Part shown: in pieces, positions 1 to 32,000 of the stretch
Layout of the letters: every line of letters starts with the position of its first letter
How positions within the stretch are numbered: position 1 is the first letter of the stretch
From: Synechococcus sp. A15-24
GTDB lineage: Bacteria > Cyanobacteriota > Cyanobacteriia > PCC-6307 > Cyanobiaceae
Direction: 5' to 3'
Length of the DNA stretch: 32,000 nucleotides
Assembly (NCBI RefSeq): GCF_014280195.1
Contig: NZ_CP047960.1
Coordinates: 1,980,001 to 2,012,000 of the forward strand
Translations under genes and position numbers: made by a program
The notes under the pieces: model-generated
Seen by the model: only the letters and a program-made list of their open reading frames with translations
Told to the model about the DNA's origin: nothing
The model's database searches: none

Positions 1-62
1 TGCAGCACCATCCGTACCTTCAGGCAGAAGGCGGAGTGGCGGAATTGATGGAGCTCCAGCAT
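1..62 (-). CDS. possible 5' end of a GST-like (thioredoxin-fold N-terminal domain) protein, running off the window
   Basis: A minus-strand ATG at 62 (alternative ATG at 77) opens a frame with no stop down to nt 1: [20 protein letters not shown]. This resembles the M-x-L-Y/H-Q-F-x-x-S-x-F-C-x-KVR start of GST/Grx2-like proteins. Only ~20 codons are visible. Confidence 0.3.
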
Positions 63-120
63 GGCCAATGGATCCATGGGCCCGGCAGAGTAGCCAGCAG
101 ATTCCACCAGTCGCCAGCAC

Positions 121-327
121 ATGCGGGAGTTCTTCCTCAACGTCACCCGCTACCCCCGCTATCTGGTGGCGTTCACCTTGGGCGTGATGAATTCCGTCGC
201 AGAGCCCCTGGCCCGGCGGCGCAGCAATCCCGTCACCGCCGTGGCCTTGATCGGTGCCCTGATCAGCGGTTTCATCAGCCTAAGCCTGGTGCTGCGTGCC
301 ATGGTGACCTCAGCACCGATGGCGTGA
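121..327 (+). CDS. small conserved cyanobacterial membrane protein (DUF751-like)
   Basis: 68 aa, [22 protein letters not shown]... with two hydrophobic segments. Its TGA stop overlaps the rbfA ATG (TGATG at 325-329). The family name is from memory. Confidence 0.7.
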
Positions 328-731
328 TGGCACAGGGGCGTCGAGTCGAGCGGGTGGCGGCCCTGATCCGCAAGGAAACCAGTGAACTGCTGATCAATGG
401 CATCCGCGACGAACGGGTGCATCAGGGGATGGTCAGCATCACCAACGTGGAGGTCTCCGGTGATCTGCAGCACTGCAAGATCTTCGTGAGCATCTTTGGC
501 GATGAGGCCAGCCAACCGCAGGTGATGGAAGGGTTGCAGGCCGCCAGCGGCTATCTGAAGGGAGAACTCGGCCGGCGGCTGCAGATGCGTCGCGCACCGG
601 ATGTGGTGTTCCAGCTGGACCGCGGCATCGAGAGGGGCACCTCGGTGCTGGGTCTGCTCAACAAACTCGAGGACGAGCGCAAGGAGCGAGGGGAGATCCC
701 GGCGGGAAGCGATGAGCTGCCGGCCGAGTGA
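327..731 (+). CDS. rbfA: ribosome-binding factor A
   Basis: [22 protein letters not shown]...[23 protein letters not shown]...[14 protein letters not shown] is a typical RbfA. The ATG at 327 is used rather than the long ORF start at 36. Confidence 0.93.
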
Positions 732-2313
732 TCCGCTGCAGCGGCAGGTGGCCGAGCTGCTGGTGGTGCGCGCCAGTGGCCACCTCGATGATCAACATCG
801 TCGGTATCCCCAGTGGGAGCTCAGCAATGACGAACTGCAACGGCTGCTGAACGCCGGAGTTGGCGGGGTGATCCTGCTGGGGGGCAGCGCTGTGGAACTG
901 CAGCAACGCACCCGGCAACTCCAAAGCTGGAGTGATCAGCAGCTGCTGCTTTGCGCTGATGTGGAGGAAGGCGTCGGTCAGCGGTTTGATGGTGCCAGCT
1001 GGCTGGTCCCCCCCCTGGCCCTGGGGCGGCTGCACCAGATCGACCCAGAACAAGCCATCGCCCTGGCGGAACGCTATGGCCACTGCACCGCAGACCAGGC
1101 CAGGCGCTGCGGCTTGAACTGGGTGCTCGGCCCGGTCTGCGACGTCAACAACAACCCGGCCAACCCGGTGATCAACGTGCGGGCCTGGGGTGAGGAACCC
1201 ACCACCGCCGGCGCCCTTGCCGCTGCCTTCCAACGGGGCCTGGCCCGTGGCGGTGTGTTGGGCTGCGCCAAGCACTTCCCGGGCCATGGCGACACCGCCA
1301 GCGATTCCCACCTGGACCTACCGGTGCTGCCCCACTCCCGTGAACGGTTGGAGCAGGTGGAATTCCCACCCTTCAGCGCAGCCATCGCCGCCGGCGTCGA
1401 CAGCGTGATGACCGCTCACCTGCTGCTGCCGCAGCTGGATCCCCAGCAGCCCGCCACTCTTTCAAGCGTCGTGTTGAGCGATCTGCTGCGGGGAGCGTTG
1501 GGCTTCAACGGCCTGGTGGTGACGGACGCCCTGGTGATGGAAGCCATCACAGCTCGCCATGGCCCAGCGGATGCTGCCGTGCTGGCCTTTGAGGCCGGCG
1601 CTGATCTGATCCTGATGCCCGCCGATGCCGATGCCGCCATCTCCGGCATCAGTCAGGCCATCGCCCAGGGACGCATCCCCATCCAACGGCTGCATGCCGC
1701 CCTCAGGCGGCGGCGCGAGGCGCTGGCCCGGGTGCAGCCGTCATCGCCTGGGCTCCCCTTACCCACCCCAGCGGAACGGGAGCTGGAACAGCAGTTGGTG
1801 ACCGCCAGCCTGGAACAGTCATTCACCGCGCCCATTCCCCCTGGCGAAGGCATCAACCTGATCCGGGTCGATGCCGCCTGGCCCTGCCCTGCTTTGAACG
1901 GTGCAGCCCCAGCCCTGCGTTTGCCGCAACAGCATGGATTCCGCAGCGTTGTGATTCACGGCCAGGGGGTCTCCCCCTGGCAGGACGACCCAGAGGCCCC
2001 CTTGGCGCTGGAGCGGTTGGGCGATGGCCCGGTGTTGCTGCAGCTGTTTCTGCGGGGGAATCCCTTCCGCGGTGAACGCGACCGGCAGGAACCCTGGCGC
2101 GCTGCGGTGCAACAGCTGCAACGGCTGGATCTTCTGGCCGGCCTGATCGTGTACGGCAGTCCATATCTCTGGGAGGAGTTGCGCTCTGTGTTGGCCCCCT
2201 CCATCGCGGCAGCCTTCAGCCCAGGGCAGATGCCAGAGGCCCAGTGCCAGCTACTCAGCAGCCTGCTGCAACAGCCATCAGACAGCCCCCAGAGCCGGGA
2301 CTTCACCGACTGA
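712..2313 (+). CDS. glycoside hydrolase family 3 protein (NagZ/beta-N-acetylhexosaminidase-like)
   Basis: GH3 N-terminal domain motifs are present ([43 protein letters not shown]). The ATG at 712 overlaps the rbfA end by 20 nt. Confidence 0.85.
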
Positions 2314-2348
2314 GCGGCCTAACCTCCCGCCAATCCGAGCCGCCAGCG

Positions 2349-3551
2349 ATGCTCAGTTTCTCGATGATCGTGCGCAACGAGGAGGCGCGGCTGGCGGGCT
2401 GCCTGGCCTCCGTGCGGGAGTTTGCAGACGAGATGGTGGTGGTGGACACCGGATCCACCGACGCGACCATCGCTGTGGCAAAAGCGGCCGGCGCCCGGGT
2501 GGAACAGGTGGAGTGGCCAGGTGATTTCGCCCCCGCCCGCAACACCGCCCTTACCTTCCTCAACGGCGACTGGGTGCTGGTGCTGGATGCCGATGAACAG
2601 CTGCGACCGGAGGTCATCCCCAGCCTTAAGGCCCTGATGGCACAACCCGATGTGCTGGTGATCAACCTGCTGCGTTACGAGGTGGGAGCTGCCATGGCGC
2701 CCTACTCCAGCGTCAGCCGTCTGTTTCGCCGCCATCCCGCCATCCGCTGGAGCCGCCCATATCACTCGATGATCGACGACAGCGTTGGGGAGCTGCTGGC
2801 CCGCGAACCCCAATGGCGCATCGCCGACTGCAGCGAACCAGCCATCCTTCACGACGGCTACCGGCCGGAACTGCTCGCCGGTACCGATAAAGCAGAGAGG
2901 TTGCGCCAGGCCATGCAGAGCGAATTGGATCGCCATCCCGGGGATCCCTACGCCAGCGCCAAGTTCGGCGGCCTGATGATCAGTGAAGGGCAGCACGTCC
3001 AGGCGATCCCACTGCTGCGCCGCGGCCTGGATCAAGCCAGAGGCGACAGCACGGAACGCTACGAGTTGCTGCTGCACCTCGGTTTGGCCCTCAGCCCCAG
3101 CGATCCGATCGGTGCCGTGGCCTGTTACCGGCAGGCTTTGGACATTCCCCTCGATGCCCGCATCAGCCTTGGGGCACGCCTCAACCTGGCGGCCCGGTTG
3201 ATGGAGCAAGGCGAACTCGATGAAGCCATTGCCCTGACCCAGACCGCCACCCAACGGGCCCCGGAAGTGGCCCTGGGTTGGTACAACCTGGGTTTGATGC
3301 TGCGCCGTCGCGGCGACATCGCGGCGGCCCTTGAGGCCTACAGCCGCGCTGTGGAGCTCGACCCCAACAACGCCGCCTGCCATCAGAACCGTGCTGTTGC
3401 CCTGCTGCTGGGGGGCGACATCGAAGGCTCCCGCGCGGCCTTCCGCACCGCCATCACCCTGCTGGAGACCCAGGGGCGACCGGTCGACGCCCAGGCCTTA
3501 CGCACCAAGGCCCAGGGCATCGTCAAGCTGGACCTGGAGCCCATCGCTTGA
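2349..3551 (+). CDS. family 2 glycosyltransferase with C-terminal TPR repeats
   Basis: The N-terminus LSFSMIVRNEEARLAGCL...VVVDTGSTDAT...VLVLDADE is a GT2 signature. The C-terminal half has TPR-like repeats (WYNLGLMLRRRGDIAAALEAYSRAVELDPNNA). Confidence 0.85.
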   Translation: MLSFSMIVRNEEARLAGCLASVREFADEMVVVDTGSTDATIAVAKAAGARVEQVEWPGDFAPARNTALTFLNGDWVLVLDADEQLRPEVIPSLKALMAQPDVLVINLLRYEVGAAMAPYSSVSRLFRRHPAIRWSRPYHSMIDDSVGELLAREPQWRIADCSEPAILHDGYRPELLAGTDKAERLRQAMQSELDRHPGDPYASAKFGGLMISEGQHVQAIPLLRRGLDQARGDSTERYELLLHLGLALSPSDPIGAVACYRQALDIPLDARISLGARLNLAARLMEQGELDEAIALTQTATQRAPEVALGWYNLGLMLRRRGDIAAALEAYSRAVELDPNNAACHQNRAVALLLGGDIEGSRAAFRTAITLLETQGRPVDAQALRTKAQGIVKLDLEPIA

Positions 3552-4336
3552 GCCAGCCGCTGCAGAACCGCACGGTGGTGGTGACCCGCGCCGCCGACCA
3601 ACAGGGGGAAGCCAGACGACTGCTGGAAACCCAAGGCGCACAGGTGCTTGACCTCCCCGCCTTGGTAATTGGCCCCCCCGACGACTGGGGACCGCTGGAT
3701 GATGCCCTCTTGGAACTGGAGGACTTCCACTGGCTGGTTGTGTCGAGCGCCAACGGCGTGCAGGCGGTGGAGCAGCGGTTGCAACGCCTCGGCCGCAGCC
3801 TGCTGCGGCGTCCAACCAACCTGCGCATCGCCGCTGTGGGTCGCAAAACCGCTAGAGCCCTGGAAGATCTTGGCGCCACAGCCGATTTCGTACCGCCGAG
3901 CTTCGTGGCCGACAGCCTGATCGACCACTTTCCCGTCTCCGGCTATGGCCTGAGGATGCTTCTGCCACGGGTGCAGAGCGGCGGCAGAACCGTGCTGGCG
4001 GAAGCCTTCGGGGAAGCTGGGGTGAGGGTGGTGGAGGTGGCGGCCTACGAGTCCCGCTGTCCCGACGCCATGCCCGAGCGCACCGCCGAAGCCCTTGAGG
4101 CTGGAACGGTGGACGCCATCCTGTTCAGCAGCGGCAAGACGGCTGCCCACACGGCACAACTGCTGCTGCAACGCTTCGGTCCTGGCTGGACGCAACGCCT
4201 GGAGGCTCTGAAATTGGTGTCCATCGGCCCCCAGACCAGCCGCAGCTGCCGCCAGTGGTTCGGTCGCATCGATGCGGAAGCTGATCCCCACGACCTCGAG
4301 GGCCTGGTGAACGCCTGTTGCCAGCTGCTGGGCTGA
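3548..4336 (+). CDS. hemD: uroporphyrinogen-III synthase
   Basis: LQNRTVVVTRAADQQGE...HWLVVSSANGV...AAVGRKTA...ILFSSGKTA is a HemD pattern. The only upstream start is TTG at 3548, which overlaps the GT2 stop codon. Confidence 0.82.
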   Translation: MSQPLQNRTVVVTRAADQQGEARRLLETQGAQVLDLPALVIGPPDDWGPLDDALLELEDFHWLVVSSANGVQAVEQRLQRLGRSLLRRPTNLRIAAVGRKTARALEDLGATADFVPPSFVADSLIDHFPVSGYGLRMLLPRVQSGGRTVLAEAFGEAGVRVVEVAAYESRCPDAMPERTAEALEAGTVDAILFSSGKTAAHTAQLLLQRFGPGWTQRLEALKLVSIGPQTSRSCRQWFGRIDAEADPHDLEGLVNACCQLLG

Positions 4337-4342
4337 ACTGGT

Positions 4343-4921
4343 TCAGCTGAGGCAGATCTCCTCCCGCGGGTCTCCGTCCTGCGCCAACTGCAGGCAACCG
4401 CGTTGCACATCGATGCCCAGCACCGACCAGGTCTCCGGCAACATCGGCAGATCATCGGCCGCACAGCGCCCATCCGCACCGATGCAGAGCACGGCACTGC
4501 CAGAGGAGGACTGAACCAGAGCGCGGCGCTGCTGACCCACCAGCATCACGCCGGTCAACGTCAGACCGGAGGAGGGGTCAATGGCTCCATCGGCACCAGG
4601 TGCGGTGCCATCTCCGCGTAGCCCCGGCAACGGCTGAAACGGATCCGGGCGCCCGGCCGGTGCCGCCTCACGGACCTGCTGCACCGACGGCAGAGGGATG
4701 AGGCCGGGATCCGGAGCTGCGGTCACAACTGGAACCGTTGGCTCCACCTCTGGGGGTGGCGCCTGGGGCGGAGTGATCGTGGCGACAGGGGAGTTGTCGC
4801 TGCCACAGGCGGCAAGGGCCAGCAATCCCACTAGCAGACACGAATTCAGGGCTTGCTCAGCCCACCTTCTCCACCAGATCCCGGAAACGGTCAAGGTTAG
4901 CCTGCAGTTCCTTCGTGACAA
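4343..4921 (-). CDS. hypothetical lipoprotein (Pro-rich linker plus Cys-containing C-terminal domain)
   Basis: It has a lipobox LALAAC-GS after an RR-containing n-region. There is no ATG; candidate starts are TTG at 4921 or 4894, both overlapping the end of the SRPBCC gene. It is the last gene of the pds operon. Confidence 0.6.
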   Translation of the reverse strand: MSRRNCRLTLTVSGIWWRRWAEQALNSCLLVGLLALAACGSDNSPVATITPPQAPPPEVEPTVPVVTAAPDPGLIPLPSVQQVREAAPAGRPDPFQPLPGLRGDGTAPGADGAIDPSSGLTLTGVMLVGQQRRALVQSSSGSAVLCIGADGRCAADDLPMLPETWSVLGIDVQRGCLQLAQDGDPREEICLS

Positions 4922-5294
4922 TCCCCCCCAGGATGCTGGGCTCCATCAACGGTGCCAAGACCCTGGGCAATTCATAGCTGACGCTGAGCTTCACCACCGT
5001 GCGATCAGCCGACTCGGGATAAAAGCGCACAGCGCCTTTGGTGGGAAGCCCGCCGACGGACTCCCAGTGCAGTTGCTGGGCCTCCACCCGTTGGGTGATC
5101 CGCGCTTTCCAGTGGAACCGAAAGCCCTGGGCCGCCAGGGTCCAGTCGGTGAGATCAGGATCATCGAGGGTTTTCACCGATTCGATCCAGCGCATCCACT
5201 TGGGCATGGCCTCCAGATCGCTCCAAACCGCCCAGACGTCCTCGGCCGGCGCCTGAACCTCAGTGGTGACGGAGTGGTCAAGCCAGCGTCCCAT
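4857..5294 (-). CDS. SRPBCC (cyclase/dehydrase-like) family protein
   Basis: [40 protein letters not shown]... is a START/Bet v1-like signature. The ATG at 5294 overlaps the pds stop (TGATG). Confidence 0.85.
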   Translation of the reverse strand: MGRWLDHSVTTEVQAPAEDVWAVWSDLEAMPKWMRWIESVKTLDDPDLTDWTLAAQGFRFHWKARITQRVEAQQLHWESVGGLPTKGAVRFYPESADRTVVKLSVSYELPRVLAPLMEPSILGGIVTKELQANLDRFRDLVEKVG

Positions 5295-6760
5295 CAAGCC
5301 ACTGCTGTGTTCGTGGCGAGCCTAACGGGCTGATCCAGGATGGCGGCCGCCGCCAGATGACCACTCATCGTGGCCCCTTCCATCGAATCGATGTAGTCCT
5401 GGCGGGTGTAACTGCCGGCCAGGAAGAAGTTCTGGATCGGCGTGCGTTGATCCGGCCTGTAAGGCTCCATGCCGGGAGCCTCGCGGTACAGCGATTGGGC
5501 CAGCTTCACCACGTTGCTCCAGGTGAGTTTGAGATCCCGGGCTGAGGGGAACAAGGCACGCACCTGGCGATCGGTGTGGGCCACGATGTCTTCCACGGAT
5601 TTGGGAATCCAGGGATCACCAGGCGTCAGCACGCACTGCAGCAAGGAACCCTCTCCCTCCTTGCGGTAGTCCTCCGGGCTGGCCAGGGCCAGATCCGCAA
5701 AACAGCTGAAATCGGCATCGGCGGTGTACAGCAGGTTGTTCAGCCCCGTGGGCGTTGCCACATCCCGGCGCTGCGCGTCCTGGGACTCACCCAGCTCCGT
5801 CACCCAGCCGTCGTACCGCAGCTGCACCGTGGCTACAGGAACCGCTTCCAGTTGATGGATGGCATCGAACTGGGGGAAACGGCGCCAGTCCTCCGGCAAC
5901 AACTTCTGGATCCCGGGCACATCACAGGCGGCAAGATAGGCATCCGCTTCAACGCGGATGTCCCCTTCCGGCGTGCCCAGCTGCAGGCCCGTCACTTCGG
6001 GGGACTCGCCATCGCTGAACTCCACCTGCTTCACCCGGTGGCGCAGGTGCAAGGTGCCGCCGCGTTCCTGGATGTACTCCAGGATCGGCCCGGTGAGCCA
6101 ACGATGGGGCGATCCCTTTAGCAGATTGAGTTTCGAGGCCTCGGTCTTGGCCGCAAACATCATGAAGATGGTGAGCATGCAGCGGGCCGAAATCGCCTCG
6201 CAATCGATGAATCCCAGCGCGTAGGCGATGGGATTCCACATGCGGCGAATGCTTTCCGGGCTGCCGCCATGGCCCACGAACCAATCCTGGAAACTGACGG
6301 AGTCCAGGGCGCGGATGGTGCGCATCGCCCCTTCGTAATCCACCAGACCCCGCACGATCGGACTAGTGCCTAGGGCCAGGGCATTGCGCAACTTGTCGAT
6401 CCAGCTCAGCTGCGGCGTGGTGAAGAACGCCTTGAGGCCATTGAACGGAGCTCCGATCGGGAAGCGGAAATCCAGTTCCCGCAGATCACCGCCCTCATTC
6501 ACAAACAGATGGGTGTGCTGCTTGGGCAGCAAATTCTCAAATGCACCCACTTTCCGCATCAGCGCGAAGAGATTGGCGTAGTTAAAGAAGAACACATGCA
6601 ACCCCATTTCGATGTGGTTGCCGCCGTCATCCACCCAGCTGCCCACCTTGCCGCCCATGAATGGACGGGCCTCGTAGAGGTTCACCTCATGACCGGCATC
6701 CACCAGATCCACCGCAGCGGAGAGGCCCGCGAGACCGGAACCGACAATCGCGACCCGCAC
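5294..6760 (-). CDS. pds: 15-cis-phytoene desaturase
   Basis: The translation has an FAD fold, [41 protein letters not shown], followed by plant/cyanobacterial-type PDS sequence ([29 protein letters not shown]). The start is GTG at 6760. Confidence 0.96.
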
Positions 6761-6832
6761 CTTTTGGTGTGCAACTGATGGCGACTCTATGTATCAGGCT
6801 CCATAAAGTGAGGGCACGAGCCTGCGTCACCG

Positions 6833-7225
6833 ATGACCTCAACCACCAGCCCAGCGCCGGCCCACACCGCCAAGGACGGCAAGGGCATCCTGATCACGGA
6901 GCCGGCGATGCAGCAGCTGGCGAAGCTCTGCAGTGAACAGGGTGATCAGCAGGTGTTGCGGGTGGGTGTGCGCTCAGGAGGCTGCAGCGGCATGAGCTAC
7001 ACCATGGATTTCGTGCCGGCCTCCGACACCCTCGAGGACGACGAGACCTACGATTACGTCGCCGCCAACGGCCAGGGCTTCCGCGTGATCTGCGACCCCA
7101 AGAGCCTGCTGTACATCTACGGCATGCAGCTGGACTTCAGCACCGCCCTGATCGGTGGTGGGTTCAACTTCACCAACCCGAACGCCAGCCAGACCTGCGG
7201 TTGCGGCAGCTCCTTCGCGGTCTGA
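6833..7225 (+). CDS. HesB/IscA-family iron-sulfur cluster insertion protein
   Basis: VGVRSGGCSGMSYTMDF plus C-terminal FNFTNPNASQTCGCGSSF gives the three conserved Cys. Confidence 0.9.
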   Translation: MTSTTSPAPAHTAKDGKGILITEPAMQQLAKLCSEQGDQQVLRVGVRSGGCSGMSYTMDFVPASDTLEDDETYDYVAANGQGFRVICDPKSLLYIYGMQLDFSTALIGGGFNFTNPNASQTCGCGSSFAV

Positions 7226-7274
7226 CCCCAAAGCGCCGCGTGGGAATCTGAAGAGGTGTTCAGCACGCCTACCC

Positions 7275-7694
7275 ATGGAGTCTAGCCAGGAGAACCTGTT
7301 CGACCAGGCCATGGCCCGCTACCAGGCCGGAGCCAGCGCCGCCGAGATCCTGCCCGACTTCCTCAAGATCACTGAAATCGCCCCCCGCCAGGCGGCGGGC
7401 TGGACCTGCCTGGCTTGGTTGCAGCTGCTCTGCGACCAACCCGATGAAGCCCTGCGGTCAGCCCGTTTCGCCGTGAAGCTCAGTCCCCAGGATCCCCAGG
7501 CCCGCATCAACCTCAGCCTGGCGCTGCTGGAGACGGATTCCAAGGGTGTGCGCGATCAGATCCAGATGGTGCAGCAGGTGCTGACCATGGCCCCCCAGAT
7601 TTCCGATGACCTCACAGGGGCCCTGGACGATGGCCTGGTGAGGCGCCCGGGCTGGAAAGCGCTCGAAAAAGTGAAGTCCTGGCTGAACCTCTGA
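7275..7694 (+). CDS. TPR-repeat protein
   Basis: The ATG at 7275 starts MESSQENLFDQAMARYQAG. TPR-like helices are present (AGWTCLAWLQLLCDQPDEALRSARFAVKLSPQDPQA). Confidence 0.7.
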   Translation: MESSQENLFDQAMARYQAGASAAEILPDFLKITEIAPRQAAGWTCLAWLQLLCDQPDEALRSARFAVKLSPQDPQARINLSLALLETDSKGVRDQIQMVQQVLTMAPQISDDLTGALDDGLVRRPGWKALEKVKSWLNL

Positions 7695-7722
7695 ATCCAT
7701 CACACAGCAGCAATTACGATCC

Positions 7723-8892
7723 ATGGGACAGATCCTGCTGCTCAGCAATGGTCACGGTGAGGACGTCTCCGGCGCCCTGATCGGCCAGGCCCTGCAATCC
7801 ATGGGCCACAGCGTGCAGGCCTTGCCACTGGCGGGGCTGGGCAGTCCCTACCAACAGGCTGGGATAGCCCTGCTTGGACGCAGCCATGAATTCAGCACCG
7901 GAGGCATCGGCTACACCAGCCTGCGCGGCCGGCTGACGGAACTGGTTCAAGGGCAGATCCTCTACCTGTTGCGGCGCATGCTGCGTCTACTGCGCAACGG
8001 TCATCGCTTTGACCTGATTGTGGTGGTGGGGGATGTGATCCCGGTGATCGCCGCCTGGCTGACCCGCAGGCCCGTGGCCACCTATCTCGTGGCTTACTCA
8101 AGCCACTACGAGGGACGGCTGCGCTTGCCATGGCCCTGCGGCGAACTGCTCGCCACCCGTCGTTTCAAGGCGGTGTTCAGCCGGGATCAGCTCACAGCGG
8201 ACGACCTCACAGACCAGCTGCAACGCCCGGTGAGATTCATTGGCAACCCGTTCATGGACCCGGTGCTGACGCCGGCTGATGCGTTGCCAACCGCCCGTCG
8301 CCGCATCGGACTGCTGCCCGGCAGTCGCCGGCCGGAACTGGAGGAGAACCTTCTGCTGCTGTTGCAACTGATCGAGCAGCTCCCCCGCGATGCGGATCTG
8401 AGCCTGGATCTGGCCCTTGTGTCCAGCCTGGAGGATGCGGCACTGCAGACCCTGGCCGGCCGCGTTGGCTGGCATCTAGAGCGGGGGGTCCTCAGCCGAG
8501 AGGGAACGCTGCCGATCTCCGTGCAGCGAGGGGCTTTTCAAGCCGTGCTTCAGCACAGCGATCTGATCATCGGCATGGCTGGCACTGCGATCGAACAGGC
8601 CGTGGGTCTCGCCAAACCAGCCCTGCAACTCCCTGGCCAGGGTCCCCAGTTCACCGCCCGCTTCGCGGAAGCCCAGCGCCGCTTGCTGGGGCCGACCGTC
8701 TTCTGTGCCCCCGGCAACGCCGGTTCCCGTAACAACATCAAAGCCACGGCTGCTCTGGCGCTGGACTTGCTGGAACGCTCCGGCAGTGATCACGAGCTGC
8801 AGAAGCAGTGCCGACGCGAGGCAAGCCGTCGCCTCGGAACCACGGGAGGTGGCACAAGAATGGCCGCAGCCATCAGCGACCTCCTGCCATGA
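7723..8892 (+). CDS. lipid-A-disaccharide synthase-related protein (LpxB-like GT-B fold)
   Basis: MGQILLLSNGHGEDVSGALIGQAL..., LLPGSR and IGMAGTAIEQAVGLAKP match the cyanobacterial LpxB-related family as I remember it. Confidence 0.72.
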   Translation: MGQILLLSNGHGEDVSGALIGQALQSMGHSVQALPLAGLGSPYQQAGIALLGRSHEFSTGGIGYTSLRGRLTELVQGQILYLLRRMLRLLRNGHRFDLIVVVGDVIPVIAAWLTRRPVATYLVAYSSHYEGRLRLPWPCGELLATRRFKAVFSRDQLTADDLTDQLQRPVRFIGNPFMDPVLTPADALPTARRRIGLLPGSRRPELEENLLLLLQLIEQLPRDADLSLDLALVSSLEDAALQTLAGRVGWHLERGVLSREGTLPISVQRGAFQAVLQHSDLIIGMAGTAIEQAVGLAKPALQLPGQGPQFTARFAEAQRRLLGPTVFCAPGNAGSRNNIKATAALALDLLERSGSDHELQKQCRREASRRLGTTGGGTRMAAAISDLLP

Positions 8893-9161
8893 GTGCGTTC
8901 TCGGAACCGACCTGGAAACGCTGGCTGGATCGGCTGCTGATGCTCAACGTGCTCGTGGTGATCCTCGGCGCCGGCTTCTTCGGGGTGGCCGTCGCGGCCC
9001 AGACCCAGGGCCGCAGCGCACCGATGGATCTGTTTCAAGCCCTCTGGCAGCCGCTGTTCACCCCAGCCATCAGCCTGCTGATCATGGCGGCCCTGCTCAG
9101 TGGAATTCTCAGCTGGTGGCAGCGGCGAGTGCTGAAGACAGGTCGGGATAGCGGAAGCTGA
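8889..9161 (+). CDS. small two-TM membrane protein
   Basis: The ATG at 8889 overlaps the upstream stop (ATGA). MSAFSEPTWKRWLDRLLMLNVLVVILGAGFFGVAVAA... contains two hydrophobic helices. The 3' end overlaps the convergent gene by 53 nt. Confidence 0.55.
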   Translation: MSAFSEPTWKRWLDRLLMLNVLVVILGAGFFGVAVAAQTQGRSAPMDLFQALWQPLFTPAISLLIMAALLSGILSWWQRRVLKTGRDSGS

Positions 9162-10038
9162 ACCCGAGGCTGTCCAGCCGCTCCGATTGCACCTGCTGAC
9201 CTTCCAGCACCACCTTGGCGCCATCCCCCAGCAGCACCTGCAGCACCGGACCGGGCACAGGCAACAGGCTGGGACGCCCCAAGCTGCGGCCCAGCTCCCG
9301 CGCGAACTCATTCATCGACACAGGCTGAGGGGCGACACCATTCACCACACCAGTCCAGGCCGAATCCTCCAGACCGCGCTGAATCAGGGCGCAGAGATCA
9401 TTGCGATGGATCCAGCTCATCCACTGCTGCCCCGAACCGATGGGTCCGCCAAAGCCGGCACGGAACACCGGCAGCATCTTGCCCAGTGCACCACCACCGG
9501 CGGCAATCACGATGCCGATCCGCACGGTCACTAGGCGGGTGCCGGTTGGAACCGCTGCTGCCGCGGCTTCCCAGCGTTCACACAACGAGGCCAGGAAATC
9601 GGAACCGGCAGCACTGGACTCCTGGAAACAGGCCTCGCGACTGGTGCCGTAAAACCCGATAGCGGAGGCATTCACCAGCACCTGAGGTGGCGTCTTCAGA
9701 ACCGCAATCGCCTCCACCAACAGGCGCGTGGTCTCCAGTCGACTGTTCTCGAGAACCTTCAGATGGGCAGGGGTCCAACGCTGCTCGGCGATCGGCTCAC
9801 CGGCAAGGTTCACCACACCATCCGCCTCACTGAGGGCGCCTTGAAGGGAACTGTCATGCCAGCTGGCGGCCTGTGCCGGGTCAAGCTGCAGCCAAGTCAA
9901 GCGACCATCGCTGCGTTCAGCGTCGTATCCCCGGGGCAAGCGACGGCTGACCAGGGTGAGCTGATGGCTGGACTGGATCAACTGGGGAACCAGCTCCTTG
10001 CCGACAAATCCAGTGCATCCCAGCAGCAGCAATCGCAT
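9109..10038 (-). CDS. TIGR01777-type NAD-dependent epimerase/dehydratase family protein (YfcH-like, DUF1731 C-terminus)
   Basis: MRLLLLGCTGFVGKELVPQL is a Rossmann motif. The C-terminus ...QQVQSERLDSLGFSFRYPDL is typical of this family. Confidence 0.85.
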   Translation of the reverse strand: MRLLLLGCTGFVGKELVPQLIQSSHQLTLVSRRLPRGYDAERSDGRLTWLQLDPAQAASWHDSSLQGALSEADGVVNLAGEPIAEQRWTPAHLKVLENSRLETTRLLVEAIAVLKTPPQVLVNASAIGFYGTSREACFQESSAAGSDFLASLCERWEAAAAAVPTGTRLVTVRIGIVIAAGGGALGKMLPVFRAGFGGPIGSGQQWMSWIHRNDLCALIQRGLEDSAWTGVVNGVAPQPVSMNEFARELGRSLGRPSLLPVPGPVLQVLLGDGAKVVLEGQQVQSERLDSLGFSFRYPDLSSALAAATS

Positions 10039-10151
10039 GGGTCCTTGAAATCCGCGTCGGGGAGGCTAAGGCGAATCTCCAGCCAATGAAGAGACCAGCC
10101 TGGATCGATCGTCGATGGCATTTAGCCTTTAGAAGACTTCTGCTCGCCCAG

Positions 10152-10406
10152 ATGGCCGAAACCGACAGCAAGGCCCCCGCCAAGGCCAAACCGGCGGCCC
10201 TGCGCAAGGGCGCCCTGGTGAAAGTGAACCGTGCGGCTTACAACGCCAGCCTTGAGGCGGCCGCCAGCGACCCCATAGCACCGGACTACATCTTTGAAGG
10301 TCCTGGGGAGCTGCTGCTGGTGAAAGGGGACTACGGCCAGGTGCGTTGGAACCGGCCCGTGCCGGATGTCTGGCTGCGGATGGATCAGTTGGAATCCTGC
10401 GGCTGA
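10152..10406 (+). CDS. ndhO: NAD(P)H-quinone oxidoreductase (NDH-1) subunit O
   Basis: [25 protein letters not shown]...[36 protein letters not shown] is the NdhO signature. The ATG is at 10152. Confidence 0.85.
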
Positions 10407-12430
10407 CTCAGGGCGCTTTCCACCATCTCCACCGCCTTGGGCACACTGTTGATCGCTGAGGCCAAACGCCAGACGGCACCCCCGAGAACCCCACTGAGAT
10501 CGGCCAGCGCAATCAGAACAGGATTGTTCTGCTCGGACCTGGCCTGATCTGCCACGGCCGATGCCGACCAGGGCATCCAGCCAGCGAGGAGCACCACGCT
10601 GCGATACGCCGCAGGCCAGGGACTCTGTGGCTGCAGCCTTTGCAGCACAGCGAATTGTTCAGCAGCGGCAGCGGGGCGGTTGGCCAGCACCGCCAGCAGC
10701 GCCAGGCTCCATCGAGCCTGCGCGTGGTCAGGGTCTGCGGCGAGCTGCTGCCGCGCCTGACGGTCCACCTGCTGGCGGTAGCTGAAATGGCCATCCAGCA
10801 TGTGCTCCACCGCCACGGCGGAAAACACCGGATCTAGACCGGCGGGCCCCGCCGCCAAGCCCTGCGCCAGGGCGGGAAACGCGTCGGCGAAACCCACCGA
10901 TACCGGTCGGTCCGAGCGGCGCCGCCAGAGGGAATAGCTGCCACCCTTCGGACGCGGGAAGCGCTGCACTTCCTCGAACACCCCGCTGCTGCGAACGGCA
11001 CGGTCGAGCTTGCGCGCTGCCTTGCGAACCGATCCCTGATCCCCCTCGGCCAGCACCACCCACTCCGCCCGGGCCAGCACAGGAGTCCGGTCCCGGCGGC
11101 TGCCCCCCAGCTGACGACCGACCAACCGACCGCCACCCCGACGGCCGTAATAGCTGACGTTGTGCTGGTTGAGATCCGGTGTGCTGGGCACCACGATCAG
11201 GGTGCGGGGCTCCACCGCGGGATCGCCACCACCGGCAGCCTGCACCAGGGCCTGCACTGGCCCCCGCGGCCGATCCTGCAAGCGCTCCAGTTGCAGGGCC
11301 CAGCCCGCTGGAACACAGGCCAGAATCCCCAGGCCCAGGAATGGGGTGGTCCAGCGAGGCCGCCACTGCTGCAACCAGAAGCCCCACTGCCACCAACCAC
11401 GGCTCAACAGCAGCAGCAACGCCGGCAGCAGAGGGGCGATGTAGCGATCGCCTTTATTCGGACTCAGGCTGGTGAGCAGCCAGGCCGCCAGCAGGTTGAT
11501 CACCAGCCAGCGCCAGCACCAGCCGTCATCACCAGCCGTCCTGGAGCGCTGAGCGCACCAGAGCAAGAGGCCGGAGACTCCCATCACCAGCAACACAACC
11601 CCCAGCTGCTCCGGTAACAACCGCGGGTACCACAACCAACTTTCCAAGCTCAGCAGGCCGGGATCTCCTTCGCGGGCCGCGGACTCAAACACCGCGCGGT
11701 TCGTGCCCCCCAGGCTTGTGATCCAGTTGTGCCTGAGCCAAGGCAGGATCAGGCATGACGCCAGCAACGGCAGCACCAAAGCTTGTCTCAACCAGGCTCC
11801 CCGGCGACGCAGGGCAATCCAGGCAGCCCAGACACCAGCCGGTGCCAGCGTCAGCAGGGCGCTTTGCTTCACAAGCACTGCTGCCAACGCTGCAACGGTT
11901 GCCCAAACAACTTGTCCCCAACGTCCACCGGTCCTGGGGTCACACCAGAGGGACATCCTCCACAGAGCCAGGGTGACCACCGCCGCCAGCGGCATTTCCA
12001 GCACGTAGTCCGTCCGCAGATCCAACAGCGCCGGAGCCAGGGCCGTCAGCAGACAAGCCAGCAGGGCCAGGCCTTCACCACGAAGCCGTAGCCCCCAACC
12101 GGCCACGGCCACCAACAGCAACCCATGCCAGAGGCTGAGGCTCCAGGCGGCATCCGCCGGGGCATCACCGCTGATGGCCATCACGGTGCCATTCACCAGA
12201 GAGGCGAGCGGTGGAATCTTGGGGGAGAGATCCAGCAGCGCCAGCCAACCGTTCCAACCGCCACTGGGCAGCAATCCCAGGGCCCGGCCATGGTCGAGGG
12301 CGCTGTTGAGGTAGTCCGCCTGATCCCAGGCGGGAACTCCGTACTGCTGCGTCCACCACAGACGATCCACCGCCGTGGCCAGCAGCCAGATCATGGCCAC
12401 CCCAAACCAAAACCGCCAGAGCCGGTTCAC
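10385..12430 (-). CDS. polytopic GT-C (family 39/ArnT-PMT-like) glycosyltransferase with soluble TPR-like C-terminal domain
   Basis: The N-terminal half has ~10 TM helices, with [14 protein letters not shown] after TM1. The start is GTG at 12430 (GTGA overlap with the upstream stop). The 3' end overlaps ndhO by 22 nt (convergent). Confidence 0.72.
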
Positions 12431-13101
12431 GCGATCTCCAGGCGGCGGCGCTCATCCTGCAAGCGCTTGCGCCGCTGCTTGGCTTCCCGCAACATCTCCC
12501 GACCGTCGTGGAGGTAATCGTCCACGTAGCCCATGGTGTAGCGCTCCAGCTCCGCCAGGGCGTCCTCCACCTCCGAGAAGCAGTGGTAGACGCTCAACCC
12601 GAAACCACGGGCCGCTACAGGGGTGGGCAGGCTCTGAAACAGGTCCTTCACCCGCTCCAGGCGACGGCCGCTGCTCTCAAGGTAGCTGCAGAAATCCTCC
12701 ATCAGTGCGTCGTCGTAGGGGTCCGCCGAGAGGGCTTTGAGCTGTTTGGGGAAGGGATTGATCACCTCACCGAGCAGCCGATCGATGGGGACGTACACCT
12801 GCCGCAACCAGCGCACGAGGGCGTCATCGGCCTCCACTGCGCGGTCATGGCCCGTTGCCGCCCGGCTTCGATCCTGAGCTGCGGTTCCAGCGGCTGATGA
12901 CACGGGAATCCTGGTTCGATCGTGGGCTCGGCGCCGCTCGGGATCACCGAGCACTTCCCAGGCGGCATTGAGGGCGAGTATGCGCTGGTCATCGCCACCG
13001 GCATCAGGGTGGTGTTGCTTCACCAGGCGTCGATAGGCGGCCTTGATCTCAGCAGCGCTGGCGCTGCTGCTCACCCCAAGCTCGGCGTAGGGATCGGCCA
13101 T
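12427..13101 (-). CDS. J-domain (DnaJ-like) protein
   Basis: [35 protein letters not shown] is a J domain with the HPD motif. Confidence 0.85.
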
Positions 13102-13125
13102 CGGTTCCCGTCTCTGCCTCCATCG

Positions 13126-14094
13126 TCACAGCATCGGGTCCTGACGTGCCGGCGAGGACGCGACTCCACTGAACATCGGCGTGGACAGATACCGCTCGCC
13201 ATAACTGGCCAGCATCACCAGCACACGCCGCCCCTGCCACTCGGAGCGTTGACCAAGCCGCAGAGCCGCAGCAACGGCGGCACCGCTGCTGACGCCGCAA
13301 AGCAGACCCTCCTGCCGCGCCAGACGACGGCCCACATCCATCGCCTCCTCATCCGACACGGTCATCACCTCATCGATCAGATCACGCTCCAGCACAGCAG
13401 GGACGAATCCTGCACCGATGCCCTGAATGCGATGCGCACCAGGCGGCCTGCCCGAAAGCACAGCACTACCCGCCGGCTCCACTGCCACCACCTGCAGTTG
13501 AGGATTGCGCTGCTTCAGCAAACGGGCACAGCCTGTGATGGTGCCGCCGGTGCCGACGCCAGCCACCAGAGCGTCCAGCTGACCGTCGCAGTCGTTCCAG
13601 ATCTCCTCAGCGGTGGTGCGTTCATGCACCGCAGGATTGGCCGGATTGTCGAACTGCTGCAGCAGATAAGCCTCCGGGATCTCCTTCACCAACTCAGTGG
13701 CGAGGGCAATGGCTCCGGCCATGCCCTGTGCACCGTCGGTGAGCTGCAGCTCAGCCCCGTAGGCACGCAGCATCGAACGGCGTTCCGTGCTCATCGTGTC
13801 TGGCATGGTGAGGATGAGCCGGTAGCCCCGGGCAGCCGCGACCATGGCCAGCGCAATGCCGGTGTTGCCGCTGGTGGGCTCCACCAGCACCGTTCGCCCC
13901 GGCTGAATCGTTCCCTCCTGCTCCGCCGCCAGCACCATGGCGCTGGCGATGCGATCCTTCACCGATGCTGAGGGGTTGAAGCTTTCCAACTTGGCGATCA
14001 CTTCTGCCCCACAGCCGAACCGCAACGGCAGGCGGTTGAGACGAACCAGGGGTGTGCCTCCGATCAGGCCGGTGATATCGGAGGCAATGGCCAT
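13126..14094 (-). CDS. cysK: cysteine synthase A (O-acetylserine sulfhydrylase)
   Basis: [11 protein letters not shown]...[14 protein letters not shown] (PLP lysine motif), [12 protein letters not shown] and [10 protein letters not shown]. Confidence 0.95.
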
Positions 14095-14104
14095 GGCTGC
14101 TGAA

Positions 14105-16090
14105 TCAGAACCGGAAGACCGACTGAATCAAACCACCAAAGATGCCGAAGGTCGATGCACCGTTCTGATCCTGATCACCGCTGAGGTTGGCGGTGTAATG
14201 ACCCAGAGGACGTGACATCCAGAACACCGATGGCGTGATCTGAATGTTGTCAGTTACTTGGAAGGAGGCATAGAGCTCCACGAGGTAATTGGCATCATTC
14301 GGGGTATGTCCACCGGCAAGTTCAGTCGCGAAGTTGGGCATACCGAAGCCGACACCAAGGTCGTTGCCGACATCGAAGACGTCATCCCATTTGAGGCCGA
14401 CAAACCAGGATTGGCTGGCCACAGGGGAGTACTTGAAGAATCCCGAACCCGTGATGGCACTGCGGGCATAGCCGACAGACACGGAGGGGATCCAGCCGGT
14501 CTCCTGGGGGACCCAGTACCCGTTCAGAGCGAAGTTGTGGCTGTTGCGCTCACTGCGTTCAGCGATGTAATCACCTTGATAAAGATCTTCTTCCGTCCAG
14601 TTCCAGACATCACGCCAGCATTCGTTATTGAATGAATCATCCATCATGAAATTGGTTCCACGGCGCTGGCCAGTGCCGCACTGGCCGTAGCGATACGCGA
14701 AGGCGACACCGTATTCCTCGCCTCCCCAACCAGCCTGGACCAGGAAATTACCGCGGGAGTTGTTGGTGAACATGCCGCCAAGCACCGGATCACCATCACC
14801 ACCATCCTCAGCCACATAGTTCATCGAAACCGAGAATGCTGGATCTCCCTTGTTTTCAGTCTTCTCCTTATAAATCACACCAAACATCGCACCTGTGGCT
14901 TTGTTATAGACATTCGGCACACCCGCCAATCCGGTCCAATCAAGGATGCGGGCTCCGCCACGGTTATAGGCCGAGGGCCACATCCCCAAGCTCTCGGTGT
15001 TTCTCGCCATTGGACCAACGATGAAGATCAGCGAGTGATCGATAAGTTCGTCATTCTTCAGAGGGAAGCGATAATACAAACGCCCTAAACCAAGAATATC
15101 GTCCGTACAAGGAGCGGTGCTGAGTTTTGTCAGAGGCACACCGTCGCCTGCAAAGGCGTTGTCGCAGAAGTTGCCTGCTGTGAAACTTGCGTAGAGGAGA
15201 TCCTTTCCGGTGAATGAGGTCTTCAGGTTCAGCTTCTGCTCATAGTTGAAGGTGAAGGCCCCGTACTGACTGTTGTAGGCGCGGATACCACCTCCTGTGG
15301 CATCCTTTTTCCAGGATTTGTGATCTCGGAACTTACGAGACCGGATGTCTTTGTAGTGCTTCTCGAGCTTGGTGCCTTTGATGATCTCTGTACCGCGTTT
15401 GCCGTCTTTTTCCTTCAGCGAACCATCGCGGTTGTGAACGGAACGCCAGGCTTCACGGGTTTTCTGCCAGGAGCGACTGTTCTGCGTGGAGCCAAGGGGT
15501 GATTCACGACCATCAATTTCAACGATCTGGTGCTTCTTGTCGTAATCCCAGTAGTACTTAGAACCATCATTGGTGCCATAGGCCTTGGTGGAACCCATGG
15601 TGAAGGTGCTCTTGCCCTTCAACTTGGTGGTGGTTGAAAACTGACTGGCTTCGAGGGATCCAACGCGGTCCTCCAGCAGCATGATGCTGCCCGCCACGAA
15701 GTTGAGTTCAGATTCAAATTCCTTCAGCAGCTGCTCCACCTCTTCGGTCATCTCTGTGACACGATCAAGGCAGGAGGCCAACAATGCCGCCGCTTCATAA
15801 CGCGTGATCGGGATGTAGCCGCGGAAGCGGCCGTTGGGGTAGCCAGCCACACATCCATAGGTTTTTACCAACCTCACCAGGGCCTGATAGGCCCAGTCCG
15901 TGGGGTATACATCATTGAACTGATTAACACTGGTGACCTGCTGGAGCAGTTGCTTGGCTTGTTCAAGATCGAGGGTAGCAGAGTAATCCGAAACCGAGTC
16001 AATGTTGAGGTCGGCAGCTTGTGCCGAAAGGGGAGCAATCAAAAACGTCAGTGCTGCTGGAGCGACCAAAAGGTGCTGGAGCAGTTTCAT
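14105..16090 (-). CDS. SLH-domain / OprB-type outer-membrane porin, long paralogue (G1, 661 aa)
   Basis: The ATG at 16090 gives the signal peptide [25 protein letters not shown]. It is followed by an SLH motif [14 protein letters not shown]...YPNGRFRG...TRYEAAALL, a coiled coil, [11 protein letters not shown], a beta-barrel and a C-terminal ...SVFRF. The stop lies only 10 nt from the cysK ATG. Confidence 0.9.
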
Positions 16091-16292
16091 ACCAATCCCC
16101 TCAACTTCCTGCAGGAAGCATTTCAACAACAAACTGAAGGTACCGAACGTGGGGTGTGGTGCTAGTCCATTAACCCACCGTTAAACACAATAAAAAAGCC
16201 CCCCTGATAGGGGGGCTGATCTGTGTGAGGAACAAGTCTGAAAACCCGACCGAAGTCGGGCCGTTGAATCAGAACTTGAAGACGGTCTGAAC
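16001..16292. repeat. duplicated block: G1 head + G1 5' UTR/promoter + Yfr1-like module + last 24 nt of G2
   Basis: It aligns along its full length with 18044..18334. Identity is roughly 85-90% by eye, rising to near identity over the last ~110 nt. Confidence 0.85.
16192..16260 (-). ncRNA. Yfr1-like RNA module / double terminator in porin G2 3' UTR (copy A)
   Basis: The minus strand reads CCCGAC-UUCG-GUCGGG + UUUUCAG, then unpaired ACUUGUUCCUCACACAGAUCA, then GCCCCCC-UAUCA-GGGGGGC + U6. The second hairpin is a clear rho-independent terminator. The ncRNA interpretation rests on resemblance to the Yfr1 architecture. Confidence 0.5.
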
Positions 16293-17774
16293 GACGCCAC
16301 CCCACTGGGACGCATCATCCACACCCTGAGACTGCTCAGGAAGGTAGAAGACTGCAGGAATGACTGAGATTTTGTCAGCCACCTTCAGCTTGAGGGAAGC
16401 TTCGATAGCAAGTTCAGGGGCATCAGGGTCATCGCCCTTTTGAGAGACAACGTACTGGGGGGCACCGAATCCGACAGCAAGCTTATGGCTTGACTTTGCC
16501 AGCTTGTCCCACTGGAAACCAACCATCCAGCTAGCAAGTTCTTCAACGTCAGAACCCTCAAGGGAGGAGAATCCATAACCAGCGCTGATTGAAGGAATCA
16601 GACCAGTCTCAGAAGGCTTCCAGAAACCATTGAGAGCAAAGTTATTGGAGTAGACATCAGTGCCCTTAGCGCAACTTTGCTCCTTAAAGAAGCCAGTTCC
16701 GAAACCTGCTTTGCACTGACCGTAGCGATAGCCGAAGGCAACACCCCACTTTTTAGATCCGTAGCCAATCTGGGCAGTCGTATTAGCACGTGAGTTGGAG
16801 CCGAACATGCCACCCGCGGTGGGATCGCTGTTCTCTGCTTCTCCAGCATCGGCGACATAGTTCACGGCAACAGTGAACTTAGGGTCCCCTTTAGCTACCT
16901 TCTGCTTCCAGATCAAGCCAACCAAACCGCCGGTTTCCTTGTTGTAGACACCAGGTGTGCCCCAGTGACCACCAAACATATTGAGGGTCTTCACTTTGTA
17001 AGCCGTGGGCTTCATACCCAAGCTTTCAGTATTCCGAGCCAGAGGGCCTACAATCGCGGTCAGGCCTTTTGCAACAGGGAAGCGATAGTAGAGACGATCA
17101 ACTTCCATGACGTTTCCAGACATTCCGGAAACATCCAACTTGCGCAATCCACCGGAGAAAGCAGACCCATCCTTCATGTTGCCACCGCGCAGGCGGGTGA
17201 AGAGAAGATCCTTACCAGTGAAAGAAGTCTTCAGACCAAGACGCAAGTCATAAGAGAAACTCAAGGCGTCATAGACAGATTTGTCTGCGTCAGCCTCAGA
17301 ATTAATGGCACCTGTAACGAAGGTAGCCTTACCTTTAAGCTTGGTGGTGGTGGAAAACTGAGTGGCTTCCAGTTCGCCAACGCGAGCTTCCAGACCGTCC
17401 ACTCGGCCGCGGATCACAGCCAGCTCGGTTTCGAATTCTTTGATCAGACGACGCAGCTGGTCGGTCACCTCGGTGATGCGGTCGAGGCAAGCGTTCAGCA
17501 GGGCAGCCGCTTCATAGCGGGTCATGGCCCGGTTGCCACTGAAGGTGCCGTTGGGATAACCGGCGACGCAGCCGTAACGCTCGATCAGGTTGGCGAGTGC
17601 CTGGTAGGCCCAGTCAGTCGGGTAGACGTCGGAGAACTGGGTGATGCTGGTGACCTGCTCTTCGGATGCCGAGTAGTCGGACACACCGTTGATGTTCAGG
17701 TCTGCGGCGTTGGCGCCGGAGGCCAGGAGGCCTAGGGCGGCAGGCGCTACCAGCAGTTGCTGGAAGAGTTTCAT
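16269..17774 (-). CDS. SLH-domain / OprB-type outer-membrane porin (Som-like, G2, 501 aa)
   Basis: The ATG at 17774 gives [23 protein letters not shown]. It has an SLH motif [47 protein letters not shown], a coiled coil, a barrel and a C-terminal VVQTVFKF. Confidence 0.92.
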   Translation of the reverse strand: MKLFQQLLVAPAALGLLASGANAADLNINGVSDYSASEEQVTSITQFSDVYPTDWAYQALANLIERYGCVAGYPNGTFSGNRAMTRYEAAALLNACLDRITEVTDQLRRLIKEFETELAVIRGRVDGLEARVGELEATQFSTTTKLKGKATFVTGAINSEADADKSVYDALSFSYDLRLGLKTSFTGKDLLFTRLRGGNMKDGSAFSGGLRKLDVSGMSGNVMEVDRLYYRFPVAKGLTAIVGPLARNTESLGMKPTAYKVKTLNMFGGHWGTPGVYNKETGGLVGLIWKQKVAKGDPKFTVAVNYVADAGEAENSDPTAGGMFGSNSRANTTAQIGYGSKKWGVAFGYRYGQCKAGFGTGFFKEQSCAKGTDVYSNNFALNGFWKPSETGLIPSISAGYGFSSLEGSDVEELASWMVGFQWDKLAKSSHKLAVGFGAPQYVVSQKGDDPDAPELAIEASLKLKVADKISVIPAVFYLPEQSQGVDDASQWGGVVQTVFKF

Positions 17775-17817
17775 GAGATTCCTCACACCAAAATTGAGGG
17801 AAGTGGACAGAGAGTCC
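17338..17817. repeat. near-identical porin 5' module, copy 1 (5' UTR + signal peptide + SLH + coiled coil of G2)
   Basis: Aligned by eye to 19505..19976, I count 4 substitutions and one 8-nt indel over ~480 nt. Confidence 0.9.
17779..17788 (-). promoter_or_regulatory. SD-region site GUGUGAGGAA in G2 5' UTR, complementary to the Yfr1-type CCUCACAC motif
   Basis: The mRNA reads GGUGUGAGGAAUCUC-AUG. This is an exact 10-nt reverse complement of UUCCUCACAC at 16223..16232 and 18266..18275. Confidence 0.5.
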
Positions 17818-17884
17818 ACCAGAAAAATACTGGTGAAGGAAAAGTCTGCACAGGAGGCCGCACTGTTATGTGTCCATTACTACG

Positions 17885-17911
17885 CCTTAACCAGTTTAAG
17901 CTTAGGTTAAA
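17885..17911 (-). promoter_or_regulatory. phased TTAA-core direct repeats (Pho-box-like) upstream of G2, next to the conserved TAGTAATGGACAC element
   Basis: The minus strand reads TTTAACCT-aag-CTTAAACT-gg-TTAAGGCG-TAGTAAT. The first two TTAA cores are 11 nt apart. The same layout is found upstream of the G4 pseudogene. Confidence 0.3.
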
Positions 17912-17940
17912 TAATTAGGTTGAAGGTTGTTAGCCAAAGA

Positions 17941-17966
17941 CAACCCAGCTCACAAAAGGTGGGTTG
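17941..17966 (-). terminator. degenerate terminator hairpin after the porin remnant
   Basis: CAACCCA-(12 nt)-TGGGTTG, positionally homologous to the strong terminator at 20093..20120. It lacks a proper U-tract. Confidence 0.35.
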
Positions 17967-18002
17967 AGGAAGAAAGCACAAGTAGAGATTCTTCGTTGCT
18001 AA

Positions 18003-18132
18003 TTAGAAAATGAAGTTGGACTTCACATAAGCACCGTCAACATAATGTTGAGATCCGCAGCTTGTGCTATTTGAGACCAATCAAAAATGTCAGGGCTGCC
18101 GGTGCGACCAAAAGGTCCTGGAGAAGTTTCAT
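18003..18132 (-). pseudogene. chimeric porin remnant: G1-like 5' head (promoter, UTR, signal peptide) fused to G5-like last ~13 codons
   Basis: The ATG at 18132 gives [21 protein letters not shown] (TAG at 18067). The 3' part, in another frame, reads YVDGAYVKSNFIF* (TAA at 18003), compared with DYVQGAYVKTTFTF* in G5. The junction at ~18044-18046 is an AAT microhomology. Confidence 0.8.
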
Positions 18133-18334
18133 ACCCATCCCCTCAAATTCCTGCAGGAAGCATTACAACAACAAACTGAAGGCACCGAACTTGGGGAGTT
18201 GTGCTTGACCCCATTAACCCATTACTAAACACAATAAAAAAGCCCCCCTGACGGGGGGCTGATCTGTGTGAGGAACAAGTCTGAAAACCCGACCGAAGTC
18301 GGGTTATGAATCAGAACTTGAAGACGGTCTGAAC
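18044..18334. repeat. duplicated block, second copy (remnant head + Yfr1-like module + last 24 nt of G4)
   Basis: See 16001..16292. Confidence 0.85.
18236..18305 (-). ncRNA. Yfr1-like RNA module / double terminator in porin G4 3' UTR (copy B)
   Basis: The minus strand reads AACCCGAC-UUCG-GUCGGGUU + UUCAG, then unpaired ACUUGUUCCUCACACAGAUCA, then GCCCCCC-GUCA-GGGGGGC + U6. It is nearly identical to copy A. Confidence 0.5.
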
Positions 18335-19933
18335 TACACCGCCGAACACACCAACGGACTTGTCGTCGGGAGTCTCGAATCCGTAAGGACGAGAAAGCCA
18401 GTAAATTGCAGGGGTTACAGCAATTTTGTTGGTGACCTGGAACTTGTACCAGAGCTCCATGGCATAGTTGCCATCGGCAACAAAATCACTTTCGCCTTTG
18501 CGATCAATCTTAGTCACGAACCGTGGCTGACCAATAGCAGCTCCAAGGGCGTTCTTCTTCTGGAAAACATCATTCCAAGTAAGACCCACCATCCAAGAGG
18601 CCATCTCACGGATTTCGGTCGCATCCTCCCAGTCATCGTTGCCGTTGCTGTAGGAAGCACCAACACCCGCACTAATGGAAGGAATCATGCCTGATTCCTC
18701 AGGGCGCCAGAGGCATGGAGTGACCAGTTGTGGCTATAGGCATCAGAACGAACTTCTTTGCCGTCTTTATTTTCAACGGTGCAAGAAGTGTCGCCCTTAC
18801 CAGCGAACTCTGTACCAGTACGGAATTTAGCTCCGCACTGTCCGTAGCGATAACCAGCGGCAAGGCCCCATCTCTTGGTTCCGTAGGCAATCTGGCTGGT
18901 GATGTTCGCTTCGGAGTTATCGGTCATGAAGCCACCCGAATTGGGGTTGCTATCTTCACCCTCTCCGGAGTCAGCAATGTAGTTAGCGGCAAGAGTCCAG
19001 TAAGGATTGCCCTTTCCGGCGCTCTTCTTGTTGGTGTAGATCAGACCGAAGCCGCTGCCAGTTTCCTTGTTCCAGACGCCGGGGGTTCCCAGAGAACCAC
19101 CGAAGAAGTCGAGAACCTTCTGGCCACCCTTGGCATAAGCACTGGCCTTGTAGCCCATCATTTCGGTGTTGCGGGTCAGAGCACCGATCTGAGCCTTAAA
19201 TCCGCTGCCCAGGGGAAATCGATAGTACAAACGATCAATCTCAACAGCGTTGCCGCCAGGAGCACCAGTGTCAAGCTTGTTCAAGCCAACACCGTTGCCA
19301 TCCCAAACCGAGGCATCGCCCTGGTTGCCGACACGGAGGCGAGTGAAGAGCAAATCCTTACCAGTGAAGGACGTCTTCAGACCCAGGCGCAGGTCATAAC
19401 TGAAGGTGAAAGCGCCGTACTCAGCGTTGTAGTCATCCCTCATATTGCCAGGGTTATCACCAAGAGCTTTGGTGGCACCCATGACGAAATTCGCCTTGCC
19501 TTTCAGCTTGGTGGTGGTGGAGAACTGAGTGGCTTCCAGTTCGCCAACGCGAGCTTCCAGACCGTCCACGCGGCCGCGGATCACAGCCAGCTCGGTTTCG
19601 AATTCTTTGATCAGACGACGCAGCTGGTCGGTCACCTCGGTGATGCGGTCGAGGCAAGCGTTCAGCAGGGCAGCCGCTTCATAGCGGGTCATGGCCCGGT
19701 TGCCACTGAAGGTGCCGTTGGGGTAACCGGCGACGCAGCCGTAACGCTCGATCAGGTTGGCGAGTGCCTGGTAGGCCCAGTCAGTCGGGTAGACGTCGGA
19801 GAACTGGGTGATGCTGGTGACCTGCTCTTCGGATGCCGAGTAGTCGGACACACCGTTGATGTTCAGGTCTGCGGCGTTGGCGCCGGAGGCCTAGGGCGGC
19901 AGGCGCTACCAGCAGTTGCTGTAAGAGTTTCAT
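18311..19933 (-). pseudogene. SLH/OprB porin pseudogene (G4): two frameshifts
   Basis: The ATG at 19933 is followed by an 8-nt deletion at ~19890 relative to G2 (ccggaggccaggaggcctagg versus ccggaggcctagg). This shifts the frame inside the signal peptide. A second, 1-nt deletion at ~18710 splits the barrel into ORFs 18685..19851 and 18311..18688. The repaired reading is ...SLHA(F)WRPEESGMIPSISAG. Confidence 0.8.
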
Positions 19934-19976
19934 GAGATTCCTCACACCAAAATTGAGGGAAGTGGACAGAGAGTCC
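19505..19976. repeat. near-identical porin 5' module, copy 2 (G4 pseudogene)
   Basis: See 17338..17817. Confidence 0.9.
19938..19947 (-). promoter_or_regulatory. SD-region site GUGUGAGGAA in G4 5' UTR (same as G2)
   Basis: Identical to the G2 site and lying within the near-identical 5' module. Confidence 0.45.
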
Positions 19977-20043
19977 CTAAAAAAGATACTGGTGAAGCAA
20001 AAGCATCCACAAGGGTCCGCACAATTTTGTGTCCATTACTACA

Positions 20044-20071
20044 CTTTGAACAATTTAAAGCAAGTTTAAAG
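20044..20071 (-). promoter_or_regulatory. phased TTAA-core direct repeats (Pho-box-like) upstream of G4
   Basis: The minus strand reads CTTTAAAC-ttg-CTTTAAAT-tg-TTCAAAGT-g-TAGTAATGGACAC. The two TTAA cores are 11 nt apart. Confidence 0.3.
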
Positions 20072-20092
20072 GCCAGAGTGGCAGTTAAAGGC

Positions 20093-20120
20093 AAAAAAAA
20101 CCCACCTCATAAGAGGTGGG
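20093..20120 (-). terminator. rho-independent terminator of porin G5
   Basis: The minus strand reads CCCACCUC-UUAU-GAGGUGGG followed by U8. Confidence 0.85.
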
Positions 20121-20159
20121 TCGGAAAAGAAAGAACAAGTGGAGGTTCTTCGTTGGCGA

Positions 20160-21611
20160 TCAGAAGGTAAATGTGGTCTTCACGTAAGCACCTTGGACGT
20201 AATCACTTGAAAGATCGCCGGAATACTCATCAATGATGAAGTAAGTCGGCGTGACGGTGATGTTGTCGGTAACGGCAAACTTATAGAAGATTTCCCACAT
20301 CATGTTGTAGTCGTCTTCGATTTTAGGAGCCTGACCGATGGCTGTGCCGAATGAGTTACCTTCAATGCCGACATCAGACCACTCAAAACCGGCGTACCAG
20401 CTGGTGATCTCTTCGTCTGAATCGTCAGGGTTAGACAATGAGTAACCACCACTCACAGAAGGAATGATACCTGAATCTGCAGGTGCCCATGCTGCAGCAA
20501 TGCTGAAGCCATGACGGCTGTCACCAGCTTCAGCAGCTGCCTTGTTGGTGCCGATGGTCAGGCCAACATTTTGCGCGTAGGCATAACCAACTTGAGCCAA
20601 GAAGCTACCTTCAGCGATTTCACCTTCATAGAAAAGCTGCCAAGAAGATGTCGAACCGGTTTCAGCACGGCCAATGCCCGTACTGCTTCCATCCCATGCG
20701 ACGTAGTTGCCGCTGAGTTTGAAACCAGAGTCTCCAAGCGTATAAATACCACCCAAGCCGGCGCCGGTGCTAGCCAGGTTGTTGGTTGCCCAGGCACCGC
20801 CATAGGTGAAGAAGTCCAGCAGCAGGTCGGAGGGGTAGAAGGTTGCATAGCCGGCGTACATACCAGGGTCATCCGTCCTCACCACAGGACCAGCTGTCAC
20901 CGTCAGGTTCTCACCAACAGGGAAGGTGTAGAACAAGCGACCTATTTTGACGGTGTTACCGGAGGACATGGCGGTCTCAACAAAGGTGAGACCTTCATCC
21001 CAGACGGAGGGACCGAAGTTACCGGAACGCAGAACGGTCGTCAGCATGTCCTTACCCGTGAAGGACGTTTTCAGGGCAAGACGAAGGTCGTAGTTGAAGG
21101 TGAGTGCCTCACCCTCATCATCGTCGAAACCTTCAGCAGCACCAAAGACCCAAGCGGAGTAACCCTTCAGCTTGGTGGTGGTGGAGAACTGGGTCGCTTC
21201 AAGTTTGCCGACGCGAGCCTCGAGACCGTCGACTTTGCCGGCGATCATTGCGAGTTCTTTCTCGAACTCAGAAATAAGACTCTTGAGTTGATCGGTCACC
21301 TCGGTGACGCGATCGAGGCAGGCATTCAGCAGGGCAGCCGCTTCGTAGCGGGTCATGGCCCGGCCACCACGGAAGGTGCCGTTGGGGTAGCCGGCCACGC
21401 AGCCGTACTGATCCACCAGGTTGCTCAGAGCCTGGTAAGCCCAGTCGGTGGGATAAACGTCAGAAAACTGGGTGACGCTGGTGACCTGATCCTTCTTGGA
21501 AGAAGAGGAGTACTCAGCAACACCATTGATGTTGAGCTCGGTGGCATTGGCACCGGTGGCCAGAAGGCCAAGGGCGGCTGGAGCCACCAGCAATTGCTGG
21601 AAAAGCTTCAT
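20160..21611 (-). CDS. SLH-domain / OprB-type outer-membrane porin (Som-like, G5, 483 aa)
   Basis: It has a signal peptide [23 protein letters not shown], an SLH motif [47 protein letters not shown], a coiled coil, a barrel and a C-terminal YVKTTFTF. Confidence 0.92.
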   Translation of the reverse strand: MKLFQQLLVAPAALGLLATGANATELNINGVAEYSSSSKKDQVTSVTQFSDVYPTDWAYQALSNLVDQYGCVAGYPNGTFRGGRAMTRYEAAALLNACLDRVTEVTDQLKSLISEFEKELAMIAGKVDGLEARVGKLEATQFSTTTKLKGYSAWVFGAAEGFDDDEGEALTFNYDLRLALKTSFTGKDMLTTVLRSGNFGPSVWDEGLTFVETAMSSGNTVKIGRLFYTFPVGENLTVTAGPVVRTDDPGMYAGYATFYPSDLLLDFFTYGGAWATNNLASTGAGLGGIYTLGDSGFKLSGNYVAWDGSSTGIGRAETGSTSSWQLFYEGEIAEGSFLAQVGYAYAQNVGLTIGTNKAAAEAGDSRHGFSIAAAWAPADSGIIPSVSGGYSLSNPDDSDEEITSWYAGFEWSDVGIEGNSFGTAIGQAPKIEDDYNMMWEIFYKFAVTDNITVTPTYFIIDEYSGDLSSDYVQGAYVKTTFTF

Positions 21612-21617
21612 GGGGGA

Positions 21618-21629
21618 TCCTCACACAGA
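21618..21629 (-). promoter_or_regulatory. SD-region site UCUGUGUGAGGA in G5 5' UTR, complementary to the Yfr1-like core
   Basis: The mRNA reads UCUGUGUGAGGAUCCCCC-AUG. This is a 12-nt exact reverse complement of UCCUCACACAGA in both Yfr1-like modules. Confidence 0.5.
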
Positions 21630-21816
21630 ACATGGGCGCAACAGCGCCACCTAGATCTCATAGGGCTTTACCAAGCTTTAACCAAGCAATCCTGTGCCAG
21701 CTCCCTCAATGACTAGTAACAGGTGTCACAGAAAACGCCTAAAAGCGTTTGCTACGAACATAAAATTGATTCATGTGGGCAACCACCCACAGTGGGGACG
21801 GCTCCTTGTGCGCTCC

Positions 21817-23421
21817 ATGTCCTCTCGGGTCCTGCGCGTCGCCATTCTCTTTGCAGCCGTCCTGCTGGCGCTGCAGGCCTGGCGGTCCTGGGTGCTCCTG
21901 GCCAGTTACGACCAGGGAATCTTTCAGCAAGTGCTATGGAACTCTCTCCAGGGTCATCCGTTTGAAAGCACCCTCTCCTCGCAGCTCTCCACCAATGTGA
22001 TCCACGCCGGGGAGCTGCCCTCGGTCGACTACGAGCGGCTTGGTCAGCATTTCACCCCCACTCTCCTGCTCTGGACACCCCTTCTGGGGCTGATCGGAGG
22101 TGCCGCCCTGCCGCTGGTGCAGGTGGGACTGATCACGGCGGCTGGCCTCACATTGCATCGACTGGCCTTGGGTCTGCTGCCGGAACGCACTGCCAACTGG
22201 CTCACCTACGGCTTCTTTGCAGGTAATGCCCTTATCGGCCCCACGCTCGGGAACTACACCGACCTCTGCCAGCTGCCCCTGGCCGTGTTTGTCCTGATGC
22301 TCGGCCTGGTGGAACGTCGCCGCTGGTGGATCACTGGGGCAGCCCTATGGATCCCTTTGATCCGCGAGGACACCGGTGTGCTGCTGGTGGCCATCGGTCT
22401 GTGGCTGCTGCTGCGGCAACGGCAGCGCTGGCCGTTGGCCATGACCTTGATCGCCTGGGGTGGTGGCTGGGTGGTGATCTGCACCAACCTGCTGATGCCG
22501 CTGTTCTCCGACGACAACGCCAAGCGGTTCATGGTGGAGAACTTCGGACAGTATCTGGGGGACGAGAACAGCAGCTCAAGCCTCGGGATCGTGGGCCACG
22601 CCCTGCGCCAGCCCCTGCTGCTGCTTCAGCAATTGGTGGATCCGCCGGGTCAAACCCTGCTGTATCTGCTCGGCCACGGCCTGCCCTTTCTGTTTGTCCC
22701 TGTCATCAGCCTCGACACCTGGCTGCTGGCGGGCCCCAGTCTGCTCGGGCTGTTTCTGGCCCAGGGGGCCAACGACCCCCTCTCGATCACCATCCGCTAC
22801 ACGCTGCTGGTGGTGCCGGGATTCGCCCTTGGCGCTCTGTTCTGGTGGCAGCGTCGGCCAAAATCCAACCCTGGAGCGCGAACCCGTCTGGCCTGGGGAG
22901 CTGCTCTCAGCCTGTCTCTGCTGCTGACGGTCAGCAGCAACCCCCACCGCAGCCTGTCCTTTCTGATCCCGGACAGCATTGATCCCTGGGTGTACAGCGC
23001 CCCATGGCGTCAGTGGCACCATGGCGCCGCCGCTCGCCAGGCCCTGTCCGTCATCCCCGCCGATGGCACCGTGGCCGCCAATACACCCCTGGTGCCGCTG
23101 CTCGCCAGACGCGCCGTGCTCGTGCGTTTCCCATTCGCCACGGGCTATCTGGATCGATCCGGATCTCCCCAGCAGGTGGACTGGATCGCCGTGGATCTCG
23201 AGCAGCTCGAGCAATACGGGGTTGCTTTCAGAGGCGACTGGAAACAGCTGCGCAACGCTCGCCGCTGGCTGGCGGCCCATCGCGACAGCAATCGGGTGCA
23301 GGCCATCAACAGTGGTGTGGTGGTGCTGCAGCGCAATGGCGTTCAGCATCCCAACCTTGAAGCCGCCCTCGATCGACAGCTGGATCGACCACTCCCTGCC
23401 GACCCCCGCCGGCGCTCCTGA
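21817..23421 (+). CDS. DUF2079-family polytopic membrane protein (paralogue 1)
   Basis: The ATG at 21817 is followed by TM1 and then SYDQGIFQQVLWNSLQGHPFESTLSSQLSTNVIHAGELPSVDYERLGQHFTP. The protein has many TM helices and a soluble C-terminal ~130 aa. It is a close paralogue of 26560..28188. The family name is from memory. Confidence 0.7.
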   Translation: MSSRVLRVAILFAAVLLALQAWRSWVLLASYDQGIFQQVLWNSLQGHPFESTLSSQLSTNVIHAGELPSVDYERLGQHFTPTLLLWTPLLGLIGGAALPLVQVGLITAAGLTLHRLALGLLPERTANWLTYGFFAGNALIGPTLGNYTDLCQLPLAVFVLMLGLVERRRWWITGAALWIPLIREDTGVLLVAIGLWLLLRQRQRWPLAMTLIAWGGGWVVICTNLLMPLFSDDNAKRFMVENFGQYLGDENSSSSLGIVGHALRQPLLLLQQLVDPPGQTLLYLLGHGLPFLFVPVISLDTWLLAGPSLLGLFLAQGANDPLSITIRYTLLVVPGFALGALFWWQRRPKSNPGARTRLAWGAALSLSLLLTVSSNPHRSLSFLIPDSIDPWVYSAPWRQWHHGAAARQALSVIPADGTVAANTPLVPLLARRAVLVRFPFATGYLDRSGSPQQVDWIAVDLEQLEQYGVAFRGDWKQLRNARRWLAAHRDSNRVQAINSGVVVLQRNGVQHPNLEAALDRQLDRPLPADPRRRS

Positions 23422-23697
23422 TCAAAACGATGCCCCCGATCGGAAGACCGACCGGGGGCTCTCGCCGAGTCCGCTTGTGCCGCGGAACCGGATGATCAGT
23501 TAGAGGGCGCCGTTCAGCCGGCGTTCTCCGCGATCAGCAGACCCTGCATGAAAGAACTGGATTGCATGGACACCTCCTCCTGAAAGGGTTGATGAGCGCC
23601 GGTGATGCATTCGGTGGTGTCCAGGACCCGAAGGTCCGAAGATGCCACCACACCACTGCGGTCGGGACTCTTGAACCCTAACGGAGGTGTCAAAACT

Positions 23698-25194
23698 TTG
23701 GCGAAGCTGCTGGATCAGCGGCGCTGGCTGATGCCACTGCTGCTGTGGCTGCTCACGCTGCTGCTCTGGCTGCCGGGTCTGGGCAACCTGCCGCTGCGCG
23801 ACTGGGATGAAGGGCGCGTGGCCACGGTGGCCCGCTCCAGCTCCAGCCTGCTGCCGATGAAATGGCAGCAGCCTTACCTCAACAAACCCCCCGGTCTTCA
23901 CGCCCCCATGGGCCAGTTGATCCGTGCCCACGGAGAGCAGGACGCCCTGGTGCGACTGCTGCCGGCCATGCTCTCCACCCTGGCGGTCCCCCTGATCGTG
24001 CTGATGCGCAGGGAGCTCGGTGGTTCCGACCGGCAACGCAGGGCCCTGCTGGCGGGGGTGGTGTTGATGACCCTGCTGCCCATGGCCCGTCACGGCCGGC
24101 TGGCGATGTTGGACGGCACGTTGGTGAGTTGCAGCCTGCTGTTGTGGTGGAGCTGGATCCGAGCCCGTCAGCATCCCCTGGTTGCTCTAAGCGCAGGGAT
24201 CGCCAGCAGTGGCGTGTTGCTGCTGAAACCACCGGCACTGCTGGGGTTGGGCCTGATCGCCCTGGTTGTGGGCGGCCGCAACAGCTGGCCGCGCTGGCGC
24301 GGCTGGATCGGCCTCAGCCTGGGACTGCTGCCCGGGCTGAGCTGGCATCTCTGGCACTGGAGTGTGCGCGGCGACGATGCGCTGCTGATGTGGGGCGGCC
24401 AGGGACTGGCCCGGATCACCAGCAGCGTCGGCGATGGCCACGGTTGGTGGACCCCATGGGTGGAGGTGCTAGAGGGTGGTTGGCCCTGGCTGCTGCTGCT
24501 GCCCATCGGTCTGTCCTGGGCCTGGCGGCAACGCCATGTCACCGCCGGGCGCTGGGAACTGGGGCTGCTCATCGGCAGTGCTGCCCTGGTGCTGCCGCTC
24601 CGCACCCAGTTGCCCTGGTACAGCCACCTGCTCTGGCCGCCTCTGGCCCTGCTCTGCGCCGAAGGGCTGGCTCAACTGCTCGACTCCGGAACGCCTCGCT
24701 GGGTGGGCCGGTGCTGGCAGGCCCTCGGCCTTGGACTGAGCCTGGCTGGATTGGGCACGCTGGTGATCCGCGAGCCAGAACTGCCGAGCCTCAGCCTGCT
24801 GCTGGCGGGGTTCGGGCTGTTGGCTGGAGGCCAAGCCATCAGTCATCCCCAGCCCCAGCGGCGACGACGCGGGCTGGCGATCCTGGTGATCGCCTGGGGC
24901 CTGGCGCTGCTTGCGCTCTGGCACAGCCGCCTCTGGCTATGGGAGCTGAATGAAAGCTGGGATCCACGGCCTGTGGCCGCTCAGGTACGGGCGCTGCCGG
25001 CCGATGCGTCCGTTTGGCTGAAGGGGCCCACTCGGCCATCCCTCGGCTGGTATGGGGGCCGAAACCTGCTGCAGTACCGCAAGAGTGAGCCACCCAAGGG
25101 GCCCTACTGGCTGGTGAGCAACAAGCCGATGCCGGGCTGCCTGCCGAGCCAGGACCCGGCCAGCGGTGAGTGGCAGCTATGGAAATGCGAATGA
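23698..25194 (+). CDS. GT-C glycosyltransferase, family 39 / ArnT-PMT-like
   Basis: LLWLPGLGNLPLRDWDEGRVATVAR places a DE motif in the first outward loop, followed by YLNKPPGLHAPMG and ~11 TM helices. The ORF is open from 23602. Likely starts are TTG at 23698 (GGAGG 10 nt upstream) or ATG at 23731. Confidence 0.72.
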   Translation: MAKLLDQRRWLMPLLLWLLTLLLWLPGLGNLPLRDWDEGRVATVARSSSSLLPMKWQQPYLNKPPGLHAPMGQLIRAHGEQDALVRLLPAMLSTLAVPLIVLMRRELGGSDRQRRALLAGVVLMTLLPMARHGRLAMLDGTLVSCSLLLWWSWIRARQHPLVALSAGIASSGVLLLKPPALLGLGLIALVVGGRNSWPRWRGWIGLSLGLLPGLSWHLWHWSVRGDDALLMWGGQGLARITSSVGDGHGWWTPWVEVLEGGWPWLLLLPIGLSWAWRQRHVTAGRWELGLLIGSAALVLPLRTQLPWYSHLLWPPLALLCAEGLAQLLDSGTPRWVGRCWQALGLGLSLAGLGTLVIREPELPSLSLLLAGFGLLAGGQAISHPQPQRRRRGLAILVIAWGLALLALWHSRLWLWELNESWDPRPVAAQVRALPADASVWLKGPTRPSLGWYGGRNLLQYRKSEPPKGPYWLVSNKPMPGCLPSQDPASGEWQLWKCE

Positions 25195-26597
25195 AACCAC
25201 CCCGCCAGCTCTGGGGTCTTGCCGTCGGTCTGGGGCTGATTGGCTGGGGCTGCAGCGCCATGCGGCATGGCCTGCTGCACAGCAACGCCTACGACCTGGG
25301 CCTGTTTGACCAGTGGGTCTGGCTGATCAGCCAGGGGCTGCCACCAATCTCCTCGATGGAGCACGTTCACGTGCTGGCGGATCACGGTGCCTGGCTGCTG
25401 TATGGCACCGGTCTGCTCTACAAGCTGTTCCCATCGGTGCAGTGGCTGCTGGCGGCCCAAGCCCTGGCCCTGAGTCTCACGGCCATCCCGATCTGGTGGC
25501 TGGCGCAGCAGGCTGGCGTCTCCAGACAGGGCTGCTGGCTGGCATGCGGACTGTGGTGGCTGCAGCCCGTCGTCTTCAACGCTCTGCTGTTCGATGTGCA
25601 CCCGGAAACGTGGGTGATGCCCGCCTTCGCCTGGGCCCTCTGGGCCGAACGGGCGGAACGCCCACGCCTGTGGTTAGCCCTGCTGCTGGTGATGCTGGGG
25701 GCCCGTGATGGGCTGGTGCTGGTACTCGGCGGCATGGGGCTCGATCTGGCATGGCGCCAGCGCTGGCGATGGAGTGCCGCCGTCAGCGGGCTGGCAGCGA
25801 GCTGGTTGCTGCTGCTGAGTCGGTGGCTCTATCCCTGGCTGCGCGATGGCGAAGGCCCCAAGGCCGCCGCTCGCATGTTCAGTCATCTCAGCGGCGGGCC
25901 GATGCAGATCCTGCAGAGCCTCGACTGGAGCGGAGGCCTTCAGTACCTGGTGCTGCTCTGCCTGCCCTGCATCTGGCTCTGGCGACGGCGATCACTGCCG
26001 ACCCTGCTGATCGCCCTTCCCCTGGTGCTGGTCAATCTGCTGTCGGCCTCCGCCAGCTACCGCACCTTGGTGCATCACTACAGCCTTCCCCTGGCGCTGG
26101 TCGCCGTGCTGGCGGCCATTGATGGAGGGTTGGCAGCTGACCGACCCCGCCATCGACTTCCCAGGAGCCTGATCTGGGCAGCAGCCTGCTGGCTGGCCCT
26201 GGCCAAACCCTTGTTCTTCACAGGGCCCTACCTGCAGCGGCTGCCGCACCTGCACTCAGCTCAGGAAGCCCTGGCCAAGGTGCATCCGAACGACGCGGTG
26301 CTCACCACGAGCTACCTGGTGCCTCACCTCAGCCAGCGCCGCCGGATCGCCTTCCCCAAAGCCGCCTTCAACAGTGAACTCAGCGACCAAACCTGGACGG
26401 TGCTGCTGCTGAACCCTATCGACCCTGGCTGGGGTTCCACCAGAAAGGTGCAACGGCGGCTGATCGATCAGGCTGAACGCCAGGACTGGCACTGCCGGGA
26501 TTGGCCCTCGGGCCTGACACTCTGCAGATCATCGGAACCTGAGCACTCTGAACGACTCCATGGCCTCGCTTCAGACCCCAGACCCCCGTTCAGCTGA
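25191..26597 (+). CDS. DUF2079-family polytopic membrane protein (paralogue 2, divergent)
   Basis: AYDLGLFDQWVWLISQGLPPISSMEHVHVLADHGAWLLYGTGLLYKLFP is the classic DUF2079 N-terminus as I remember it. The ATG at 25191 overlaps the GT39 stop (ATGA). Alternative starts are at 25170, 25179 and 25185. Confidence 0.7.
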   Translation: MKPPRQLWGLAVGLGLIGWGCSAMRHGLLHSNAYDLGLFDQWVWLISQGLPPISSMEHVHVLADHGAWLLYGTGLLYKLFPSVQWLLAAQALALSLTAIPIWWLAQQAGVSRQGCWLACGLWWLQPVVFNALLFDVHPETWVMPAFAWALWAERAERPRLWLALLLVMLGARDGLVLVLGGMGLDLAWRQRWRWSAAVSGLAASWLLLLSRWLYPWLRDGEGPKAAARMFSHLSGGPMQILQSLDWSGGLQYLVLLCLPCIWLWRRRSLPTLLIALPLVLVNLLSASASYRTLVHHYSLPLALVAVLAAIDGGLAADRPRHRLPRSLIWAAACWLALAKPLFFTGPYLQRLPHLHSAQEALAKVHPNDAVLTTSYLVPHLSQRRRIAFPKAAFNSELSDQTWTVLLLNPIDPGWGSTRKVQRRLIDQAERQDWHCRDWPSGLTLCRSSEPEHSERLHGLASDPRPPFS

Positions 26598-28188
26598 GTC
26601 TGCGCAGCAGCGTGTCCGTCTGGCCGCAGCACTGTTCCTGCTGATCGGCTGCGCCTTGCAGTGGTGGCGTATGCAATCCCTCACAGCCTCCATGGACCAG
26701 GGCATCCTGATGCAGGTGCTCTGGAACGGCCTGCGGGGGCACCCCTTCGAGAGCACGCTCTCGTCGCAGCTGTCCACCAACGTGATCCACAGCGATGAGC
26801 TGCCCGCCCTCGGTTACCACCGGCTCGGGCAGCACTTCACCCCAATCCTGGCGTTATGGATTCCGCTGGTGGGGCTGCTGGGGAAATGGGCCCTTCCGAT
26901 GCTGCAGGTGGTGCTGATCACCGCTGCTGGGCTGGTGCTGCACCGGTTGGCGCAACGGCAGCTCAAGCCCGACCTGGCGGCCCTGGTCACCATCGCGTTT
27001 TACGGCGCAAATGCGGTGATCGCGCCCTGCATGCTCAGCAACTTCACCGATCTCAGTCAGCTGCCGTTGTGCGTGTTTCTGCTGCTGCTGGGGCTGGAGC
27101 GCCAGCAGCGCTGGCTCACATGGGCAGCCGCTCTTTCCATTCCCCTGATTCGGGAGGACACCGGCGTTGTGCTGATGGGAGTTGGGATCTGGCTGGGTCT
27201 GCGCCGTAGGGGGCGCTGGCCGATGGCCGTGACGTTGATCCTGTTCGGTGGCGGATGGGTGGCCCTGTCCACCAACGTTCTGATGCCGTTGTTCAGCGCA
27301 GACAACGCCCAACGGTTCATGGTGGAGAACTTCGGGCAATACCTGGAAGGCCGCGACCAGGCCAGCAGCCTGGAGGTGCTTGGGCTAGTGCTGCGCCAGC
27401 CTCTGGTTCTGCTGCGCGAACTGGTGTCGCCACCGGGCAACACCATCACCTACCTACTGGCCCAGGGCTTACCGCTGATCCTGGTGCCCTTCATCTCGAT
27501 CGACAGCTGGCTGCTGATGGGGCTGCCACTGCTGGGGTTGCTCCTGGCCCAGGGCTTCAACAATCCGCTGTCCATCAGCATCCGATACACCTTTCTGGTG
27601 GTGCCGGGGCTGTTCGCTGGAGCCGTGCTCTGGTGGCGCAGCCGTCAGGGGCTGTTCGAATCTCGCCGCCTGCGCCGGATCTGGGCTGGCGCCATCGCCC
27701 TGTCCTGTTTGTTCACTGTGACGGCCAATCCAAACCAGAGCTTGTCCTGGATGATTCCAGACAGCATCCAACCCTGGATCTACCGGGATCCCGTGGCCCA
27801 GTTCCGCCATGGCCAGCGGGCCCTTGCTTTGATCCAGACCATTCCAGACAACAGCAGTGTTGCGGCCACCACGGGCCTGATCCCCCACCTGGCCAATCGT
27901 GAAGTCCTGATCCGCTTTCCGTACCACGACCGTTATCAGAATCAGGATGGCCAACCCGTTCCGGTGGAGTGGGTTGCGGCCGATCTCCACAACCAGCGCC
28001 TGTTTCAGACGTTTCGAAAACAGCGCAAGGGTCTGAAGCGCAATCTCCGCCAGCTCAATGAGCTGTCGGATCAGGGGTATGGCGTTGTTGCCTTCGACGA
28101 TGACGTCGTCCTGCTGCAACGACAGGCCCAAACTGATGCAGTGGCACAACAGGCGTTCAATGCACTCTTTAGATCTTTAAATTTCTGA
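26560..28188 (+). CDS. DUF2079-family polytopic membrane protein (paralogue 3)
   Basis: SMDQGILMQVLWNGLRGHPFESTLSSQLSTNVIHSDELPALGYHRLGQHFTP. It overlaps the previous gene by 38 nt and is collinear with paralogue 1 along its whole length. Confidence 0.72.
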   Translation: MASLQTPDPRSAESAQQRVRLAAALFLLIGCALQWWRMQSLTASMDQGILMQVLWNGLRGHPFESTLSSQLSTNVIHSDELPALGYHRLGQHFTPILALWIPLVGLLGKWALPMLQVVLITAAGLVLHRLAQRQLKPDLAALVTIAFYGANAVIAPCMLSNFTDLSQLPLCVFLLLLGLERQQRWLTWAAALSIPLIREDTGVVLMGVGIWLGLRRRGRWPMAVTLILFGGGWVALSTNVLMPLFSADNAQRFMVENFGQYLEGRDQASSLEVLGLVLRQPLVLLRELVSPPGNTITYLLAQGLPLILVPFISIDSWLLMGLPLLGLLLAQGFNNPLSISIRYTFLVVPGLFAGAVLWWRSRQGLFESRRLRRIWAGAIALSCLFTVTANPNQSLSWMIPDSIQPWIYRDPVAQFRHGQRALALIQTIPDNSSVAATTGLIPHLANREVLIRFPYHDRYQNQDGQPVPVEWVAADLHNQRLFQTFRKQRKGLKRNLRQLNELSDQGYGVVAFDDDVVLLQRQAQTDAVAQQAFNALFRSLNF

Positions 28189-28202
28189 ACTATGTCATCT
28201 CA

Positions 28203-28228
28203 ACAAAAAAGCCCCCCTTTCGGGGGGC
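28203..28228 (-). terminator. rho-independent terminator of psbD
   Basis: The minus strand reads GCCCCCC-GAAA-GGGGGGC followed by UUUUUUGUU. There is no U-tract on the plus-strand side. Confidence 0.85.
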
Positions 28229-28249
28229 TAATAACGATCACATTCTAGA

Positions 28250-29305
28250 TCAGAGGGCGTTACCACGGGGCAGAACCTCTTCAGGGAAGACGAAGTTTTC
28301 GTGCGGCTGGTCAGCCGGTGCCATCCAGGCACGCAGACCTTCATTCAGAAGGATGTTCTTGGTGTAGAAGGTCTCGAATTCGGGATCTTCTGCAGCGCGA
28401 ATTTCCTGCGACACGAAGTCGTAGGCACGCAGGTTGAGGGCGAGGCCGATGATGCCGATGGAGCTGGTCCACAGGCCCATCACAGGCACGAACAGCATGA
28501 AGAAGTGCAGCCAGCGCTTGTTGGAGAAGGCGATACCGAAGATCTGACTCCAGAAGCGGTTGGCGGTGACCATGGAATAGGTCTCTTCTTCCTGAGTGGG
28601 CTCGAACGCCTTGAAGGTGTTGGCCTGCTCGCCGTCCTCAAACAGGGTGTTTTCCACGGTTGCGCCGTGAATGGCGCAAAGCAGTGCACCGCCGAGGATG
28701 CCGGCGACGCCCATCATGTGAAAGGGATTCAGGGTCCAGTTGTGGAAGCCCTGGAGGAAGAGGAGGAAGCGGAAGATCGCAGCCACACCGAAGGATGGCG
28801 CGAAGAACCAGCTGCTCTGACCGAGGGGGTACATCAGGAAGACGCTGACGAACACCGCGATCGGGCCGGAGAAGGCGATGGCGTTGTACGGGCGGATGCC
28901 CACCAGACGAGCGATCTCGAACTGACGCAGCATGAAGCCGATCAGCGCGAAGGCGCCGTGCAGGGCCACGAAGGCCCATAGGCCGCCGAGCTGACACCAG
29001 CGAACGAAGTCGCCTTGGGCTTCAGGGCCCCAGAGCAGCAGCAGGCTGTGACCCATCGCATCAGCGGGGGTGGAGACAGCAGCAGTGAGGAAGTTGCAAC
29101 CTTCCAGGTACGAGGAGGCAATGCCGTGGGTGTACCAGGAGGTGACGAAGGTGGTGCCTGTGAGCCAGCCACCGATGGCCAAGTAGGCCGTGGGGAAAAG
29201 GAGGATGCCGGACCAGCCGACAAAAACGAAGCGGTCGCGCTTGAGCCAGTCATCGAGGATGTCGAACCATCCCCGCTGAGGCGCGCGTCCTACAGCGATC
29301 GTCAT
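28250..29305 (-). CDS. psbD: photosystem II reaction-centre protein D2
   Basis: The 351-aa translation is unmistakably D2 ([33 protein letters not shown]...[31 protein letters not shown]...[11 protein letters not shown]). Confidence 0.98.
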
Positions 29306-29469
29306 GAGAAAGGCGCTTCATGAAGCGTTACACGACAACCCTAGGTGTTGTTTTCCGTCCTGGAGCAAGAAATCCGTACCAGGGCGAAACGATGAGTAAA
29401 AATGCCCAGGCGTGAACAGTCAGGCGCGCTGCTGCTCCGCGAGAATGAGCGCCTTGAGACATCAATGCC

Positions 29470-29733
29470 GTGTACGTCATCGAACTGGCCCTGCGCATGA
29501 GCCCCGTCCCGGTGTCCGTACAGCGCAAGGAGGCCGAGGCCGCTGAAGCTCTTTATCAGCAGATCCGACAAGCCCTGGAGAGCGGTCAACCCCGCCTGCT
29601 GGAGCTCACCTGCGAGAAAGTGGAGGGCAAGAAAGTCACCCTGCTGATCAGTGAGGTTCTCGCCGTTCAGCTTTATGAAAAGACTGCGGCGACGGGCGGC
29701 AGCAAGCGCCCCGGCTTCTCCTTTGACTCCTGA
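29470..29733 (+). CDS. conserved cyanobacterial hypothetical protein (87 aa)
   Basis: The start is GTG: [50 protein letters not shown].... I recognise this as a conserved small cyanobacterial ORF but cannot name a family. It overlaps the start of the downstream ABC ATPase. Confidence 0.6.
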
Positions 29734-30412
29734 GACCGCGACCGCTGAGCTTCGGATCACAGGCCTGAGCCATCGCTGGGCCAATGAGCAGAGGGTTCTT
29801 GACGAATGCAATCTCGTCATCCCGAAGCCTGGACTCTGGATGCTGGTGGGTTGCAACGGCAGTGGCAAAAGCACCCTGTTTCGCCTGATCGCAGGGCTGA
29901 TCGAACCGCAATCCGGATCGATCAGCTCCGACCATCGATCCGCTCTGGTGTTTCAGAACCCGGATCATCAATTACTCCTGCCGAGCTGCTGCAGCGATCT
30001 GTTGTTGGGCATGGATCAAGGCCTCGACAACAGCGAACGTCGCGAACGAGTCCGACTGCGGCTGGAGGAACTGGGGCTGGCAGGGCTGGAGCGTCGACCG
30101 ATCCATGCCCTCAGTGGCGGCCAGAAACAGCGACTAGCCATTGCCGGAGCTCTGGCCAGCGAGGCGAGCCTGCTGTTGCTGGATGAGCCGACGGCTTTGC
30201 TCGATCCAGACAGTCAGTCCAGCGTGCTCGCCGCCGTTCAGGAGCTTTGCCGACGACCAGAGGCCCCCCTCACAGCGCTGTGGATCACCCACCGGCTCGA
30301 GGAACTGACCTGTGCCGACGGCGCGGCTGAGATGCGTGCGGGGCGTATTGGTCCGTGGATGTCAGGAACAGAACTGCAACGACGCTTGCAGCACGGGAGC
30401 TCTGACAGGTAA
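29723..30412 (+). CDS. ABC transporter ATP-binding protein (ECF/CbiO-like)
   Basis: It has Walker [10 protein letters not shown], signature [15 protein letters not shown] and Walker [13 protein letters not shown]. The start is uncertain: TTG at 29723 (preferred, 11-nt overlap), ATG at 29675 or GTG at 29651. Confidence 0.85.
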
Positions 30413-30428
30413 GTTCTTCGGGAGCCAT

Positions 30429-30500
30429 TCCTCGGTAGCTCAGCGGTAGAGCGGTCGACTGTTAATCGATTGGTCGCAGGTTCGAATCCCGCCCGGGGAG
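30429..30500 (+). tRNA. tRNA-Asn (anticodon GUU)
   Basis: A manual cloverleaf gives acceptor TCCTCGG/CCGGGGA, D arm GCTC-AGCGGTA-GAGC, anticodon arm GTCGA-CTGTTAA-TCGAT and T arm GCAGG-TTCGAAT-CCCGC, with discriminator G. No CCA is encoded. Confidence 0.9.
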
Positions 30501-30506
30501 CTTTCA

Positions 30507-30534
30507 AGCCACAGCAAACGCTGTGGCTTTTTTT
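30507..30534 (+). terminator. rho-independent terminator after tRNA-Asn
   Basis: AGCCACAGC-AAAC-GCTGTGGCT followed by a T-tract. Confidence 0.85.
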
Positions 30535-30780
30535 ATTGACAAAAAAGGAATTTTCATGACAACCGATTGCCCGAAGCGGAAGACTTCCTGAACAGCCACC
30601 TCGGCTCAGCCGATTACCAAGGCGCAAGATCGCTTGCAGCACAGCGGTTCTCAGAGATCAACCTGAAATTCCTTCCACAACGCAAAATCTGCAGACACCC
30701 GAAAAGCTTGAGAGAATCCTTTAAGCGTCGTTCCAGAAGACCAGCGCTCCGTTTTCTTTTCTTGTTCCGCCCCCAGATCG

Positions 30781-31569
30781 ATGAAGCCTTGCATCCTGCT
30801 GATCGAAGACGACCAGGACATGCGCGACCTGGTGAGTGGTCATTTGGAGCACAGCGGCTTCGACGTTCAAAGGGCCGATGACGGCATCAAGGGCCAGGCC
30901 CTAGCGCTCCAGTACACGCCGGATCTGATCCTGCTGGACCTGATGCTGCCCAAAGTCGATGGCCTGACCCTCTGTCAGCGCCTGCGCCGCGATGACCGCA
31001 CCTCCGGCATCCCGATCCTGATGCTCACGGCCCTCGGCGGCACCAAGGACAAGGTCAGTGGTTTCAACTCAGGCGCCGACGACTACCTAACCAAGCCCTT
31101 CGATCTGGAGGAGCTGCAAGCGCGGGTGAAGGCACTCCTCCGCCGCAGTGATCGTGCTCCCGTGGGCTCGAGCAACCACAACGAAATCCTCAGCTACGGA
31201 CCGCTCACCCTCGTGCCCGAGCGGTTTGAAGCCATCTGGTTTGACACCCCGGTGCGGCTCACCCACCTGGAATTCGAACTGCTCCACTGCCTGTTGCAAC
31301 GCCACGGACAGACTGTCGCTCCATCCCTGATTCTCAAAGAGGTCTGGGGTTACGAACCGGACGACGACATCGAAACCATTCGCGTTCACGTGCGTCATTT
31401 GCGCACCAAGCTTGAACCTGACCCGCGCAAGCCTCGCTTCATCAAGACCGTCTACGGAGCCGGCTACTGCCTTGAGTTGCCGATCGGTGGCGAACTGGAC
31501 GACCTTCAGGATGTTGTCGCCATTGCCCGCAATGAGCGCAAGCAGGAAAGCGAACGGGCCAGCGCCTGA
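30781..31569 (+). CDS. rpaA: OmpR-family response regulator RpaA (circadian/global output regulator)
   Basis: [18 protein letters not shown]...[53 protein letters not shown]...[41 protein letters not shown]...[36 protein letters not shown] closely matches the RpaA sequence as I remember it. Confidence 0.88.
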
Positions 31570-31572
31570 GCC

Positions 31573-32000
31573 TTATCCACCGGTTGTCAGCTCCAGCAAC
31601 GCCACCTCCCAGGCGAGGCGTGGCTGAACGAACGACAGCAATTGGCGCCGCAGTGTTTCCAGGCGTTGCAACGGTCGATCACCGGCACCACGGGCCCACA
31701 GCTGTTGCTGCCACCAGTTGATCAACCACAGCTGTTGCTCACCATTGAGGGCTTCACACACATCCCTGGCGAGAGCCAAGGCTTCCATGGGTTGATCAGG
31801 CATCAATGCCAATCGCCCTGTGAGCTCCTCGGGCAAGCCTGCCCGCTGGCGCCGATGCTCCAGCAGAGCACCCGGTGATCCAGCCGCCATGGCCAGCAGC
31901 TCCGGCGGATCCTGCTCCAGCGCTCCACAACCCTCCAGCACACGATTCAGATCCGCCTGGGCAAGCCGCAGGAAGCGAATCAGCTGACATCGTGAGCGGA
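31573..32000 (-). CDS. holB: 3' part of DNA polymerase III delta-prime subunit-like gene (5' end outside window)
   Basis: The frame is open from nt 32000 to the TAA at 31573. The helical C-terminal domain is Leu/Trp-rich (QQLWLINWWQQQLW). The position convergent to rpaA matches the rpaA-holB neighbourhood I recall from S. elongatus. Sequence evidence on its own is weak. Confidence 0.5.
   Translation of the reverse strand, partial: RSRCQLIRFLRLAQADLNRVLEGCGALEQDPPELLAMAAGSPGALLEHRRQRAGLPEELTGRLALMPDQPMEALALARDVCEALNGEQQLWLINWWQQQLWARGAGDRPLQRLETLRRQLLSFVQPRLAWEVALLELTTGG

Follow-up and report, generated by a model that had tools for sequence, protein, structure and literature searches.

A porin 3′ UTR element of picocyanobacteria that carries the seed of Yfr1

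The 32-kb stretch of DNA analysed here (the window) contains an array of porin genes, and between the stop codon and the terminator of one of them lies a short structured module that carries the sequence by which the cyanobacterial sRNA Yfr1 recognizes its targets. The question raised by this locus is whether the module is a yfr1 gene in an unusual place or a functional part of the porin mRNA. At present Yfr1 is viewed as a constitutive, free-standing porin regulator, and the Yfr10-type RNAs as additional, scattered copies of that seed; in Prochlorococcus, Yfr1 represses the som 5′ UTRs through pairing with the ribosome-binding site (RBS), and replacement of UCCU with AAAA abolishes repression (PMC2796815). 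The most likely reading, to which sequence analysis gives about an even chance, is that the module is a 3′-UTR-embedded and probably processed regulator, directed against RBSs and providing feedback and cross-regulation among porin paralogues. It would then represent the local form of a conserved picocyanobacterial porin 3′ UTR element, rather than a yfr1 gene.

The initial annotation described three parts on the minus strand, namely a first hairpin, a stretch containing the core, and a second hairpin followed by U6 (Table 1). This anatomy is borne out by the sequence and by RNAfold, which recovers both hairpins (z = -4.6 to -4.8), with none of 200 shuffles folding equally well. The module starts 8 nt past the porin stop codon (16271-16269, minus strand) and occupies the space between this codon and the mRNA's own intrinsic terminator, as is typical of 3′-UTR-derived sRNAs. 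In the minimum free energy structure a weak stem of 4+2 bp shows UCCUCAC in a 7-nt loop, with the CACA part of the seed weakly paired; a fold of the window module from which the 5′ hairpin was removed leaves the whole stretch open. A terminator scan called hairpin 2 and not hairpin 1. The latter is kept in the orthologues, where pair counts in the alignment gave 95% of cells paired and two pairs changed on both sides, and it is probably not a terminator, because the orthologues have no U-tract behind it. The terminator formed by hairpin 2 is common to the porin mRNA and to any sRNA derived from its 3′ end. Behind hairpin 1 the orthologues conserve YCAGAAC, followed by AC/UUU, and the single-stranded CAGAAC...AC/UU(U) stretch could be a candidate cleavage site of the RNase E type.

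Table 1. Positions of the module, of its putative target sites and of the surrounding porin genes in the window.
Feature	Position	Strand	Description
Module	16260..16192	minus	69 nt; hairpin with cUUCGg loop, open stretch with UCCUCACAC, terminator
Hairpin 1, CCCGAC-UUCG-GUCGGG	16260-16245	minus	from sequence, fold and orthologue alignment
Linker, UUUUCAG	16244-16238	minus	from sequence
Spacer, ACUUGUUCCUCACACAGAUCA	16237-16217	minus	from sequence; contains the seed
Seed, UCCUCACAC	16231-16223	minus	predicted open or loop-presented; 9/11 nt as in the Yfr1 core ACUCCUCACAC
Intrinsic terminator, hairpin 2, GCCCCCC-UAUCA-GGGGGGC	16216-16198, then U6 16197-16192	minus	from fold and terminator scan
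Second module copy	18303..18236	minus	90% identical; behind a frameshifted porin gene
Target site GUGUGAGGA within GGUGUGAGGAAUCUC-AUG	17780..17788	minus	Shine-Dalgarno region of the module-carrying porin; start codon 17774-17772
Identical target site	19939..19947	minus	ahead of the porin copy with the frameshift; start codon 19933-19931
Target site CUGUGUGAGGAU	21618..21626	minus	ahead of the first array porin; start codon 21611-21609
Porin, 501 aa	16269..17774	minus	SLH + OprB, 'iron uptake porin' / Som type; module in its 3′ UTR
First array porin, 483 aa	20160..21611	minus	perfect target site; different 3′ UTR
Downstream porin, 661 aa	14105..16090	minus	no module behind the gene

The genes of the array code for SLH + OprB porins, a type that NCBI names 'iron uptake porin', and the module is placed between two of them; the closest relatives are Synechococcus MAGs (CUG isolates) and strain MU1642, UW86 being a more distant protein match. 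Exact copies of UCCUCACAC or of its complement occur five times in the 32 kb, compared with about 0.24 expected by our own arithmetic: the two sense copies (the second at 18274-18266) are both in porin 3′ UTRs, and the three complements are all at porin RBSs. With up to one mismatch the motif is not enriched in the window (7 found vs. 7.8 expected), and its signal there consists of the exact copies and their placement. The second module is part of a duplicated segment of about 290 nt (91% identity), which runs into the start of the next gene, and therefore it does not represent independent evidence.

The reverse complement of the seed, GUGUGAGGA, stands 4-6 nt ahead of the start codons of three array porin genes. 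The complementarity between the core and the porin RBSs, claimed from the first inspection, amounts to 10-12 bp. The duplex predicted with the RBS of the module's own gene comprises 11 bp (-18.4 kcal/mol), and that with the RBS of the first porin is the best predicted for the module (-22.7 kcal/mol); the RBS of the 661-aa porin, GUUGAGGGGA, is a poor partner (-9.6 kcal/mol). The 3′ UTR of the first porin forms a hairpin with CUCCAC in its loop, followed by a terminator.

The module had been proposed as a possible Yfr1 paralogue, with the remark, which is correct, that canonical yfr1 sits near trxA and guaB; indeed, it is located between the two genes (PMC2190773), a synteny confirmed here in Cyanobium loci reached through TrxA, none of them from the window's clade, and absent at the module locus. 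An independently transcribed paralogue, i.e., a true family member that has its own promoter and landed behind a porin gene, would be in agreement with the two hairpins, the open UCCUCACAC core, the terminator and the identity of 9 of the 11 core nucleotides (UUCCUCACAC in place of the Yfr1 ACUCCUCACAC). However, the Rfam Yfr1 model (RF01116) assigns the two modules 14.8 bits (16195-16250) and 14.5 bits (18239-18293), against a gathering score of 38 and the 61.3 bits obtained with ten Cyanobium guaB-trxA spacers as a positive control, and it aligns only the core and the terminator, without placing hairpin 1. Rfam E-value scans of both modules gave sub-threshold matches only, driven by the terminator, and at gathering thresholds a tRNA was the sole match in the whole window. 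The layout of two hairpins around a core, on which the initial annotation based its comparison, is present, but it is specific to the window's lineage, and hairpin 1 is separated from the core by a 13-nt linker, giving a 69-nt module as opposed to about 55-60 nt in Yfr1, where the hairpin is adjacent; hairpin 1 does not accompany the motif in other genera. Conversely, the reciprocal model R1, built from orthologous porin 3′ UTRs, gives true Yfr1 just 13 bits. A crude consensus scan detected no promoter-like site on the minus strand between 15900 and 18500, and the orthologue alignment shows no conserved -10 box ahead of hairpin 1. Since a significant Rfam match is lacking and hairpin 1 lies 13 nt off the core, the module is not a member of the Yfr1 family, and a displaced yfr1 paralogue is a very improbable explanation of the locus; common descent from Yfr1 finds no support in the model scores. 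The module is part of a family of its own, which is linked to porin 3′ UTRs and has its seed in common with Yfr1.

What is common to the two RNAs is the seed UCCUCACAC, which in Yfr1 lies within ACUCCUCACAC, its open position (predicted for the module) between a 5′ hairpin and a terminator, and the class of targets, that is, porin (som) RBSs carrying GUGUGAGG. The PMM1121 5′ UTR used in the Yfr1 experiments contains UUGUGUGAGGCAAUUUAUG (PMC2796815), the same kind of site as the RBSs of the array porins, and in Nostoc porin RBSs have been predicted as Yfr1 targets (PMC6974561). Unlike Yfr1, which is free-standing at the guaB-trxA locus, the module lies within a porin 3′ UTR and displays no sign of its own promoter; UUCCUCACACAG together with the terminator stem is the part that would tell the element from Yfr1.

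A similar separation of seed and scaffold is found in the Yfr10-like sRNAs, which have only the Yfr1 motif in common and agree neither in the rest of their sequence nor in structure or synteny (Lambrecht et al. 2019, PMC6778093). The module resembles them since it carries the motif in otherwise unrelated sequence and structure, and also because the motif can occupy a hairpin loop: in loci L017, L023 and L024 the 3′ UTR of the first porin presents ACUCCUCACACAC in a 13-nt loop, and the window module has a weak version of this arrangement. The Yfr10 genes, however, are free-standing and located upstream of yfr2 in high-light Prochlorococcus, and no link to porin 3′ UTRs has been reported for them (PMC6778093). 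In WH8102 a Yfr10-like RNA was verified by Northern blot (PMC6778093); the target of the probe (CAGCCAGGGTTCGATCTCTTC) occurs neither in the window nor in any of the porin loci that were fetched, and a single metagenome scan for it gave five matches, all of them fortuitous and within coding sequences of unrelated genes.

Conservation of the motif in orthologous 3′ UTRs, on which the initial annotation had made its proposal depend, is mostly observed. The succession of hairpin, seed and terminator is kept in the 3′ UTRs of orthologues whose protein identity ranges between 96% and 56%, and CCUCACAC is kept in seven of nine independent aligned 3′ UTRs (the window duplicate was left out), with a G-U-compatible change in one more, the MU1642 variant CCUUACAC. 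The core is not kept everywhere, as orthologues at 91% protein identity carry GUUACUCACAGAG and one at 78% carries CUCCCUCAAACAC. In other genera the matches of model R1 are almost only porin 3′ ends; the scores are 65-86 bits for the porin 3′ UTRs of the building set, where a match is built in, and 25-46 bits for the better-scoring ones outside that set, compared with those 13 bits for true Yfr1. R1 and the rule of CCUCACAC before a terminator provide a concrete 3′ UTR family for genome annotation.

The recurrence of the element was evaluated on 145 porin ORFs from 81 loci plus the window, which gave 143 3′ UTRs from about 80 species; the loci include the isolates Cyanobium usitatum Tous, Cyanobium gracile UHCC strains and Synechococcus sp. 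MU1642, while the Vulcanococcus limneticus record is a MAG. CCUCACAC is present in 40 of the 143 3′ UTRs in the sense direction versus 2 in antisense, and CCUCAC in 73 versus 6, where dinucleotide shuffles yield 0.7 ± 0.9 and 10.4 ± 3.1, respectively; because the sequences are related by descent, these counts do not represent independent events. In an unbiased k-mer screen with 698 non-porin 3′ flanks as the control, only terminator words and the motif were enriched, with CTCCTCAC occurring 28 times vs. 0 and TCACACAC 26 times vs. 0. The enrichment is specific for strand and for position: the motif lies at a median of 25 nt past the stop codon, and upstream of the T-run in 59 of the 64 UTRs that carry both the motif and a detected T-run. 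Its predicted unpaired probability is 0.91, compared with 0.57 for the whole UTR. At the other end of the message, 117 of 131 porin 5′ UTRs contain GUGUGAGG, the end of which lies 4-6 nt ahead of the start codon, and the conserved 3′ word exactly complements the 5′ UTR word that is best conserved in the porin family. The seed is conserved above the rest of the 3′ UTR across species, as indicated by the k-mer screen, the shuffles, the context profile and the orthologue alignment.

The distribution of the motif is uneven, and about half of the porin 3′ UTRs are devoid of CCUCAC. It is frequent in Cyanobium/Vulcanococcus and in the window's own marine clade, and near-absent from subcluster-5.1-like Synechococcus (1 of 11 loci) and Prochlorococcus (0 of 2), these clade labels being rough and taken from names only. 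In the other genera the motif is found directly ahead of the terminator or in a hairpin loop, without hairpin 1, and the two-hairpin layout is restricted to the window's lineage. As the initial annotation had supposed, no published description of such an arrangement was found, and the porin 3′ UTR RNA family is present neither in Rfam nor in the literature searched, which consisted mostly of freely accessible papers.

According to the mechanism that we propose, the module would be transcribed together with the porin gene and end at that gene's terminator. Its exposed pyrimidine-rich seed, (U)UCCUCACAC, which is the seed of Yfr1 and Yfr10 as well, is predicted to pair perfectly with GUGUGAGGA(A), covering the porin Shine-Dalgarno sequence 4-6 nt ahead of the start codon. 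We infer that this pairing takes place in vivo and represses translation: by analogy with the action of Yfr1 on Prochlorococcus som 5′ UTRs, ribosome binding would be blocked. As the regulator would be made 1:1 with the porin mRNA, negative feedback and cross-repression of porin paralogues are expected. It would most likely act in trans, either as part of the mRNA or after cleavage in the CAGAAC/ACUU stretch behind hairpin 1; in the latter case a conjectural sRNA of about 45-50 nt would be set free, its seed lying close to the 5′ end. Cyanobacteria are not known to have a conventional RNA-binding Hfq, hence the rules established for enterobacterial 3′-UTR sRNAs may not apply to them. Further partners of the same seed are conceivable, e.g., Yfr2-type sRNAs. 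On a wider scale, we regard with tentative confidence, a little short of even, the possibility that porin mRNAs are bifunctional across a large part of the picocyanobacteria (Cyanobium, Vulcanococcus, freshwater and brackish Synechococcus and the window's marine clade), their 3′ UTRs carrying the Yfr1 seed and repressing the same porin and its paralogues through a processed sRNA or as part of the mRNA. If true, an mRNA-encoded loop of feedback and cross-talk would be built into the Yfr1/Yfr10-Yfr2 network.

The seed could instead act in cis, pairing with the Shine-Dalgarno sequence of its own mRNA in a loop that caps translation or stability of the message, as reportedly described by Ruiz de los Mozos and colleagues in 2013 for the Staphylococcus aureus icaR mRNA, in which an anti-SD motif of the 3′ UTR pairs with its own 5′ UTR. 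In both cases a C/U-rich 3′ UTR motif complements the Shine-Dalgarno region of its own mRNA, and the 11-bp perfect partner at the RBS of the module's own gene speaks for action in cis, together with the finding that in 48 of 130 porin genes the 3′ UTR is complementary to the 5′ UTR of the same gene over at least 8 nt without a mismatch, versus 5 of 130 in the antisense control. Many freshwater loci have the motif just 9-25 nt past the stop codon, and in L087-L090 both sites differ from those of the window (GAGAAC at the RBS, GUUACUCACA at the 3′ end), with 6+3 bp and one bulge still possible. Unlike icaR, however, which is a single-gene case, the porins show no gene-specific co-evolution, and RBSs of paralogues are equal or better partners: the mean complementarity is 8.10 nt with the own 5′ UTR and 8.11 nt with 5′ UTRs from other genomes (Wilcoxon p = 0.64), and the best paralogue matches better than the own 5′ UTR in 18 cases and worse in 7. 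In L001, L002, L005, L006 and L092 the own RBS (GAGAAC) is mismatched, whereas the upstream paralogue has a perfect site. Co-variation of the 5′ and 3′ sites within a gene is absent overall, L087 and L017 being suggestive single cases that are not general. These comparisons make use of exact-complement lengths in place of duplex energies: the energies of own 3′ UTR-5′ UTR duplexes were not separable from those of shuffles, and the test was uninformative because C/U-rich UTRs pair with purine-rich RBSs regardless (the window's seed was also lost to the terminator cut). Altogether, action in cis appears unlikely as the main role of the element.

Two further explanations dispense with pairing at porin RBSs. 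The Yfr1-like seed might serve as a sponge for, or a target of, Yfr2-type sRNAs, titrating them or being regulated by them: Yfr2 binds both Yfr1 and Yfr10 via the motif, thereby relieving the repression of PMM1121 (PMC6778093), the 5′ end of MED4 Yfr2, GUGUGUAGGAGAGG, is a near-complement of the seed, and porins are among the most abundant picocyanobacterial transcripts and proteins (PMC5069720, PMC6091082), as a sponge requires. A general Yfr2 sponge, however, would need neither specificity for porin genes nor perfect partners at porin RBSs, both of which the element has, and we consider this role alone to be quite improbable; a sponge role and a role at porin RBSs are not mutually exclusive. 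Alternatively, no RNA-RNA function would be involved, the segment being a terminator behind a pyrimidine-rich or CA-repeat spacer, or else the binding site of a protein, such as a factor of mRNA localization or stability, with an incidental match to the RBS. The decay of the core in some close orthologues, the (CA)n runs behind the motif in L002 and L006, suggestive of replication slippage, and the missing motif in half of the porin 3′ UTRs all fit this possibility. It is difficult to reconcile with 40 observed occurrences against 0.7 in composition-matched shuffles, 2 in antisense and none in the 698 control flanks, with a word that exactly complements the most conserved 5′ UTR word of the family, and with a motif predicted to be unpaired; accordingly, it is given a low probability.

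The preferred reading, a 3′-UTR-embedded regulator of porin RBSs, has several partial precedents. OppZ and CarZ of Vibrio cholerae, which are autoregulatory, as well as CpxQ, SroC and MalH are sRNAs processed from 3′ UTRs by RNase E, and the targets of MalH include porins, as would those of the module (review PMC9438474). With the OppZ/CarZ type the module shares the location of the regulator in the 3′ UTR, the terminator in common with the mRNA and a conserved seed just upstream of it, the 1:1 production with the parental mRNA, and a predicted target that is the parental gene or its family. The differences are that OppZ and CarZ depend on Hfq and RNase E, as experimentally shown, whereas processing and activity of the module are deduced from its features, and that the module's seed duplicates that of a separate global sRNA. 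OppZ, moreover, acts through Rho, a factor that cyanobacteria are not known to have. MicF and MicC are free-standing enterobacterial sRNA genes that cross-control outer-membrane porins post-transcriptionally; they are like the module in porin cross-control and unlike it in sequence and lineage. A modular sRNA embedded in ompU of Vibrio cholerae is reported to overlap the 3′ end of that porin gene (PMC13376802), a position similar to that of the module in an unrelated sequence and lineage. Among cyanobacteria, a precedent for 3′-end-derived sRNAs is ApcZ, which originates from the apcABC operon of Synechocystis and targets ocp (PMC8136909); its parental operon, seed and target differ from those of the module.

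If the proposed mechanism is true, porin output would be partly self-limiting and the paralogues mutually repressing, and the cellular 'Yfr1-like' activity would depend on porin transcription. Porins gate the entry of nutrients. A lineage-wide cyanobacterial case would also join the few autoregulatory 3′ UTR elements, such as OppZ/CarZ and icaR. The element stands behind about half of the 143 sampled porin genes, so that porin messages may themselves restrain the production of porins.

The element lies on the minus strand at 16260..16192 and starts 8 nt past the stop codon (TGA, 16271-16269) of a 501-aa gene, whose product carries SLH and OprB domains and whose homologues are named "iron uptake porin". 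The minus-strand reading agrees letter for letter with the initial annotation, which had given its sequence and three-part layout: a first hairpin (CCCGAC-UUCG-GUCGGG) followed by UUUUCAG, the stretch ACUUGUUCCUCACACAGAUCA, and a second hairpin (GCCCCCC-UAUCA-GGGGGGC) followed by U6. Both hairpins were recovered by RNAfold, with z of about -4.6 to -4.8, and the region between them is predicted to be open, save for a weak 4+2 bp stem with UCCUCAC in its 7-nt loop; a terminator scan called hairpin 2, and not hairpin 1, as an intrinsic terminator. Since no promoter-like site was found ahead of the module by a consensus scan of the minus strand (15900-18500), and no conserved -10 box precedes it in the aligned orthologues, the module probably belongs to the porin transcript.

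Features of the porin array in gene order
Feature	Position	Strand	Remark
483-aa porin	21611-20160	-	first in array
Frameshifted porin copy	19933-18311	-	second module behind
Second module	18303-18236	-	behind frameshifted porin copy
Stub of 661-aa-type porin	about 18131-18015	-	between second module and 501-aa porin
501-aa porin	17774-16269	-	module 16260..16192 behind
661-aa porin	16090-14105	-	after module
cysK-like gene, then DnaJ-domain gene	after 661-aa porin	-	end of listed gene order

The two modules of the array are parts of a single segmental duplication (~290 nt, 91% identity), and they therefore count as one observation. The frameshifted copy is disrupted at two places or more, by the loss of 8 nt within the signal-peptide region and by a change of frame near 18688, and represents a pseudogene or else an error of assembly; its 5′ UTR, its target site and the module behind it are all still intact. 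The stub is a ~30-codon N-terminus with an in-frame stop, fused to the C-terminal '...GAYVKSNFIF*'; behind it comes a degenerate version of the 3′ UTR of the first porin, and the whole looks like what is left of a porin-module-porin unit that was duplicated. The first porin itself has a 3′ UTR (20094-20152, minus strand) of a different type, with the hairpin GAAGAAC-CUCCACUU-GUUCUUU and then a terminator (z = -5.3); the hairpin loop shows an anti-SD-like CUCCAC, and this 3′ UTR may be another kind of anti-RBS element. The word GUAGUAAUGGACAC is conserved on the minus strand at 17880-17900 and 20030-20050, ~110-120 nt 5′ of the start codons, and a variant, GGUUAAUGGAC, is found at 16150-16175 (minus strand), ~70 nt 5′ of the start codon of the 661-aa porin; both may correspond to the -10 region of porin promoters. 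The G+C content is 53-54% in the array (window 14000-22000) versus 62-68% in the flanks on both sides, which could reflect a foreign origin of the array or the codon preferences that go with high expression. The array adjoins three paralogous DUF2079 membrane-protein genes on the plus strand (21694-23421, 25170-26597 and 26560-28188). A PMT-family glycosyltransferase-like gene is found at 10385-12430 (minus strand); PMT_2 genes occupy the corresponding place in a relative (L001).

Exact matches to the 9-mer UCCUCACAC or its complement number five in the 32-kb window, versus about 0.24 expected by chance. Two of these matches are the sense UCCUCACAC, one in each module 3′ UTR, and the remaining three are the complement GUGUGAGGA, ending 5-6 nt 5′ of three porin start codons; with one mismatch or fewer, the 9-mer is not enriched in the window (7 found, 7.8 expected). 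The predicted duplex of the module with the RBS of its own carrier gene has 11 bp and -18.4 kcal/mol, that with the first porin RBS reaches -22.7 kcal/mol, and that with the 661-aa porin, which has another RBS sequence, -9.6 kcal/mol. The complementarity of the core to porin RBS regions, noticed at the outset, is thus borne out.

Conservation was analyzed on a set of 80 porin loci taken from species representatives in GTDB, to which syntenic loci and close metagenomic relatives were added by exact-protein look-ups. In the window's clade, orthologous 3′ UTRs are alignable from 96% to about 56% protein identity and have a common layout: hairpin 1, YCAGAAC, (U)UCCUCACAC, often a CA run, and the terminator. 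Helix pairs are kept at 95.6% across the two helices, with modest covariation. Leaving out the duplicate window copy, CCUCACAC is retained in 7/9 independent aligned 3′ UTRs, and one carries CCUUACAC, which still allows pairing via G-U. Two have diverged, one to GUUACUCACAGAG at 91% identity (in L087-L090, four contigs that are almost the same) and one to CUCCCUCAAACAC at 78%. L087-L090 come from TARA and other marine metagenomes (gene 644-2149, 3′ UTR 2150-2230), and both their sites are changed, the RBS being GGUGUGAGAAC and the 3′ site GUUACUCACAGAG, with 6+3 bp and one bulged A remaining; this is a possible compensatory pair, as a single case. In L002 (6540-6575) and L006 (6680-6700) the motif is lengthened by (CA)n or (CAUA)n, e.g., CCUCACACACACAUACAUACAU, which suggests replication slippage on the 3′ side of the seed.

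The survey of 145 porin ORFs comprised 143 3′ UTRs and 131 5′ UTRs, in which the sequences are related and the counts are not independent events. The 8-mer CCUCACAC is present in 40/143 3′ UTRs in sense versus 2/143 in antisense, and CCUCAC in 73/143 versus 6/143. The expected persistence of the motif in related porin 3′ UTRs holds for most of the alignment, with enrichment in the wider set; the 8-mer background is 0.012 per 120 nt, and dinucleotide-preserving shuffles of the same 3′ UTRs gave 0.7 +/- 0.9 for CCUCACAC and 10.4 +/- 3.1 for CCUCAC. From an unbiased k-mer screen against 698 non-porin 3′ flanks only terminator words and the motif emerged (CTCCTCAC, 28 vs 0; TCACACAC, 26 vs 0). The motif, with consensus yUCCUCACACAC, is kept despite widely differing flanks, lies at a median of 25 nt past the stop codon and 5′ of the T-run in 59/64 UTRs with a detected T-run, and has a predicted unpaired probability of 0.91, where the UTR as a whole has 0.57. 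Among the porin 5′ UTRs, 117/131 contain GUGUGAGG, ending 4-6 nt ahead of the start codon; the word therefore includes the Shine-Dalgarno sequence. By this survey of sequences, the module is one case of a much wider porin-3′-UTR element.

Membership of the module in the Yfr1 family (RF01116) was ruled out. The Rfam model gave 14.8 and 14.5 bits for the two modules versus a gathering score of 38, with a fit limited to core and terminator, and hairpin 1 is misplaced, lying 13 nt from the core, while the two adjoin in the model. As a positive control, ten Cyanobium guaB-trxA loci, reached via a TrxA search, all contained canonical Yfr1 (10/10, each 61.3 bits), in agreement with the initial placing of yfr1 near these genes and with the published synteny (PMC2190773). 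Conversely, R1, a covariance model built from ten porin-3′-UTR modules, gave 13 bits for true Cyanobium Yfr1 genes, 65-86 bits for its own training modules (high by construction) and 25-46 bits for the better-scoring unseen porin 3′ UTRs of other genera. Because both cross-model scores are low, the porin element and Yfr1 are, in covariance terms, separate families with a common seed, and Rfam 15 contains no family for the former. Of the Yfr1-like module initially proposed, the seed, the layout and the RBS complementarity stand, but family membership does not; these same scores speak against the rival reading as an independent yfr1 paralogue.

In Prochlorococcus, som porins are repressed by Yfr1, whose UCCU-containing core pairs with the RBS (PMC2796815), and the PMM1121 5′ UTR of that work, UUGUGUGAGGCAAUUUAUG, has the same kind of site as the window porin RBSs; Yfr10, with the same motif, has some targets in common with Yfr1, and both are bound by Yfr2 (PMC6778093). 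Rival readings of the element are a role as partner or sponge of Yfr2 and the absence of any RNA-RNA function. From the published mechanism, the shared kind of site and the Yfr10 precedent, we infer that the element would pair with GUGUGAGGA at porin RBSs, lowering translation, and, being made along with the porin mRNA, would give feedback and cross-repression among porin paralogues. Perfect complementarity of at least 8 nt between own 3′ and own 5′ UTR was found in 48/130 genes versus 5/130 in the antisense control. It would also fit a further rival, icaR-like pairing in cis inside one porin mRNA; however, the complementarity is no better with the own 5′ UTR than with those of other genomes (8.10 vs 8.11 nt; p = 0.64), a same-locus paralogue offers the better match in 18 cases and the poorer one in 7, and in five loci (L001, L002, L005, L006 and L092) the carrier's own RBS is GAGAAC and the upstream paralogue has a perfect site, so that action in trans is favoured. 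The open conserved CAGAAC...AC/UU(U) past hairpin 1 (slash, cut) might conceivably serve as a reasonable endonuclease site, where cleavage would yield an sRNA of ~45-50 nt whose 5′ end holds the seed. Both function and expression of the element are putative.

Among its closest functional relatives are Yfr1 and Yfr10, with seed and targets in common, and the 3′ UTR anti-SD element of icaR. The autoregulatory 3′-UTR-derived sRNAs OppZ and CarZ (PMC9438474) also belong here. No description of a Yfr1-seed element in porin 3′ UTRs was found in the searched literature, which covered few subscription papers, and an earlier description is possible.

With clades grouped roughly, by name, the motif is frequent among picocyanobacteria of fresh or brackish water, Cyanobium and Vulcanococcus included (44/58 loci with at least one such porin), and in the window's clade (5/8), and nearly absent from subcluster-5.1-like marine Synechococcus (1/11) and Prochlorococcus (0/2), which may explain why it has gone unseen in the model marine strains. 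Its layouts are of three kinds: the motif between two hairpins, Yfr1-like, in the window's clade; immediately 5′ of the terminator, in many Cyanobium; and, Yfr10-like, within the loop (13 nt) of a long hairpin, e.g., ACUCCUCACACAC in L024 (z = -7.1). In the freshwater Synechococcus or Cyanobium loci L017 (4649-4770), L023 (4647-4770) and L024 (4685-4800), the first porin 3′ UTR forms three hairpins, the middle one with a 10-bp stem and a 13-nt loop that bears the full Yfr1 core ACUCCUCACACAC, the same topology as published for Yfr10. Three loci (L026, L039 and L078) are titled as MAGs of Bifidobacterium breve, Sphingobacterium thalpophilum and Klebsiella; their porin loci are typically picocyanobacterial, with the GGUGUGAGGA 5′ UTR, and the titles probably stem from contaminated bins or mislabelled public entries.

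Follow-up and report, generated by a model that had tools for sequence, protein, structure and literature searches.

A probable conserved RNA element with a Yfr1-like seed in the 3' untranslated region of porin mRNAs of marine Synechococcus, and its lineage-dependent second copy

Why should one short part of a duplicated intergenic block remain nearly unchanged when the rest of the block has drifted? This question is raised by a stretch of 32,000 nucleotides from Synechococcus sp. A15-24 (here, the window). In the part of the window considered here, every gene lies on the minus strand, and a Pfam scan finds among these genes four tandem paralogues that encode porins having SLH and OprB domains. 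These are G1 (14105-16090), P2 (16269..17774, intact, 501 amino acids), P3 (18311..19933, frameshifted), and P4 (20160-21611). Behind P2 stands one copy of the block (here, copy A); behind P3 stands the other (copy B). The original prediction held that the part of the block nearest to the porin stop codon is an RNA structure under selection, more than a mere terminator, and that it might be maintained independently of the porin gene before it. The first part of this view is, we believe, largely correct, while the second is not. We place at roughly 0.6 the probability of the following reading: a conserved RNA element forms the 3' UTR of the mRNAs for Som-type (SLH/OprB) porins in marine Synechococcus and related genera, and copy B (minus strand, 18236-18320) is its second, paralogous copy.

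The repeat itself is easily established. A formal pairwise alignment of 16300..16001 with 18343..18044, both read on the minus strand, has 36 differences in 294 columns, an identity of 87.8%. An estimate by eye had placed at about 85% the identity of the parts that have drifted, the former head and leader of G1; the alignment gives 75/89 for the head and 88/101 for the leader. The module is defined here as the 71 columns that begin with the stem of hairpin 1 and end with the U tail. It holds 4 differences, against 30 in the 193 columns elsewhere (Fisher P=0.038), and is therefore the best-conserved part of the block, as had been proposed, although an excess judged from two copies alone is only nominally significant. 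The longest identical run between the copies is 51 nt (P=0.024, with the 36 differences placed at random). In windows of 60 columns, the region around the G1 start (16061-16150) reaches an identity of 0.92, the same as the module.

The differences fall where they had been said to fall: in the loop of hairpin 2, at the base of hairpin 1, and in the linker beside the stop codon. The spacer between the hairpins is identical at 25 of 25 positions, as are the stems of hairpin 2 and the U tail; the hairpin-2 loops, UAUCA in copy A and GUCA in copy B, differ by a single substitution and an indel. In the 6-nt linker there is likewise one of each (4/5 identical apart from the indel), and the end of the coding sequence is 29/32 identical. 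Hairpin 1 (18/20) has GG at its base in copy A and AA in copy B, both opposite UU. This change had been taken to lengthen the stem to 8 bp in copy B. The stem of copy A, when folded, is also 8 bp, because GG and UU pair as two G-U wobbles, in the place of the two A-U pairs of copy B. Thus, the stem has been kept in copy B, not lengthened.

Read as RNA, copy B is ...CAAGUUCUGA UUCAU AACCCGAC-UUCG-GUCGGGUU UUCAGACUUG UUCCUCACAC AGAUC AGCCCCCC-GUCA-GGGGGGCU UUUUU. Hairpin 1 (18286..18305, the 8-bp stem AACCCGAC-UUCG-GUCGGGUU) and hairpin 2 (18241-18260, AGCCCCCC-GUCA-GGGGGGCU) are separated by the 25-nt spacer (18285-18261), and the U tail (18240-18236) follows hairpin 2; the bounds originally given for this module, 18236-18305, are exact. 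Hairpin 2, having the G+C-rich stem and U tract of an intrinsic terminator, is the only part that the terminator scan scores as one in either copy, hairpin 1 not being called; hairpin 2 of copy B, the terminator of P3, is also supported by covariation. A further helix, P1, is found in the minimum free energy (MFE) fold. Its 5' arm (18311..18320) is made of the last porin codons and the stop codon, CAAGUUCUGA, with the TGA at 18313-18311; its 3' arm (18276..18284) is the box UCAGACUUG, which is complementary to the stop-codon region. P1 encloses hairpin 1 to give a bipartite 5' stem, after which come an unpaired stretch and the terminator. In the predicted folds, the unpaired stretch is about 15 nt when P1 is formed (18275-18261) and 25 nt when it is not. 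Within it lies UUCCUCACAC (18266..18275), here called the seed, which shares 9 of 11 bases with the motif ACUCCUCACAC of the small RNA Yfr1. Copy A has the same parts behind the intact P2, as fold and terminator scan indicate (whole element 16192..16278; P1 arms 16278-16269 and 16241-16233; hairpin 1 16262-16243; seed 16232-16223; terminator 16217-16192; minus strand).

Of the 28 homologues from the genus, 24 have P1 in their MFE fold. Its pairing is GUUCUGA/UCAGAAC in most relatives (the major clade), CAAGU-UCUGA/UCAGACUUG here, and a shifted-register GAUUCG/CGAAUC in the relative labeled G034. In a shuffle test confined to the 9 sequences that have the box inside the tested segment, its energy was -5.8 to -9.8 kcal/mol, versus about -2 kcal/mol; support for P1 is taken from the MFE count, not from this test. 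A stop codon inside a stem may mark a site that is coupled to translation, or one of processing.

A seed of this kind, exposed between two stem-loops, of course calls Yfr1 to mind. Yfr1 carries its ultraconserved motif ACUCCUCACAC unpaired between two stem-loops (PMC2796815, PMC2190773), and it represses the som porins PMM1119 and PMM1121 by pairing at their ribosome-binding sites (PMC2796815). The element has the layout of Yfr1 (RF01116): a 5' stem-loop, an unpaired stretch of some 15-20 nt, and a terminator hairpin (PMC2796815, PMC2190773, PMC1242208). Two stem-loops that flank an unpaired region, one of 16-20 nt in Yfr1, are present here as well, both of them with covariation. The seed UCCUCACAC is identical in the two, many relatives have CA repeats after the seed, and the ribosome-binding sites of som porins are complementary to both. 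There are also differences. The 11-mer ACUCCUCACAC is matched at 9 of 11 bases, the element having GU in place of AC (GUUCCUCACAC). Further, Yfr1 is a free-standing gene whose transcript of 54-69 nt has its own promoter, whereas the element begins inside a porin stop codon, and no promoter-like site is predicted at it on the minus strand. At the CC9605 homologue, behind the som gene Syncc9605_2366, no transcription start site is listed in the portion of Table S2 of PMC5069720 that was available.

The Rfam model for Yfr1 finds no match in 15900-18500 at E<=10, its gathering threshold being 38 bits; the Rfam gathering scan of the window, together with the permissive scan of 15900-18500, returned only sub-threshold and unrelated hits to JA04, RsmY, and anti-hemB. 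The genuine Yfr1 of this genome (G000) lies elsewhere, at G000:C1:688510-688565 on the minus strand, with 65.6 bits. The element is thus not Yfr1 itself. Nor is it the Yfr10-like RNA. Yfr10 and its kin are also additional RNAs that carry the Yfr1 motif in a sequence otherwise poorly conserved (Lambrecht et al., 2019; PMC6778093), but they are separate genes that hold the motif in a loop atop a stem (PMC6778093), and the WH8102 probe for this RNA (PMC6778093, Table S4; reverse complement GAAGAGATCGAACCCTGGCTG) maps to the plus strand of G000:C1 near 1,574,330. With both Yfr1 and a Yfr10-like RNA encoded elsewhere in the genome, the porin tail is a further and distinct carrier of the seed.

Two observations concern the Yfr1 gene itself. 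The gene (G000:C1:688500-688600, locus L032) is preceded by an exact complement of its own seed, GUGUGAGGAGUGUG-loop-CACACUCCUCACAC, so that the Rfam model also matches the opposite strand, with 33.7 bits; a longer Yfr1 transcript would be predicted to sequester its seed. Also, the terminator hairpin of this Yfr1 (about 688510-688530, GGCCCGAC...UCGGGC UUU) is closely similar to hairpin 1 of the element (16243-16262 and 18286-18305, GGCCCGAC...GUCGGG UUUU). This likeness may be a hint as to where the element came from, or it may be coincidence.

A structure under selection should, of course, leave traces in other genomes. Combining BLAST with a covariance model, the element is found directly after a porin stop codon in some 27 of the 51 species genomes of the genus, each strong match beginning at the stop codon of a porin that ends in ...FKF. 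In an alignment of 28 such homologues, built from the covariance model, 96.6% of the stem cells are paired, and 11 of the 17 stem pairs have undergone compensatory change (7 of the 8 in hairpin 1). This level of covariation was reached by none of 500 shuffles, nor was it approached when the register was slid. The covariation that the original prediction proposed to seek among other marine Synechococcus is thus present. CCUCACAC is exact in 18 of the 28, and among the variants are several transitions with which wobble pairing would still be possible. A second covariance model extends the element to other genera of the family, where it follows porins that end in ...FKF or ...FNF. Here, the sequences of hairpin 1 are unrelated to those of the genus; the architecture is kept, and CUCACAC is retained. 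At three loci in other genera (L096, L098, and L103), the covariance model also matches a two-hairpin 3' region containing CCCUCA(C/G), behind a gene that encodes not a porin but a protein ending in ...VIDAEFTESK.

Closer relatives provide a finer comparison. Two of those compared, G010 and G007, are collinear with the window over 13000-22500 (identities to G000 of 95% and 90%, respectively), and both have copies A and B; another, G032, has a single unit. The identities are mosaic. Between G000 and G010, identity is 87-89% in cysK and G1 and 98-100% across 16091-21611; between G000 and G007 the pattern is the opposite, 94-95% in cysK and G1 and then 82-91% in the porin array. This implies that a breakpoint of recombination lies close to the start codon of G1 (about 16090), and that the porin array was exchanged recently. 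The start codon of cysK lies only a few bases from the stop codon of G1 (14094-14110), with neither a terminator nor a module between; in most relatives cysK directly follows the module, while here G1 stands between the two.

P4 lacks the element, its own 3' end being a plain terminator, and is a useful internal control for what an ordinary terminator does. Its 3' UTR (20091-20159) has a leader in which only 21 of 38 positions are identical between G000 and G007, a divergence of 45%. The spacer of copy A is identical at 24 of 25 positions in the same two genomes, whose four-fold sites differ at 0.24 (P2), 0.23 (P3), and 0.33 (P4). In the P4 terminator stem itself, CCUCUU/GAGG in one genome has become CCGCUC/GCGG in the other through compensatory substitutions.

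These comparisons bear on the simplest account of the element, that it is nothing but a structured 3' end, a stabilizing stem-loop followed by a terminator, whose likeness to the Yfr1 seed is a coincidence. Hairpin 2 is indeed a textbook terminator, no Rfam family matches the element, and G007 tolerates the loss of hairpin 1 in one copy and its weakening in the other. Yet an exact 9-nt match to the Yfr1 seed within a 25-nt spacer is expected by chance only about 1e-4 times, the seed persists across genera while the stems change completely, and the spacer of copy A changes at one position in 25 while the P4 leader diverges by 45%. We consider this account very improbable, and the least likely of those discussed here. 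Covariation, an architecture kept in other genera, and a nearly unchanged spacer argue together for a selected RNA structure that is more than a mere terminator.

What, then, might the seed do? Its complement lies at the ribosome-binding regions of the porin genes themselves (all on the minus strand). That of P2 (17779..17788, GUGUGAGGAA) is the perfect complement of the seed, the duplex having a predicted energy of -21.1 kcal/mol versus a mean of -10.3 for shuffled sequences; that of P3 (19938..19947) is identical to it in sequence and energy. The region of P4 (21618..21629, CUGUGUGAGGAU) forms 12 contiguous pairs with the spacer, at -24.6 kcal/mol, even though P4 has no element of its own. 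Means for shuffled sequences, with the spacer set against the leaders of P2, P3, and P4, range from -10 to -12 kcal/mol, and only 0-0.4% of the shuffles do as well as the spacer against the site of its own porin; complementarity to the parent mRNA is thus found. The leader of G1 has no complement of the seed, and its duplex, at -13.2 kcal/mol, is no better than those of shuffles. Yfr1 itself gives -19.3, -19.3, and -17.0 kcal/mol with the leaders of P2, P3, and P4, which means that the seed of the element, matched perfectly over 10-12 nt, fits the porin sites of this genome better than does Yfr1.

Further afield, the fit is looser. Host porins of the largest clade have the ribosome-binding site GGUGUGAGAAC, which offers the seed only 7-8 contiguous pairs, and the duplex of the spacer with its own site beats 95% of shuffles in only 10 of 17 cases. 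When seed variants are set against the sites of their hosts, wobble pairing would survive several of the changes (C to U, A to G) and not others; the sites are constrained by Yfr1 as well.

These duplexes suggest a mechanism. The partner of the exposed seed would be GUGUGAGGA(A), which lies over the Shine-Dalgarno region in the P2, P3, and P4 mRNAs, and pairing would occur either in trans, after 3' processing of a porin message, or inside the same message. Porin transcripts would thereby damp porin translation, giving negative feedback among the paralogues. Action of the seed upon porin ribosome-binding sites, which we infer from an anatomy and a selection that are themselves observed, is the most likely of three readings of its function; in silico, repression at these sites is predicted from the 10-12 contiguous pairs that P2, P3, and P4 offer, at -21 to -24.6 kcal/mol.

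The same bases might serve another partner. Yfr2 pairs with, and neutralizes, both Yfr1 and Yfr10 through its 5' motif GUGUGAGGAG (PMC6778093), and this genome has a Yfr2/Cyano-1 gene carrying GUGUGAGGAG at about 2,097,472. Because UUCCUCACAC pairs with GUGUGAGGAG over 10 positions, with one G-U wobble, the tails of abundant porin messages might act mainly as decoys that bind Yfr2 through the motif by which it neutralizes Yfr1 and Yfr10, and so shift the balance of Yfr1 and Yfr10 against Yfr2. The idea is attractive because the porin site of the largest clade offers only 7-8 pairs, compared with 10 from the Yfr2 motif. In the present genome, the porin sites are matched perfectly over 10-12 nt, better than Yfr1 matches them, and a decoy is in any case compatible with a role at ribosome-binding sites, the two not being mutually exclusive. 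That the element is mainly a decoy for Yfr2 is, we judge, unlikely.

If the element acts on porin ribosome-binding sites, does its second copy also matter? Here, history is informative. Copy B of G000 and copy B of G007 have in common many states that are specific to B, on both sides of the module (a GU(C/A)A loop, UAGUAAUGGG, GGUGCC, and CCAGG), as well as a 1-nt deletion in the head remnant. From these shared sites it follows that the duplication predates the split of the two genomes, and that no conversion tract runs across the whole block. Wholesale gene conversion of the block, which was to have refuted the idea that the module is specially conserved, is thereby excluded. Copy B arose by a tandem duplication of about 2.1 kb before G000 and G010 split from G007.

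The remnant of the G1 leader and the first 21 G1 codons, which was duplicated together with the module (18044..18235, minus strand), provides a near-neutral yardstick for what followed. Changes were assigned to branches by polarizing them with the A copies and G032. In the leader and head remnant (about 190 nt), 10 changes fall on the branch to copy B of G000 and 25 on the branch to copy B of G007. In the module (about 77 nt), the numbers are 0 and 11. For G000, this is no change where 4-5 were expected from the flanking remnant (P about 0.02, with small counts). For G007, the module changed at 0.14 per site and the remnant at 0.13, which is to say neutrally; the seed of this copy has become UUCCCCACAU, and its hairpin 1 has lost its fold. 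Hairpin 1 of copy A is also weakened in G007, and this, with the decay of copy B there, implies that parts of the element are dispensable. Thus, copy B is unchanged in the lineage of G000 and G010 and has decayed in G007, while copy A has been kept in both. By this pattern, one copy is under selection and the second is optional.

It would be simpler still to suppose that copy B is everywhere a redundant passenger, that its near identity to copy A reflects ancestry together with chance or a short conversion, and that only copy A, or only one element in each genome, matters. The neutral rate in G007 and the loss of seed and hairpin 1 there are what this supposition expects. Gene conversion does operate in the array, as a tract of about 480 nt shared by P2 and P3 at 98-100% identity attests; the statistics from two paralogues are weak (P=0.02-0.04); and G000 and G010 are not independent witnesses, because their arrays are 99% identical. 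The supposition must nevertheless accommodate 0 changes in the module on the branch to copy B of G000 beside 10 in the adjoining remnant. A short micro-conversion from copy A could explain the zero. The B-specific sites (the AA at the base of the stem, the GUCA loop, and the flanks) bracket the identical run, so such a tract must have been at most 51 nt and have covered exactly stem, spacer, and stem. On balance, we regard a mere passenger as possible but doubtful. The reading preferred here remains that copy B is a paralogous element, kept in one lineage and lost in the other.

This brings us to the gene behind which copy B stands. P3 of G000 is a pseudogene, as had been stated, having lost 8 nt near 19884 and 1 nt near 18710. 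From this came the suggestion that copy B may be maintained on its own, without regard to its host. The porin array of G010 is 99% identical to that of G000, and there P3 is intact (543 amino acids), which makes the lesions in G000 very recent. The pseudogene is very young, and only for this reason does copy B still look undamaged behind it. Conversely, at codon positions 1 and 2, P3 diverges by 0.032 between G000 and G007, much as the intact P2 does (0.035), so purifying selection acted on P3 for most of the time during which its module in G007 decayed at a neutral rate. The suggested independence therefore fails. P3 of G007 carries a 1-nt deletion of its own, at the equivalent of window position about 19154; the gene has been inactivated independently twice. 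Copy B is not an element that has outlived its gene; it is optional, and depends on lineage.

Precedents for such an arrangement exist in other bacteria. OppZ and CarZ of Vibrio are autoregulatory small RNAs derived from 3' UTRs, with a seed just upstream of the terminator of their own mRNA that is complementary to the parent. The porin element likewise has, as far as sequence can tell, a seed in the 3' UTR that is complementary to its parent mRNA; unlike theirs, its seed copies that of an existing small RNA that acts in trans. In the icaR mRNA of Staphylococcus aureus, an anti-Shine-Dalgarno motif in the 3' UTR pairs with the 5' UTR. The porin element is predicted to resemble it in that its 3' UTR is complementary to the message's own ribosome-binding site; it comes from a different organism and carries another motif. 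A porin 3' UTR element carrying the Yfr1 motif was not found described in the searchable literature, which is itself incomplete.

With their orthologues, the two copies amount to a natural experiment on a small scale, in which one copy is fixed and the other depends on lineage. The way that copy B has been kept and lost sets bounds on how essential the element can be, and argues against its surviving alone behind a dead gene. Yfr1 is among the most conserved small RNAs of cyanobacteria, and porins are its validated targets. A Yfr1 seed that is exposed in the tails of porin mRNAs, is under selection, and recurs across genera points to feedback or cross-talk among porins, and with Yfr2 as well. 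As a more speculative picture, which we hold only tentatively, a mimic of Yfr1 might be built into the porin mRNAs of marine picocyanobacteria, its 5' stem containing the stop codon, so that the amount of free seed would be set by terminating ribosomes or by processing; porin paralogues would then regulate each other and titrate Yfr2. Were this true, porin tails that mimic Yfr1 would constitute an undescribed, mRNA-borne layer of the network formed by Yfr1, Yfr2, and Yfr10.

Follow-up and report, generated by a model that had tools for sequence, protein, structure and literature searches.

DUF2079 proteins with a predicted GT-C fold, an ArnT/PMT-like gene and a conserved small structured RNA in a variable locus of Synechococcus sp. 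A15-24

In the Gtr systems of Shigella and Salmonella, O-antigen glucosylation depends on GtrA, GtrB and a serotype-specific GT-C enzyme, and a corresponding set, CsbB/GtcA/YfhO, exists in Firmicutes. Lipid A or core modules combine a GT2 enzyme, a YdjC-type deacetylase and an ArnT-like GT-C enzyme, as in LgmABC of Bordetella and FlmF2/NaxD/FlmK of Francisella, and in Rhizobium ArnT-like GT-C enzymes transfer GalA to lipid A or the core, the GalA transferases being RgtE/RgtA-D. For DUF2079 (PF09852, COG3463), our literature search found nothing on function. Here, we analysed a stretch of 32,000 nucleotides from Synechococcus sp. A15-24 (in the following: the window), which carries three DUF2079 genes (D1, D2, D3) and one ArnT/PMT-like gene (GT39), all on the plus strand (Table 1). 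The porin, GT39-TPR and GT2-TPR genes and the LpxB-like match, which the original prediction described as the neighbourhood, are all present in the window. As the best overall explanation, it is likely that the four genes encode GT-C enzymes, as predicted from their sequences and models, which transfer sugars from Pol-P-sugar donors to an envelope glycan in the periplasm.

Table 1 Coordinates of the features in the window, with the basis of each assignment.
Feature	Position	Strand	Basis and remarks
GT2-TPR gene	2244-3551		Window context
LpxB-like match	7723-8892		Window context; weak
GT39-TPR gene	10385-12430		Window context
Four SLH-OprB porin genes	14105-21611	-	Window context
Divergent intergenic region	21612..21816	.	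Between last porin gene (- strand, start 21611) and D1 (+); ORF list and sequence
D1, DUF2079, 534 aa	21817..23421	+	ATG start 21817; Pfam, AlphaFold2, Foldseek
Conserved structured RNA or small mRNA, ~265 nt	23424..23690	-	nhmmer, covariation, folding z-score
G+C-rich hairpin, then AUCGUUUU	23432..23459	-	Terminator scan; helix 8 of the RNA structure
17-codon ORF, MQSSSFMQGLLIAENAG followed by stop	23514..23567	-	Kept in relatives of the RNA element
ArnT/PMT-like GT-C gene (GT39)	23602..25194	+	ORF opens 23602; Pfam PMT, invariant motifs
D2, DUF2079, 468 aa	25191..26597	+	ATG start 25191; Pfam, AlphaFold2, Foldseek
D3, DUF2079, 542 aa	26560..28188	+	ATG start 26560; Pfam
G+C-rich hairpin	28210..28229	.	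Between D3 stop codon and psbD 3' end; terminator scan; psbD on - strand

D1 (E = 1e-136, 457 bits), D2 (E = 1.6e-100, 338 bits) and D3 (E = 3e-128, 429 bits) each cover positions 1-459 of the PF09852 profile, the gathering score of which is 28.2 bits, and belong to a family of 4800 clusters at 50% identity. The AlphaFold2 models of D1 (pLDDT 94.3, pTM 0.93) and D2 (pLDDT 93.4, pTM 0.92) show the polytopic membrane core of the GT-C architecture, and in the structure comparison against the PDB (Foldseek) GT-C enzymes were the only proteins among the best 25 matches for D1 and the best 30 for D2. These matches included ALG12, ALG9, DPY19, ArnT, STT3/PglB/AglB, Pmt4, AftA, PimE, PIG-M and ALG6 and had a probability of at least 0.8 throughout, except for two D2 matches (ALG3, 0.54; a GPI-transamidase chain, 0.57), whereas unrelated membrane proteins reached 0.11 at most. 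The proposed relation to the GT-C fold was thus recovered for both models, and D1, D2 and D3 are inner-membrane proteins for which a GT-C glycosyltransferase fold is predicted. The best E-values were obtained for eukaryotic, Dol-P-Man-dependent enzymes, i.e. ALG12 (3e-4) and DPY19 (3e-4) for D2, with the GT22 enzyme ALG9 (6e-5) among the best for D1; however, sequence identity to ALG12 (likewise GT22), ALG9 and DPY19 lies at 9-13%, with TM-scores of no more than about 0.4-0.5, and the C-terminal domains are unlike. ArnT (CAZy GT83; 5f15) was also among the best matches (TMq 0.55 for D2 and 0.48 for D1).

This likeness to ArnT and PMT (GT39) does not extend to profiles, since a sequence search of DUF2079 against solved GT-C structures revealed no sequence-level similarity, and hhalign detected none between DUF2079 and the neighbouring GT39-like family. 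Besides DUF2079 itself, PMT_2 alone recurs as a Pfam match in these proteins (6/58, best E 1.7e-4, sub-threshold), and it is the fold together with this recurrent match which supports the GT-C assignment of DUF2079.

A further likeness to ArnT and PMT is an acidic residue directly after TM1, combined with a putative periplasmic C-terminal domain. The acidic motifs of the original prediction were found as described (SYDQGIF in D1, including D32; AYDLGLF in D2; SMDQGIL in D3), and conservation of their Asp holds across the wider family: located 5-8 residues after TM1, it is the sole invariant column in an alignment of 58 sequences and is present in 72/72 diverse relatives that align at this position. 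H78, Q102, P228, P266, Y328 and R432 are near-invariant. The invariant Asp would open the first periplasmic loop and be the catalytic or metal-binding residue, as in ArnT, PglB and PMT; by its position, D35 of D2 would be the counterpart of the catalytic Asp in ArnT or PglB. The alpha/beta C-terminal domain, which had been assigned to D1 and D3 only, is present in all three DUF2079 proteins, and the conserved Cys pairs in such domains, C435/C445 among D2-type proteins and C513/C529 among GT39-type proteins, fit a periplasmic location.

A GT-C architecture might also occur without monosaccharide transfer, so that DUF2079 proteins would act as Wzy/WaaL-like polymerases or ligases, or bind or flip lipid-linked glycans. 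The family lacks any described activity, D2 shows a weak match to Wzy_C (O-antigen ligase, E = 0.0019), and one relative contains a weak Wzt_C-like glycan-binding domain. However, Wzy_C was matched by 1/58 members compared to six for PMT_2, the structural matches are all transferases with Pol-P or Pol-PP donors, and GtrB/GtrA neighbours indicate a Pol-P-monosaccharide donor; we regard this explanation as quite unlikely.

D1 and D3 are close duplicates, as proposed (54% identical, compared to 27% for D1 and D2), but the view of D2 as the divergent paralogue has to be reversed, since comparison with the family consensus identifies D2 as family-typical and D1 and D3 as derived. Conserved residues of D2 are D35, H65, Q90, D135-x-H137-P-E139, R172-D173 and R383, of which D-x-H-P-E (residues 134-140), in a loop read as the next periplasmic one, would form a second polar motif. 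D2-type genes were present in every picocyanobacterial locus fetched, and the best 80 of 308 relatives are all from picocyanobacteria, which identifies D2, as judged from these homologues, as the putative pan-picocyanobacterial core member of the DUF2079 set. In 13 Synechococcus loci, a D1 orthologue (66-87% identity) precedes GT39. Close orthologues of D3 (80-97%) were found in metagenomes only; next came Cyanobium-type strains with about 69% identity and low-light Prochlorococcus with 54-58%.

Residues of the family consensus are replaced at several positions of D1 and D3 (H24, L33, Y90, P137, D146-F-H148, L180), with N-Y/F-T in place of D-F-H in a loop read as the second periplasmic one; the two proteins could therefore be inactive. 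Catalysis would then be carried out by D2 and the ArnT-like enzyme only, with D1 and D3 as degenerate partners or specificity subunits, or as genes that are being lost, and apart from the residues replaced in both proteins the presence, number and orientation of D1/D3 genes, which differ between strains, would agree with this. We nevertheless consider such a division of labour improbable, since both proteins retain the invariant Asp as well as H78, Q102, P228, P266, Y328 and R432, both ORFs are intact and full-length, the orthologues are conserved to the degree given above (for D3 in metagenomes), and D1 has an Asp (D149) three residues past the lost one.

The gene between D1 and D2 scores above the Pfam threshold for PMT (PF02366, 31.6 bits; cut-off 22.7), although the match spans no more than positions 84-195 of the 245 in the profile, and its PMT_2 match is weak. 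The predicted DE motif in the first loop was confirmed (LRDWDEGR), with R66, D67, D69 and E70 invariant in 22 relatives, so that a D-E pair in loop 1 is shared with ArnT/PMT. The relatives are annotated at their source as 'glycosyltransferase family 39 / ArnT family', and the motifs LPLRDWDE, YLNKPPGLH, ARHGRLAMLDG, LLLKPP and TQLPWYSH are invariant in the family. While the protein is ArnT-like in motifs (KPP, DE), its identity as an ArnT orthologue was rejected, because it reached 16.3 bits (E = 0.003) against the 567-bit cut-off of the NCBIfam PRK13279 equivalog; a search of PDB sequences with the family profile found no ArnT or PMT. These sequence features show the product to be a divergent ArnT/PMT-like GT-C enzyme by prediction. 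Counted from position 23602, the opening ~30 codons of the reading frame correspond to a minus-strand element read on the opposite strand, and TTG 23698 or ATG 23731 is the more likely start.

This minus-strand element also affects how the cluster is probably transcribed. The original prediction of translational coupling after a gap of 180-280 nt holds for the overlaps: the D2 start codon overlaps the GT39 stop codon (TGA, 25192-25194) in ATGA, and D2 and D3 overlap by 38 nt. The gap is, however, not empty but contains the minus-strand gene or RNA, which makes co-transcription of D1 with the other three genes improbable. GT39-D2-D3 would form a single translationally coupled unit, which the convergent, independently terminated small RNA gene would set apart from D1. 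A scan of the divergent intergenic region for the sigma-70 consensus gave no match. The hairpin downstream of D3 is the psbD terminator, which may serve both directions.

The element consists of a 5' covarying hairpin, a Shine-Dalgarno sequence (GGAGGAGGTG), the 17-codon ORF, a helix between the 3' half of the ORF and the 3'UTR, and a hairpin 11 nt past the stop codon of D1, which is, as read from its sequence, the putative terminator of the element. Its DNA is near-invariant in 14 genomes, while the flanking proteins are only 51-87% identical, and 32 nt are perfectly conserved from Cyanobium to low-light Prochlorococcus. The nhmmer profile found one full-length match in each of 60 other loci, and the reading frame, Shine-Dalgarno sequence and ATG or GTG start are kept in 58/60 copies, with the peptide pattern M-x-x-S-x-x-x-Q/K-G-x-x-I-A-E-N/K/Y-A-x. 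Covariation (97.2% of cells paired; 94 double-change cells compared to 28 in shuffles) and a folding z-score of -4.78 were obtained. None of the 4227 Rfam covariance models matched the element at gathering score, and at E <= 10 only terminator-like fragments appeared, with RF01704 and RF01739 absent. With a structured 5' region, a conserved ORF of very few codons and a terminator within ~250 nt, the element resembles leader-peptide attenuators and the small-ORF RNAs of marine picocyanobacteria, such as Yfr6 and the Downstream-peptide family, the type 2 glutamine riboswitch (PMC1242208, PMC2864571). It differs from them in that the peptide is not DUF4278-like (PMC6212724) and the element is single-copy at a fixed locus; Yfr6 was detected in MED4 and SS120 only.

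Synteny, on which the original prediction depends, extends beyond the strain: DUF2079 genes adjoin ArnT/PMT-like GT-C genes, at one and the same site of the chromosome, in Synechococcus, Cyanobium/Vulcanococcus and low-light Prochlorococcus. The exact order D1-GT39-D2-D3 was not seen in 80 species-representative loci, and gene content differs among clades in six arrangements; the locus is a plastic GT-C hot spot, in which this arrangement of four genes is specific to a lineage. Clade-dependent content and the opposite-strand gene between D1 and the other three might mean that the four genes are mere neighbours in a variable region, without a common pathway or acceptor. This is very unlikely in our view, given the start/stop overlaps described above, the ArnT/PMT-like GT-C gene that directly precedes D2 in most loci of Synechococcus, Cyanobium and low-light Prochlorococcus, and the fact that all locus variants consist of GT-C genes and genes for Pol-P-sugar synthases.

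In high-light Prochlorococcus, the D2 orthologue is flanked by a GtrB-like GT2 and GtrA, as in strain MIT 9201, in which GT2 (314 aa), the D2 orthologue and GtrA follow one another. Including this strain, the triad, with a GT2 of ~310 aa and a GtrA of ~120 aa, was found in four loci (L063, L067, L068, L071), in which D2 thus occupies the GT-C slot of the Gtr three-component system. A GT2-GtrA fusion and a PMT_2 gene separate the GT39 counterpart from D2 in about 20 loci of Synechococcus and low-light Prochlorococcus (such as L008), and in type B and D loci the D2 orthologue lies downstream of the fusion. In contrast, the window itself contains no GtrA or GtrB homologue within its 32 kb, and its cluster stacks several GT-C genes of different families; moreover, the picocyanobacterial system, unlike Gtr, lies on the chromosome and is conserved throughout the picocyanobacteria instead of being carried by phages. 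More distant DUF2079 genes adjoin GT2, methyltransferase, PTPS_related, GT9 and GT4 genes. The GtrB-like GT2 and GtrA genes that relatives carry next to or within the cluster back the predicted use of a polyprenyl-phosphate-sugar donor by D2-type enzymes, and with these donor-pathway genes the original interpretation of the cluster as a transferase module is therefore supported computationally, together with the fold, the conserved Asp and the synteny.

In this predicted transferase module, a GtrB-like GT2 would make the donor on the cytoplasmic face, a GtrA-type protein would assist its flipping across the membrane, and each GT-C enzyme would transfer one sugar from the polyprenyl-phosphate-sugar to an envelope glycan at the periplasmic face. 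D2, translationally coupled to the ArnT-like gene, would be the conserved core enzyme, whereas D1 and D3, as a derived subfamily, would probably add lineage-specific decorations. For the acceptor, our first guess is LPS, either its lipid A or its Kdo-less glucan core, with a cell-wall polymer or the porins as further possibilities. Marine Synechococcus lipid A is phosphate-free and carries one GalA, which replaces phosphate, and an alpha-1,4-glucose chain takes the place of Kdo in the LPS (PMC4515613). In a Vulcanococcus locus (L047), the D2 orthologue is directly preceded by a GT2 and a YdjC-like gene, resembling LgmABC and FlmF2-NaxD-FlmK, while no YdjC gene was present among the scanned ORFs of the window; a link of the cluster to lipid A is what we infer from these analogies. 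In a joint reading, to which we assign a low probability, D2-type DUF2079 would be the conserved GT-C enzyme of a Gtr-like system with a housekeeping step in picocyanobacterial outer-membrane glycolipid assembly (e.g. the periplasmic synthesis or attachment of the Kdo-less glucose or GalA decoration on lipid A), the surface would be diversified by the variable D1, D3, D4, D5 and ArnT-like genes, and the RNA with the 17-codon ORF would be a translation-sensing regulator of the envelope genes or the adjacent porin genes.

Picocyanobacteria dominate ocean photosynthesis, and their cell surface governs phage adsorption, grazing and nutrient uptake. To our knowledge, few of the enzymes that build their unusual LPS, which lacks Kdo and phosphate, and their other surface glycans have been assigned. 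The predicted GT-C fold, the invariant Asp in loop 1 and the GtrA/GtrB partners provide DUF2079 with a testable function and single out the D2 type as a putative core enzyme of all picocyanobacteria, while the gap RNA with its 17-codon ORF, which matches no Rfam family, represents a concrete new target for picocyanobacterial RNA biology. The clade-variable GT-C hot spot is a natural candidate for surface diversification.

The cluster consists of four long plus-strand ORFs between 21.8 and 28.2 kb, and the two gene overlaps within it, ATGA and 38 nt, were borne out (see the feature table). Pfam assigned the three DUF2079 paralogues (D1, D2 and D3) to PF09852 with E-values of 1e-136, 1.6e-100 and 3e-128, respectively, and NCBIfam held no model matching any of them. 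The ArnT/PMT-like gene between D1 and D2 (GT39) scored 31.6 bits against Pfam PMT (cutoff 22.7), and its sole match in NCBIfam was ArnT with 16 bits. D1 and D3 share 54% identity, D1 and D2 27%, and the closest homologues belong to marine Synechococcus. The surroundings were also as originally described, with four minus-strand SLH-OprB porin genes, a GT39-TPR gene, a GT2-TPR gene and a weak LpxB-like match; psbD, an ABC ATPase gene, a tRNA-Asn and a response regulator gene lie downstream. Among the neighbouring features, the third porin gene is apparently broken into two ORFs, for which a frameshift, pseudogenization or a sequencing error may be responsible, and a strong hairpin separating D3 from psbD, which run towards each other, could serve as a terminator for either direction.

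Features of the DUF2079/GT39 locus and its flanks (window coordinates).
Feature	Coordinates	Strand	Remarks
Third porin gene	18311-19851	-	two ORFs in different frames, 4-nt overlap
Third porin, SLH half	18685-19851	-	SLH domain and part of OprB
Third porin, other half	18311-18688	-	
D1 (DUF2079)	21817-23421	+	ATG start used by most homologues (~534-550 aa)
Gap RNA	23690 to 23424	-	~265-nt conserved structured RNA with Shine-Dalgarno, 17-codon ORF and terminator
Gap RNA, 5' part		-	long hairpin, many compensatory changes
Gap RNA, Shine-Dalgarno		-	unpaired GGAGGAGGTG
Gap RNA, small ORF	23567..23514	-	17 codons, MQSSSFMQGLLIAENAG
Gap RNA, helices		-	three, joining the 3' half of the ORF to the 3'UTR
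Gap RNA, terminator hairpin		-	distance to the D1 stop codon 11 nt
GT39 ORF (ArnT/PMT-like)	23602-25194	+	limits as in the ORF list
GT39 ORF, first ~30 codons	23602-23697	+	EDATTPLRSGLLNPNGG, overlap the 5' hairpin of the gap RNA
D2 (DUF2079)	25191-26597	+	ATG start, overlaps the GT39 TGA as ATGA
D3 (DUF2079)	26560-28188	+	ATG start, 38-nt overlap with D2
Hairpin	28210-28229		G+C-rich, T-runs, between D3 and psbD

The proposal that DUF2079 proteins have the GT-C fold of polytopic membrane glycosyltransferases is supported by the predicted structures. The AlphaFold2 models of D2 (pLDDT 93.4, pTM 0.92) and D1 (pLDDT 94.3, pTM 0.93) both matched GT-C enzymes in Foldseek searches. For D2, all of the best 30 matches in the PDB were GT-C-fold proteins, including ALG12, DPY19, ArnT, STT3/PglB, Pmt4/Pmt1-2, PIG-M, ALG6, ALG3 and a GPI-transamidase subunit, and were followed by unrelated membrane proteins with a probability of about 0.1 or lower; D1 likewise matched STT3, ALG9, ArnT, PglB, AftA, AglB, Pmt4 and PimE. 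The TM-scores of D1 and D2 against these structures were modest (~0.4-0.55), indicating that they share a fold class without being close homologues. At the sequence level the evidence for this assignment is thin: D1, GT39 and the profiles of DUF2079 and GT39 had no meaningful match among PDB chain sequences, and hhalign gave a probability of 1.6% between the DUF2079 and GT39-like profiles, so that the link is not visible at profile level with the alignments used. The sole recurring second Pfam family in DUF2079 members was PMT_2 (6 of 58, best E = 1.7e-4). DUF2079 is probably listed in the Pfam GT-C clan CL0111. Literature searches on DUF2079, PF09852 and COG3463 found nothing relevant, those on Synechococcus ArnT and cyanophage resistance nothing useful, and those on CL0111 brought up no listing of its member families.

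The family is large, comprising 4800 clusters at 50% identity (E <= 1e-3, three-paralogue profile against 1.84 billion representatives). Residue conservation was assessed by aligning D1, D2 and D3 with 71 diverse full-length members. The aspartate directly after TM1 (D32 of D1) is conserved throughout the wider family, being present in 72 of the 72 sequences with a residue at that column, and H78, Q102, P228, P266, Y328 and R432 are kept in 95-99%. Several helices escaped a parity check of the topology based on hydropathy.

With respect to the individual paralogues, D2 had been regarded as the divergent copy, and the reverse holds. At virtually all conserved columns (H26, D35-L-G, Y77, P126, D135-x-H137 and H379) D2 has the residue typical of the family, whereas D1 and D3 depart from the consensus at seven of them. 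In particular, the D-F-H motif kept by 80-93% of the family is replaced by N-Y/F-T in D1 (NYTD, residues 146-149) and D3 (NFTD, residues 161-164), in what we read as the second periplasmic loop; both proteins still have an aspartate three residues beyond the lost one. Judged from these substitutions, catalysis by the D1/D3 type could be altered or lost. The C-terminal domains predicted for D1 and D3 are present, but are not limited to these two, since D2 also has this alpha/beta domain, which contains a nearly invariant arginine in P-H-L-S-x-R. Both the D2 and the GT39 group have conserved cysteine pairs in their C-terminal domains, consistent with a position in the periplasm.

The genomic context was analyzed in the best 80 of 308 relatives, found in species-representative genomes with an alignment of the D2 orthologue group. 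All 80 loci contain a D2 orthologue and all are picocyanobacterial, from Synechococcus, Cyanobium, Vulcanococcus, low-light and high-light Prochlorococcus and Ca. Synechococcus spongiarum. Clustering of their DUF2079 ORFs at 48% identity resulted in four subfamilies, namely the D2 type (81 members), which is the only universal one, the D4 type (38 members), which is mostly located on the minus strand directly past D2 and is missing from the window, the D1/D3 type (26 members) and the D5 type (6 members). The position of the locus, from the porin genes to psbD, the ABC gene and the response regulator gene, is constant; its gene content varies from clade to clade, with at least six arrangements.

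Arrangements of GT-C genes at the D2 locus; (-) denotes the minus strand, GT39' the GT39 counterpart in relatives.
Type	Lineage	Gene order
A	Synechococcus	porin, D1 GT39 D2, D4(-)
B	Synechococcus	porin, GT39' GT2-GtrA PMT_2 D2, D4(-)
C	Synechococcus	porin, GT39 D2, D4(-)
D	low-light Prochlorococcus	GT39' GT2-GtrA PMT_2 D4 D2 [D3]
E	Cyanobium/Vulcanococcus	GT39-TPR [D3] ... D2
F	high-light Prochlorococcus, Ca. S. spongiarum	D2, no other GT-C genes nearby

The window corresponds to type A, but with D3 on the plus strand in place of D4(-). The adjacency of DUF2079 and GT39 genes thus extends to the same locus in relatives, but the exact four-gene order of the window was absent from every representative genome of the 80 loci. 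Orthologues of D3 with 80-97% identity occurred in metagenomes only, the next ones (~69%) in Cyanobium-type strains. GT39 is an orthologue of GT39' (45% identity) and was unrelated in BLASTP to both the PMT_2 gene and GT39-TPR, from which we conclude that the ArnT/PMT-like genes of this hot spot come from as many as three families, and its DUF2079 genes from four subfamilies.

In relatives, D2 is also adjacent to genes for polyprenyl-phosphate-sugar (Pol-P-sugar) synthases and GtrA. In Prochlorococcus marinus MIT 9201 (L063, 9008-11732), a compact triad is formed by a 314-aa GtrB-like GT2 (PF00535, 2.6e-33), the D2 orthologue starting 10 nt past it, and a 121-aa GtrA (PF04138, 5.9e-21) immediately following on the opposite strand. 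As genomic context, this is the best pointer to what DUF2079 does. The triad recurs in L067, L068 and L071, a GT2 gene lies directly upstream of the D2 orthologue in L057, and the clusters of types B and D include a gene that joins a GT2 to a GtrA/DPMS transmembrane domain. Such gene content is that of the three-component Gtr and CsbB/GtcA/YfhO systems, where the polyprenyl-phosphate sugar is produced by a GT2, flipped with the aid of GtrA, and its sugar transferred in the periplasm by a GT-C enzyme. In Vulcanococcus sp. (L047, 7719-11377), a GT2 gene and a minus-strand gene for a YdjC-like putative deacetylase (~8657-9500) are located just upstream of the D2 orthologue, resembling the GT2, deacetylase and GT-C modules of Bordetella and Francisella for lipid A amino sugars. 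Distant DUF2079 genes neighbour GT2, methyltransferase, PTPS_related, GT9 and GT4 genes. Neither GtrA nor GtrB was found in the 32-kb window, so the donor synthase of strain A15-24 must be encoded elsewhere. As a separate observation, the triad of the high-light strain MIT 9201 adjoins two ORFs (13919-16166) with an N-terminal prepilin-type methylation motif and a C-type lectin domain, which are pilin-like lectins.

The original prediction also described the cluster as translationally coupled after a gap of 180-280 nt; the GT39-D2-D3 overlaps support coupling, but the gap is not empty and holds an RNA gene on the minus strand (gap RNA). Across 14 genomes the DNA separating D1 from GT39 hardly varies, while the flanking proteins are just 51-87% identical. 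A 32-mer from the gap RNA occurs exactly in 39 loci, and its sequence profile detected a single full-length copy, always on the strand opposite D2, in each of 60 loci and the window. These loci belong to Synechococcus, Cyanobium/Vulcanococcus and low-light Prochlorococcus; the profile found no copy in the loci of high-light Prochlorococcus or Ca. S. spongiarum.

The structure shows strong covariation. Across 20 sequences, 97.2% of cells were paired, with 94 double-change cells compared to 28 +/- 4.6 in shuffled and 11-24 in slid controls, and the helices linking the ORF to the 3'UTR showed further compensatory changes in divergent copies. The folding z-score of the window's copy is -4.78. Among the 60 copies, 58 preserve the 17-codon length, with S4, G9, E14 and A16 conserved. 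A single-sequence fold pairs the 5' end ACACCUCC (23682-23690) with the Shine-Dalgarno region (23573-23582); we dropped sequestration by this end because the pairing is kept in close relatives only and could be either a lineage-specific or a chance feature.

Regarding its identity, ARAGORN detected no tmRNA or tRNA remnant, the gap RNA matched nothing in Rfam 15, including the Downstream-peptide (PMC2864571) and glnA aptamers, and a phage origin was rejected because viral contigs contained no match. Yfr6, as described, has a 33-codon ORF, belongs to the DUF4278 family and occurs in MED4 and SS120 only, which rules it out as well (PMC1242208, PMC6212724). In type B and C loci a porin gene with the same orientation follows directly downstream of the gap RNA, an arrangement that would fit a function as leader or attenuator; in Cyanobium and low-light Prochlorococcus the gap RNA and D2 converge. 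Since the gap RNA is encoded on the opposite strand between D1 and GT39, D1 is very likely transcribed apart from the other three genes. The conserved N-terminus of the GT39 ORF is explained by the gap RNA being read backwards, which places the GT39 start further in, probably at TTG 23698 or ATG 23731; the conserved RRWL-P-LLLW segment lies downstream of these codons.

Taken together, the observations behind the original prediction are confirmed and its reading as a GT-C glycosylation module is supported as far as computation goes. The proteins would transfer sugars from Pol-P-sugar donors in the periplasm, with the loop-1 aspartate as the putative catalytic residue and possibly distinct specificities of the paralogues. 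Our guess for the preferred acceptor is LPS, because ArnT-like enzymes of other bacteria transfer GalA or amino sugars onto lipid A and because of the LPS composition of marine Synechococcus. According to PMC4515613, which cites Snyder et al. 2009, its lipid A is without phosphate and bears GalA, and Kdo is missing from its core, an alpha-1,4-glucan. Other possible acceptors are the porins or a polymer linked to peptidoglycan.

The least expected item of the locus is the gap RNA. The GT-C result, a new uncharacterised family inside a known kind, the GT-C transferases of Gtr-like systems, will not surprise glycobiologists, yet it is useful.
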